This document shows, in pieces, positions 1 through 64,000 of a stretch of DNA of 64,000 nucleotides (positions are counted from its first letter, which is position 1; every line of letters begins with the position of its first letter). The translations under genes and the position numbers were made by a program. The stretch comes from Takakia lepidozioides. Its lineage: Eukaryota; Plantae; Bryophyta. The notes beneath the pieces were generated by a model that was not told the origin of the DNA, did not search any database, and saw only the letters and a list, made by a program, of their open reading frames with translations. Location: positions 62,434,001-62,498,000 of the forward strand of contig CM060731.1 in assembly GCA_030704615.1 (NCBI GenBank), written 5' to 3'.

Positions 1-394
1 GGTTATAGTGGCTTTGGTGGCAAAGCTGAGAACTGGACTTGGGAATGCGAGCTTTCATTGTGTGAAGGATTGCAAGACCAAGCGAAAGGGCTGATTTGGC
101 TTGGGGCAAATCAGTGAACTTTGTGGAGTATGGTGAGATTGGGTTTCAATATCAAGCTTCAGCATTGAGAGGGCTCTTGTCATGGCAAGAGTAGGGCTGG
201 AACAGGAGCTAAGAGGTGCGGCAAGGCCATGGAATGTGCACCTAGGGTTTCAGAGCTTGGAAGAAGAGCTCTTGCACCACAAGAGAAATGTTTTGTGGCT
301 GGAAATGTAAGCCTTAGGGTTTCAGGAGCTTGGCAAAGGCTGTGGAGTGCTTAGTCTTGTCTTAGAGAGCATCAAGGAGCCAGGAGCCAAGATA

Positions 395-810
395 GGGGGC
401 TGATATCTCTTGTGTGAAGAGGTTGCATGTGTGGAGCATGTATTCAGCTCATTGAAGCTTCCATCTTCAAGCTTGGAGGGCAAGCAAGGAAGAGGGAAGG
501 GCTGACTTCCCTTATGTGAGGGCAATGCATGTGTGGAGCATGCTATCAGCCTGGTGAAGGCTTGCACTTTCAGGTGTGGGAGTGCAAGAAAGGAAGGAAG
601 GGGCTGGTTTCCCTGTAGGGCATGTGGAGCATGCTTTCAGCCTGCTGAAGCTTGTATTTTCAGGTTTGTGGGTGCAAGAAATGAAGCAAATGAGCTGATT
701 CTCTTATGGTGAGAGTGGGGCATGTGTGGAGCATGCCTTCAGCCCATTGAGGCTCTTGTTTTCAAACTTTAGAGAGCTAGAACGGAAGGTCTAGGGCTGG
801 TTTCCACTTG
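395..810. repeat. Degenerate ~100 bp tandem repeat, ~4 copies
   Basis: Core gcatgt(gt)ggagcatg recurs near 425, 527, 620 and 720, each followed by similar 'tcagcc..gaagctt..ttcagg' and 'gggctg' blocks. Confidence 0.7.
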
Positions 811-1244
811 GAGTGAAAGAAAAGCACTTGTAGGGCCTATGTGAGTTGGGGTTTCAACTTCAAGCTTGAAGGGAGCGCAACTCTTGAAGCAGCAAGTGTA
901 GGGGGCTGGAATAGGCTCTAAGATAGATGCTATGGCCAAGGAAAGTGCTTGAATGAGTGCTCACAAGGGTTGGAACCAGCAGGGCTTGGTTGTTTGCCAT
1001 TGAGTTTAGTGGCGTGTTTGGGGAGGCTAAGTGAGAAAGAAGGCTTGGTTTGTGGCAACCACCTGATGGCTTAGGGCTACTATGGTGGTGTGTGGGAGCC
1101 GAAAGAGCAAGAATACCTTACTGATTTCCTCACAGCCGCCATAGCTCGGTGGAAAGAAGCCTAGAGTCCAAGAGACACAAACCCTAGCTTGGCGTGGCTA
1201 AACCCCTTGGAGAAATGGCTAAACTGCCAGAGCGGCCATGGATG

Positions 1245-1862
1245 GGGCTGTGCGGGGCTGTGACGGGCTGTGAGGGGCTGTGCCGGTGGCCTTCGGGACT
1301 GTGCCGGGCTGCGCCGGTGGCCTTCAAGGCTGTGACGGGCCGTGCCTGAGGCCTTTGGGGTTGTGACAGGCCGTGAGGGGCTGTGTCAGGCCCCTGTGGC
1401 CTTGGGGGCTGTGAGGGGCTGTGAGGGGCTGTGAGGGGCTGTGACAGGCCGTGCCTATGACAGGCTGTGCCGGTGGCCTTTGGGGCTGTGACGGGCTGGG
1501 AGGGGCTGTGACAGGCTGTGCCCGTGGCCTTTGGGGCTGTGACGGGCTGTGCCCGTGGCCTTTGGGGCTGTGACGGGCTGTGCCCGTGGCCTTTGGGGCT
1601 GTGACGGGCTGTGCCCGTGGCCTTTGGGGCTGTGACGGGCTGTGCCCGTGGCCTTTGGGGCTGTGATGGGCCGTGAGGGGCTGTGACAGGCTGTGCCGAT
1701 GGCCTTTGGGGCTGTGATGGGCTGTGAGGGGCTGTGACAGGTTGTGCCCGTGGCCTTTGGGGCTGTGATGGGCTGTGAGGGGCTGTGACAAGTTGTGCCC
1801 GTGGCCTTTGGGCCTGTGACGGGCTGTGCCTGTGGCCTTTGGGGGGTTGTGACGGCTGTGAC
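1245..1862. repeat. G-rich minisatellite, 31 bp unit built on a 10 bp GGGGCTGTGA subunit
   Basis: Exact copies of gcccgtggcctttggggctgtgacgggctgt at ~1520-1665, flanked by variant units. The overlapping ORFs 1324..1881 and 1455..1967 are repeat artefacts. Confidence 0.95.
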
Positions 1863-2027
1863 TAGTGATTTGTGTAGGCATGGGCTGGTCTGTGGTGGCC
1901 CGTGTTGACCTGTGGAGGGCCAGTGCTCACTCGTGGAGGCACTGGTGGACTGCCTAAGGACTGGCAAGTGATCTTGAAGGCGTGGAGGGCGGTTCGAGGA
2001 ATATCTTCATGATATTCCCATGGTTAT

Positions 2028-4529
2028 GCACTCTCACAGAGTGTAGCTGCCAGCCTGAACACCTCAGCCGGTCTTACCCCCGGCGTCGCAATCATGGTAG
2101 CCGAGAACAATGGAGCCTGGCACACAGATGTGGCCACTCCTAGTAGCATACTAGTTGCCGTAGCCTTGGCAACACTAGGTAGTGGTGCTACCCGTGTAAC
2201 TCTCCTCAATGGCATAGTAACCTCCGCCTCGGTAACAGTCGGGCGAGAACTAGGTGCCATGGATGGCGTCGACACTGTCTCTGCCAATGTGAATGACTGA
2301 GGAAGCCTAGCCTGACGGCTTGCCTCCCCACGCTGTGGATCCAACTCCACCTCTGCATCTCGTGGCTCAGGAACTCGTGCTGCTCCTCGAGTCACGGCTG
2401 CAACAGACTCCACCTGCACTAGTGGTAGTGCTGCTCCACACATGAATCCCATGCCTCCCATATCTCCTCCCTCAGGAGCAGGAGGTGGACCATCCGGCCT
2501 TAGAGCCGGTACCACCTGAGCTGTAGCCATGGCAGCGAGCCTCTACTCTAGCTGCTGAAGCCGGTTGGCCATGCCTTGGTCAACCCCCTGACCTCCGCGT
2601 CCTTGGCCATGTTGAGCTTGCCCTTGGCCTGCACCTCGTGGCTGGCCACCTCGTCCTCTCTGGGCTGCTCCACCTCGCCCCCGGCCACCATTGTTCCCTT
2701 GGAACTAGCTTGGGCGCAACTTAGGATGCAAACCATAACACTGGACCTCTCCATGCCCGTGCTTGCCACAATGCCCACACTGCAACTGTGCAGGCTGTGC
2801 ATGTGCCGGCCCTTTGCTTCCCTCTGGGCAATCCTTCTTGACATGGGGTCCTCCACATGTCCAGCACACCACATCCGCCCGTTGTTGGCCAGCAAATGAA
2901 GGGAGAGACCCCTGCATCTGAGGTCCTCTCTGCCCTTCCCTGAGCTTCACCTGAGCCCCCTTGTTGCCTTGAGCACGTTGAGGTAGTGGTTGGCTAGGAG
3001 CACCACTACCCCGTGGTGTCTCCTTAGCAAATCCCACCATGACCACTTGTTTCTCCACCATGTTGAGCTCTATCCGCTCTGCCAGCAAAAACACATTTGC
3101 TAAGGTGGGTTGGGCCGCTTGTAGGAGAGTTTCATCCCGCACCCTTCTCCTCAGCTCCTTGTCCAATATCCCATACCAGAATTGGACTGCCTGAGCTTCC
3201 GAAACCCCTTGGGTTACATTTATCAAGCGCCTCATGCGAGTGAAAGCCTCCCTCAAGCTCTTGGTCGGCTTCCATTGGAACTCTTGCAAGCTCCGCAACT
3301 TTTCTGTCCTCACCCCTTGGTAGTTCCCTCTCAACTCTTCGAAGAACTCCACAATAGGGTTGAAGGCAGGCACGGGTGCTAGTGCTGGTGCGGTAGTGGC
3401 TTGGGTGGACGTCGTAGCTACTGTACCACCAGTCCCACTAGTCCCACTGCTACTTGCTGAAGCTGTCGGTGCAGCGGCAGGTGTAGCCACTGCCCTCGTG
3501 GCTCTAGTGCCCCTAGTGATGAGACATAGTCGGGTGACCAGTACATCCTCCACTCCTCGATCTCAAACTCATGCCCCTGCCTGAACTCATGGTAATCATC
3601 CATAGGCGGCCCCTCAAGGTGCTGAAACAGCCCCTTCCATGCCATGAAAGGCGTAAATAGTTGTGGATTGCGCATTTGCTGCAAATCACACCAACTATCA
3701 AACTCTTGGATAAAATCATCCAACTCGATGGTGCCCACCGCCCCAGAGTACCTTCGTGGCCCCTTGGTAGCTCCATACATCTCCTCCATTGTGTCCCACA
3801 ACAATGGCAAAGAAACAACTTGCACCGCCAGTATGAGTCCTCCTGATTCACAATCCGAATCAGAACCTTCCGTAGAAGACACAGGAGGGCCTAAACCGCA
3901 CACCTCGTCTTGTGTACCCACTAGTATCGCTAGTGCTCGAACCGGCACTGTCCCCAGCAACTAGTGGCACCTCCGTGTTGACACTCAACCGGTCATGAAC
4001 ATGTCCCTAACCCCCTCTCCACAAGGTAACCGGATAGAGAACCTGTTGCGGCTTATGGTTTGGAATACTAAGTTCCTAACATAGCCTACACCTGTACCTG
4101 CATCCACCGCAAGCACTCCTATGGTTGGCTGGTCATCACCTCCAACCTCACCACAGGAGAAACAATGATGGTCTGGCTGGTCATCACCCCAGCCTCACCA
4201 TCGACAGCATGCTCTAGGACTGGCCGGTGATCAAATCCGGACCAATCACCTATAAAAATAGCGCCCACACAAAACTAGCATGGCGCACAGTCAAGCACGC
4301 AGGTATGGAGGGGATCCAAACACAAGAAATTAGAACGACAACTCCCCCACACCAAAAACAACTCCACGGTGTTGCTCCTGCAAGGACACCCCAGCCCAAA
4401 CCCGGACTGACTCTTGCCTCCACCTACAGAAAGGTCTTGGCCTAATGAGAGGGTGGAAACTACGAGGGAGAGAAGCTAAAGCAATGCCTAACCCCAACAT
4501 GCTCTCATCCCAACACTCTTCCTCTCCTC
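2028..4529 (-). mobile_element. Ty3/Gypsy copy A, inverted 5' segment (5' UTR, gag, start of the pol linker), decayed
   Basis: ORFs 3418..3960, 2705..3553 and 2024..2530 are collinear with gag of copy B. Zinc knuckles CWTCGGPHVKKDC and CGHCGKHGHGEVQC. UTR 4090-4440 matches 15355-15705. Confidence 0.9.
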
Positions 4530-7500
4530 AGGTTACTTCATCTTCTGCGGAGATAGTGGGAGGTGTAGTGCCAGAGGGATCCTCGGATTTGAGGGTCAAG
4601 ACTGCCACGGCGGCGCCATGGCAAGCTGCAACTGCCAGGTTGATGGAGCTGCTAGCTAGGCCAGCCATTGAGCGCGCCATGGTGACACCTGGAGTTGTCA
4701 TGTTAGACAACCAGGATGGCATTTTCTGTTTGAGTGGACCGGCAGGCAAGAGGTACCGGCCACTGCGGGTCTTGTTCGACTCGGGAGCTCAGCCATTGAT
4801 GCTAGGCAGAGCTGCTATTGCAGGCTTGGGCCTCACGGAGGCGGATATGGAGCCTTGTCCTTTCCAGATACAGACGTCTCTAGGAGGATTGGAGCAGGCT
4901 CGGGGCATGACACGGCGTGAATTGGCTATTAGACTACGGCCGGCTCACCCTACAGATGGCTCAGTGATGCGAGCCAAGGCCATTGTGACAGACGCGGTCT
5001 CATACGATGTCTTGGTTGGTGGGGCAGTGTTGTACCCCATGGGCTTCACCCTGGATTTTTGGGAGGAGTCAGCTTCCTATAGGCCTGCATGGCAGTCAGG
5101 GGAGGGCCGGCGTGTGCAGCTCCCTGTGACGTTCATAGGAGGAGTTGCGGTTGCCCAGCGAGGCAAGATGCCGACACTAGCAGTATTCAAAGCGGCAGTG
5201 AGTTGGCCTAGAGAGTTGCTTGAGGGCAACGCTCATTCAGAGGATGTCCCACCTCCGGGAGAGCAGGATGACATGTATGGTATGGCGGAGTTGCCTACCA
5301 TGGTTGCTCAAACTCCATTGTGGGGCACGAGCAAGGATTTGCAGCGGGATGCTGATCAACGGGTGCAACAAGCCTGGGTGGAGGCTTTTGTACCGTCAGA
5401 AGAGGAGGAGAGTGCGGGGATTGCACCAGGACCACCTCAGTTGTCTCCATTGGACACCACACCTATTGTATGGCAGTATCCGGATGAAGGCATTTGTCTT
5501 CTGGACTTGTTTGGCGGGATCAGCACCGGATTGGCTGTTGTGTTACAGACATGTGTATGAGTTCGGCGTTACCTGTATGTGGAGAGGGATGAGACTGCAC
5601 GACGCGTTTCACTTCGCCATGTTGCTCAGTTGGTGCAGCGGTACCCTGAGTTGTTGTCGGTGTCTGCAATTCGTGGATATCAGCAGACCTTGCCAACAGA
5701 CATTTCGTTGCTGGGGGCGCAGGATTTGGAGCGGGTTGGCTCCATTGATCTGGTAGTGGCAGGTTGGCCCTGCCAAGGGCATTCATTAGCCGGGCATGGC
5801 AATGGATTGCAAGACTCGAGGTCGGGTCTGTTTTGGGAGATGGTGCGGGTTTTGCGCCACTTACAGCTTCATCAAGCTGTATCTCCAGCATACATCTTGG
5901 AGAATGTGCCACTGATGGGCGATTATCGGGCCAGGGTGATGGCCAGTGTGCATCAAGTCCGGTCATGGCTTGGGTCAGCAGTGTTGCTAGATGCAGCTAC
6001 AGTGGGGTCACGGGCTCATCGTCCACGGCTATGGTGGACTAACTTAATGCCACCCGCACTGCTCAAGCGTGCATTTGATGGGGTACAGCGGCCAGCACAT
6101 CTCACAGTGGATAGCATTCTGGACACAGAAAGGCAGTCTCAGCGTGTGAGACACGATGACCATTCGCCTTTGGCAGTAGTCAACAAGGTGGGTCAACCAC
6201 GAGCAGCATTACCTACACTGCTCAGCTTCCCAGGATCGCATACTTTCCGGGATAGTGGACCTGGCCTCCTGTGGGATGCTCAGTTGCAGCAGTTAGTAGA
6301 GCCTAATGCTGACGAGCATGAGCGGGCAATGGGTTTTACCACTAGTACCACGGCGGTGTCGTCTCTTTTGAGGCATCACATCGTCAAGTGTTGGGGCAAG
6401 CAATGGATCTCAATTGCTTGACCTGGATTATCAGCTTGGCTCTGGCTGAGCAACGCAGAGTGCAGAGTACACTTCCCTCGATGGTCTCTCTGCCTACCGA
6501 GACGGTACAGGCAATGAGTGGGGGCGAGCATGTGAGGACCACGGGGTGCATGCATCCATGGCACACGTGGGAGGAGCTCGAGGTTCAGAGGGAGTTGGCA
6601 GCCAAGGCGGCTGTGATGGATGAGGTTGGGGATTCTTCTCGGGTTGAGGAGGTTCTCATGGATGAGATGATGGGGCAGGATGAGGCCTTGTCATTGACTG
6701 AGCAGGCAGGGAGTACTGCTTAAGAGGTTGCAACATAGCAACCACTGGACGTGTCCTCTACCTCTAAGCCCACTGGACTTAAGGTTTCAGTTACGGAGGA
6801 CAATTGGGAGCCTGACATTGGACCCATTGTCATCGGAGGAGAGAGACGACGTATACGGCGGTTCCTGAGGGTTTACAAGAATTGCTTTGCCTTCAGTTTG
6901 AAGGATTTGGGAGCACTGAAGGGTCAAGAGATCCGTATTGAGTTGGCCACTGACACGCCAATCTTTCGGAGACCCTATAGATACAGTGACATGGAGAGGT
7001 CTTTGATTCAGATGAGGACTCAAGATCTCTGGGAGGCAGGTTTGGTGGAGCTCTCTGGTGGAGAGTATGCTTCAGCCACAGTGATGCCAGCCAAGAAGGA
7101 TATCTATGGCAATTGGACGGAGAGACGTATGTGCGGTGATTACCGGCCTGTAAATCGTCAAACCAAGTCCGACAAGTATGCCATGCCAACACCAGAGGAG
7201 ATCTTTGATGCCATCGGGCATGCTAAGGCCTTTAGCACTTTGGATTTACGATCCGGATATCACCAGTTGCCAATCAAGGAGGCGGACAAGCAGAAGACGA
7301 CATTCTGGGGGATCAATGAGCACGGCAAGGATTGCCTATATCAGTGGCGGTTCTTACCATTTGGGCTTAAGAATGCTCCAGCAGAGTTTTCAGAGAGTCA
7401 TGGATAGGATTCTAGCAGGGGTGGACTTTGCTTGGTGCTACATAGATGACATCATCATCTTTAGTGTTACGATGGAGGAGCATGAGAGACACCTTCAGGT

Positions 7501-8268
7501 AGTATTGGAGCGCTTGAGAGCGCATGGATTGGGGGTACAGCAGACTAAGGTAGAGGCCATTGCACAAATTCCACGCCCCACGGATGTGAGCCGAGTTCGA
7601 GCTTTCATGGGGTTGGCAAACTATTATAGACGGTTTGTCAAGGGATTTAGGACCATTGCAAAGGCTCTAACCAAGTTGACCAAGGTGGACCAGGAGTGGC
7701 AGTGGGAAGATGAGCAGGAACGAGCTTTTCAAGAGCTCAAGGCGAGGTTGACCTCGGCGCCTATCCTGAGACGACCTATCAGGGGGCGTCCCTTTCAGCT
7801 GCATACGAATTGGAGCATGCTGGGGCTTGGAGCGGTGCTCACACAGGTGGATGATGAGGGAAGAGAGTTCGTAGTGGCTTATGCTAGCCGCTCGAACAAC
7901 GCTGCAGAGGCTAAGTACAGCTCATATGAGGGAGAGTGCTTAGCTGCAGTGTGGGCCGTGGCACACTTCAGGTGCTATCTATACGACAATCTTTTCACCC
8001 TTGTCACGGATCACCAGCCACTCAAGTGGTTGATGGAGTCAGACAAGCTTATGGGGAAGCTTGCACGGTGGGCACTCATACTCTAGGAGTATGACTTTCA
8101 GGTTGTGCATCGACCAGGTTTGGTCAATTGGGATGCGGATGGATTGAGTCGCAATCCATGCATGAGCCAGCAGGATGACACTGGAGCTCGGTGGCATGGT
8201 GAGACGGACGAGGAGATGGTGCCGAGATGGCACGCATCTGCATTTTTGTGTATCTTGGCATCGGGAGG
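4530..8268 (+). mobile_element. Ty3/Gypsy copy A, pol segment (PR-DNMT-RT-RNase H), decayed and truncated before integrase
   Basis: Protease LFDSGAQ; DNMT motifs DLFGG/GWPCQ/ENV; RT MCGDYR, LDLRSGYHQ, PFGLKNAP, YIDD; RNase H YEGECLA, TDHQPL. Stops at 5558, 6721, 6736 and 8084 plus frameshifts. Confidence 0.95.
5492..6430 (+). pseudogene. C5-cytosine DNA methyltransferase domain within copy A (stop at 5558, frameshift near 6365)
   Basis: ICLLDLFGGISTG, DLVVAGWPCQGHS, YILENV, AHRPRLWWTNL, EHERAMGF, LGQAMDLN. Confidence 0.9.
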
Positions 8269-8272
8269 TTAA

Positions 8273-8332
8273 CCAATCCCCATCCGGAACCATCTCAAGA
8301 GGTGGAGTCAAGCATCCCATATGCCAACCTCT
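8273..8332 (-). other. C-terminal half of a PHD finger directly downstream of the integrase (remnant after deletion)
   Basis: RGWHMGCLTPPLEMVPDGDW in ORF 8039..8353 matches the PHD pattern (F/W)HxxCLxPPLxxxPxGxW. Confidence 0.75.
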
Positions 8333-8333
8333 A

Positions 8334-9400
8334 CCCACCACGTATGGTAGCATACCTCAACGTATCACGGTGGTGTGCAATGGCAAGGTTCTCAAAAGCC
8401 ATTGGCATGACTTTCTTGAACAACTCTGCACGTTGCTCATATGCACGTGCCCACATATCCGGATCGTCAAGGTTAAGAACTGTAGCAGCTTCTCTGCGAA
8501 TGGATGTAGGCAAATCCGGCTCTCGGCCAAAGAGAAGAAAGTATGGTGAGAAGGAGGCAAGTGATGCTTGCTTGCTGAACCTGTAGCCCATGGCTAACCA
8601 GGGTAACTGAAGGTCCCAATCTCCTAGGTGTCCCTTCTGCAAGCCATACTTGCGCAAATCCCTCTTTACTGTCTGAACAACTCTCTCTGCCAAGCCATCG
8701 GTCTCAGGATGATCCCGAGAAGTGGTGCGGTGGTCTATCAAGGCCTTGTCACACAAAGCCTGAAACTCCCCCAAGAACTCTCTCCCTTGGTCCGTGAGTA
8801 CCTCAGCTGGAGCACCGAATCGGCTAAGCACACAATCCAAGAATGCATACGCAGCTCCCTCACTAGCTTTATCAGGCAATGGAACCAATTCAATCCACTT
8901 GGAGAAGTGCTCCACCATCACCAACACGTACTTGTTGTGGCACATGGTCAGTGGCAACGGCCCTGCGAAGTCAAGACTCCACCTGTAGCCCAATCCCATG
9001 ATCGAAAGAGGGTGCAATTGTGGAGTAGGGGCGTTGAATGAAGCACGCACCCTGTCACACACCATGCACCTAACCACAAATTGTTGCACCTCTGTGTGCA
9101 TACCACGCCACCAATACTGCCCCTGCAGTAGACTATGAGTGCGTCGCACCCCAAAATGCCCCAATTCCTCATGGGCATGCCGCACTAATCGTGCCCGCTG
9201 TGTTGGGTGAGGCACAATCCTCACTTGACCATCCTCCCACACTCGGAGTAGGTGTGTCCCCTCCCACTTGAACCTCTTGGTTCGTTGTAGGATCCGATCC
9301 CTCTCCTTGGCAGTCACAGTGGCTGCAGTGTCTCCAGTGCGGAGGTAGTCCAACACAACTGAATCCTCATGTATATCTTTGGCGCCACCTTGCTCATTGC
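8334..9400 (-). CDS. Integrase of copy B (HHCC zinc domain + DDE core), C-terminus deleted
   Basis: HEELGH...CMVC; WSLDFAG / LTDQGREF / GLAERVVQ. Confidence 0.93.
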
Positions 9401-9579
9401 TGGCCTCAGGGTCCTCAGACACTTGATCTACAGTCATCCCTGTTGCAGGTCCAACCTGGCCTTCCGCTGCCAAGATACACAAAAATGCAGATGCATGCCA
9501 TCCGGGCACCATCTCCTCGTCCGTCTCACCATGCCACCGAGCTCCAGTGTCATCCTGCTGGCTCGTGCATGGATTGCGA

Positions 9580-10951
9580 CTCAACCCATCTGCATTGCGA
9601 TTGACCAAACCCGGTCGATGCACCACCAGAAAGTCATACTCTTGAAGGATGAGTGCCTACCATGCAAGCTTCCCCGTAAGCTTGTCTGACTCCATCAACC
9701 ACTTGAGTGGTTGGTGATCCGTGACAAGGGTGAAGAGATTGCCGTATAGATAGCACCTGAAGTGTGCCACGGCCCACACTACAGCTAAGCATTCTCCCTC
9801 ATATGAGCTATACTTAGACTCAACAATATTGTTCGAGCGGCTAGCGTAAGCCATTACGAACTCTCTTCCCTCATCATCCACCTGTGTGAGCACCGCTCCA
9901 AGCCCCAACATGCTCCAATCTGTATGCAGCTGAAAAGAACGCCCCCTGATAGGTCGTCTCAAGATGGGCGCCGAGGTCAACCTCGCCTTGAGCTCTTGAA
10001 AAGCTTGTTCTTGCTCATCTTCCCACTGCCACTCTTGGTCCACCTTGGTCAGCTTGGTTAGAGCCTTTGCAATGGCACTAAATCCCTTAACAAACCGTCT
10101 GTAATAGTTTGCTAACCCCATGAAAGCTCGAACTCGGCTCACATCCGTGGGGCGTGGAACCTGTGCAATGGACTCTATCTTCGTTTGCTGTACCCCCAAT
10201 CCTCCAGGATATATCATGTGACCCAGATACTCAATCTGGTTGTGGAAAAACTTGCACTTGCCCGGATGTAACTTCAATCCGTGCGTCCTCAAGCGCTCAA
10301 ATACCCCCTGAAGGTGTCTCTCATGCTCCTCCACCATAGCACTAAAGATGATGATGTCATCTATGTAGCACCGAGCAAACTCCACCCCTGCTAGAATCCT
10401 GTCCATGACTCTTTGAAACTCAGCGGGAGCGTTTTTAAGCCCAAATGGTAAGAACCGCCACTGGTATAAGCAATCCTTCCCGTGCTCATTGATCCCCCAG
10501 AATGCCGTCTTTGCTTATCCGCCTCTTTGATCGGCAACTGGTGATATCCGGATCGTAAATCCAACGTGCTAAAGACCTTGGAATGCCCAATGGCATCAAA
10601 GATCTCCTCTGGTGTCGGCATGGCATACCTATCGGACTTGGTCTGACGATTTACAGGCCGGTAATCACCGCACATACGTCTCTCCGTCCAATTGCCATAG
10701 ACATCCTTCTTGGCTGGCATCGCTGTGGCTGAAGCATACTCTCCACCAGAGAGCTCCACCAAACCTGCCTCCCAAAGATCCTGAGTTCTCATCTGAATCA
10801 AGGACCTCTCCATGTCACTGTATCTATAGGGTCTCCGAAAGATTGGCGTGTCAGTAGCCAATTCAATGCGAATCTCTTGACCCTTCAGTGCTCCCAAGTC
10901 CTTCAAACTGAAGGCAAAGCAATTCCTGTAAGCCCTCAGGAACCGCCGCAT
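9580..10951 (-). pseudogene. Reverse transcriptase + RNase H of copy B (frameshift near 10510, stop at 9657)
   Basis: MCGDYRPVN, LDLRSGYHQ, YIDD, KCKF, YLGH; RNase H TDWS, EGECLA, TDHQPL, NADGLSR. Confidence 0.95.
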
Positions 10952-11293
10952 ACGTCGTCTCTCTCCTCCGGTGACAATGGGTCCAATGTCAGGCTGTCAA
11001 TTGTCCTCCGTAACTGAAACCTTAAGTCCAGTGGGCTTAGAGGTAGAGGACGCGTCCCGTGGTTGCTATGCTGCAACCTCTTGAGCAGTACTCCCTTCTT
11101 GCTCAGTCAATGACAAGGCCTCATCCTGCCCCATCATCTCATCATTGAGAACCTCCTCAACCCGAGAAGAATCCCCAACCTCATCCATCACAGCTGCCTT
11201 GGCTGCCAACTCCCTCTGGACCTCGAGCACCTCCCACGTGTGCCATGGATGTCTACACCCCGTGGTCCTCACCGGCTCGCCCCCACTCGCTGC

Positions 11294-13777
11294 CTATACC
11301 GTCTCGGTAGGCAGAGAGACCATGAAGGGGAGTGCACTCCGCACTCTACGTTGCTCAGCCATAGCCAAGCTGATAATCCAGGTCAAGCAATTGAGATCCA
11401 TTGCTTGCCCCAACACCTGACGCCGTGATGCCTCAGAAAGAGAAGGCACCGCCGTGGTCCCAGTGGAAAACCCCATAGCCCACTCTCGCTCGTCGGCATT
11501 AGGCTCCACTAACTGCTGCAACTGAGCATCCCACAGGAGGCCAGGTCCACCATCCCGAAAAGCATGGGATCCTGGGAAGCTGAGCACTGTAGGTAATGCT
11601 GCTCGTGGTTGACCCACCCTGTTGACCACTGCTAAAGGCAAACGGTCATCGTGTCTCACACGTTGAGACTGCCTTCCTGTGTCCAAAATGCCATCCACGG
11701 TGAGGTGTGCTGGCCGCTGCACCCCATCAAATGCACGCTTGAGTAGTGCGGGTGGCATCAAGTTAGTCCACCAAAGCCGTGGACGATGAGCCCGTGACCC
11801 CACTGCAGCTGCATCCAGCAACACTGCTGATCCAAGCCACGACCAGACTTGATGCACACTGGCCATCACCCGGACCCGAGAATCACCCATCAGTGGCACA
11901 TTCTCCAAGATGTATGCTGGAGATACAGCTTGATGAAGCTGCAAGTAGCGCAAAATCCGCACCATCTCCCAAAACAAACCCGTCCTCGAGTCTCGTAATC
12001 CATTGCCATGCCCGGCTGATGAATGCCCTTGGCAGGGCCAACCTGCCACTACCAGATCAATGGAGCCAACCTGCTCCAAATCCTGCGCCCCCAGCAAGGA
12101 AATGTCTGCTGGCAAGGCTTGTTGGTATCCACGAACTGCAGACACTGGCAACAAGTCAGGGTATTGCTGTACCAACTGAGCAACATGGCGCAGTGAGACG
12201 CGTCGTGCAGTCTCATCCCTCTCCACATACAGGTAACGTTGAACTCGTTCACCTGCCTGCAGCACTGCAGCCAATCCAGTGCTGATCCCGCCAAACAAGT
12301 CCAAAAGGCATATGCCTTTATCCGGGCACTGCCACACAAGAGGTGTGGTGTCCAATGGCGACAACTGGGGTGGTCCTGGTGCAATCACCGCACTCTCCTC
12401 CTCTCTTGACGGTACGAAAGCTTCTACCCAAGCTTGTTGCACCCGTCCATCAGCAGCCTTCTGCAAATCCTTGCTCGTACCCCACAATGGAGTGTGAGCA
12501 ACCATGGCAGGCAACTCCGCCATACCATGCATGTCATCCTGCTTTGCTGGAGGTGGCACATCCTTTGCATGGGCATTGCCCTCCAGCAATTCTCCAGGCC
12601 AACTAACTGCAGCTGTAAAGGCGGCTAGTGTTGGCATCTTGCCCCGCTGGGCAGCCACTATACCCCCAATGAATGTCACAGGGAGCTGTGCACGGCGATC
12701 ATCGCCTGACTGCCATCCAGGCCTGTAGGATGTTGACTCCTCCCAAAAGTCCAGGGTGAAGCCCATGAGATATAACACTGCCCCACCAACGAGGACATCG
12801 TAAGAGATCGCGTCTGTCACAATGGCCTTGGCTCGCATCACTGAGCCATCTCTAGGATGATCCGGCTGCAGTCTAATTGCCAATTGATGCCGTGTCATGC
12901 CCCGAGCCTGCTCTGACCCTCCCAGAGATGTCTGTATCTGGAAAGGACAAGGCTCCATATCCGCCTCCATGAGGCCCAAACCTGCAATAGCAGCTCTGCC
13001 CAACATCAGTGGCTGAGCTCCCGAGTCCAACAAGACCCGCAGTGGCCGGTACTTCTTGCCTACCGGTCCACTCAAAGTGAAAATGCCTCCCTGGTTGTCT
13101 AACAAGACAACTCCAGGTGTCACCATGGCGCGCTCAAAGGCTGGCCTAGCTGGCAGCTCCGTCAACCTGGCAGCTGCAGCTTGCCATGGCGCAGCCATGG
13201 CAGTCTTGACCCTCAAATCCGAGGATCCCTCTGCCACTATACCTTCCACTAACTCCGCAGAAGATGAAGTGACCTCCCCACTCTCACAGAGTGTTGCTGC
13301 TAGTCTGAACACTGCAGCTGGTCTTACCCCCGGCGTCGCAATCATGGTTGCTGAGAACACTGGGGCTTGATACACAGAGGTGGCTGCCCCCAATAACATA
13401 CTGGCTGCACTAGCCTTGGTAGCAGGTGTCAGTGCTGCACGTGTAGCTCTCCCCAATGGCATAGTAACCTTCGCCTCGGTAACAGTCGGGCGAGAACTAG
13501 GTGCCATGGATGGCGTCGACACAGTCTCCGCCAATGTGAATGACTGAGGAAGCCTCGCCTGACAGCATGCCTCCCCACGCTGTGGATCCAATTCCACCTC
13601 TGCACCTCGTGGCTCAGGAACTCGTGCTGCTCCTCGAGTCATGGCTGCAGCAGACTCCACCTGCACTAGTGGTAGTGCTGCTCCGCACATGAATCCCATG
13701 CCTCCCATATCTCCTCCCTCAGGCGTAGGAGGTGGACCATCCCGCCTGGGAGCTGGTACCGCCTGAGCTGTAGCCAT
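11294..13777 (-). CDS. Uninterrupted 827 aa protease + C5-cytosine methyltransferase segment of the copy B polyprotein (DNMT domain ~11376-12313)
   Basis: Aspartic protease VLLDSGAQ...YDVLVG. C5-MTase motifs I (LLDLFGGISTG), II (YVERD), III (ADI), IV (GWPCQ, catalytic Cys at 12032-12034), V (DSRTGLFWE), VI (ENV), VIII (AHRPRLWW), IX (EREWAMGF), X (LGQAM). Confidence 0.92.
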   Translation of the reverse strand: MATAQAVPAPRRDGPPPTPEGGDMGGMGFMCGAALPLVQVESAAAMTRGAARVPEPRGAEVELDPQRGEACCQARLPQSFTLAETVSTPSMAPSSRPTVTEAKVTMPLGRATRAALTPATKASAASMLLGAATSVYQAPVFSATMIATPGVRPAAVFRLAATLCESGEVTSSSAELVEGIVAEGSSDLRVKTAMAAPWQAAAARLTELPARPAFERAMVTPGVVLLDNQGGIFTLSGPVGKKYRPLRVLLDSGAQPLMLGRAAIAGLGLMEADMEPCPFQIQTSLGGSEQARGMTRHQLAIRLQPDHPRDGSVMRAKAIVTDAISYDVLVGGAVLYLMGFTLDFWEESTSYRPGWQSGDDRRAQLPVTFIGGIVAAQRGKMPTLAAFTAAVSWPGELLEGNAHAKDVPPPAKQDDMHGMAELPAMVAHTPLWGTSKDLQKAADGRVQQAWVEAFVPSREEESAVIAPGPPQLSPLDTTPLVWQCPDKGICLLDLFGGISTGLAAVLQAGERVQRYLYVERDETARRVSLRHVAQLVQQYPDLLPVSAVRGYQQALPADISLLGAQDLEQVGSIDLVVAGWPCQGHSSAGHGNGLRDSRTGLFWEMVRILRYLQLHQAVSPAYILENVPLMGDSRVRVMASVHQVWSWLGSAVLLDAAAVGSRAHRPRLWWTNLMPPALLKRAFDGVQRPAHLTVDGILDTGRQSQRVRHDDRLPLAVVNRVGQPRAALPTVLSFPGSHAFRDGGPGLLWDAQLQQLVEPNADEREWAMGFSTGTTAVPSLSEASRRQVLGQAMDLNCLTWIISLAMAEQRRVRSALPFMVSLPTETV

Positions 13778-13792
13778 GGCAGCGAGCCTCTA

Positions 13793-15085
13793 CTCTAGCT
13801 GCTGAAGCCGGTTGGCCATGCCTTGGTCAACACCCTGACCTCCGCGTCCTTGGCCATGTTGAGCTTGCCCTTGGCCTGCACCTCGTGCCCGACCACCTTG
13901 TCCTCTCTAGGCTGGTCCACCTCGCCCCTGGCCACCATTGTTCCCTTGGAACTGGCTTGGGCGCAACTCAGGATGCAAGTCATAACACTGGGCATCTCCA
14001 TGCCCATACTTGCCACAATGCCCACACTGCAACTGTGCAGGCTGTGCTTGTGCCGGCCTTTTGCCACTCTCTGGGCAATCTCTCTTGACATGGGGTCCTC
14101 CACATGTCCAACATATCACCCCTGGTTGCTGTTGGCCTGCAAAAGATGCCACGGGCCTCTACACCTGAGGTCCCCTGTAAGCTCCATGGAACTTGGGTTG
14201 GGAAACCTTGCCCCCCTGACCACGCTGTTGGGCAGTCCCTTGTGCCTGTGGGCTGGCAGCTGCGTCTCGTGCAGGCATGTCTTTGCCAAATCCAATGGTA
14301 ACAACTCGCTCCTCCACTATGTTGAGCTCAATCCGCTCAGCCAGCAGAAACACATCTGCTAATGTGGGTTGGGCTGCTTGTAACAGGGTTGCATCCCGCA
14401 CCCTTCTCCTGAGCTCCTTGTCCAAAATTCCATACCAGAACTGGATTGCCTGAGCTTTAGTAACCCCTTGGGTCACACTTATCAAGCGCCTCATACGAGT
14501 GTACGCCTCTCGCAGGCTCTCATTGGGTTTGCGCTGGAAGTCTTGCAAACTTCGCAGCTTCTCTGTCCGTACACCTTGGTAGTTCCTCCGCAACTCCTGG
14601 AAGAACTCCACCACCGGGTTGAATCTAGGCACATGTGTTGTAGTTGTGGCAGGAGGAGTAGTAGCACCTTTTGAACTGGTACCACCTGCAGAAGTACCGG
14701 CACTACTTGTTCCACTACTAGTGCTGGCAGTGGGAGATATTGGTACTGATGCAGCTACTGATCGCGTCGTGCCTCGAGTAATGGAGACATAGTCAGGTGA
14801 CCAATACATCCTCCACTCCTCAATCTCTGCTTCATGTCCTCGCCCGAACTCGTGGTAATCGTCCATAGGCGGGCCTTCCAAATGCTGGAACAGTCCCTTC
14901 CACGCCATGAATGGGGTGAATAGCTGTGGATTGCGCATCTGCTGCAAATCACACCAGCTGTCGAACTCCTGGATAAAGTCATCCAACTTGATTGTGCCCA
15001 CAGCTCCAGAGTACCTACGAGGCCCCTTGGTAGCTCCATACATTTCCTCCATGTCGTCCCACAACAATGGCGAATGAAACTGCAC
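13793..15085 (-). pseudogene. gag: gag of copy B (capsid-like region plus two CCHC zinc knuckles); frameshift near 14155 and stop at 13907
   Basis: LDDFIQEFDSWC capsid-like block; CWTCGGPHVKRDC and CGHCGKYGHGDAQC; RGG-rich tail. Confidence 0.85.
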
Positions 15086-15787
15086 ACCTGTTGATGAAGC
15101 CTCCGAGTCTGTGTCTGACTCTGCACTAGTTGAGGATGGAGGTGAAGGTGGTCTGAAACGAACACCTCATCTGGTGAAACCACTCTCACTGCTACTGCCT
15201 GTAGCCGTACTCCCTTCAGAACCCCTGGGTAACTTCGTGATGACACTCACAATGTGCACCTCTCCCACGTGACACTATAAGGCTCTATTACTAATTCTAA
15301 TAGTGACACGGGTAGGCACCTGTTGCAGTTTAAGGGTCATATCCCAGTGGCTCAGGGCACCTGCACCTGCATCCACCGCAAGAACTCCTATGGTTGGCTG
15401 GTCATCAACCCAGTCTCACCATAGAAGAAACACTGGTGGTCTTGCTGGTCATCACTCCAGCCTCACCACCGACGGCATACTCTAGGATTGACCGGTGATC
15501 AAATCCGGCCTAATCCCTATGAAAGCAAGTGCCCACACAAAACCAACATGGCCCACAGTCAAGCATGCAGGTGTTGGGGGGGATCCAAACACAAGAAATC
15601 AAAACATCAACACCCCCACACCAAAATCCATCTGCAGTGCTGACCTGCAGAATATCCCAGCCCAAAACCCTGGACTGACTGGCCTCCACCAAGAGAGGCT
15701 TTGGCAACCACAAGTACAAGGTAATGAAAATAGTACATAGATGGAGGGGAAGAATAGAAGCTCGACCCAACAAGATCTAATCCTGAT

Positions 15788-16594
15788 CTATGCTATCAAC
15801 TGCCAGACTTCTCTCAAAGTGCCTCGCTCTGCATGATAGTAAGGTGTAGGAGGTATATCTATGTCCAGAAACCTGCCACTAACCTTGTCCCAAGCTACAG
15901 TAGCTCGCTCTAACCAACCCTCCTCCTCTTTCTGCCAGGTAGAGACAAAGCAACACTTTGCTATCTCCCGCTCACTGAACACCAAAGAAAACAAAGGTAG
16001 GGTCTGATAGTCTCTCAACTCGAAAGCTTTGAGACGGTTGCGGGTGTCCTCATTGCGAATGACTGCATCTCCTTCAAACAGAACAAACTTGTCTTTGCTA
16101 ATGAACCCCCGCTCGTGGTTGCCTTGTGCAAAGCGTGTCCGGCTGCAACGCTGTCTGATTGCACAAACTTGTGTAGCTCCTGCTCCTCTACTCCAGTACA
16201 CCACGGCCTTGTGGCTGAACACCTTGGTCCCCGGGGCTGTCTTTGGCTGTGTTCCAAGCCTAGTTTTCACCCACTTTGATATTTTACCTACAGCTGCAGA
16301 ACTGCTGGCTCCAACAGAGTTCTGACTGTCCAAAGCGATATTGAGGCCCTCAACGCCAACTACAGCAGACTGTTGTCTACTGCTAGTGCCTGACTCCCAG
16401 TATGCAATCAACTCGTCCAACTGTTCTCCAATCAAATCACTTTGAGTTCCTTGGGAAACATAAATCTTGTCCCCTTGTGTGCACAGGCTAAGAGACGAGA
16501 CCTGCCCTTCAATTACGTCCTCATTTCCCCCAGCCATACAAGGAGGACATCCACAGATTTGTCTCTCATATAGACCAGAACAAGTTCTGAACAC
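15788..16594 (-). CDS. Unknown ORF (268 codons) upstream of gag, same strand; possible extra ORF of the retroelement
   Basis: Long open frame with protein-like composition between the putative LTR and gag; no recognisable domain. Confidence 0.4.
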   Translation of the reverse strand: MFRTCSGLYERQICGCPPCMAGGNEDVIEGQVSSLSLCTQGDKIYVSQGTQSDLIGEQLDELIAYWESGTSSRQQSAVVGVEGLNIALDSQNSVGASSSAAVGKISKWVKTRLGTQPKTAPGTKVFSHKAVVYWSRGAGATQVCAIRQRCSRTRFAQGNHERGFISKDKFVLFEGDAVIRNEDTRNRLKAFELRDYQTLPLFSLVFSEREIAKCCFVSTWQKEEEGWLERATVAWDKVSGRFLDIDIPPTPYYHAERGTLREVWQLIA

Positions 16595-17568
16595 AGAATT
16601 GTGGACCTTTCATAGCACACTCACACTCTAAAAATTCCATAGATTTTTAGCAGAGTCCCAAAAACAAAAACCAGGTCTAGATAGGTAGATATCCCCTTTC
16701 TGCAACTATCCCCCCAAAAACTGGGTCAAACAGAGTCCATTTGACAAAGATATGACCAACCAGGCTCTTTATACATTTAAATTAGATCAAAAAGGCTTTT
16801 ATTTTTATTTTTAACACCAAAACATTCTCACCATTAAAAATTGTTCCCAGGTTATCTACGGGTTCCGAACAGGTAGTTCTATGCTGTTTTGGGGTCGCCT
16901 CGCCATTACCATGGAGCAGCTCGATTTGTTAAACTCCAATCGGCTTCTCCTCCATGATGGACCGCGTTGCCGCTTCGTCATCCCTCAGCTGCATTTGTTC
17001 AGTTATCCGTCCCATGTACTTATCACTGCTGACTCTCAGGTCGTTTCCTGTAAGTTCTAGCTCGCATGGAGGGAGATTGGTGGCAGCCTGCACTTCAACT
17101 CGATTGCCAGACCATGTCTTGAGGTCTCTGTTACACTCTCCACCCTTTCTTCCACTGATTACTTTGATGCTTGATTTCAATGATTGATCACGCATCCAAT
17201 CCGTCCGTTGCTCTATGACCAGTATGGGGCCGACTGCTCTTGTTTCCTCCTGAATCGCTCATATATCTCCGAAACTCACACTTAATCCACTCTCAGCCTT
17301 GATCTGTTGATGTGACCTTTTGTGTGTCGTATCTGTAGGTCATTTGTTCCTCCAAAAATCGTGCAGTTGAGTAATCTGTGTGATCTGCAACTGGTCTGAT
17401 TTCCACACACTTGGAGCATTGGCCAATTAGAGCATGACGAGTTCCTTCAGCCCTTCTTCCCTGCTACAAGACCTGACGGGCGAGAAGGTCAGCTCCTATC
17501 ACCTTATCAATTACCCAAGGGTACCAAAGTGGGCCCAGTATCTGGCCTCTCTGTAACGCCACATCACA

Positions 17569-17858
17569 TAGTCATCAGGCAGTTCCCTGGCCCGGGCTCG
17601 GAGCTCCGTTACCTCATCAAAGAAACTTTCCGATGAAGCTTCAGGAAGGAAGTCCTGGGGTTGCCAGCACTTGTCTACGGGCTTCAAAAGGGGTAGCAAA
17701 TTCTCTTGCGCCCAGTTGTCCAAGGAACCGATAACCTTCAATTTCTCAATGGGGATCTCTCGAGCACTTTCTTTGTTCCACTCCTGGTAGGGTGTGAGAA
17801 CTTTGTGAGGTCCAGGGTTCACAGCTAGATTTGTCTTCCTGTGACAACGTAAGGCCAT
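17569..17858 (-). pseudogene. SAD: Stearoyl/acyl-ACP desaturase, 5' fragment cut by the retrotransposon
   Basis: SLDNWAQENLLPLLKPVDKCWQPQDFLPE...ELRARARELPDDY is the conserved SAD N-terminal core. Homology ends abruptly at PDDY, where TGTGATG begins. Confidence 0.88.
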
Positions 17859-20384
17859 GGTGCACTATGATAGACATAATGAGCATGATGGGACTGAGGC
17901 AATATAACTCGAAGTTAGCTAGAATAACTCCCTACTAGTAGAAACACCACCAGCGTGAATAACTCGGCATAAGGGCCCCGCAACACTGCTCACAGGCACG
18001 TACCCGCTTGAACCTAGCTTGTGTGTTAAGTTTCAATTCTGCCAGCGTCTCCACAAGGGACATGCACAACCCCAGGAAGTTAAAACGACGACTCTACTAC
18101 CTTTGCACTTTCCTGAACCGTTTCCCGTTGAGGCTCCTCTGGTTAGAGTCCAAGAGCCTCAATCCCAACGGAAGCAGCAGTTTGAAGCCAGATTTGCATC
18201 AGCGACCAACCATGCAGCGCAGTTTACCTTCGCAAAGGCTGAGAGATCCACTTACACCCCCCGGTTATCCTCCCAACGGATGCTTTCCTGACTATGATTG
18301 TAAGTGTCATCACGGTCAATGTCTTCCGACAGAATATGATCGAACCGAGAGCTAGACGGTAGTATTGGCAGACCACGGGACGAGTTCGAAATCATGAACG
18401 TGTACAAGCCAGGCCCTGCAAGAATCCCAGCATATACACGCAGTGGTGTAACAAGCCCCCTCACACAGGTGCTAGGCAGGCTGGTGAGGTTCAAGCCACA
18501 CACAAATAGCCTGAACGGCTCAGCACCCACTGCCAACGAAACTCTGGAGCGCCTCCAAGTCGCCAATATAAATCAAGCCCAGCCAGCCCAAACGGGGGAT
18601 TCCGACCAATGGTCTTTCTCGCGTTGCAGCACGAGTGCCCTCATAAACTGAGCACGGCAGGCCTCCTTGTCTCCTAGGCTGATTATTGTTGGCTTTGAAC
18701 TGTTGCAGCAACACTTCAAATGGTCTCCGCCTTCCTGTACAGCTCCACTCGGCACACAGCCAATCTGACTGCAGGCTCCCTGTGAGCTTAAGGTTGTGGG
18801 TTCAAACCACCGTCTGGTGTGTCATGAAGGTGTCCACCTTTCAGTTGGAAGGCAATAGCCCTTCAGGGTCAAGAGACACCATAAGTTACACTTCCATAGG
18901 GAGGCGTCTCATATATATATATATATATATGTTTGGCTCTGTCCCGTAAGGGATAGAGCCATTGTGGAGACTTCTTGCCTAGACGAAGCTAGGTAGAGAA
19001 CGGAGAACTAGTGTGGTGTGAAAAAAAAGGGCAAAACATTTCCCCACGACATTCACTTCAAGTCACCAGAGTACCATTCCGTCCCACCCATGCCGCAGCG
19101 GGAGAGAAGACATAGGTAGGACACACATCCGTCACAAATAAACAACTGCCTTGCATGTGATCTCGCATACTGCAAACACCCAGCATAGCTTTCACAGATT
19201 CCCCCTTGAAAGGTGGGCCTTGCCCGTGAAGAGCCGTCACCCTCTTGTGTTCATGGCACCCCGTCAGACAGCCTAATCGAACTACCCGAGCCTACCCGGC
19301 ATCCGCTCATTTTCTCTCACTCCCTCTCATCTTTTACCTCTCGAGTCCAAGGGTCATAGATCCAAATACACTCGTGAGTTACACACAAGCTACGGGTTCG
19401 ACTGATCTTCTGGAAACAAACAAACGACAATGCTGCCACTGTACAGATGCACCCTAATATTCTATCTATGCAATGTGGAGTCTCCACACTAGGCGGTTTG
19501 AGTGATGCACTACATACATGCCCTGATTTCCCAGCTATTGCACCCACACCCTTTACATGCTCAAACTGACCAGAGCTGCAATCAGACTTCCCTCATGGCA
19601 ACAATGCAGGAACGAATGCATCATGCAAGTGCGATTCCAGACACAAAAACGAAGCAATGACCCAATCAGTCGATTTTTACTTCTTCATCATCATAGTCCT
19701 TCCTCTACACAAAAATACCGAGCCTGGAGCTTAAAGCACAAGCCTCTCGTTCACGTCACCATCACCACCTCCACTTCACCACCTCCACTTCACTACCTCA
19801 CTACCATCTCCGAAAAGCAAGAAGAAGCACTATATCCAGCTAACCAAAAGAAGAAGAATCTTCTCACAAAAACTTCCTTAAAATCCAAACCCCACTTGCC
19901 TGTGTAATTACTACACCCGCAGCTCCTATAGTCGACAACATCAACTAGCTCTGGCTGGAAACTAACTCAGCCGTCATAGCGGATACTGACTAAGGAACAG
20001 GAAAGTAAATCACAGCCAAAAACTAAGGCACACTGGCTGATGCTGCCAACACCAACATAGAAAACAGTAGAACTACACCGCTGCAATGGACGGAATCCCC
20101 AAAATTATGTATCCACAAGTCAATGGATTATTGTCTACCAATCACAGAGCTTCAAGAAATTACAAACCAAATCTATACACAAAAGAGTTGGGATGGCAGC
20201 AAAATTTAGTACAAACATGACTGGGCTAGCCATGAGAAACGATTGAAAAGAAGCCAACTTTTCTAAATTCTCACCCCCATTCTGCTCTCTGGCTCTAATA
20301 TGTATGCATTTGAAATGCCAACCGTCCACTCAAACCAATAGCCCCCATGGAGTATTCACTCTGGCTGCTTCATGTTTAATTCAA

Positions 20385-20998
20385 CACTCGCACGCGGATG
20401 ATTTTTGATGCCTTCCTGCGCTCACATGTGTCTGGAAGGTAGCTGCAACCAGACGAATCACGAACATGTGATCTGTTTTTTTTTGGAACAATTAGCTTTT
20501 CAACAGTAGTTAGGTTGGAATGCCAAGTGACCAGTGTCAAATTCAACAAATTAAAGACAAACTCTATAAGCTGAGGCAACAATCCAGATACTTACATATT
20601 CTCCTCCTCGCTCTCATTCTTCAAGGCGTTCTTGGCTATGCACTGAATGCTGTATCAACATTGCAATCCTCTTTTGCAGAGGTTTCAAAATAGGGTATGT
20701 TCCCTTTAGAAGCACACCAGGCCTTAGCCTTCTTTTCACTAACCTGCAAAACTCTGATCCAGGTCCTATTAATCGAAACAAACAAGAGTACTCGCAGAGA
20801 AGGCCTCAGCGAGAAAACTAGAAGAAGAATCATAGAGCAATCAGAAGGAACAACATCAGCAGTCAACTGCTAGACACTGAAAATTCCTAACATCTCCCAA
20901 GCGTCGCACGCACTAATTTGCTATTCCCACTGTCCTCATCAACTTTGTTGCCAAGCACCACAAACGGAAAATTCTCGGTCAGGATCTGACGGGCTTGC
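20385..20998 (-). pseudogene. RABG3: Rab7/RabG3 GTPase pseudogene, 3' exons (20914-20998, 20596-20743, ~20385-20442)
   Basis: [56 protein letters not shown] with GT-AG introns. 4 nt insertion and 1 nt deletion cause frameshifts. Confidence 0.88.
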
Positions 20999-21996
20999 CT
21001 GCACAGAGTCAACAACCAGAAGTAACAATTGGTCAACATTATTAAAGTGTGCCAAAGGAGCAATGGTATGCAGGGGACAGTTTGACGGAGTGGGTGAGCC
21101 ATGGTCCACATTTGCTTGGGCAAGTAGGCCGCCACAGCTTCGATAGCGCCTCACATTATCGCTTTTGGGGGACCGCTCCAGGATTTACACGTCTTTCCCT
21201 GGGACTCAAATAACGTGACCTTAGTCTACCGGGCCACCATCTTCTACATTTTTGACCAAGCAAAACAAAAGCTACTGGAGTGCCAGACATTAGTTAGCTG
21301 GACGTGAGCTGACGTTGTTACTTCAATCCAGTTATTTTGCTGCGCAAGCAAATCTCCCGCCATGTGAGTCCCCGCTATGTATGTCAGGATCAGGGCTGTC
21401 TTTACCGTACAAGAGTCGCACTGATGCGCGCATTCTGTATATTGCCACTCCTCCTCCACCCATTCCAAGCACAACAGCTGCTGCATGCCTGTGGCTTGAG
21501 TAGGAAGTGCTCCTGTAGTTTCGGCAGTCTGTCTTGTTCAAAGCATATTGTGATCTCTGCTGTAGTCATGCTTCCACTATCCATCTGTCGCTCATCCACA
21601 GTGGCGAGGGCGCTGGCTTGCTTATGACGGCCTTAGTGGCCAGCAGAGATTGGGGATATCCGAGACCAGCTGGGAGTCGGCATTAGAGTCTTTGTCGAGT
21701 TGTGGACTCGCCCACTCGTCTCTCTAGTCTTGATCAAAGGTAAGATTTTGTAAGCGTCATGGATAGTTGCAGCCAGTATAATTGTAGAAGAGACAAGTTC
21801 ACTGAAAGACAATGAACATGTGACTGTACTAGTTAGCACTACATGCATGTCATAGCCTTGATTCCAAAAAACGCAGCGTCACTTTCCGCCCTAGTGATGC
21901 TGTGAAGGTTGAGGGGCATGTGTTTCCGGAGTGTGCCAACGTTGAACCTCCCAAACCAAGTCCTGTCTTCCAGGGTCGTCCAAATAATGCCTAGCA

Positions 21997-23442
21997 ATGT
22001 CTAGCACCTATGGAGTTAGAGGATCTGCTGACGATAGCAAATTTAAAGAAGCACCTCCGGACTCGAACTGGTATAAGGCTATACGTGGCACTAACTGCGC
22101 TGAGCTTATGGAGCTCTTGCAGACCTTGAAAGACTCGGCTGAGCTTATGCAATGCTTGAAGGCCGCCTGGCCTGAGTTTAATCGGCACTTGAACGATTCG
22201 CCTGAGTCTATGGAGAACTTGAAGAACGTGAAGGTCAACTCGCCCCAGCTCATGGAGAGTTTGGAGAGCTTGAAGGACGAGCCCGAGCTTATCCAGAGCT
22301 TGAAGGCCGACTCGGCTAAGGTTGAGCAGCTTCAGCAGTGTTTGGCGCACGACTCGGGTGTGGTCGAGAAACGTAAGCAGGATTTGAAGTACGAATGGGC
22401 TGTGCTTAAGGAGCACTTGAAGGGCAACTCGCCTACTAATCTTGTGGAGAGGCGCTTGGAGAGCTCGAAGGTTGAGCAGCTTAAGCAGCGCTTGAAGGTG
22501 GACTCGGCTGAGTTAAAAACGCTGGAGCAGCGATTGAAGGACGTCTCGGCTGAACTCAAACTGCTTGAGCAGGGATTGAAGGACGTGTCGGCTAAGCGTA
22601 TGCAGCACGTAGAGAATACGCTTGCGCATAAGCAACGCTTGAAGTACTCGCCCGAGTGTGAGCAGCGCGTGAAGGACTTGAGCTTGGACGTGACCTCGGA
22701 CCCGCGGCTGCTACTGAAATTAACATGTGGGGGCCGAACAGTACTGCACACGGCGGTCGTGGGAAGCTGCAAAAAGCTTGTCGACCAAGTGCTACATGTG
22801 TTTGAAAGAGAACCTGTGCATGAAAGTCTCCATGATATTACCGTTGATGACCTTCTGCGGGCTGAGGATGGTTTCTGTGAGGAGACGGCACTCGCCATGG
22901 CACTCGTAGTTGGGAAAAAAGACATTGTCCAAGCCCTCAAGATCGCCACCTCGGAATGTGTACCTATAACAATGAGGCAGGGCCTTGCTGCTGAGTACAG
23001 TACAGAATTGACAAGTGGGGAGGCCAGTGCGGAGATGGAGGCATTGCGCAGTATTCAACGGGCCATCTTGGCCGACACAGAGCCAGAAATCGTTCAGTCC
23101 ATGGAATGTCTGAGTGTGGATCTTGACGAGGGGCAAGATGTGCGAGATGATATGTATACCTTTCATCGCCTGTGTTCATCTGTGCATGCAGATGCTGGCA
23201 AATTGCGCAAGGATATAGTGGACGCATGCCTTCTGAGTGGTAAAGGCCGCAAACGCTTGAACGACTGCGAAACTTTAATTCCCATTATTGCTGGAGAACC
23301 ACGTGTCATAACCAGGCCAGTCGCCCGTGTGTATGATTTTTTGGGCAGACTTTTATTTTTTACCTCCGCGGTGACACATGGACGCCTACGTGGACGCCGA
23401 CGTGGCGACGCCGCGACTAGCAACACTGCTGCCACGTGGTAG
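21997..23442 (+). CDS. Intronless 481 aa protein: N-terminal coiled-coil repeats plus about two ankyrin repeats; C-terminus probably truncated
   Basis: ~13-14 aa repeats (LKDSAELMQCLKA, LKVDSAELKTLEQR, LKDVSAELKLLEQG); ankyrin-like GRTVLHTAVVGSCKKLVDQVL and ETALAMALVVGKKDIVQAL. Confidence 0.65.
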   Translation: MSSTYGVRGSADDSKFKEAPPDSNWYKAIRGTNCAELMELLQTLKDSAELMQCLKAAWPEFNRHLNDSPESMENLKNVKVNSPQLMESLESLKDEPELIQSLKADSAKVEQLQQCLAHDSGVVEKRKQDLKYEWAVLKEHLKGNSPTNLVERRLESSKVEQLKQRLKVDSAELKTLEQRLKDVSAELKLLEQGLKDVSAKRMQHVENTLAHKQRLKYSPECEQRVKDLSLDVTSDPRLLLKLTCGGRTVLHTAVVGSCKKLVDQVLHVFEREPVHESLHDITVDDLLRAEDGFCEETALAMALVVGKKDIVQALKIATSECVPITMRQGLAAEYSTELTSGEASAEMEALRSIQRAILADTEPEIVQSMECLSVDLDEGQDVRDDMYTFHRLCSSVHADAGKLRKDIVDACLLSGKGRKRLNDCETLIPIIAGEPRVITRPVARVYDFLGRLLFFTSAVTHGRLRGRRRGDAATSNTAATW

Positions 23443-23629
23443 TCGACCACATAACTTGCAGTGTTACATGCCCAATGGCAACTGCGACTACGGAAGTCGG
23501 AGCAACCACTGCTTTACTACTTCAAATGAAGTGCTCGAAATTACTTGAACAATCATTCATAGTGGTTCATGCTTTGCAGTTTTGGTGTTTTTAGTGAGCC
23601 GACTAGTATGACATTACGACATATTGAGA

Positions 23630-26600
23630 TGTATATTGCATTCTGTAAGGTAGCTCGTTGGGTGGATTTGTGGTGGTTTGGAATGACTATGACAAGTCAC
23701 TGCCAATGTGGCAACAGGAAAGTATCCAAAACAGATAACAGAGATGAGGAGAAGGTGTGGAATGAATTTTTGTTGACCTCGGTGAATGGTGGGACAACCC
23801 AGGCAAAAAGTTGAATGCCTATTAGATGACAGAGAGTATCAGACGCAATTCAGCATATGAACTAGTGTGATTGGGTGTTTCCTAGGTTGTCATTGTCAGC
23901 TGCTAGCAGCAAGGGCAAAGATGAAGGAAGGATTTGTGCAGAGGCATGGATAGCTGAAGGAGAAGGGATAGAGTGTGGGTCCAAATTCATCCAAGAGGGC
24001 CGGACTTCAAGCTCCAGATTACCTGTGATTCCATGTGGATCAATAGCTACAAGAAACCTAAATGGGTAGATGGCCAACTAAAAGCAGCAGCTGCAGCGGC
24101 ACAGTTGATAAAATTGGGCACCTCAACCATGACAGCAGCTTCTCAAAGAGGATCTAAAGAGGGAGTCCACAATGCCTCTTCTGCGGGGCTTGTGAAGATG
24201 CTTTGTGAGGCAGGCAGACTGACAAAGGCTCTATAGACTTTAAACCAATGAGACATTTCAGCAGATTCAGATATGTATGTTTGTCTCTTGCTTAAGTGCA
24301 AGGTCTGGAAGCTGGAATCAGGTGCACCCTCACATTATCCAAAGTGGATTCATGCCAAATGTTTTTTCTACTCAACAGCCTTGTCAACTTACTTAGTGCG
24401 AGAGCATCATGGATGCTCGCTAGTCTTTTTCTACAGAATGCCTTAGCGATCTTTGAGCACGTGGAATATAATGTTGGCAGGATTTACCAAGCATGGGTGT
24501 GGTAGGAATGCTTTGGAGACCTATGAACAAATGCTGCGCAAAAGGGTGAAGCCCAACCACATCACGCTTGCGCATGTTTGCAATGCGTGTGCAAGCCTGG
24601 GACCTCTGGAGAAGGGAAAGTGGTCCATGGTGACATCGTCAAAGCTGGAATTGTACCAGATGTCATCCTGAACACTGCCCTGGTGGACGTCTATGCCAAA
24701 TGTAGGTGCATTAAGGATGCGAAGGGAGTTTTCAACACTATGGTTGAACCAAATGTGGTGTCATGGAACGCGATGCTTGCAGGGCATGCACAGCAGGGAC
24801 ATGGTATGGAGGCTTTGGAGACCTATGATCAAATGATGGGGAAAGGGGGGCACCTTCTTCAATAGCACAGCAACTATAAGTGGGTAGATGGTCAACTGGA
24901 AACAGCAACGGCAGCAGCACAATTGATAGAACAAGGCCCACTGCTAATGAATGTACCTTCTTTAACATATTTCACCTTGTTTTCCCTTGCTATCAGTGTC
25001 GTCCCTAAATTTTCATGTTGAATTCTGCAAGTTAGCTCGTTGGTGGATCTATGGTGGTGTTGGAGTGATTTTGACATGTTACTGCCAATGTGGTCCACAG
25101 GAAAGTATCGAAAAACAGATAACAAAGATGTGGAGAAGCTCTGGAATGAATACGTCTCCAACCCAGTCAATGGTGGAACAATCCAGGCAAAAAGGTGAAT
25201 GTTGTTGGTGCAAGCCAGTATAGGAACTAGTGCGGTAAGTAGGGTTGCCCGTGTTTGCTGGAACAATTCTAGGGTATTATTGTCGGCTGCTAGCGTCAAG
25301 GCAAGGATGTATGCATGATTTGTGCAGAGGCATGGATAGCTGAAGGAGCAGGGAGCAGTGTGGGTCCAGATTCATCCAAGAGGGCCGGATTTCAAGCTCT
25401 AGATCACCTACAATTCCTGTGGAAGCAGTACATACGTCACACACACAAGAGGTCCTCTTGTGTGCATGGTCAGTCAAATCCTCCATGTGTCATGACAGAA
25501 GGTCGAGAACAATGTCGCACCTTCTTCTTCGATCTATTTCAGCCTATTTTGCCCTCTCATCAGACTCAACTTTTAATTTATTGAATGCTGTAAGTTAGCC
25601 CGTTGGGTGGATCTGGGGTGGTTTGGAGTGACTTTGACAAGTTACTGCTGATGCGGTAGCAAGAAAGTACCCAAAAACAGATAACAAGATGAAGAGAAGC
25701 TTTGGAATGAACACTTTTCTGATCCCAGTCAGTGGGGGGACAATGGAGACAAAAAGGTGAGTGCTTGACCGACTACAGAGAAAAGCAGTTGCAATTCAGA
25801 ATTGGAACTACAGTTAAGTAGGGTTGGGGTGTTTTCTGGAAGAACTTCACGCTGTCAGTGTCAGCTGCTAGCAACAAGGCTGAGAGATGTATTCATGATC
25901 TGTACACAAGCAGGGATAGCTGAGGGACCAAGGATAGAGGTCCAGATTCATGTTCAGGCTCAGGCTGAGGGATCAATAGCTACAAGAAATCAGCTGGAGT
26001 AGATGAGTCAATTGTTGCAAGTGGAAACAGTAGTGCTACTATCACAATTGATAGAATGAGGTATTGCTAATGAAGGCACCTTCCTCAACACATTTCAGCC
26101 TGTTTTTCCAAGTAGGGTTGGGGTGTTTGCTAGAACAAATCTAGGCTGTCATTGTCAGCTGCTAGCAGCAAGGCAATGATGTATGCAGAGGCATGGATAG
26201 TTGAAGGAGCAGGGATAGTGTGTGGGTGCAGATTCACCCAAGAGGGCTGGGCTTCAAGCTCCAGATTGACTCTGTAGCTACAAGAAACCTGCATGGGTAG
26301 ATGGTCAATTGGCAGCAGCGGCACAATTAATAAAATCAAACAGTGCTAATGAAGGTATCTTCTTCAACACATTTCACCTTGTTTTCCCTCTTATCAGAAT
26401 CGCCCTAAATTTCCATGTTGAATTCTGCAAATTAGCTGCTTGAGTGAATCTAGTTTGGAATGACTTTGACAAAATACTGCCAATGTGACAACAGGAAAGT
26501 ATCAAAAAACAAGTAACAGAGATGAGGAGAAGCTGTGGAATGAATACTTTTCTGCCCCAATCAATGATGGGACAACCGAGGCAAAAAGGTGAATGCCTGT

Positions 26601-26870
26601 TACATTTCAGATAGTAGCAGACACAATTCAGCATAGGAACTAGTGTGATAAGCTAAGTTGGGTGTTTCCTACAACAAATCTAGGCTGTCATTGTCAGCTC
26701 CTAGCAGCAAGGCAAGGATGAATGCTTGATTTGTGCAGAGGCATGGATAGCTGAAGGAGCAGGGATAGAGTGTGGGTGCAGATTCATCCAGAGGGCCAAA
26801 TTTCAAGCACAAGATTACCTATGATTCCATGTGGATCAATGGCTACAAGAAACCTCCATGGGTAGATGGT
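23630..26870. repeat. Array of ~4-5 diverged copies of a ~570 bp unit, interrupted by a PPR fragment
   Basis: Blocks such as 'caggaaagtatc-aaaacagataaca', 'gtcattgtcagctgctagcagcaaggc', 'gcagaggcatggatagctgaaggag' and 'tgggtagatggtc' recur (e.g. ~24063, 24881, 26293, 26859). Confidence 0.85.
24075..24850 (+). pseudogene. PLS-class PPR gene fragment (N-terminus plus about one PLS triplet)
   Basis: VKMLCEAGRL, TWNIMLAGF, NTALVDVYAKCRCIKDAKGVF, VSWNAMLAG; stops and frameshifts. Confidence 0.85.
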
Positions 26871-27080
26871 CTATTCCGTGGAGCTCAATCTGTCACTGAA
26901 GTCTTGCATTATGAGGATCACAACTACTTCGCAGCTTACTTGCATGAGGCCTTAACTCTTACGCAATCCCCAGAGCAGTAGTAGCTTTTGGGCTGCTTTT
27001 TTACTTTGGTTTTTTCATTTTGTCCCATAAGCTCTTTGAGCTTTCCGCAGATGTAATAAAGTACCATTTTGTTTCATTTT
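26868..27080 (+). mobile_element. 5'-truncated copy of the (CATTT)n-tailed LINE family
   Basis: GLFRGAQSVTEVLHYEDHNYFAAYLHEALTL* then cccataagctc..gagctttccgc..ataaagtaccattt. Confidence 0.75.
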
Positions 27081-27289
27081 GTTTCATGGCATGTCTTCCA
27101 TCGTTTTCGCATTTCAAATGCATGATTAGTTCTCTTGTATGGCATTGAGAGGGCAAAACAGGCTGAAATAGGTCGAAGAAGAAGGTGCCCTTACCACATT
27201 GTCCTTGACAATTCAATATGCATCTCAGGGCCAAGTCTGGTGAGAGGGAAAAACAGGCTGAAATCGAAGAAGAAGGTGCCCTCACCACA

Positions 27290-28112
27290 TTCTCCAAGGC
27301 CTCCATACCACGCCCCTGATGTGCACACCCTACAAGCATCATGTTCCACGTGATGAATGATCGTTGAGGCATTCTGTTGAACACTTGGTGAGCATCCATG
27401 ATGCACCCGCACATAACATACATGTTGAGTAGAAAAATATTTGGCGTGCACTTTGGATACTGTGAGTGTGCACCTGCTTTAGCTTCAAGGCCTTTCATCT
27501 TGATGCACTTATGCAAGAGACAGACATACGTATCTGAATCTGCTGAAATGCCTCCTTGGTTTAAAGTCAGTAGAGCCTCTTTCAGTCTGCCTGCCTCACA
27601 AAGCATCTTCACATGCCCATAAGTGCCAGAAGAGGCATTGTGGACTCCCTCTCTTGATCCTCTTCCAGAAGCTGTGGTCATGGTTGAGGTGCCGGATTTT
27701 ATCAACTCTGCCGCTGCAGCTGCTGCCTTTGGCGATGCAACCATGCACCTCTTTGCATCTGGTAATCTGACAGGCATTCACCTTGGTTAATTCCAGCTCT
27801 GAAGATGTCGCCATGGACCTCTTTCCCCTTTTCCAAAGCTGCCAGGGCAGTGTTCAGATTGACATTTGGTACAATTCCGGCTTTGATGATATCCCCATGC
27901 ACCTCTTTGCCCTTCTCCAGGGCTGCCAGGCTTGCACAAGCATGGCAAATGCACACAAACATGATGTGCTTCCCCCATCATTTGCTCATAGGTCCAAAGC
28001 CTCCATCCCACGTCCCTGCCGTGCATACCCTGCAAGCATCGCCTTCCACGACACCACATCTCGTTCAGCCATAGTGTCGAACACTCCCTTTGCATCCTAG
28101 ATGCACCCTGAT
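27290..28112 (-). pseudogene. PLS-class PPR fragments, inverted and permuted paralog of 24075-24850
   Basis: KAAAAAAELIKSGTSTMT...VKMLCEAGRLKEAL...ADSDTYVCLL; ACASLAALEKGKEVHGDIIKAG with a local duplication. Confidence 0.85.
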
Positions 28113-29030
28113 TTTGCCAGCTGTGTCCCATATCTGTCAGATGCAGAACTCCAAAAGATAAGAAAATAATGACGAGTCCAAAATCTGTTCAGGGGAGCCA
28201 ATCAGAGAGCAATTTTTTTCTCTCTCTCTCTCTCTCTCTCTGCCTCTCTCCCTGTCCTCTAGGAAGCCTATTGACATTGGGTGGACTTGATACGGGAGTA
28301 CATTAATGTCTCTGTGACTAAATGCCGGCCTTGTGACCTCGTGTCCTTGTTTGTTTCGACCTGAAGCGCTTTGCTTCAGGTAAGGTAGTGCATTGGATTT
28401 AGTTGGAAAGCTTGGGGCCTTTCCCTCTTTAGAATATGCCTACACGGGCCATTCCCTGCAACTCCCTGGAGTGTGATCTCTGAATGGTAACAAGCGGACT
28501 CCTACCGCTTGGGGGCAGCCCCCCCGCCCAAATTGGGCAGTCGTATGCTCTGTCTAGCATACTCGGCACTTGGGCTCGGGTTGGTTCCTGTGCTTAAACT
28601 TATAGCCTGCGAGAACAATCAAAATTTTAGCTCCTATCAACATCAACACTCCTCAGGGTGATCCCTGGGAATTGGTTACTTATGCCAAATCTAGGGCTTC
28701 ATGTGTAGTTTTTGGGGTGAATCCCAGGATGGACGATGTGTCCTTTAAAACTACATGCTCTAGCTTAGGCTTGGATTTCATGGCTAATGGTACCATCTCC
28801 AGACTTGATAACAGGGGTACGTTGAAGGTTGCAATGACCAAAAGTGCTTCTAATAGAGTCCCACATCAATTCAATCTCAAAGAAGTTCGTCCCTTGACTG
28901 GCTGGAGAGCGGTCTTAGACATTGGTGATTCAATGGGGCGCTCTAGGAAGACAACCAAGGGCAACGACTTCAACTTGAGAGTTTCTAATCGGTTTGATGC
29001 TCTGGATGAGGTTGAATCCAAACAGCCAGA

Positions 29031-29442
29031 AGGACAAGATGCCCCTAAGTGTACGGAACCTGAACATCCTGAATCTGAAGGATTTGGTACTCTGAATGGT
29101 TTACCAATCCTCAAGGTTTACACAAGACGAACAAATTCTATACACGGGGTAATTGTCCCCAAGCCGTCAGATGGACAATCTGTCCCTAAGTGTGCAGAGC
29201 CTGAACGTCGTGTAACTGAAGGATTTGGTACTCTAAATGGTTTACCAATCCTCAAAGTCTACACAAGACGAGCAAAATCTATACACGGGGTAATTGTCCC
29301 CAAGCAGTCTGACGGACAATCTGCCCCTATGTGTGCGGAGCCTGTGCGTCGTGTAACTGAAAGATTTGGTACCCTGAATGGTTTACCAATTCTCAAAGTT
29401 TACACAAGACGAGCAAAATCTACACATGGGGTAACTGTCCCC
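29031..29442 (+). repeat. Three in-frame 141 bp (47 aa) tandem repeats in LINE ORF1
   Basis: (G/R)FGTLNGLPILKVYTRR starts at 29080, 29221 and 29362. Confidence 0.95.
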
Positions 29443-30603
29443 CTTTGCAGAACGGTTGGCCGTCCAGGAGCAATCACAAGCTACCTAGACGACAAACAAT
29501 TCACATGCAAAGGGCTGGCTTGCGGCTGGCCACTTTCAACTTCTCAGGGTTGACCAACCAAAGGAAACAACTCGAAGTGGGACAAGTTCTTCGGACTAAT
29601 GATATTCATATCTGTGCTGGGCAAGAAACATGGGAAACGTCGGATAAACTGGTTGGAGATGTCAATGGTTATAAATGGGCAGGTAAGATGTGTACTCTCA
29701 AGGCAGTCTCTGCCAAACGCGGTCAAAAAGGGGTTGGATTCTTTGTCCGTGATTTCTTGTTTGACAATTGTGAAATTATCAACAAGGGTACGAGCATAGT
29801 ATCTGGCTAAAACTGAATCTGAAGGGCAGCATGAGTACAAAGGACCTCTTTGTGGGTTGTGTTTACATGCCCACAGAGGGGACCTTAGTGCTGACGCAGA
29901 CAAAGCCTTCGAAGATGTAAAGCTGGACTGTGCTTCGTTCCTTGCCAAAGGTCAGGTGGTACTATTGGGGGACTTCAATGCCCGGGTGGGCAAAGGGATC
30001 CATCAGGACGATATCATTGGACCTTTTGGTGAGGACGAGCTGAATTCTAATGGCAGACGGTTAATTAACTGTCTAGAAGAGCTTCAGCTTTTGACCTTGA
30101 ATAACAGGACAAGAGGTGACCAAGTGCAGTGGACTCGTGAGAAATCCCAAACTGGGGAACGTTCCATTGTGGACTATATCATAATGGACAAAATTTTGTT
30201 CCCCCAGTGTGCCAATGTGTTGATCGACAGAACTGATATTGGTACCTCTGACCACTTCCTGGTTTGGACTGAGATCAAAAGGTGTTTTCCCACCACCAAG
30301 AGATCTGTGAAACGTTCGATTCGGAAGTGGCGCATAGAAAAATTCCACAATGAGGAGGTCAAGGCTGAGTACGTCCAGGCCTTGCAAGAGGCTCTCCCTC
30401 ATTTTGTCCAATCGCTCCAAGAACTTCAGTCACGCTCTGTTAACGCAAGAAATGAAGTCGAAAGAGCAGTGGACTCTTCAGAGAGTTTCGTTTCCTCCGC
30501 GGCTGACAAGATCATTGGGAGGAAACTAATTGTCTGCGGTAGAGCAGTTAATTGGTGGACCAATGCGATTAAACTCAAGATAGCTGAGAGACGAGCCCTC
30601 TAT

Positions 30604-30784
30604 AAATGAAATGAAATGGTGCTTTATAACGTCCGCGGAAAGCTCGTAGAGCTTATGGGACGAAATGGAAGAAAACATGAGAGAGGAACAAATCCAGAAA
30701 CCACAATTAATGTTCTAGCGATTGTCTAAGGGTGAAGGCCTCGTGTAGGTAGGTTGCCACGCATTTTTGATCCTCATAGTGAAA
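30604..30784 (-). mobile_element. 5'-truncated copy of a second LINE family with a (CATTT)n tail, nested in the full-length LINE
   Basis: Minus strand reads FHYEDQKCVATYLHEAFTLRQSLEH* then ...cgttataaagcac(cattt)n; it interrupts ORF2 after ALYK. Confidence 0.8.
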
Positions 30785-33700
30785 GACATCAGTGAGAGTG
30801 CTGCAATTTGGAAACCAACAGAGAATTGTGGGCGAGGTACTACCAGCTCCGTAAAGATATCAATCAGCTTGTTAGGTCTCAGAAGAAATTATACTGGGAC
30901 AAGTTATACAGTGAAATAAACTCAAACCACCATGGTGGTAATGACAAGAAATTCTGGTTGGCCCTTCAACGTTTGTACAAGCCGAAAAACGGTCAGCAAG
31001 TACAAGCGCTGAAGACTACTAAAGGTGCAGTGGTGACTTCATCGGTTGACATTGTCAAAACCTTTGAAACTCACTACAGTATCCTTGGCAGAACTTCTAG
31101 GTCTAACAGTGAGGGGTCTTCTGCTGAATGGAGGGACACAGTTGGAAAAACTGTTCCTATGATTCAAAACAGCCCTGATGAACTGGAGTATATTTCAATG
31201 GCTTATAATGCTCCCATTAGTTCTTCTGAGATTGTGGAAGCAATTGAACATTTAAATGGAAATAAAGCTGGTGGACCTGATGGTATTGTCAACGAGCTTA
31301 TCAAGCACGGTGGCGATCCCATGATAGCGGCCCTAGTTCTCCTCTTTAACCTTATCTGGAAGACTGAAATGATCCCCTTTCGCTGGCGACAGGGGGTCAT
31401 TGTCAATCTATACAAGAAGGGTGACAGAGAAGAACCGGGGAACTACCGTGGCATCACGCTCCTCAATGCTGTTGGCAAGACATTCTGCAGAGTTATAAGT
31501 ACTCGTCTCGAGGTTGATCTGGAGTCTAGAGGTTGATTCCACGAAGGCCAAGCTGGCTTTCGGCGAAACAGGGGCTGTGTGGATCATATCTTCACTCTAA
31601 GCCAGATTATCCAGGGAAGGAAAAAAGAAGGGAAACCCACTTATGTTTTTTTCCTGGATGTCAAAAAGGCTTATGACACAGTGTGGAGAGATGGCCTATG
31701 GTTCCGCCTCTGGTCTTGTGGGATCAAGGGAAAGATGTGGAGAGTTGTCCACAACTTGTATGCTCACACCAAAAGCTGTGTCACTGTTAACGGACAGAAG
31801 TCCAACTTCTTTGACATAGACCAAGGTGTAGCTCAAGGATGTACTCTCTCCCCTCTGCTCTTCAATGTTTTCATCAATCAACTCCTCGAGGATGTGGAAA
31901 GTGAGGGATTTGGGTTAAGGGTGGGTGATACCACCATACCAGCCCTTATGTTTGCGGATGACTTCGCAGGCATAGGGGAGACTCCAACCAATCTCCAGGA
32001 GTTGATTGATTGCGTGAAGAGATACTTTGATCTTTGGGGGCTAGAGGCTAATGTCAGCAAATGTGCAGTGGTAGCATTCAACGACAGAGGAGAGGGAGGA
32101 AGTGATCTTAAGTGGCAGTGGGGTAGCCAAGAGATCCCGGTCCTCCCTTCCTACACTTACCTGGGCGTTGAGTTTTCCTCCAATTGTAATTGGGATGCAC
32201 ATATCCGGAAAGTTGTTCAAACTGGCAAGGGCAAAGCTCTGGGGCTCACTAAATTTTTCCACTGCAGAGGGGTCAACTCTGAGGTTAAGAAAACCATGCT
32301 TTGTCGCGTTATTAGACCTGCCTTGGAGTACGGATCTGCTATATGGGTGATAACTCCAACCAGGCTAAGTCTCTAGAATCCATTCAAGTGGGGGTGCTTA
32401 AGGAGTGTATGTCAGCATGCTCCAAAACAGCCAATGTGGCTGTTCGGGGTGAGTTTGGCATTCCGTCCTTAAGCTCCCGACGAGATGAATTCAAGGTCAG
32501 ATGGTGGGGTCAGCTGCAACATATGCCCAACACCAGATATCCTAAGTTAATCGACTCTATATCTTGGAAACAGGACCGCCCTGTCAAACAGGCCAAGTCC
32601 TGGCAGAAGAGAGTAGAAGAGATTCTGAAGGACCTGGACCTGGATCCGCAAGCCTTGACCCTGCTGGATAAATCTGACTTAGAGGCTGTAGTGTCCTCAG
32701 CCATGTCTGTTGCCATGAGATTGTCTGATGAAAATGAAGTTAGGCAGAAAACTTCCCTGAACTTGTTTCCAGTCAGTGACATGGGGGAGGACATCTTGGA
32801 TGACCTCAAGGGTCTACCCACTCTCGGCACTAGACTGAAATTTAAACTCAGGGCAGGAAGCCTACCTTTGAACAGCAAACAGAAGCAGAGAGGAAAGGGA
32901 GAGTGCAATTGCCCGCTGTGTGGGCAATCTGAAGACAGTATTCACTTTCTGATACACTGTCCGGGGTTCTCTCACCAAAGAGACGCTCTCTTCAACTCTA
33001 TCAAGGGAATTGTGCCTGTTCCCCTGTTTAACAATTTTGAAAGTCTCGAGGCTGAGCCAAAAGCCCAGGCCCTCCTGAGGCCTAGTTTTTGGGCAAATCA
33101 CACACAGCAGATTGATGCTTGTGTGAAGGGATTTCTAGAGGATATCTGGAAAACCCGGATTAATTCTATATATGATGGTAAGTCACACTACCAACGTCAG
33201 CCCCTGACAGAGGTAGGTTCTGTCCCTTTTGTTCCCGCTCAAACTGGGCGCGGGGTCAATGGCCACAAGGCTACGGCAAACAACGTCTTATGAGTACAAT
33301 CTCTCTCTCTGCCTGTGACACTGGGCTTGGGGTCTATGGCCACAAGGCTGCTGCAATCACCATCTTGTGATGACATTCTCTCTCTCCAGGTGTGTTGTTC
33401 CTGGACTGGGTGCGGGACAAAGAACACGTACCTGCATGGTTACGAGTCTGTCTTCCACTTGCACTTCTGTCGTCAAAAAATCGGCACCGATCTTCGCCTT
33501 ATACTGGTTGCTGAATTTCTTATTTACATATCTGAGAAAATCTTGTCAAGGACGGCATTACAACCACATCCCGCAAGCAGAAGGAACTTTCAAAACATAA
33601 TACGTATAATCTAGCCTCATCTGAAAATATTCACACTCCAACCAAGCCCCTGCAACAGCAACTCAGAGAGTAGATACTGGTTCATCAACGATGTCTTCCC

Positions 33701-34891
33701 CACCCTGCAGACAAACAAAAAGCACGTTATTAGTGTGAGGATCAAAATCAACAGAGACCCTTCAAACTGACAGCAGGCAGACTTGCACCTCTGTCGCTTA
33801 GGTCATGATCGTGGAATTCCACGCCACAACAACGAATGTGACTAAAATATCAAATTGGGCAACCAAACTTCGGCTTACAATTAACTCTGGCACGTTCAAG
33901 CACTTGTAAGCAAACCAGATGTATACCTGCTATCTCCAAGGATAATAACCTTCAGCAAGGTGCGCTTCCGAGCTGACATTGTTGCGTGCTTTCCGCCCTC
34001 CTTTCTGCGCCTCAACTGTAGCCTTGAATGCCCTCAAGTTCCACCCACAACAGGAACCTGCCGCTTCGATCCCTGCAGAAGAATGTTTGCATAAATTTCC
34101 ACAACAGCGATCAAGCACAACCGTGATCTAGATTCTCGAAAATGCACAGCCCTAATCAAAACTTCTGCAACCAAGCTCAACCTGATTATGTTTCAAGGCA
34201 AATCCGAATCCAAGCACGGCACAAGCAGTGCAGAATTGCTGTGAAGGTAGAAAGATGTGCTACAGCGAGGGTTGCTGCAGACCCCGCTCCAGATACACAC
34301 AATTGCAGGGCAGGGGCAGTGCTGTAAGATGAATGGTGCAGGACTGGATGATAACACATTGTGGATGAATGCAGACGAAGGTTCTGCATATAAGATGCCT
34401 TCATCACCTTTATAGTAGATACTGGTGTTGCAGAAGAAGGTTCTCCTTTAGTAGATACCCGCCACTTCCAGGTGTGTTGTATCTTTCAATTTTATGATAT
34501 CCGCAGTAAGCCCCAGTGAATGATTCTTACAGAATTGATCTGAAGTGAGTGTCTTGGAGAGCTGATGTGTGACAGGACTTGCAAACGAGTGTCAGGGTCT
34601 GAGCGCACTGGTTTGAATGCTGAGGGCACTACAATTGGGGTTGAGATTCACCAGAGAATTCGTGCCTTCTTGGTTTTCAGCTCCATTCCTGGACCGAGCT
34701 GTCAATATCCAAGCACCCTGACCACAGATTTTCACTGCTCTCAAGTCTCTGGATGCCACGAATCATCTCTGCACTAATCCCAATCCTCCCAATGTCACGA
34801 ATCCTTTCTGATGCTGAGGACGCTACTTGATCATCGTCAACACGGGATAGGGGAAAGCAGAAATTCTTTGGCTTACGGTTCACTTTGAGCA

Positions 34892-36910
34892 TCATTCCCC
34901 ACAAGAACAAACCCCATTTCGGATGTGGTGAAAGCGGTTGGCATCCCGTACAATAACTTCTCGATCAACAATCTTTGTAATGAACTTGGTGGCTGTGTGG
35001 CAGTCACCACAGACCCGAAGGTTCTTGATGATGCGTATAGGCATCTCGGCGGGGATGCTGATGAGTCCAAAAGCAATGGCCAGCTTCTCACTGTGGTAGC
35101 AGAGAGACAACTCCTCTTGCTCCTCCTCCACATCATGGAGTACAAAGTGTGTGTCAGGCATGTATCCAGCCTCCCTCATCGGCCCAGACAATCTCTTCAA
35201 CTCAGCATGGATTGCCTCGATCTGTGGATGTGATTTGTCTCCTACAAGGAATGCATGCATCTGGTCATTGACCTCGATGCAGCTGCGCCCTGGCTCCTTT
35301 CTGACACCTCTGTCCTCCATCATTTTTCTCACCATTGCTTTATCATTCCACCGGCCAGCTGCAGCATAGATGTTTGATAGGAGCACATATGCTGCAGGGT
35401 GCTGTGGATCCCACTTGAGAATGCATTTAGCAACACGTTCTGCGACCTCCACATTGCCATGAACTCTGCAGGCACCAAGCAAGGCCCTCCACACTGATGC
35501 ATTTGCTTCAATTGGCATCTTATTAACAAACACCTCTGCCTTCTTCAATTGCCCCGCACGGCCAAGAAGGTCCACTAAGCAGCCAAAATGCTCCACTGTA
35601 GGTGCGAGTCCGTAATCTCGACTCATGGAATTAAAATAATGGTGGCCTTCATCTATTAGACCCACATGGCTGCATGCAGAGAGAACTGAAGTGAGGGTAA
35701 TACCATCCAGCTTCAAGCCTTCCCGTTGCATTTGTTCAAATAGTTGGAGGGCCTCCCTTCCACATCCATGCTGAGCATATCCTGCAATCATCGCACTCCA
35801 TGAAACAACATCTCGTTTAACCATCTTGTTGAACACTCCACATGCATCCTCTACACTGCCGCATTTGGCATACATGTCCACAAGGGCATTTTCCAGTTTA
35901 ATGTATGGAGCAATTCGAGCTTTGATAATGTCAGAATGAGCTTGTTTGCCCCTTTCCAGAGCTCCTAGGCTGGCACATGCATTGAGAATGCAAATGAATG
36001 AGACCCTGTCAGGTGTCACCCCTTCTTGTTTCATTTGCTCATACAGAACAAGAGCCTCTCCACCCTGTCCACACTGAGCATACCCTGCGATCATCGCACT
36101 CCATGAGATCACATCTCGACTAGCCATTTTGTCAAACACTTGGCGTGCATCCTCTAGGCTCCCGCATTTGGCATACATATCAATAAGTGTATTCTCCAAA
36201 ATAATGTCTGATACAATTCCAATTTTGATGATGTCAGCATGAACCTGCTTGCCATTTTCCAGGGCTCCTAGGCAGGCACACACATTGAGAATAGCAGTAT
36301 ACATAACTCTGTCGGGCATCACCCCATCTCGATGCATTAGCTCAAAGATGTGGAGAGCTTCCTCAGCATGCCCATGCTTGGCATATCCGGCAATCATCAG
36401 AGTCCAGGTGAACACATCTCGTTGAGACAATTGCTCAAACAATTGTCGTGCATCCACCATGCTCCCACACTTGGCATACATATTGACAAGGGTGTTCAGG
36501 ACAAACATATTCGGCTTGAATTCATTTCGGATAATGTGGGCATGAACTTGCTTTCCCTCTGCCAAGGCTTTCAGCTTAATACACCCCTGCAATAGACAGA
36601 CGTAAGTAATGGAGTCCGCCCGAATGCCTTGTTGGTCCAAAATTTTCAGCGACTCTTGCAGTCTTCCCTCCTTACATAGTGTCCTCACATCGCCACAAGT
36701 GCCAGGAGTAATCTTGTTGACTCCCTCTCTTGCCTCTTTTCTGTGCCTTACTGGGGGCTCTTTCTCTGGACATAAAGTGAAAAAAATTCCCAACATACCA
36801 GAGATTAAGATATTGAAGAAGCCACTGAAGATGCCATGATGAACTGCAGTCCGTAACACCAAACTACTTGTCACAGACGAGGTGTAGAGAGAGTGCCTTG
36901 CAAATGACAA
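34892..36910 (-). CDS. PLS-class PPR protein with E and DYW deaminase domain (organellar RNA editing factor); start uncertain; ends CSCGE*
   Basis: Three MYAKCGS-type PLS triplets, E motifs, PG box KEPGRSCIEV, HSEKLA, NLRVCGDCH, RFHH...CSC. Confidence 0.95.
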   Translation of the reverse strand: MSFARHSLYTSSVTSSLVLRTAVHHGIFSGFFNILISGMLGIFFTLCPEKEPPVRHRKEAREGVNKITPGTCGDVRTLCKEGRLQESLKILDQQGIRADSITYVCLLQGCIKLKALAEGKQVHAHIIRNEFKPNMFVLNTLVNMYAKCGSMVDARQLFEQLSQRDVFTWTLMIAGYAKHGHAEEALHIFELMHRDGVMPDRVMYTAILNVCACLGALENGKQVHADIIKIGIVSDIILENTLIDMYAKCGSLEDARQVFDKMASRDVISWSAMIAGYAQCGQGGEALVLYEQMKQEGVTPDRVSFICILNACASLGALERGKQAHSDIIKARIAPYIKLENALVDMYAKCGSVEDACGVFNKMVKRDVVSWSAMIAGYAQHGCGREALQLFEQMQREGLKLDGITLTSVLSACSHVGLIDEGHHYFNSMSRDYGLAPTVEHFGCLVDLLGRAGQLKKAEVFVNKMPIEANASVWRALLGACRVHGNVEVAERVAKCILKWDPQHPAAYVLLSNIYAAAGRWNDKAMVRKMMEDRGVRKEPGRSCIEVNDQMHAFLVGDKSHPQIEAIHAELKRLSGPMREAGYMPDTHFVLHDVEEEQEELSLCYHSEKLAIAFGLISIPAEMPIRIIKNLRVCGDCHTATKFITKIVDREVIVRDANRFHHIRNGVCSCGE

Positions 36911-38362
36911 AGTGAGTGTGATAGTTTACAAAATTGAGCAGTCCCTGTGAACCGTGACTATGTACCACCTGTGAAGGACATAACAGAGACGGTGGCCTAC
37001 CATCAGCAGTAGTCCTTGCACTTGAAAATACTCCCATGTGTCCCAACCCCGTCCCCTGCCTTCCACCACCTGCACGTCTCTACCATTCTGGAGACTATAA
37101 TTACTGATTTTCTTCCTCTGCCTCTGCTCATGCTTCCGCACACCTCAAGCTAATCCCATGTTTCCCTCGTCTCTTTATCCGCAACCCTCCCCTACTCCAC
37201 AAGACTAGAACATACACTGCAGCGAATTCGATTTTTGCCCGTAGTGGGTTTCCAGCTCTCTGACCTCTGCGAATAGGACCAATGGACCGCTGGGCCCCGA
37301 ATCATGGGGACTCTAAATAGATCTGGCAAAAAAGTAGACAATTCCTTGACACGATAACTGGGCAAGTCAAGACGGAGTCCCAATCAATGTCTTGGAGAGA
37401 AAGAATGTAAATCAGAAGCACATGAGTTGTTACGTACTGGCGGGTGGGCGAGATAGCAGACGTGATTTTAAGAGAGCCAGGGTCATTCGCCTGCCTACCA
37501 TGCCCTTCGTCCAGCTGTTACCAACTCCATTACAGGTTTCACTTGAAAATGAATCTCGAGCACCCCTCTGCCGACCTTTCTTCACCAAACAACGATCTCA
37601 CCATCGCAACTGCGTACCCATACCTCCCTCTCCCCCTGTCACCCACCAAGAGCTTTAAACCCGAAACAATTCAGCCTACAATTCTGACGTTTTCCCACTC
37701 GGCCATCTCTCACCAATCTCGCGAAGCTTTTCTTCTACTCAATACGACAAGCTTGAGATCTTCCACCTTCCATGCCGAGTCCGCCCCCGACATGAATCTC
37801 AAGAAACCCAGATTCCCATATGACCTAAATATCAAATATAATCACCTATCGATGTCCTTTCCGAAGTAAGTACATACAATTTCAGTCGCGCAAAGCACTG
37901 CGTCCTAATTTCTTGAGGCACGAATGCGTGGGGGGGTATTAAGATTAACTTTAACACCATCAATCCCGAATGAATGTTGGGGGATCCAGTTGGAGGCTAA
38001 ATCTCTTTGACAGGTTCCAATCCAGGCACCACGTGTTGAAGTTGTACCTTCGCCACTTTTGCGAATGGGAGGGTACAAACCTAGAATTTTGAATCTCGGA
38101 CAGAGTCGCAGGCTTGAGAATCCATGTTAGTGACCAGTGCTGGAATCTTCTCGATGGACAGGAGAACACAGCAAGGAGAGAGCGCTTCGAGTGTTGAGGA
38201 AGATATGGACTGCAACGACTGCCTCCAACTTCTCCAGTGTTGAGTAAGATGTTGCGAATTATAGCGAATGCAATGAGTTCCTCTAACGGGAGGCTGCCAG
38301 GGGTTGCTTTGAGCCAGCCATTCCCCGGTTGTCTTAGCAAGGGAACAGAGGAATGCAAAAAA

Positions 38363-41300
38363 ATGGCGGGGATCGCTACCTGTTCAGCAACACAAGCGGT
38401 TTCCGTTTTGAATTCCGTTTTGAATCCAATTTCCCAGAGTCTTGGTTACTGTGCGTCGCCTTGGCACAGGGACTCCTGTTATTTTAGGAGGCTGAGGATT
38501 TTGAGAAGATGCAACAACTGTCGTTTGCTCACGAGTCCAAATTGCTCACCTTCACCACTTGGATTCAATGCTGCTTCGTGTAGTCGGTTTCTGCTTGGGA
38601 AATTTCCAGGTCTTCCCCTAATCCATCTTGGTTTCTCTACTGCCAATCTTAGTTTCCTCGTATTTGTGCTTAATTTTTCGGATATCTACACTTCACTTCA
38701 TGATGACTACTAGGAAGGCTGTTTTAAGGGCCCAGACATTTGGGAGTTTGGAGTTCGTTGTTCCAATCGCCTGTCTAGCGGCCATGGGCAGCTTGCCCCA
38801 AGATTTTTCCTTCCTACTAAGCCCCAGCTTGAGCCCTAAGCCCCACATGTAGTGGTGGACCAGGACATGGCTTTGGAAAATCCACCTTACTGACAGAACA
38901 CTGATGGCACTAGTAGACCGCCACTTAGATATTCAATACATCCAAGCGGTGACATGAGAATTAAGCTGTTGTGAACACGGCAATCTGATTCCCTCAATGC
39001 AATGTCTGGATGGAGAGAAAAATTTGAAAGTTTATTACCAAAGTAAAGCTGTGGTTTGCTTGGGTTTGAGGGTTTAAGGTCAGTCTTGGAGTATCTTGTT
39101 TGCAGGAGGGTCTAACTCTAATCTAAATCCCGTAGTTCTTTTCTTGACCACTACAGAAGGTATACTTCTGAAGCCGTCTTTCTTTGTCTGTGCAGGAAGG
39201 GCTGTTTATGATCCCGTAACCATCGCCTGTGCACCTTGTTCATTTGTGACTCATTTGGAGCCCAATACGAATGCTGTGCGGTCTCGTGTTGACTCCGCTG
39301 TCGAAATACTTACCCCGGTAAATATTCAATAGTGGAGGGGGAGAAAGAGAGTGGGGGAGAGGTTCGCCACAGAGAGTCTCATGACCAGATACATGTTTGT
39401 CTGACAAACTAATGCATCAGTTTGTCTGTTATACACAATATGTGTCACTGCTGGTTTATTACCATCTGATGGCATCTATTGGCAGGCACTTGATGATGGG
39501 AAGTTGCTGAAGGCAATGGTGTATGAAGCACAGCATGGGTTCTCAAATGTATCTGGAATATCCACACGGTAACCCCCTGGATTATACACTCCGCTGATGT
39601 ATGAATTTCTTTCACCATCAATTGTCTTTTATGTTTCTTCCTACAGTTCTGCTTCTGAGCCAATGACCCACCTTTTGCATTTGTCTGGTTGGTAGGCAGT
39701 GTACGTCACCTCCCCCCATTGTGCTTTCTTTCTCCCATGGGCCCGTTGAGCTACATGTGGTCATAGAAATTCCTGTGTTCATTTTCTCTTGGGGACCTCC
39801 TGTGGACAGTCTAATAATTTCCTCCTCTCTTTCTTTCTTTCTCTCTTTCTTTCTTTTCGCGGACGTTATAAAGTACCATTTCATTTCATTTCTCTTTGTC
39901 ACACAAACTGTGCATGGGGTCTATGGCCACAGGCTACGGCCCACAGCATCTTACCTTTGTCACAATTGGACTGGAATGAACCTTGGTAGTATGATGTCAA
40001 TATCCCAGCACCTAGATTAGTTCTCAGTTACCTGTATCCAGATGGTCAGCGTGCAAGTGCTCTGGCAATTTGGGTTGAGTCTCAGGTACTCCTGGGCTTA
40101 AGCCCCGCAACCAGCTGTGGGAGTGGCATATGGGAGACTCTTGCATATTGTAAGGAATGATCAAGTCGATGACTACATTCTCTCTCCCTCTCTCTCTCTC
40201 ATGTTTTCTTCCATTTTGTCCCATAAGCTCTATGAGCTTTATGCGGACGTTATAAAGCACCATTTCATTTCATTTCTCTCTCTCTCTCTCTCATAAACTA
40301 AGAAGCCTACCTTTGAACAGCAAATAGATGCAGAGAGGAACGAGGGATTGCAATTCCCTGTTGTGTGGGCAACCTGAAGACAATATTCATTTTCTGATTC
40401 ATTGTCCTGGGTTCTCATGAGAGAGACGCCCTCTTCAAATCCATCAAGGGAATTGTGCCTGAACCCCTGTTTACCAACTTTGAAAGTCTCGAGGCTGAGC
40501 CTAACAGCCCAGGCCCTTTTGGGGCCTAGGTATTGGGCAAACCACTCCCTTTGTGTTCAGCTCAAACTGAGCGCAGGGTCAATGGCACAAGGCTACGGCA
40601 AACAACGTCTTCTGAGTACATTCTCTCTATCTCATAAACCCTGGTGGGTGCAAACCTCACAATAGGCTTGGGAGGGTAAGTTTACCGCGGGATGCTAACG
40701 TTCGCAAGGGAACGCGTACATTCTCTCTACCTCATCCCACCCTCCTTTCGCAAGTCAGCATTGTGCAATTTTGCACTCTTTTCTGGTTCTTCTCTGCTTC
40801 CATTAGTGTTAGCTGGACCATGTCCATGGAGGCTTGTTGAGGGTGTGTAATACTCTGCACTTTTTTCATGCTCCAGATTTGGCGACTTCTTAGTTTCACA
40901 GCTTTCACTTCGTTCGTCCATGGCTGGTGGCTCCTTTTCATCTTTGGAGGATGATGCCAAGCTGTATGATCAGATGGCCTCTGTGGATCGTGCTCATCTA
41001 CTGGACAGAGTATGCCTGCAAATCACCAAGTAAATGTTTTTTGCAGAGATCGTGATTTCTTGTAATCATCATGTGAGTTGAGTGCATTTTCCCATTGCCA
41101 GCTTTTGTCCTGCTGTCCAACTTGTTGTTTCCAATTTAAGGTTGTAAGGGATGGACACATTTTCCCCTGAAGGTTTTTAGATTCAATTTGGAAGTAGGCA
41201 ATCTTGCAAGATATATGAGTACGGCTGAATTGTGACAATGCGTCATTTTGGCAGGTGGCTCAAGTCATGGGTTTTCTTGACATTCAGGATCTGATGATTC

Positions 41301-44300
41301 ATCATGTTGCTTTAAGAGAGGCTAGCCAAGATCTTCAAGAACCTCCGAAAAGAACACTCGCGAAGCAGTCTGGAACTGCAACTAGGGGAGTCGAAAGTAA
41401 ACTGTCTTCAGATCAAAGGCAAGGAGGAGAGGATGGAGAGGGCGATGGGTGCCAACGTAGCACACAACAAGCCTCCTTGAAACCATTGCCTTCTGGGATT
41501 GTGTTTGGAAGTAGCGAGCCAGTGGAGCTATACAACCCAACAGCGAATGGCACATCAAACTCAGGTTTAGATGCAAGTTCCGCTGGCTGTAATGATGGCA
41601 TTTCTGCGGGTATGTCTGATTGTCAGGTAGGAGCGGTTCACGAGAAAGTGGTCCGACAAGCTAGGAAGAAAGTTACAAAAACTTCGGTGGGTGGCCGGTC
41701 CATTCGGACTCGAACAAACGGTGACCACGCTGTTGTCTTGGACCGCCAAAGCTCCCACACAGTAGCACTAGGAGCGAAGATACATACAGAAAGATGTGAT
41801 GTGTACAAAGACTATGTGCTTGACACACCTGTGAGTGTTCTCAAGGATTTCTCGTCTTACCAACGCTCTCGACTGGATGAAAACGGTTTCCATACTGTGA
41901 GTGATCCTCAACCCTCTCATCATCTCGTTATCTATTTCACATCGGATTACACTGCAGTTGTGACTTGAGTTATGTTTGAGCCAAGTTGAAGAAGCCCCTC
42001 TTAGGTTGGTATTTGCATGTATTTAGTGGCAAGTTGTTCTCAACTTGTCTGTGCTTGTCTTTGTACATGTGGGTCAGTTCTCAATGCACAGATACAAAAG
42101 ACAGGTATTCAATCAACCCTTGGATTGAGTGTGCAGGTCCGGAAGCTGCTCCAGCACTTTCCACGGGCATATGTGAACTTCCAGCAGGCAGGACAGAAAG
42201 TGGAGGACGGGCTGCACCTCAGTTTTGTGGGAACAATAACTTCATCCAAGTAATTATTCCATTGCTGCTGGACTCGGTATAATATAGTTGTAAATATAAT
42301 GAATTACGATTTGGTAAACTGATTTTTATTACTGTCAACTGTGAAATGTAGCTGTCATATGCACGTCTGTTGGCTGAGATCACTCGCTTTGTCCTGATTC
42401 CTCACTACCTTGCTCCACTGGATGATATCACTGCAATGTCCCCCGCTTCTCTCTGGAGCAAAAGAGAAAGTAAGAACCTTTTCTTTGCAAGTGATCCTCT
42501 CTGAAGAAACTAGATAGAAAGTTTGGTTTTGCAAGAAAATCCTTCCTCTTGTATGCTCTCAGTTTGAACGTTCAACAGTACTATATTGCAAAATGCTGTA
42601 TCTCAGTGTAGAAACACAGAGCTGTTATACAGGTTTCAGGAGTAGCTGTGTGATAATCAGTTACAGCTCCCTTAGGATCATAACCTTAATTTTATCAAAA
42701 TTTTGACCTGCTGATTTCTAGCTCGCACATGGGGGAACAGAGGTATTCGACTGGGGCCCAGCTTGGCTATGGTTGAGGTGGTCGTCAAGAGCAAAGTGGA
42801 TTTGGAGCAGTCCCCAGATGAGAATGGAGATTATGAGGAGGAAGATTCAGCAAAGGAAAGAAAGATTGTATTTCTCCACCTCAAAAAGTTTTTCCGGGGT
42901 GCTCGGTTTACAAACCCATGGTTTCTGAACAAGATGTCAAGCAAAAACCCTGTGTCTGCTCAAGTGGCAGTCAGTGGTAAGGTGCGAATCCTTTGTAGTA
43001 TCTTAAATTGTGTCAAATGTCGTTACTTCATAAGATCCCATCACAAGCCTTTTGGAGTATGATTGGTGTCTCATGCAATGCTTGCTAACCTGAGGAGCTG
43101 CCTCCATAGTTTGGGAAGTACATGAGTCTACGTACGCAATGTGATTCTTAAGTCGGAGGAAAATCATGGTGTCCTCTGGGCCACTTGGATGGATCTTTCT
43201 GTCTCTCTTTTTATATTCATTTTATGTGTTAAAAGACAAAATGGCCAAGACCCTGGATCAAACTTTCTTAGAAAATAGAGGTTCCTGGTCCTTGGCAGTG
43301 GCCTTCAGCTATGAGGAGACGAAGTGTTTTAGCAGCTTCGTATGAGGCACTCTGTCCCTGAGTGACGTTTGCGATAGTCTGATAAATTCTTTTGGTTGTC
43401 TTGTGGTTACACTCTCTCCACTGCCTTTGGTTGTGATGAGTTTCTTTCTTTCCTTCTCTCTTCTGCTCCCCCCTCAGCCCTCTGGGCATCTCAGGAACAG
43501 AATTGCTGTCTGTTTGTCTGTCTACTTCCTCTCTTACATAAAAACACTTTGTAACAGGTGAAAGCATTGCCTCTAGAAGATCATTTTGAAATAAGGGAGT
43601 ACAATCTGGAGTTTTGGGACCGCGACAGCGATGATCCTGGATTGGTTGCTAGCACCAGTGAGGAAAAATCAGAGTTGGAGATGACTGGGAAGCCTTATCC
43701 TGTCTATTCAGCTAAAGGCGGACTCCAGCCCAAGACGATTGAGTTTTGCATTCAAAGGTTGTAATGCAGTATGTTATGAAAAGCTTAGACATTGGAGATA
43801 TGACTAGGCGCCTCACCCTGTCCAAGAAACTACATACTATGAGGCCGAAGTAGCAGGGTGAGAGGGAAAAGTTCAGGGAGGGACACAAGAGAGCAAGAGA
43901 GAACGTTGAGGGAGAAGCACAGACTGACGATCAGACTTCAGAGAGTAGCAAGTTTGTCATACATTTAGGCCGATTGAGTTCTCTTAAAGTGTTTTATCTC
44001 CATGTCCTTTCACATGGATGGCTTGTAGCTGCTAACTTTCTCAGCGAACAGATACAACTAAACTTCGTGGCTGTGATAAACTCATACCAGGATACTGCCA
44101 GAGCTGCCTATGGACCTGGATCCTCTACCCAAAGATGTTCGGGAGAAGTGTGGGTTGGTTGAGCTACGGCAGGTATACCTCCGGCACCTCTATCTATCTA
44201 TCGTGAAAATACTTGACAAATGTCTCTGTATTTTCTATAGGTCAGTAAGTTCACTAATCACTGACACTTTTGCACTGTACCGTCACAACAGCATTTCAAT

Positions 44301-47300
44301 GGATACCAGAGTGAGGGCGATGTGCTTCTTGTCTCTACTATTTCTGTCAATGAGATAGGAATACCATACTTGCCTATGCTAATTGTCAGGACCCTGCCGG
44401 ACTAATTAATTTCTCTTGAAGAAGGGGTCCGGCATGCTTTTCTGGAATTTCTGAAAATCCGGCAGTGATCATGATAAATAATAAAAAAGCAGAACATTTG
44501 CATGTGTACATGCGTAGTGTAATGGTAACACGCAAGATTTTGGCAGGGCAGGTCTTGTGGCCAAATATGCATAACATTCGGCACTGGAAGGGCTATAATT
44601 TCAAATTATTCGGCAGCCTCTTTTTGGATTTAATTATTATCGGACAGCGTAGGCAGGTACGGTAATCAATGTGCTGGCATGGCAGGCATACTTGGGAATT
44701 CATACTCCGTCAGATGCAAAGCATGCCGAACAAGCTCGCCAAAGACTTGTATTCGATGAGTTTCTCTACCTTCAGGTGACCAAAATTTATTCTCACGGAA
44801 GTGCTTACTGAAAGGAGGAGGTGTGGGCTGATGATGGTCTTGTGGCTACTGTAATAGGACATTGGATTGCCTTACGGGATTTGGGCCAAGTCAGTCTGTT
44901 TAAAGGACCAACCACATGTTATTGAAGTGAGCTGAAGTGATATTGGTACGTGAGCTAATCGCAGCGTCATATGAACATTAAGGCTATTGCCTGGCTGCCA
45001 TGGACAAAAAATACGGCTAAAACAGCCAGCTGAATGTATCTCGTTCGAGACAAACTTGGTTGTGTTGTTTCTTAAGGGGAGGATGTGATAGAGCAACTCC
45101 AAGGCCAATACATCACACAGAATTCATTTCAGTCTTTCCTGCTGCATCATGGTCTGATTGACTGTAAGACCAGGGCCTCACAAGAGGGGCGGACTTTTGC
45201 AGTTGGGGTTGCTGCTGCAGAGACAACAACTGACTGAAAAATATCTGGGAGAGGTGGGGATGGCAAATGTGGCCGAGAGTGGCATGCTGGAGATGGAAAA
45301 ATGGTCACCATTGGCCTTGAAGCTAATGCACTTGCTGCCATATTCGTTAACTCAGTCTCAGATCAGAGCAACTTCAGAAATTATGTGGGACCTTCAATCA
45401 GCTGTACCCATGAGCCGTCTTTTGCAGGTCAGTAACAATTAAATTCCACTCTTGACATTCTTCACAGGTACAGACCAGATGTCCAGCTTTAGCGCCTCAG
45501 ACGTTGTTCTCTTTCTTCTGCTAAACAACTCTGGATGCATAGCCTTTCTTTCCAGATTCTTATTACTGCTGTGCTTGTGAGAGCAGATGTTTATTTTCTG
45601 AACTGATCATTCTCTTTGCAGGGGGATGTGGGATGTGGGAAGACCATTGTTGCATTCCTTGCACTCCTTGAAGTTATTGATGCTGGCTACCAGGTCTGTT
45701 CCCTGGTTGTTGGAAAGTATTTTGCTTTTGGACTAGATTTCATTTTTTGAAGCACGTGAAATTGTATGTATAGTAGTGTTTTCCAAAAGATTCGATCTGC
45801 TGTAAAGAGAAAAGAAAGATAAGTGGACATTGAAACAGACAGATTTAAGGCAAGAGGAAAACGATGATTTTCAAGGCAAGGAGAGAGAGAGCCAGGGGGG
45901 AAGCGACCAACCTATGTGGGTAAGTTGTACTCTGATGTGCGCTGTTTTGGACACATAGGGAGCACTTATGGCACCCACGGAGTTTCTGGCATTCCAGCAC
46001 CATGAAAGGATCACAGGCTGGTTGGAGATGTTGGAAGAAAAGGAGAGGCCACGGGTAGCTTTGTTGACGGGGTCCACCCCTTTAAGCAAAGCTCGCACTA
46101 TTCGTAATGTATGATTCCCCTCCTGTTGCTATCATTCCCTAACTAACCGGCCTCTTTCCCCTTTCAACAGCATAATGCTCGTGCTCTGCACTTTTCTCTC
46201 TCTGGGTCCCTCTGCTCTGTCTTCCCTCCAGCGGAATCCAGGTGGAGCTGAATTTTGTGATGGACTGCAGGGATTGGAGAGTGGGGAGATTTCTTTGGCA
46301 GTTGGGACCCACAGTTTGATATCAGATAGTGTCAGATTTGCCAGTCTTGGTTTGGCCGTCGTTGATGAACAGCATCGCTTCGGGGTCGCTCAGCGTGGTC
46401 GCCTCAATAACAAGGTGCGTGTCTCTCTGTGGGCTTCTTCTGTACACTCTTAAGTCCATTTCTTTCATTTTTCTTCCCCATGGACTCTGAGGCCTCCCCT
46501 GTTGCTGTAAGCTTTCCACCTCTTTTGAGGGCGTTGGTCACCTAATTTGTTGGTTCTCATACCCTGGGGATTGAGATGGAGCGATGGAATGGCACACCCC
46601 CTGACCTTAGAATTGTTGGTGTGTACCACCCAGGAAGTAGAAACGGTACCATTAATTTTCACTGTCTATGAGATCTCATAACTTTATCTCCTTAGCGACT
46701 CTGAATCTTCTCTGAGGCCATCAGCTGTAAGGACCAGAAGTGCTCTGCAGCTTACCTACATGGGGCAGTTCTTTGGGGGGGGGCTTTTGATATGAGTTTT
46801 ATGTTTGTTGCAGTTTTTCCCATGGATCCTCTAGGCTCCCCGTGAACATTATAAAGTTCCTTTCAGCTTACCATTTCTTTTCCTCCTGTCCTGCTCATTA
46901 TGAGATCTGAGGCGTATACCCGTCTTTGGCAGAAACTTTCAGCTTTGAGGATGCAAAGTGCCTGGCAGCCTACCTGCATGAGGCACTTCGTCTTCAGGGG
47001 TGGTTTGATGTTTACTGAAGTGGTTTCTTGTTGTTTTACTTTGTCTGTGGAGGTCATAAAGTTTCTTTCTTTCCATTTCATTTCCTTCCTTCTGAGTGTC
47101 ATCATGATCTGTTGATGACTAACCCCTCCAACATTCAGTGGTACCCCTTTGTCTCTGAGCATTCTCCTTGTTCATAGTGTTTCTTTAGATGCATTCAAAC
47201 CGCTCGGGCTTCAAGTTAAGTTGCAACGTAAGAGAAGCCTGAGTTGCTGCTGTGGCTTGGTGTTTCAGGTTCGTGATGCTGGCATCTTACTAGGTGAGGA

Positions 47301-49165
47301 GAACGAGGAAGCATCCGGGGATGCGGCAAGGAGTGAAGGCACAGGAGGGGCTGCAGCTTTTTCGAGTGCTCCGCATGTGCTGGCCATGTCCGCCACTCCT
47401 ATACCGCGGACTTTGGCATTGGCCATGCATGGAGACATGTCCATTAGTCAGGTCAGTAAGCTGAAACACCCACCACATCTGTTGAATATTTTTTCTGCAG
47501 GATCTCAAATATCAACCAGAGCATTTTATATAGTTGACCACAGTACAATGTTGGCCTACCATCCTGTGAGGGGGAACAGAAAAGGATACAGCCTGGGAGG
47601 AGAAGGGAGAAAAGTGAGGAGAGAGAGATAGCTCTTGGGAGGGTGTCTGAGAGGAGGCCATTGCTCCACTGACAGTCTCATCTGAATGTCTTGGACTTGT
47701 GTTGCATACATTTACATTTGATGCAGTCATGTTGATGATTGTACAGATAACAGAGCTACCACCTGGACGTCCTAGCACTATAACACATGCCTTCCATGGC
47801 AGTGGGAGAGGACGTCAGGAAGCATATGAGGTCCTTCTTTATCTGCCTTGCACAAATGACCTTGATTGCCAACTTTCCAGTAGTTACTTTGAATGAGAAT
47901 TTTAAGAGAGAGTTATATCAGTAATTGTTATTGCCTAGTTAGCCTGTTGTTGTGAATTCTTTGGGGAGTACCTCAGGGTCTTGAATGCACACAGGAACAG
48001 TCTCTTGCTCCAGATTGTCACTTAATCTGCAGGTTGCTTGTGTAGGCCCCTGAGCATCCAATGTCATGGGAAAGGACTACAGCTTACCCCGTTCCAGTGG
48101 ATTGCAGATGTTACGGAAGGAGCTGGAGAGTGGGGGTAGAGTGTTTGTGGTATACCCAGTCATTGAGCCGTGTGAAGACCTTCCAGATGTCCGGGCAGCA
48201 GAGACTGAGTTTGACCGCTTAACTAAGGAATTTGATGATTTCCAGTGTGGACTTGTCCACGGTCGCATGAAGGTCTGAAATATTGTTCACATCTGTAGGC
48301 ATTTTACTTCCACTCACATTCCATGATTATTTTGTGAAATATCTAGATGGCTTTAATTCCCCTGAAGTCCCTAGCCCTGTTGGACAGAAAGTTAGAAGTG
48401 GACAGTAAACCAGAACACTCAATAGCATTCTTTGACACTTATAACCTCTTTATGAGCACGAATGAAGACATAGGTTGCTAGATTTTTTGAAGGATGGGGA
48501 ATGCACTTCTTACGTATTGAGAAACATCGTTTGGGAGGTTGAAGGCGCATGAAAAGGAGGCTGTGATGGAACGTTTCAAGAGCGGAGCAGCCCAAGTCCT
48601 GGTCTCTACTACAGTGATTGAAGTGGGAATCGATATCCCGGAGGCATCCATGATTGTAATAGAAAATGCGGAACGCTATGGAATGGCCCAACTGCACCAG
48701 CTAAGGGGTCGTGTAGGTCGGGGAAGCAGGGATTCAACCTGTATACTTTTGGGCTCAACACCAGGATCATTGAACCGATTGAAGTTGCTTGAGTTGTCCA
48801 GAGATGGCTTCTACTTGGCAGAAATGGATCTCCGGTTGCGGGGGCCTGGTGAGATCTTGGGAAAGCGGCAGTCGGGGCACCTCCCCGAATTTGGTATTGC
48901 AAGGCTCGACCAAGATGGAGAGATTTTGGAACGGGCACGCACTGCTGCTGAGGTAATCGTTGCACATTTTGACTTCACTGCAGTAGTAATGACTGGGTAT
49001 GTAAGTTTCCTTGCAATATCCACAAAAAGGGCAAAGGAAGCCTTGAGCATTTCTCATGATATTTTTGATTGACAGGACTTGCTAAACTCTCACCCTGGCC
49101 TCAAAGACATACCTCGCCTCAAGCAAGAGCTCAGTATGCGCCGGCCACCTTCTGCTTTAAGTTGA
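38363..49165 (+). CDS. RECG: Organellar ATP-dependent DNA helicase RecG, multi-exon (5' exons approximate)
   Basis: Exons encode RKLLQHFPRAY, PYPVYS, ARQRLVFDEF, MSRLLQ/GDVGCGKT, MAPTEFLA, GTHSL, VDEQHRFG, MSATPIPRTL, HGRMK, STTVIEVGID, QLHQLRGRVGRG, DLRLRGPG. Last exon 49076-49165. Confidence 0.95.
39855..39893 (+). mobile_element. Short 3' remnant of the (CATTT)n-tailed LINE in a RecG intron
   Basis: cgcggacgttataaagtaccatttcatttcattt matches the tail at 30604-30640. Confidence 0.7.
40190..40276 (+). mobile_element. 3' remnant of the (CATTT)n-tailed LINE in a RecG intron
   Basis: Near-identical to the reverse complement of 30604-30688. Confidence 0.8.
40299..40629 (+). mobile_element. 5'-truncated copy of the (CT)n-associated LINE with TSD tctcataaac
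   Basis: Homologous to 32855-33100 plus 33222-33305; tctcataaac at 40289-40298 and 40630-40639. Confidence 0.85.
46870..47085 (+). mobile_element. Diverged 3' fragment of the (CATTT)n-tailed LINE family in a RecG intron
   Basis: SCPAHYEI..., SFEDAKCLAAYLHEALRL, then cataaag...catttcattt. Confidence 0.6.
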
Positions 49166-50597
49166 AGATTGCTCTCTCTAATCCCCATGGATATTTCAAA
49201 GTTTCTCTTCCCTCTGGAAGGTATGAAATTTTTCTTTCTTCTTTCCTTCTTTCCTCCTGTCATGCAAAGGGAAATTCCCTTTAAATGTCATCTGGCGAAA
49301 ATCTCACGGGTCTCTATCAAATGTTTGTAGACCCTTCAACATTCAGAAAAGTCTTCCATATCAGAAGGCTTTGATGACACATGAGCATGTAAGGTGCAGC
49401 ATGTCCCTCCCTCAGCTATTGCGGTAGAGTGTTTCATTCCTTTTGTGAAGGAAGATGTTTGTATAAAAGTGGACTACTCAGTTTGGAATCTTTCAGTATT
49501 TCGGGGATTGTTGAAGGCTGTTGGAAAGGAGAGATCAACTTAGATCATCATTTTTGGCCCCATGTAAAGCACATTAATATTGACACCTTGTATACCAAGT
49601 TTGCAGCCAACTATTTTCTTCTACGTTGTATACTTCAGGTCCACATTATGTTTCTATTTTGTATGTTTCTAGGACTTTTTTCCAGTCAATATATTGAGGG
49701 CATCTTCCAAAAGATTCAATATCTACTTCTCCACCTTCGGACCTTGTATTTTTCCCTTCATACAGCTACTTTTGAAAACATGTAGCGAAGGAAATTACAC
49801 TTTGACTTAAAGCTTCCAAATTGTGGTGTCTGTGGGTGATAAAAATGTAATGGGGATATTGTAAATAGTCTGTTACTTGGGCCGATCAAATTTGTTCCTT
49901 GTTGTGGAGAGGGTGTGTGTTACAATTTGGCTTCCAGGCGCTCCGAGTCCACCTGACGAGGAGAGGAGGTGCTCTATATACCTGGCCTGTGAATGCTACT
50001 GACTTTCATCCAGTGTAGAAGATCGATGTGATGGGGACAACTAACCGTTGACATCCAGTAAAAAAACAAGTTGATCATGGACCAGCTCATCAATTCAGTT
50101 ACCTGCATCGGTAGCTTCCCAAAGTCCCTCAGACCTAGGTTGAATTTGTCTCCCTGACTGAGATCTCCCCTCTTTGGACTACTTGTTTGAGAGCCTCATG
50201 GAGCCTTAGGCTCAATGGGCTGCGGCCCCAGGAGAGGAAGTGAGTAAAGGCAGTCTAAAGACATTTTTGAAGCACTAGTGCTCTGAAAGAGGTTAGTTTG
50301 TCCTCTCATTGTAATCAAGGGGCTCAATTTGTGGGCGGTTGCTCACACTTCCTGGGTTATTAAAATTACAAAATAATATGTTAGGGTTTTTCTTCTTGGT
50401 CATGGTTGACTGTTGAGGCCGTATGACACCCTTTGAGATTTAACTCTTCTTCCCCTTCAATAATTCAACTATTAACAATATAGTTATTTGGCTAAAAATA
50501 ATATGATTTTTTGGCTAAAATATATTAGGGTTTAGCCAGAACTTGTCGACGTGGCCTTCTGTCTTGCTGAGAAACAAAAACTTGACACTAGCTGGCA

Positions 50598-50678
50598 TCC
50601 TAATGACTCCAATAGGAGAATTGAACCCACAACCACTCGTGGGAGGGTATGTGCCCTTACCACTCGGCTACATGCTGG
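50598..50678 (-). mobile_element. Degenerate tRNA-like head (SINE or pseudo-tRNA)
   Basis: Minus strand has A-box-like TAGCCGAGTGG and B-box-like GGTTCAATTCT at tRNA-like spacing; cloverleaf is poor. Confidence 0.4.
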
Positions 50679-50972
50679 TTGTCAATGTTCATAACATAGA
50701 AGTTACTCTCTCTTTATTCCTTCTGTCCGTCAAATGTTGTTCCCCTTCACTTGATATATTTTAACTTGTGGTTTCACCTGGGTGTTTCTTTTCTTTTTCA
50801 ATTTATGAAACATAATATTTCTATGAACTAAGAGTAACCATGCATGGGTTCACAGCAGCCCTCTGGGCATGGAGGTGTCTGAAGTCTGAACCTTCTAAAG
50901 GTGGTCCCATGAAGGGCACACCCCCATAGGTAGTACTAGTCAGAAAGTTATGGTTTGCTTGAGAAAAGGAAT

Positions 50973-51055
50973 AATGGGCGAAAGCCTGACGGAGCAATGC
51001 CGCATGGAGGTAGAAGGCCCCCGGGTCATAAACTCCTTTTCTCAGAGAAGAAGCA
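50973..51055 (+). pseudogene. rrn16: ~83 bp plastid 16S rRNA fragment (NUPT)
   Basis: aatgggcgaaagcctgacggagcaatgccgcatggaggtagaaggcc...ttttctcagagaagaagca is the chloroplast-type 16S V3 region. Confidence 0.85.
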
Positions 51056-52338
51056 TGTCATTTCTTTCTTTCTCCTTCCCCTGCAGAAATAGAAATTGAG
51101 GAAGCCTTATGGAATAAAAAACGGCTTGAATCTATTGGTAAATCCTGCTTATAACAATAAAGAGGTTTTCTGTTACAGCAGAACCAGCCGAATTGCTCTT
51201 CCCCAAAAGGGTTCCCAACTTCTTTGCGAAGAAAGTTAGAACCGTGATCTTCCAGCTGCTTAGGCTCAGCTATCAAAAGCTGAGCTGAATCTGTTGTGGG
51301 CTTTCACAAAAAGTGGAAGGAAAAAGCTACCAGTTGATCTCCCTGGAAAAGAAGGTGCCTTGAGGCTCAGAATTTTGTGTGGCCTTGTCGTAATGAGGCT
51401 GGTCAGACTATGGGGCCCGCCGTCTCATTAATATAGGAGCAACTAGGTACCTTCATGGAGCGAGGACTTAGAATTTTTTTGGCATATGAAATTTACAACT
51501 ACCTCCACGCAGGTGAGTTTTAGGATTTCCTACATGAAGGTAGTTGCAAAACCAAGCTGAAACTACCTGCATGAGAGTAACTACACCTCCATGGAGGTGA
51601 TTGTAGTCAGCGCCGACCACCAGAATCACGTTCAGGGAATGAAACCCGAAACCTGCGTCGCCACATCGTCATCGACCAACCACCAGACCCGTACTAACAA
51701 TTTGTAGTTTTTTTCATATATAAGCGAAACTGCGGAATAGGGATCGTTTTAATGTAGCGGGGCCCGCTGTCAGGTCACTGTCCCCTCTGCACCCTGCGGC
51801 CTCATTACGACGAGGCCACACAAAATTCTGAGCCTTGAATGCCACACTTAGATACATGTATATATAGAAAAAGTGAAAGGAAAAAGCTACTGATCTTGAT
51901 GTCCGTGGAAAAGATGGTGCTTGAATGCCACATATAGATGTGTATATATATGGCTCGCCACCACCTTGCGAGCCCATTGCAGAGTCTCTACTTGTCTAGC
52001 AACACTGTTTCTCCAACCCAGAAATTGTATCAAACTGTGCTTGTTTCACTTCCAACTAAGCTGCGCAGTGTGTACAATGTGACTCTTCATCTGCATCAAC
52101 ATTCACCCTAACAAACGATCTCTCCAGAGCACAAATTGTAGAACAAGTCCATCACTAGTGCATCATTTGCATGGTGATTCATCTGTCTTGAAATCTTCTA
52201 GTTTCCGACCTCCCATCTACGTGGGTCTTTATGTTCAGTCAATTGATGTGGGTCTAACAAACAAGATGAGATATGCATGGAGAAACTGAATTTCCCGGTC
52301 TGCTAGTTGTATACTTGGTTTGATCAAGGTAAGCACAG

Positions 52339-53871
52339 ATGAGGCTGACATCTAGTACAAGGCTGCGAAAGAAAGACGAGCAGCTCGTGAGGGTGGGGGA
52401 GTGGCCGGCCACGGATGGCTGTCATATCCGCAAGGATTATGCCCGGGGTAGAAAGCTAGGCGAAGGATCTTTCGGAACAGTATTTGAGATTACAGAAAAG
52501 AAGACGGGGAAACGGTATGCTTGTAAGAAAGTGGAGAAGGGACTATTGGGTCGAACTGGATTGGAGAATCTCAGAAGGGAGATCCAAATCTTGAAGCTTC
52601 TAGGAGATCATCAGCTTGTGAATAAGCTGAAGAGCGTATATGAGGACGACAAACACTTGTTTCTTGTCTTACAATTATGTACAGGAGGAGATCTCCTGGA
52701 GTACTTGGATAGAGCTGGAAAATTGACAGAGAAGGATGCCGCGTTTATCTGCTCCCAACTTGCAGAGGTCTTGGTATGCTTGGAGGACAGGCGTATCGTC
52801 CATCTGGATTTGATGCCGGATAACATATTTCTGGTTTCTAGTAACAGCCTCTCCATTCAAGTTGGAGATTTTGGTATTGCTGAGTTTTGCGAGCGAGGTA
52901 ATTTACAATCCTCAACAATCACTACGTCTGTTTCAACTCCGTTTCTTTGTCAGTGACCAAAGGCGATGTCTTCGCAACTCTCCTGATCGGAACAGCTTAC
53001 AGTTCCCTTTTCGTGGGGATATTTTTCGACATTACAGCAAGTACATGTTAGTTGACTGTTCATGTAGGCGAGAAGAGAAACGTTTTTGGCACATCTACTC
53101 TTCCTCTCTGTTGGAGGATCATTCGACATCATATAATTATATAATTTGCTCACTGAGTGCAGGCGAGAAGAAAACCGTTGCTGGTGGCACAATAGGGTAC
53201 ATGGCTCCAGAGGTTTACCACATATCTTACGATCACAAAGCCGATGTTTGGAGCCTGGGGGTGATTTTGTACTCCCTGCTATCTGCATCCATGCCCCATA
53301 ATGATTCCGGTAAAGGCATGGAATGGAACTTAAGATATGAAGAAGCCGATCTACAGTCAAGCCAATGGGCAACAATTTCGGGATCTTGCAAGAATCTGAT
53401 TTCCAGAATGCTCGCAAAGAATCCTGATGACAGGCCATCCCCTCTTGAGATAAGATGTAAGTAGTGGACTGTAACCATCCCATCATGTAAATTTCCGGCC
53501 ACTCCATGTGTCAGTGTTGTCTAGATTGACGAGCTTTACTCCCTACAACGTTCCCCCGAGGATATTGCAGCTTTGCATGGGGGAGTACTTCTGTCCGCGT
53601 CGTCGTTCTTCTGATCACAATAGATTAGAGTGAACTTCTCGCACTTACAAGACTACGGATTCAAACTTGACAATGTGCAGCTCATCCATGGATATTTGAG
53701 CACATGGAGCCTGATGATTCTGCACTTGTGGGGGTCAAACTACAAGAACAAGGCGGTAGTTTCGACTTCAACAGAAAGGCGCGGAATGGACCATTTTGCA
53801 TAAAGAAGCACATCGACCTTCATGCCAGTGCCAAACGATTTCTCCTTCCACCAAAAAGCCGGGTCCAATAA
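52339..53871 (+). CDS. CDPK/CaMK-family Ser/Thr kinase without EF-hands; exons 52339-52897, 53163-53457, 53681-53871
   Basis: LGEGSFG, YACKK, REIQI, YED, CTGGDL, HLDLMPDN, DFG, GTIGYMAPE, ADVWSLGVILY, HPWI. Confidence 0.88.
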
Positions 53872-56463
53872 TGCTAGCAATGATCTTTACGATAGGCCAC
53901 ACTGTACATCAGGTTCAATGTACAGCAGACAGATCTATCAGATGAACTGCTCAGCATTTCAACAGACTGTGAACATATTTTATGAATGTGAATTTAAACT
54001 TCAAATTTCGAGACCCTTGACTCGCAAACAGAATTATGTAAAGAAGAGTCTATGAGAAGAGAAGTTTCGAACTAAATGAGTCGCCAACCCTCGGATGCCT
54101 TGCTTAGAGCTCTCCTTGCCATCTACCCCTGCACTAAAATGGGACCTCCGGACTCTAGCCAATGTTTCTCCCACACTAGTTCTACTAAAGTTGCCAAGCC
54201 AATTGGAAAGTTGAATGTAAAATTTGAGCCCTCGTAGAACATCACATCGGTTACTGACGCTCAACACACATCACCTGCTGGCGGAACCCTTGCCCCCCAA
54301 AAGTTCTGTCAAAGCCAGCGTTTGATTCCTTGAAATGGTGGGTGCAAAACTCGACGACGAAATCAGAACTGATTATATCTTGCTGACAGTTAGAGAAGGC
54401 TCAGCCCAGGTCCAGAACAAAATAGATTTTACGGCTGTAGACGAACGAACAAATGAACGACGAACTGTTAACATTCGGCTATAGAGGCATGACGAGAGAT
54501 TCCTTCAGTGTACATGTCAACGAAATGACTCCTCTGTAGACACGAAATGAATGCGGTGGAGCAGCAAAGAAAGACATTTAAATCGCAGTAAACTTTCAAA
54601 TGTCAGGGATGTTTCTGCGCCATCCAAACGGTAACCTCAACAGTGGAGATCTGGCAGTGCCGATACTGTTTTCGATCTCTTAATGCATGTTGTTTGCAGA
54701 TTTAGGTGAGTGGGAGAGCTTAGGACGAGGCTGTCGAGAAACTGTCTCCTTAGAAAAGGCTCAGGTTATCTTTTGACTCCAAGTAGGTTTATTATGCCCG
54801 GTGCCCCAATTCTGTAATGATCCAGATTCAGGTCGCAATCCTGCTTCGAGAGCCCTAGAATGACATTCTGGGAACTTAGGGTTTCTTGATATGGATAATG
54901 GTGGGGTAGAGCAAAAGAGAATCAGCGGAGAGGAAGATTAAAGAAGCTTCGGCATGCTCATTTGGTGGGTACCTAAAACTTCTGTGGGGTTCCTGTTGAG
55001 AGATATCTTTGTTACATCGGGGTTCAAAATGCGTGGCAGCGTTCTCAATTTTCCAGCATCAGATTCAGAGGAAAGTTTGGCACACTTGGGAATCCATCCT
55101 TGGCAGATTTTTGGATTAGAGCGGAGAAAGAGAGGGGGAGAGTGTATATGTGTTGATTTTTCGAAATCTTGGCGACTGAAGAAGGGCACTCGGCGGCTTC
55201 AAGAGCCTAGCTTCTAACAGATGGTAGGAGGTGGAGGAAGACCATGGGCTGGTGTTTAACCATGGCTTTTTTCAAGTCAAGATTGCTATCGCGCCCACCA
55301 GTATGTACATTCTCCAGCGTCATTCTTCATGTTAGTACATATTCCTCCTTGCTTTCCCCAGAAATCAAGTGAACTGGTGTTAGAGCTTGACCGCGCTGGC
55401 GAGTTTCCCGCCCCGCAATCCCTGAAGCCAGGACTCTCCAAATTCAACAGGCGGTGCAAGAAGGCCAACCATCTTTATCTCGTTATTTTGTTTAGTCAGG
55501 TGGGACGAAAAATAGAAGAGTGAAAGAAGGTGGTGGTGTATTCACGTGTATTATACATGGGCAGAGAAAGAGATTATCACAGTCACAGAATTGGCAATGA
55601 TATGCAGGCACACCTAGGTGGAACGCAGGGGACGGGACTCGTAAACTTGGGAGCGTTTTCTAGTGGATTGACGACGACCCATGGTAAGCCACCTTTTACT
55701 CTGGTTGCTATCCTCCACTTTTGGCAGTTCACCTCCCTCCCGCCCCCCCTCCTCCCACTCTATGGGTCTGTTCTGTGTCCGTCGTGTCCTTTGTGCCTGG
55801 CCCAGACATAATAATTTCTCTCTTCTTTGCTTAGGGCCCTCTGATCTCAGCACCATTTGTCATCTGTGCAAGTGCCGCTCTTCTAATTATCGCTGTAGTG
55901 TAAGAGGCACACATAGCCAAATATGTGACTTCTGGCAACCTGGAGGAATGCAGTAGCAGTGCTCACAGTGTCATCTGTTTTTAAATCGAGATTGTGGTTG
56001 GCTGTGCATAATGGCCTGGGTGAATTCCAGACCAGAGGATACCAAAGCCTCACAATCACCTCTGGGAAAATTAGCAACCTGCAGAGATTTTGCCCTCAAA
56101 TATTTTTCATGGTCACTGTCCAGAGGGTATTGGTCAACGAATTTGTCTTTTACTTTCCCCGCACATACACATAGCCGGTGGTAGTAGTTGGCTCAAATGG
56201 ACAAGACGCATCGTCAAATCTGACCAGACTGACATCTTACTCAGGCCAGGTTGTGGGTAGATGAATTTGAAATGCTTGAATGTCTCACCGGTAGAACTCA
56301 GATGTTTGGCATTGCCCTGTGACCATAGTTCCCTGTGGAATACTTAGTTGCAGGGGATATTTGACACACATTGCTTTGCTCCCTCCGTAGCAGCGGACCT
56401 CAGTCCTCTTAAAAGTGTCCTGCCACGTCTGAAATCTCTGGTATATTTTGAATTTCTTGCTGT

Positions 56464-58929
56464 GTGCATGAGGCAGAGAAACAGCCCAGAGTAAATTCCA
56501 GTAAAGGGTTAAGGAAGGGAGTCAACACGATTACAACTGGCAGTCATGGGAATTTGACGACACTGTGTAAACAGGGAAAACTGAAAGCGGCCCTGCACAT
56601 GTTGGACCAAGGAGGTGTTCAGGCAGACTCCAATACTTATGCTAGTCTCTTGCAGGGGTGCATCAAAAGGAAGGCTCTAGCAGAGGGGAAGAAAGTGCAT
56701 GCCCACATTATCCAAAGTAAATTCAAGCCCGACGTTTATGTACTCAATACCCTTATCAACATGTATGCCAAGTGTGGAAGCATGGTGCATGCGCGAGGAG
56801 TGTTTGAGGAAATGCCTGAACGAGATATAGTGACATGGACGATGATGATGGCAGGATATGCCAAGCATGGTCTTGCCGATGATGCTTTCAGAGTCTATGA
56901 ACTGATGCATGGGCAAGGTATGATTCCCGACAGGGTCACATACACTACTATTCTCAATGCGTGTGCCAGCCTAGGAGCTCTGGAAAAGGGCAATCGGGTT
57001 CACGCTGACATCATTAAGAATGGAATTGCACCAGACATTATTTTGGAGAATAGCCTCGTTCACATGTATGCCAAATGTGGGAGCATAAAGGATGCATTCC
57101 AAGTGTTTGAGAATATGGCGACACGAGATATGGTCTCATGGAATACATTGATTGCAGGGTATGCCCAGAAGGGACATGCTGAAGAGGCTCTCAAAATCTA
57201 TGGGCAAATGTTGAGGGAAGGGGTGGCACCCAATAGGTTGACATTTGTCTCTGTTCTGAATGCCTGTGCCAGCCTAGGAGTGCTTGAAAAGGTCAAGGAG
57301 GTCCACTGTGACATAAAGGAAGCTGGAATCACATCAGACGTTATTTTGGAGAATACCCTTGTTGACGCTTATGCCAAATGCGGGAGCATGATGGATGCAC
57401 GCCAAGTGTTTGACGAAATGCCTGAACAAAATAAGTTCACATGGACTATAATGATGGCAGGATATGCTAAGCACTTGCATGCTGAGGAGGCCTTGAAAAT
57501 CTATGAGAAAATGCGTGGGGAAGGGGTGACACCTGACAATGTCACGTATACTATCGTTCTCAATGCGTGTGCTAGCCTTGGGGCTCTTGAAAAGGGCAAG
57601 GAGGTTCATGCTAACATCATTGAAACCAGAGTTGCATCAGACCTTATTTTAGAGAATAGTCTTGTTGACATGTATGCCAAATGCGGGAGCATAAAGGACG
57701 CACGTGATGTGTTTGAGAGCATGATTGAACGGAATGTGATCTCATGGAGTGCGATGATTGCAGGATACGCGAGGAACGGTTATGGTGAAGAGGCTCTCAA
57801 ATCCTATGAGCAGATGCAACAGGAAGGATTACTGCCCGACAGGGTCACATACACCACTGTTCTCAATGCTTGTGCCAGCCTAGGAGCCCTGGAAAAGGGC
57901 CAGCAGATCCATGCTGATGTGATCAAAACTGGAATTTTATTAGACATTATTTTGGAGACAACCCTTATTGATATGTATGGCAAATGTGGGAGCATACAGG
58001 ATGCACGTCAAGTGTTCGACAAAATGGCTAAAAGAGATTTGACCTCGTGGAACTGTATGCTCGCGGGATATGCACAGCGCAGGCATGGTGAAGAGGCTCT
58101 CAAAATCTATCTGCAGATGCAACAGGAAGGGTTGATGCCCGACAGGGTCACATACACTTCTGTTCTCAATGCATGTGGCAGTCTAGGAGCCCTGGAAAAG
58201 GGCAAGCAGGTCCATGTTGACATAATCAGAACTGGAATTGTATCAGACACTATTTTGGAGACTGCCCTAGTTGACATGTATGCCAAATGCGGCGGTCTTG
58301 AGGATGCTCGTCAAGTGTTTGACAAACAAACTGAACAAAATGTGGTCTCTTGGAATGCAATGATGGCAGGATACGCTCAACATGGGGGTGTTAGGGAGAC
58401 CCTACAACTATTTGAACAGATGCAACAGAGAGGCTTGAAGCCGGACAGTAGTACATTCACTTCTGTTCTTTCTGCATGCAGCCATGGGGGCCTAGTGGAT
58501 GAAGGCTTGCGGTACTATGATACCATGAGTCAAAATCAGGGCCTGACATGTACTATGGAGCATTTTGGCTGCATCGTGGATCTTCTCGGTCGTGCCGGCC
58601 GATTGAAGGAGGCAGAGGACTTCATTCACAAAATGCCAATGGAACCAGATGCTTCAGTGTGGGGGGCCTTACTTGGTGCCTGCAGAATGCATGGCAATGT
58701 AGAGGTAGCAGAACGTGCTGCAAATTGCATTTTCAAGGGGGATCCACGGGATCCTGCAGCTCATGAGCTGCTATCAAACATGTATGCTGCAGCTAGTAGG
58801 TGGGAAGATAAAGCTAGGCTCAGGAAAATGATGGAGGGCAGGTACCAAGTGCGAGGCAGGGCGAAATTGACCTCTACGGAACCATCTTCTGAGGAACTTA
58901 TGAATGAACCAAGCTTGTTTCGTAAGTAA
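56464..58929 (+). CDS. PLS-class PPR protein, E-type, no DYW in this frame; true start probably in an upstream exon
   Basis: Six MYAKCGS-type PLS triplets, then P2-L2-S2 and E motifs (WGALLGACRMHGN, LLSNMYAA); diverges before the PG box. Confidence 0.93.
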   Translation: MHEAEKQPRVNSSKGLRKGVNTITTGSHGNLTTLCKQGKLKAALHMLDQGGVQADSNTYASLLQGCIKRKALAEGKKVHAHIIQSKFKPDVYVLNTLINMYAKCGSMVHARGVFEEMPERDIVTWTMMMAGYAKHGLADDAFRVYELMHGQGMIPDRVTYTTILNACASLGALEKGNRVHADIIKNGIAPDIILENSLVHMYAKCGSIKDAFQVFENMATRDMVSWNTLIAGYAQKGHAEEALKIYGQMLREGVAPNRLTFVSVLNACASLGVLEKVKEVHCDIKEAGITSDVILENTLVDAYAKCGSMMDARQVFDEMPEQNKFTWTIMMAGYAKHLHAEEALKIYEKMRGEGVTPDNVTYTIVLNACASLGALEKGKEVHANIIETRVASDLILENSLVDMYAKCGSIKDARDVFESMIERNVISWSAMIAGYARNGYGEEALKSYEQMQQEGLLPDRVTYTTVLNACASLGALEKGQQIHADVIKTGILLDIILETTLIDMYGKCGSIQDARQVFDKMAKRDLTSWNCMLAGYAQRRHGEEALKIYLQMQQEGLMPDRVTYTSVLNACGSLGALEKGKQVHVDIIRTGIVSDTILETALVDMYAKCGGLEDARQVFDKQTEQNVVSWNAMMAGYAQHGGVRETLQLFEQMQQRGLKPDSSTFTSVLSACSHGGLVDEGLRYYDTMSQNQGLTCTMEHFGCIVDLLGRAGRLKEAEDFIHKMPMEPDASVWGALLGACRMHGNVEVAERAANCIFKGDPRDPAAHELLSNMYAAASRWEDKARLRKMMEGRYQVRGRAKLTSTEPSSEELMNEPSLFRK

Positions 58930-59794
58930 CCTGTTCACAATACAACTGTAACCAGGAAAAGGGAGACAAGTACGCCATAGTGCAATGCTGTGACATTACA
59001 AAGATGCCACAACCTTACAGCCATCAACCATGCAGAATTTAAGCCCTGATGGCAACCAGATGACACAAAAGTGGGATACGAACTGTCATAGCTCTGTCAC
59101 TCCCAAGCATGTCCCAGTGCTCTGGAAAAACATTCTTGTATACACTGCTGGAACTAAGTGGATTAAGTGAGACTCCTGTTGAGTTGGTACTTCTAAACAC
59201 AGATTTGTGCTGTCGTTGCTTACTTAGTCGCGAGCATCCCGTGGCAGTTGTCAGAGTCAAACCTCGTCACTGGAATGCGAGTAAACACTGGGGCCACATT
59301 GACCACGTCTACCCTTCAATGGCAAGGAATGGCAAGCTGGCTAATGTTTGAATGCCCATCTTAACTTACCTCAGCAGGTGACCGCAATCGAGCACGAAAC
59401 CGACTCTCAAATGTTGAGTAAACAAAGAAGGCAATTGCCCTGGCTGATCTGAGAAATCCTCCTGCAACTGAGCGTGGAATTCCTCACACCAGCACGCTTG
59501 CTCTGACCCGACGACAATCAGGGGTCAAAACCCTAAAAATTATATATACATATTGTCTGGAATGACTGTACATGCCATGCCATGTATGACTTCCATGGTG
59601 CCCACCCATGCGCATACATGGTATGCGATGGATCATAAATCTCTATCGTCCATCTTCTTCCTGCCTGTCTGCTGCTGGGCTGTGGAGGAGGAGGGAGAGA
59701 GGAAGGGCGGACCTTGGATAGGACCTTGCGTCGCGTCTGTTGCTGGAGGACCTTGAGAAGGGTGCGGTGGGGATACTTTGATTCGGTAGTTGCA

Positions 59795-60548
59795 ATGACG
59801 ACGGCATCGAAGTTTTACACCATGGCGGAAGTGGCCGGCCACAATCATGCTAAGGATTGCTGGCTCATTATTGATGGAAAGGTAGCTTCTGAGGCCTGAG
59901 GATTGTCTTGGAATGGGTCGTGGTCATTTTAGTGTTTGCGTGGAGATCTCGTTTTATATTGCGCTTTCTTTCGCATCTTTCAGTCTTCCTGACGATATGC
60001 TGGTCCACGATGTAGTGCGCCTGTTGTGTGTATTAAGGGGGGCCTGGTTGACAGGTATATGACGTGACCAAATTTCTGGAAGAGCATCCTGGAGGAGATG
60101 AAGTTCTTCTTTCAGCAACTGGTACGTTTGGGACTGTCTGCCCGTCTCTCTATCTCTGTCTGACTTCTCCCTCTCCCCCTCTCAAACACATCACACACGC
60201 ATGTCGAGTCTGGGTTGTAGGGTTAGAGTTGTGCTATGTTTGGCCGATTTATGCAATTTCGGTAATGCTGTCTTTTCGTTTGTGGCAACAGGGAAGGATG
60301 CAACGGACGATTTCGAGGATGTGGGCCACAGCACCAGTGCCAGGGCAATGATGGAGCAGTACATCGTCGGGGATGTTGACCTCGCCTCGTTCCCCTCAAA
60401 GCCAACCTACACCCCTGCCAAGCAGGCCACCTACAATCCAGATAAAAGCTCTGAGTTTCTCATCAAAATCCTGCAGTTTGTAGTGCCCCTTTTAATTCTA
60501 GGGTTGGCCGTGGCAGTACGCTTTCTAACCAAAAAGGAAACCAACTGA
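59795..60548 (+). CDS. CB5: Cytochrome b5 (tail-anchored), exons 59795-59881, 60055-60121, 60292-60548, 136 aa
   Basis: [47 protein letters not shown]; C-terminal transmembrane segment. Confidence 0.97.
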
Positions 60549-61339
60549 AAGATGTCAACCGATTTGCCCATTTGCTATTTCACGGGTACAAGAAGAAATA
60601 CTGCAATTCATCCACGAACTTCTATTTACAAGAGAAGCTGGGGGTGTCTAGAAGCAGATGGATTTATAGATTAAGCTGGGGGTATGTTTAGATCACTTTG
60701 GGATTGATAGCTTCGTTAGTCATCTACCTCAACGTCATATGGGCTTTCAAGCAGCCGTGGTGAGAGGCAAAATGGCAGATGATACCCTTTGTTGGTATAC
60801 CTGTTGACATGCATCTCTGTATGACTGCACATTGTATCTGGCTGTGTACGCGAATAAACCAGATTCTGGTTGAATTTTCTCCTATTATAGATGGCTCCAC
60901 GTTTTTTGGGCCCAGTTCTGGGACTGTGATAATATTATTGGTCTTGGTCTGAGGGGCCATGTGCTGTTGCTTGTTGCCATGCCATTGAATGTTCCTGTGA
61001 CTAGAGCAGCAAACCGTCTTGCTATCTTGCAAAAGTCCGAGAGGCTGTCTGGGTCTGGCACAGCAAATGACTTCGTTGTACTGAAAATTACTGCAACAAT
61101 TTGTCGTAGACAAGATATCTTTGGATGTCTGAGTCAAATCTTCAACAGACATGTTTCACTTTGGACTTTCTCTCTCCTTTTTTCGAAAGTGAAGAAGCCG
61201 CGGCAGTCAAAGGCATGGAAAAGAGAGCCTTGCTGGAGCTTTATTACTTTATTTTTATCTAACCATGCCTATTCTCTTAAGAAAGGCTGAATCCCAAATT
61301 GGCCCAATTGATTCAAAAAGCAAGCAAAAAAGTTGAATC

Positions 61340-61632
61340 TTGCAAAAAAGAAAAAAAGCCGTAAAGGTCCACACTCCACACCTTACTCAAGTCATGCCCA
61401 GGTCTACAACAAACTAGGGAGACGTGATAACACCATCGAAGGGCGCAAAGACCTGATAATTTTCTTTCCGTTTCCAAGGAAACACAACTTGGCCTTGAGG
61501 GGGAAGATAAAGCCTCTCTCTGATCCATGGATGCATTACAGGGGCAGAGCCCCCAAAGAGACAGATGACAGGGGTTTGAACCCAGACCCACAGGCCAATG
61601 CACCAGTGTCTTACCACCGGGCCACAGCCCTG
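61340..61632 (-). mobile_element. Putative tRNA-derived SINE
   Basis: Minus strand has A box TGGCCCGGTGG and B box GGTTCAAACCC, a ~200 bp body and a T-rich end. Confidence 0.5.
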
Positions 61633-62829
61633 TTGTGCGAAATTTTCTGTGTTAAACTATGGACTTTCCGGACAAGAATTCCCAAGTAGACGGAAAGTTC
61701 CTGTAATTGCAGATTACCAAATTCTTCCATGATATTACCAATCTTCAAAGGGTTTGGCCCTTCGCTTACCAAGGGAGTTTGCCATGTTGCACCACATGGC
61801 AAGCCTTCTCTGGCCATCGTTTGGCTCGGATAGCGCCATTATTGGCTACAGACTGAATGATTGTTCAAGACCCCACCCCCCCCTTCCCCTCCCTCATTAC
61901 ATTTGGTAATGGATAGACGCTCCCGTCCGCTAGTCGCCAGGTCCACTCGATGGGCATCACCTAATATGTAAGTTCTATATGCTCTTCATGCATTTACAAC
62001 CATATACAACCTTCAACCTTCTCTCAATATCCACTTGTATGTGGCTTTGTACCAAAAGCCTTGGAAGCCCAAATAGCTTTCTTTAGACAATGAATTCTAC
62101 TGATTTACAAATTTTGTGTCGGGCAGAGGTTGCAGGGGCAGCTTCATCTTGCCTCCCCACACTTTCTGACCCATCCTCTTTACTTGTCTTTACTTGTCTG
62201 ACCTCCTTCAGGGTGATACTAGAACAGTTTGATTTCTTTTTGACAATATATCTAGCTCTATGAGATTCTGTTTCTCCTCTTGGGGATAGTTTTATCCATT
62301 TCTAGAGTCACCCCACTTGGGTCTTTTTGTCCCCGTGTACATTTAATATATCTTTGCAACTCTTCCAAACACCATATTGGACAACTTGTTGCAATTGCAC
62401 CCTAACTTAATTTGCTCCTCTTCGGTGATTTCAACTCCGTCTCCAAGAGTAGTCGTATGTAGATCATTGTCAATAGGTCGCCTACAAACCAAACTACAAT
62501 TCAATATATAAGTTAATACAAACACCTCATTCTCAACAAGAAGGTAATTTCTAACCACCGGATAGCATATCACCTCAAAGCAATATATGCCATACATGAT
62601 AATATCCCCCAACGAGTTAACCCCTAAACGCCTACGCCGCCCTCTAGTGGCCCACTGCGGTTCTACATCCACAAGTCATGTGCATTGCATTCTCTACAAA
62701 AATTCAGAGCTGTAAAATGCAACATCGGAAAGGAAATTAGCATAAGCACATTGTCTTCTCCGATATTGCACATTGTTTGGATTACGAGAGAGATGAGCAC
62801 AAGAAGGTCAATTTGGTGTGGGTTTTCTA

Positions 62830-63109
62830 CTAGTGTTGCGCGGATATTTGATTCAGCCTCAAACCCCCGGCGGAGCCTAACCCGGATATATATATATGTG
62901 GATCTGCCGTAGGTCAGAAAATCAAATATCCGCCTCCGTTAAGAACCGCCAGATATGAAGTGATGGCATAACCGGATCCGGTTGAAAACTGGTGGGTTTG
63001 TATTACTTTTTTATTTGATTTGAACCGGAACTAGTGGTCCAAAAGAAGCATGTTATGAACCCATGTATCCGGCATATAAAATCGGAGGTTATAATCCGGA
63101 TAACAACTG
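62830..63109. mobile_element. Possible hAT-like MITE
   Basis: Imperfect terminal inverted match (tagtgttgcgcggat / atccggataacaactg) and multiple (c)cggat subterminal motifs; no clear TSD. Confidence 0.35.
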
Positions 63110-63147
63110 GTTATTGCGTTCACTCGACATAAACGAGGCGGGTCATA

Positions 63148-63650
63148 GGGCCGTTCCAGACTAGCGACCGGACAAAACGAACTTACACTCTGATTGGTTA
63201 AAAACTGGATTTTGTCCGCCACATGCTTTCAGACTTGGCTTTGTCGAGTGAAGAGGAGTCTCTCCAACGTGCCGAATCATCGTTCCAATTGAGCCACCTC
63301 AGCGGACAAATCAAAGCAAATTTGGGTCCAGGGTAGTAGCAGGCCCCAAATCTTGTCCATTGGACAAAACCTAATGAAGCTTGTTAGCGGGTCTCTTCGC
63401 GCCTCTTTCTCTGTTCCTGTACCTTTTCCAAAGCATCGTGAGCACAATATCTGATCGCGATATCATTTGAGCGTGATATCTTGTCCAGTGGACCCTTTTT
63501 GTCCACTACTTGGTGAAAACGCTATGAAGCTCGCCCCTGGTTCCAGCAACTTCTCGCAACTTTTAATGACATGGCATCTCTGAAGCGGCCGAAACAGTGG
63601 ACAAACATTGTTTTTGAGTGTTTTGTCCGGTCGCTAGTATAGAAGGACCA
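63148..63650. mobile_element. MITE, ~500 bp
   Basis: ~31 bp TIRs with a perfect 19 bp core actagcgaccggacaaaac / gttttgtccggtcgctagt, flanked by TA on both sides. Confidence 0.8.
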
Positions 63651-64000
63651 TAGTTGAGGTGGCCCTACCTTCATTTGAAGAGGGGCACGCACATTTACAA
63701 CTTCATGTTTTACGATGCGTTGCCATTTTATGAGATTTGAATGTACACTTGCATGTTTTACATTATTTACATTAGAAAATCTCCTAATAGCACTCTTCTA
63801 TGTTCTATCCTAATAAGTGTAACTATTTTTATTAGTACTTTAATACATTAGATTTTTAAGTTTGGGTTATTTTATTTTATTAAAATAAGCTTGGATTTGT
63901 TTGATAATTGGATACTAAACTGTCGTATGCCATTCTCACATAAACTCCATTTGTCCATAACCGCATAGGGCTAAATTTGTATTTGGTGCGAAACGACATG

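Follow-up and report, generated by a model that had tools for sequence, protein, structure and literature searches.

The sequence at 8270-8332 is a genuine remnant of a PHD finger. It once capped the integrase of a Ty3/Gypsy retrotransposon, now dead, that carries a DNMT3-like DNA methyltransferase. It lies within a 64,000 nucleotide stretch of the Takakia lepidozioides genome (the window), in which a dead element is present twice, the two copies joined by their tails. Copy A, on the minus strand, runs from about 15696 to 8270. The features concerned are as follows:

2029..4529, minus strand: gag-containing 5' part of copy B, which lies inverted against the pol part of that copy; identity to copy A is 79% over 2029-4430
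4530..8269, plus strand: protease, DNMT, reverse transcriptase (RT), RNase H and integrase start of copy B, 91-92% identical to copy A
6736..6744, plus strand: TAG-CAA-CCA between DNMT and RT of copy B
8267..8274, no strand: tail-to-tail junction of copies B and A, breakpoint 8269/8270, with palindrome GGTTAACC and no filler
8270..8332, minus strand: latter half of a C4HC3 PHD finger, with His, Cys, LxPPL and PxGxW but without the first four and last two Cys
8331..9656, minus strand: integrase of copy A with H2C2 zinc domain and rve core, cut short behind YATIRGG
8333..8334, minus strand: deletion junction, 317 bases gone (integrase C-terminal beta-barrel, linker, first PHD half)
9657..10996, minus strand: RT and RNase H of copy A, disrupted by stops and a frameshift
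11060..11068, minus strand: TAG-CAA-CCA of copy A, a stop in predicted readthrough context between DNMT and RT
11294..13789, minus strand: protease of copy A and its DNMT3-like C5 methyltransferase, which has the motifs LFGG, GWPC, ENV and RPR
13958..15166, minus strand: Gag region of copy A, frameshifted

The order RT, RNase H, integrase is that of Ty3/Gypsy elements, and a close relative matches the Gag-Pol of Ty3 with E 2.5e-14. The methyltransferase, which matches PF00145 (E 2e-12), is intron-less and non-permuted, with catalytic motifs in the normal order. Among sequences with solved structures its best match is DNMT3A (E 3e-9), followed by DRM (5e-5) and HhaI (7e-4), and the domain was placed with DNMT3 by this best PDB match, by PF00145 and by motif order. 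The two copies differ by 188 transitions and 80 transversions in 3005 columns (raw counts).

The 5' part of copy B has been cleanly inverted, with about 3 bases lost at the break, and inverted or tail-to-tail pieces are also found in several relatives (L056, L060-L062, L075); such pieces may reflect frequent rearrangement in this KnitGypsy-Dnmt3-like element family. Just outside the inverted part lies a GC-rich tandem repeat array (1243-1861) that is unmatched in copy A or in the loci collected from relatives. Elsewhere in the window are a broken LINE-like element (28606-33293, plus strand) with endonuclease-like and RT-like frames recognised by eye, and two PPR genes (34892-36925, minus strand; 56452-58929, plus strand), one with a DYW-type end, together with decayed PPR fragments at 24000-28200 (by eye). 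Pieces of host genes occur at 17511-17864 (minus strand) and at 48521-49072, 52333-53464 and 60102-60548 (plus strand); they comprise an acyl-ACP desaturase (Pfam E 1.7e-18) and frames resembling, by eye, a RecG-like helicase, a protein kinase and cytochrome b5.

On the minus strand, the integrase reads DTLRYATIRGG up to position 8334, followed by the single base 8333 and then, in another frame, by RGWHMGCLTPPLEMVPDGDWL (8332-8270). This fragment scored 28.7 bits (E 3e-10) against a profile built from 156 complete fingers of relatives, which is family-specific by construction; with the same profile, the next best spot in the six frames of the window reached 0.5 bits and 20 shuffled sequences at most 4.0 bits. 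Pfam PF00628 alone gives a weak match to the 21 residues (E 0.05, 14.1 bits at a cut-off of 24). Of the eight zinc ligands, the window copy retains just the His and one Cys.

The missing sequence is present in one contig of run X9 (same species label; 1205 letters), which matches 8270-8333 exactly, shows 9 differences from 8334-8700 and has 317 further letters between these two parts. The deletion has therefore taken the integrase tail and the first four Cys of the finger; it is real and specific to this copy. It shifts the frame, and the junction itself creates the stop (8333-8331) that ends the integrase frame. The length fits 105 codons plus 2 bases, as the His is the 110th residue past YATIRGG in 24 of 35 complete fingers; these were taken from the best 120 of 229 integrase homologues, 101 of which reach the end of the integrase. 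A Sphagnum fallax protein (P0053) has lost 29 residues in frame, and there, too, the deletion starts at the IRGG with which the integrase ends.

An earlier note, made from the letters of the window, had proposed both the half finger in a shifted frame after the integrase and a deletion of the integrase tail with the first half of the PHD. The profile match bears out the former, the X9 contig the latter. Beyond that note, we found the finger to be cut on both sides, its last Cys pair having been lost at the copy B junction (8269/8270). Loose contig ends pile up at 8269-8270 and 8329-8335 in all four runs. A contig of 57 letters crosses 8269/8270 without differences, with 27 and 30 letters on its two sides, which is under our 31-letter bridging rule, and no contig bridging 8333/8334 was present among those listed. 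In view of these two limits, a local assembly error at the junctions is rated as no more than unlikely.

The fragment is short, lies between two breakpoints and has a Pfam E-value of just 0.05, so it could be suspected of being junction filler derived from an unrelated host gene, which the earlier note had named as a ground for refutation, or a chance match. We regard either origin as extremely improbable. The X9 contig has fragment and integrase in the correct order, 317 bases apart, and on this contig host-gene filler was rejected. Contigs at a depth of more than 20,000 carry identical pieces of the PHD fragment, as compared to a depth of 76 for the contig at the tail-to-tail junction, and homologous fingers follow the integrase in relatives.

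In the latter, the combination of integrase and PHD is the rule, as had been predicted for intact elements. With an integrase-only query (best 120 of 219), a PHD was found past the integrase in 112 of 120 long proteins, and in 110 of 112 where there was room for it; this also answers the objection that other copies might lack a C4HC3 motif at this position. At the DNA level, a PHD was present in 68 of 69 loci that extend far enough past the integrase, and a DNMT in 27 of 31 that have 800 bases upstream of the RT, in a set (80 kept of 278) that is biased, having been picked with PHD-bearing queries, and in which some loci repeat one insertion. The HMM scan suggested by the earlier note, run downstream of the integrase of the intact relative L043, detected PF00628 with E 2.6e-10; a chromovirus by domain was rejected, with no Chromo match at E 0.1 in the second frame of L043. 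All eight Cys4-His-Cys3 ligands occur in the relatives (151 distinct fingers). Values of dN/dS for the finger were 0.05-0.40 in 6 of 8 between-family pairs, the remaining two being saturated; judged from such comparisons, the finger is under purifying selection in the relatives.

Close relatives that could be named are from Calypogeia, Marchantia, Riccia and Sphagnum; together with the PPR genes and their DYW-type ends, they give the window the look of DNA from a seed-free land plant. The chlorophyte Haematococcus is among the named carriers of both DNMT and PHD. In 153 long proteins the DNMT is located either before the RT or between RNase H and integrase, with the PHD after the integrase. 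The integrase tree holds 59 proteins with the DNMT after RNase H and 13 with the DNMT before the RT, most of them with a PHD; the trees (FastTree, midpoint-rooted) have weak deep support, and no order of events was drawn from them. DNMT and PHD are found together far more often than apart. DNMT elements lacking the PHD include P0129, P0130, P0132 and P0140; a branch with Closterium records retains the DNMT and has no PHD at its end. A PHD without DNMT occurs in P0234, P0235, P0241 and P0246, each of them represented by one record and perhaps a copy that suffered a deletion. Two proteins of Tetrabaena socialis (P0265, P0266) have a decayed DNMT remnant between RNase H and an intact integrase-PHD.

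In the branch with the DNMT after RNase H, the end of the DNMT precedes the integrase by a median of 135 residues (61 proteins), and 59 proteins (P0133, P0136, P0141, P0195, P0196, P0243 and others) continue for more than 250 residues past the PHD. This extension shows a weak match to Tudor (best E 3e-4 among 13 scanned) and a SAM-methyltransferase-like domain, with a DPW/FxGxG-type motif in 20 of 59 and an Atlas score of 0.95 to phage SAM methyltransferases. Split repeats of the form A...B-A-B were seen in 4 of 20 self-compared loci (L005, L008, L037, L073), for example at L005:1768-2074 and 10378-10971; a G-rich purine tract precedes B, the ends are CA, and several copies terminate directly after the first B, at CA. 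The window copies have lost their 3' ends.

As to what the finger would bind, the position two residues before the His (His-2), which we take to be that of the aromatic-cage tryptophan in H3K4me3 readers, is occupied by Gly in 142, Ala in 8, Pro in 1 and Trp in 0 of the 151 fingers. In PHD fingers that read H3K4me3 (ING, BPTF, TAF3) the cage is described as needing an invariable Trp (PMC3241642), and an H3K4me3 reader was rejected on this count. At the head of its best 60 PDB sequence matches are CHD4, PHF12, KDM5A/B PHD1, BHC80, ATXR5, DPF, UHRF1, AIRE and BAZ2, the best being readers of unmodified H3; ING, BPTF, TAF3 and PYGO do not occur among these 60. The third Cys is preceded by a hydrophobic residue and, in 144 of 151 fingers, followed by Asp, and the residues of PxGxW are kept in 129, 123 and 136. 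A predicted model of L043 (mean pLDDT 83) adopts a PHD fold, at 0.7-1.4 A to several solved fingers, including 0.8-1.4 A over 47-57 columns for those of BHC80, ATXR5 and BAZ2A. No ADD domain was present among the sequence and fold matches listed; the finger is a plain C4HC3 PHD. Upstream of it the model has five predicted strands in a barrel, presumably SH3-like; among the Foldseek matches listed, no integrase C-terminal domain occurred, and whole-length Tudor-PHD matches were at rmsd 12-15 A.

Residues that hold Ala1 and Arg2 of H3 in solved complexes are conserved in chlorophyte, charophyte and bryophyte relatives, and the finger likely binds the N-terminus of H3. The class that recognises unmodified H3K4 (BHC80, AIRE, CHD4) is described as having no cage, acidic residues ahead of the first Cys and a hydrophobic one ahead of the third, and it is with the acidic residue that BHC80-type fingers read unmethylated Lys4 (PMC3241642). 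Within the window's branch just 1 of the 10 fingers carries such an acidic residue, as against 104 of 144 in other branches, which makes sensitivity to Lys4 uncertain. A search for a histone H3 gene in the window and the loci gave none, apart from one chance match.

Another feature conserved in relatives is the stop codon between DNMT and RT. Intact L043 has 1369 codons for Gag-protease-DNMT and 1047 for RT-RNase H-integrase-PHD, all in one frame and parted by a single stop (with its context at L043:5083-5091). In 37 of 39 rows, a stop is located 38-49 codons upstream of the RT (31 TAG, 5 TAA, 1 TGA); there were 42 rows, three of them dropped for too little upstream sequence, and the rows share descent, some representing one insertion, though synonymous sites between families are near saturation. 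The stop is followed by CAR-YY in 34 of 37 and by the full CARYYA in 10, spelled CAACCA, CAATCA or CAGTTA, with a background of 0.26% in the window. CARYYA is known to signal readthrough in retroelements (PMC3441728). In L043 the first Met past the stop comes at residue 117, already within the RT. In 24 of 37 cases the stop is followed by CAA-CCC or CAA-CCT, one base off the consensus, with a Met close behind (also in L042, at residue 14), so that restart or splicing are possible there. In four proteins (P0152, P0184, P0238, P0245) there is no stop, and DNMT and RT share one open frame. Four RNA folds of the sequence behind the stop (run without controls) gave no sign of a conserved structure. 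The sequence context suggests that the stop is likely leaky. Read through at a low rate, it would yield DNMT at the level of Gag and PHD only together with Pol, thus placing the DNMT in a different and more abundant protein than the PHD.

PHD-bearing Gypsy elements and Gypsy elements with DNMT3 are already known, having been published separately. The latter are KnitGypsy-Dnmt3 of Klebsormidium nitens and streptophyte Gypsy-DNMT3, with a DNMT3-like domain in the Gypsy Pol region (PMC5890265; bioRxiv 10.64898/2026.05.21.726589), and the K. nitens proteins P0002, P0115 and P0184 are direct homologues. Relatives studied here have split repeats A...B-A-B, which have likewise been reported from KnitGypsy-Dnmt3 and described for DIRS. 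In KnitGypsy-Dnmt3 the DNMT lies in the open frame of the RT (PMC5890265), whereas in the window's branch a conserved stop separates the two within the same frame; the host there is the alga K. nitens, here a land plant. The word PHD has 0 occurrences in the searched text and supplements of PMC5890265, although Fig. 4c of that paper may draw the finger. Gypsy-7a_cRei from Chlamydomonas has a Gypsy polyprotein with a PHD, for which a targeting role was proposed (PMC9940879). It inserts between genes 2.6 times more than expected by chance, which according to the authors may be due to selection; its legend gives no methyltransferase, we liken it by domain content, and REM1 is also PHD-bearing (PMC9940879). 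More generally, PHD fingers in retrotransposons have been called widespread (PMC6673714; bioRxiv 2021.11.30.470311; PMC8557442).

Chromoviruses likewise have a histone reader at the C-terminus of a Ty3/Gypsy integrase, with the same proposed job, but they read H3K9me by a chromodomain, whereas the present elements have a zinc PHD with the unmodified H3 end as predicted ligand (PMC6317226). EpiLTRs combine a chromatin reader with DNA methyltransferases in one LTR element; those of Cymbomonas and Euglena use a chromodomain, DAM and a DNMT4-related enzyme instead of PHD and DNMT3-like enzyme (bioRxiv 10.64898/2026.05.21.726589). Section 7 of that preprint describes five lineages, none with the architecture RT-RNase H-DNMT3-integrase-PHD-Tudor-second methyltransferase. 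Among the hits listed in full-text searches of the open literature, we encountered no report of DNMT3 together with an integrase-PHD, of the leaky stop, or of the algal-type branch that has DNMT3, integrase, PHD, Tudor and a second methyltransferase. Animal DNMT3A/B are alike in providing the best solved methyltransferase match and in having a reader of the unmodified-H3 class (for the present finger a predicted one), but their ADD adjoins the catalytic domain, while here ADD and PWWP are lacking and the PHD sits on the integrase, beyond the stop.

Of several possible explanations for this arrangement, we favour, as a reasonably probable one, that the integrase is held to H3 tails by the finger, with a bias in where it inserts, and that an abundant, packaged DNMT methylates the cDNA or the new copy of the element. 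The protease would free an integrase-PHD protein, the finger of which would bind the free H3 N-terminus (Ala1, Arg2) and not H3K4me3, and so keep insertions off active promoters, in the manner of the chromodomain in chromoviruses. Packaged DNMT would methylate the element's own cDNA or new insertion, a role that de Mendoza et al. (PMC5890265) proposed in 2018 for retrotransposon DNMTs. Reader and writer would work in parallel for one element, not as a single allosteric enzyme. This explanation builds on features read from sequence: the order Gag-protease-DNMT, stop, RT-RNase H-integrase-beta-barrel-PHD, the deletion, the purifying selection and the lack of a cage Trp.

The earlier note had gone further and drawn a parallel to the ADD-plus-catalytic logic of animal DNMT3. 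It is borne out that a DNMT3-like enzyme and a PHD share one element; the parallel is weakened by the conserved stop, by the RT, RNase H and integrase in between (about 1,100 residues in the window's branch) and by relatives that lack one or the other domain, including a whole branch that keeps the DNMT without PHD. In such a process the PHD would recruit or activate the DNMT3 at chromatin with unmethylated H3K4, in the uncleaved readthrough product or in the intasome, and the element would methylate its landing site. The finger resembles the unmodified-H3 class, to which the ADD belongs, and the pairing is old and common (the 59 and 13 proteins of the integrase tree). Yet the finger is a plain C4HC3 PHD, and it stays at the end of the integrase wherever the DNMT sits. 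PHD and DNMT are thus probably not one enzyme, and we consider ADD-like coupling improbable overall. It is most plausible in the branch with the DNMT after RNase H, where the short distance to the integrase makes a DNMT-integrase-PHD protein possible. Slightly less improbable, and still unlikely, is a role unrelated to targeting, with the finger stabilising the intasome, serving general chromatin retention or binding a non-histone host partner, while insertion preference is unaffected. Some PHD fingers are reported to bind non-histone proteins (PMC3241642), and the window's branch is without the acidic Lys4 pocket; against this, the residues holding H3 Ala1 and Arg2 are conserved from chlorophytes to bryophytes, and one branch works without the finger.

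Returning to tethering with methylation of the new copy, a finger that targets integration would be a second solution, beside the chromodomain, to the problem of reaching safe chromatin. A leaky stop would mean that methyltransferase is spent at the level of Gag protein. This would favour a DNMT acting within the particle on cDNA of its own element, and the role of retrotransposon DNMTs would be directly testable in Marchantia or a moss. A much broader reading, which we put forward only tentatively and hold to be rather unlikely, is that a superfamily of the green lineage, from chlorophytes to land plants, carries a self-contained epigenetic kit in which an integrase PHD reading the H3 tail would pick the site and the DNMT3-like enzyme would methylate the new copy or target. 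Land-plant members would make DNMT at Gag levels via the leaky stop, while in the algal type the DNMT would lie beside the integrase, with a Tudor-like reader and a second methyltransferase of the amino type as additions; reader-guided de novo methylation like that of animal DNMT3 would then have evolved inside a transposon.

High-copy mobile DNMT3 genes could make DNMT3 seem too numerous in annotated genomes of bryophytes and ferns. The remnant as such is dead, and the interest rests on the family-wide anatomy more than on the window copy: the remnant marks a large and old family, in seed-free plants and algae, that pairs a histone reader with a de novo methyltransferase.

Follow-up and report, generated by a model that had tools for sequence, protein, structure and literature searches.

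A conserved in-frame stop in a tobamovirus-type readthrough context, probably programmed, separates the methyltransferase and reverse transcriptase frames of bryophyte-associated Ty3/Gypsy retrotransposons

The in-frame TAG-CAA-CCA found in retrotransposon copies of Takakia lepidozioides is a real and conserved stop that divides a Gag-protease (PR)-DNMT3 frame from a reverse transcriptase (RT)-RNase H (RH)-integrase (INT) frame. Judging from sequence comparisons, it is very probably a programmed type I (tobamovirus-type) readthrough site that rations RT-RH-INT. The stretch analyzed here (64,000 nucleotides, hereafter the window) holds two copies, A and B, in which Pfam and motif matches placed Gag, protease, C5 methyltransferase (DNMT), linker, RT, RNase H, and integrase in that order, which includes the order GAG-PROT-RT-RH-INT typical of Ty3/Gypsy. 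The sequence TAGCAACCA sits at 6736-6744 of the plus strand in copy A and at 11068-11060 of the minus strand in copy B, and in both copies the upstream DNMT linker and the downstream RT share its frame, as the preliminary description had it. The base at position -1 of the stop is A in the window copies. The features to which we refer are the following:

11060..11068, minus strand: boundary stop TAG (11068-11066) and hexamer CAACCA (11065-11060), copy B
6736..6744, plus strand: boundary stop TAG and CAACCA, copy A; no variation at the 1% level among family contigs
11069..15052, minus strand: ORF1 of copy B (Gag, zinc knuckle region, protease, DNMT3-like domain, linker); 1328 codons in one frame
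12730..13060, minus strand: aspartic protease region of copy B, limits approximate; LDSGA motif at 13030, position homologous to the Pfam Asp_protease match in protein P0017
11370..12320, minus strand: DNMT3-like C5 methyltransferase of copy B, with LDLFGG (12304), PCQ (12040), ENV (11908), and RxR (11794)
11069..11370, minus strand: linker from the DNMT end to the stop, copy B; 114 codons from the GQAMD motif
8331..11059, minus strand: RT, RNase H, and integrase of copy B, with stops and frameshifts; cut off at 8331
4530..6735, plus strand: protease, DNMT, and linker of copy A, with a one-base deletion near 6368 and private stops
6745..8268, plus strand: RT and RNase H of copy A, frameshifted; truncated at 8268
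2029..4430, minus strand: copy of the gag region, in inverted orientation with respect to A's pol part; overall identity to B about 79%

All copies in the window are broken, and no terminal repeats were found in these truncated copies. ORF1 of copy B runs from the Gag start at 15052 to the boundary stop without a frameshift and contains four other stops (14161, 13909, 13792, and 11296); copy B itself gave no Pfam protease match. Together with its relatives, this ORF places Gag in the frame upstream of the stop, where the preliminary description had put it in parentheses. The gag copy runs opposite to A's pol part (4530-8268) and breaks where that part begins, and its identity to B ranges from 66 to 96% in patches, against 91% for pol. 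Copies A and B are both truncated at 8268-8331, where they abut tail to tail, and a GC-rich tandem array with units of roughly 31 and 51 bases (1212-1890) adjoins the gag copy. The window also holds a broken LINE-like element with endonuclease and RT Pfam matches (29800-33293, plus strand), intronless PPR-E-DYW and PPR-E genes (34892-36925, minus strand, and 56452-58929, plus strand), and fragments with degenerate PPR repeats (23600-28100).

Over 3737 aligned bases, the pol parts of A and B show 91.4% identity. At this similarity the two copies would be expected to have the triplet in common, and the window alone cannot decide what the stop is. A second TAG common to two copies illustrates this point. 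It is found on the minus strand at 13792 (copy B) and 2545 (gag copy), in the linker between Gag and protease and within a tract of 96% identity, and relatives have a sense codon there in 18 of 18 loci and 21 of 21 motif-matching proteins. This stop is read as decay, with gene conversion possible in the 96% tract. Decay can therefore account for a stop common to two copies, and the second TAG serves as an internal negative control. With the two copies this similar and another common stop attributed to decay, the sharing between copies on which the preliminary description had relied is not a sufficient argument.

Contigs of four runs (X1, X5, X7, and X10) were placed on copy A, with variants considered from 1%. 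In X1 (287 contigs, summed depth about 310,000-420,000), no variant of at least 1% fell within 6736-6744, and the neighbouring positions 6732 and 6733 varied at 1.4% and 5.9%; contigs drop rare variants, and X1 may be the source sample. X5, X7, and X10 had no change at the nine bases, X10 being a second organism (50 differences in 501 bases). We infer that variants were listed for sites about 31 or more bases from the ends of a stretch, which includes all nine bases. The private stop of copy A at 6721-6723 was absent from 99.7% of the X1 depth. Depth of X1 at the site was about 336,000-464,000 versus 800,000-1,250,000 in most other bins (roughly a third to half), and the count of a diverged subfamily could therefore be too low; in two loose ends of diverged pieces at the site, TAG is still present. 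X7, guessed to be RNA but possibly DNA, spans 6500-7000 in one piece with no joint, and we count this neither in favour of splicing nor against it. TAG-CAA-CCA is fixed in the window family.

Searching with a DNMT alignment yielded 71 metagenome loci, 55 with the DNMT-end anchor and 48 reaching the boundary. Removal of four near-identical repeats left 44, and the addition of L044-L046 (apparently one locus) gave 45 distinct loci; the 20 unscored ones were truncated or rearranged, had the DNMT before integrase (L059, L060, and L062), or were the distant L065. The boundary codon was TAG in 33 loci, TAA in 11, and TAC in one, so that a stop is present in 44 of 45. A family consensus of CAG, which the preliminary description had named as the outcome that would speak against readthrough, has no counterpart here: CAG or CAA occurred in none of the 45, and the window family is fixed for TAG.

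These loci fall, with the window family, into seven families, four of which are represented by one degenerate locus each. Five families (that of the window and four others) have an exact CARYYA after the stop and two are one base off. The hexamer is CAACCA in the window, L014, and L031, CAACTA in L017, CAGTTA in L043, and CAATCA in L044-L046, whereas TAGCCA in L042 is one transition off CARYYA. Among them the second codon after the stop encodes Pro, Leu, Leu, or Ser, that is, all four YYA codons are used, which points to selection on nucleotides or RNA and not on the peptide. As background, CARYYA accounted for 17 of 6619 hexamers near the boundary and followed 50 of 21779 stop triplets in the related loci. 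Linkers of the six families compared share 15-35% protein identity and 18-47% identity at four-fold sites; synonymous sites between families are near-saturated and the linkers are poorly alignable. Their lengths are 99, 113, 114, 130, 136, and 147 codons, and at each of these lengths DNMT and RT remain in a common frame (L031 breaks off short of RT proper). Linker dN/dS was near 1 in both pairs tested (0.82 and 0.99, from few changes). Thus two hallmarks of a type I site were found, namely UAG plus CARYYA in frame with a downstream coding region and conservation at the nucleotide rather than the protein level. The hexamer varies almost only within CARYYA across the seven families, which supports the earlier proposal of an expression boundary after the DNMT at TAG-CARYYA.

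The largest family (L001; 39 distinct loci) has CAACCC in 34 of 39 loci, a mismatch to CARYYA at the sixth base, and an ATG directly after CAA CCC in 37 of 39. It may have a weaker or different signal, or depend on reinitiation. Its boundary codon is TAA in 10 of the 39 loci, with G-to-A changes at other sites of that context reaching 0.26 (mean 0.06); being at the top of this range, the TAA is read as decay.

A near-intact copy keeps the stop, and predicted proteins end at the boundary. In L014, the 1300 codons upstream contain a single other stop; TAG CAACCA comes next and is followed by 766 open codons to the contig end, with the first Met at codon 48 past the stop, within the conserved start of RT. 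Five uninterrupted Gag-PR-DNMT proteins from Marchantia (1278-1281 aa, protein records alone), in which PCQ and ENV are present, end 97 residues after GQAMD, and proteins from Sphagnum and Calypogeia (the latter known here from protein alone) end at +99. Named homologs were retrieved from Marchantia, Calypogeia, Riccia, and Sphagnum and, like the PPR-DYW gene of the window, mark the host as a land plant; searches of viral and prokaryotic genome collections returned no relatives. Among 118 anchor-bearing proteins, five NCBI models join DNMT to RT, each through a different junction that skips the boundary, and one (P0138) has Trp at the boundary site. Two PR-DNMT proteins (P0169 and P0170, 48-49% identical to the query and known as proteins only) group with the stop clade and extend 172-187 residues beyond the DNMT. 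Editing of the stop in the RNA was set aside as an explanation. U-to-C RNA editing is organellar, and ORF1 of Marchantia ends at the same place though Marchantia is not known to edit its RNA.

Phylogenetic trees grouped the stop-bearing families into one clade (support of 99/98 for DNMT and of 100/98 and 100/100 for RT), and the stop-bearing elements are a bryophyte-associated Ty3/Gypsy clade. The DNMT continues into RT without a stop in eight proteins (P0017, P0018, and six out of the 143 new representatives), of which three are Closterium gene models, and all eight fell outside the stop clade in a quick tree. In many more distant elements the DNMT is located between RNase H and integrase, and 40 of the 143 representatives show this RT/RH-DNMT-INT order. 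The same second architecture, with a C-terminal PHD finger, was observed in L059, L060, L062, and P0019-P0027, and the DNMT-Gypsy polyprotein P0022 ends in a peptidase S26-like Pfam match after the PHD finger (E 1e-10). In L065, with a DNMT of about 33% identity, an open DNMT frame leads to an in-frame TAG, then G plus a GC-rich hairpin (z -3.3, 2 of 200 shuffles; boundary region 848-920), downstream of which are 1194 open codons encoding RT-RH-INT-PHD. P0028 (3049 aa, 52% identical to L065) ends at the same place. L065 may represent a second signal class, UAG-G plus hairpin, at the DNMT/RT boundary, seen at one locus; one origin with losses or two origins would both fit the trees. Related elements have split direct repeats (A..B-A-B) instead of ordinary paired LTRs, a DIRS-type pattern found in the integrase-encoding Gypsy locus L056 (1423-1764 and 9985-10552), with partial matches in L002, L009, and L028. 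The use of identical LTRs to recognize young copies, as in the preliminary description, therefore does not carry over in that form. Troyka, considered as a split-repeat Gypsy group, was rejected, since it is an animal LTR lineage.

The best PDB sequence match of the window DNMT was DNMT3A (E 4e-9), followed by DNMT3B, DRM2, and M.HhaI. A DNMT3-like catalytic domain with the key motifs thus lies inside the polyprotein, as in Gypsy-DNMT3 elements. For the DNMT, dN/dS was 0.31 between A and B and 0.99 at the DNMT end of L014/L017; for RT downstream of the stop it was 0.17 and 0.14, indicating purifying selection. DNMT and RT are in the same frame and not in the same ORF, and the fixed stop between them leads us to file the element as a variant of the Gypsy-DNMT3 type.

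Folding suggested a 3' RNA stem whose arms were placed as follows:

11036..11059, minus strand: predicted 5' arm, pyrimidine-rich, copy B; prediction only
10946..10972, minus strand: predicted 3' arm, purine-rich, over the G-G-E-R-R codons, copy B; prediction only
6745..6768, plus strand: predicted 5' arm, copy A, from folding
6832..6858, plus strand: predicted 3' arm, copy A, from folding

The predicted pairing joins a pyrimidine tract (about +7 to +30) to purine-rich G-x-E-R-R codons some 85-120 nt past the stop and was obtained for four of the five families; in L043 folding gave no such stem. Folding z-scores of single sequences were weak (-0.4 to -2.0), and the value against synonymous shuffles, about -1.4, is within the range of control windows. 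The pairing of arms from the same family ranked first among 120 permutations, and reached rank 7 or better in 53 of 60 choices of window and representative, with 1 of 86 control window pairs ranking first. Since the windows were picked after seeing the folds, the stem is a lead; we nonetheless lean towards a co-varying stem after the stop as the model predicts it.

Under programmed readthrough, most ribosomes would stop and yield a Gag-PR-DNMT polyprotein of about 1300 residues, and the remaining minority would read UAG by means of a near-cognate tRNA (for the TMV context in plants, one that inserts Tyr; PMC2754532), giving Gag-PR-DNMT-RT-RH-INT. The predicted stem, starting about 8-15 nt after the stop, may help. 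The longer product would fuse RT-RH-INT to Gag and thereby allow their packaging, while the DNMT might be released by proteolysis, packaged, and methylate the cDNA, a role for packaged DNMT that has also been proposed for DIRS elements (PMC5890265). Single-ORF relatives likewise have DNMT and Gag at 1:1, and the effect of the stop would therefore be on the amount of RT-RH-INT, which it would lower; the DNMT may be an abundant particle component, as first suggested. A wider reading is possible but doubtful. It holds that DNMT-Gypsy elements of land-plant lineages place their main expression switch after the DNMT, with a distant lineage (L065 and P0028) using UAG-G plus a hairpin, because each particle would need far more DNMT3 than RT and integrase, for example for full methylation of the cDNA before integration; in plants, CARYYA and a long-range stem would together make up the signal.

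Other explanations place the expression of RT elsewhere. If the stop were bypassed by splicing, being a 3' splice site or intronic, one would recall that Ogre has an intron that lies after GAG-PROT and before RT-RH-INT (PMC6317226), that TAG fits YAG, that a U-rich run precedes the stop in the L001 family, and that the five NCBI gene models join DNMT to RT across it. However, the junctions of these models differ from one another, as expected from prediction that avoids stops; splicing requires neither the frame kept by linkers of six lengths nor YYA at +4 to +6; and only 5 T are present in the 24 nt upstream of the stop in the window family. We consider it highly unlikely. RT-RH-INT could instead be made separately, at least in some families, through an internal promoter like the one reported in the Tca2 gag-pol junction (PMC2194720) or through reinitiation at a nearby ATG, for which the L001 family (37 of 39 loci) and the Met five codons after the stop in L042 and L043 provide candidates. 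On the other hand, the first Met is at codon 39 in B, 85 in A, and 48 in L014 and L017, past the conserved W-E-P at codons 17-24, so that in the window family and L014 reinitiation cannot give the conserved RT start. It also leaves CARYYA unexplained and may hold for the L001 family only; overall, separate production is quite unlikely.

Alternatively, stop-bearing copies might be non-autonomous suppliers of Gag-PR-DNMT that obtain RT from rare open-frame masters, Gln-Pro being a protease cleavage site. Open-frame relatives do exist, contigs drop rare variants, and P0138 has Trp at the site, but the open forms lie outside the clade, RT after the stop is under purifying selection, and the second residue changes among Pro, Leu, and Ser while the DNA stays YYA. 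The chance of such a two-component system appears very slim. Recurrent or inherited deamination of CAG to TAG has in its favour that CAG sites differ by C/T at 15 of 122 positions between A and B and that the other common stop (13792/2545) is read as decay. It is refuted by the family contigs and the boundary codons of related loci, CAG being absent from the 45 loci, the seven families, the near-intact copy, and the family contigs of two organisms, and its probability is practically nil. Programmed readthrough thus remains the preferred reading.

If it is true, programmed recoding would occur throughout this clade, with a plant RNA-virus signal, at an unusual place in the polyprotein, after the protease and a captured epigenetic enzyme. 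The role of retrotransposon DNMTs is an open question (PMC5890265), and the predicted ratio of DNMT to RT/INT, which can be measured and altered, would provide a handle on it; Marchantia, a model plant, has uninterrupted copies of ORF1. The results extend DNMT-carrying retrotransposons into liverworts and Sphagnum. PMC6338049 describes them as absent from "land plants, such as tracheophytes", and a 2026 preprint (10.64898/2026.05.21.726589) places them in "streptophytes" and no finer. Annotation takes the stop for damage, with gene models that end there or splice around it. In the accessible portions of the full-text literature searched, including PMC5890265, PMC6338049, PMC12344493, PMC6317226, and 10.64898/2026.05.21.726589, no mention of readthrough at a stop in retrotransposons that carry a DNMT was found, a scope to which subscription papers, the SIRE1 paper, Repbase, and the gag-pol recoding survey of Gao 2003 do not belong.

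With regard to viral systems, UAG-CAR-YYA is the type I signal of the tobamovirus replicase and of the coat protein extension of benyviruses and pomoviruses (PMC3159437, PMC2754532). It directs readthrough in plants, the TMV context giving 32% in a dual reporter and about 20% at the protein level, with Tyr inserted (PMC2754532), and 3' structures often stimulate the process (PMC3159437). The site described here shares UAG, C at +1, and CARYYA, and has A at -1 in the window copies. Unlike the viral signals, it belongs to a nuclear retrotransposon, its commonest second codon is CCA where the viral consensus is CAA-UYA, and a long-range 3' stem, which tobamoviruses lack, is predicted.

Among plant LTR retroelements, SIRE1 reportedly has a readthrough hexamer resembling CARYYA, and the preliminary description had cited Sireviruses as a precedent on this ground. 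Suppression of an in-frame stop at the pol/env boundary is known for SIRE1 (PMC2829016; also PMC2194720), which is called an atypical Sirevirus in PMC2829016. SIRE1 differs from the present elements in being Ty1/copia, with a stop located after pol that governs an env-like ORF and not RT-RH-INT. In-frame stops that ration enzymes relative to Gag are also found in MuLV, with UAG plus a pseudoknot at gag/pol, and in Tj1 and Tca2 (PMC2194720, PMC4600332); removing the gag/pol stop of Tj1 abolished transposition (PMC4600332). In all three the boundary directly follows Gag, whereas here protease and methyltransferase are upstream and the signal is of type I. Ogre resembles our elements in the position of the boundary, with GAG-PROT separated from RT-RH-INT, but has a partially spliced intron of roughly 274 bp and no DNMT (PMC6317226); here the frames are one codon apart and the linker is open in frame, with no intron of a few hundred bases between the ORFs.

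The closest known element, compared by description, is KnitGypsy-Dnmt3 of Klebsormidium nitens (de Mendoza 2018, PMC5890265), with which the present elements share the Ty3/Gypsy pol domains, an intronless DNMT3-like domain under purifying selection, and DIRS-like split direct repeats, here in the related locus L056. On the one hand, its DNMT is described as belonging to a single ORF with RT and RNase H. On the other hand, in the elements described here a conserved stop lies between DNMT and RT, a difference that likewise follows from the published description and not from its sequence, and the hosts include liverworts and Sphagnum.
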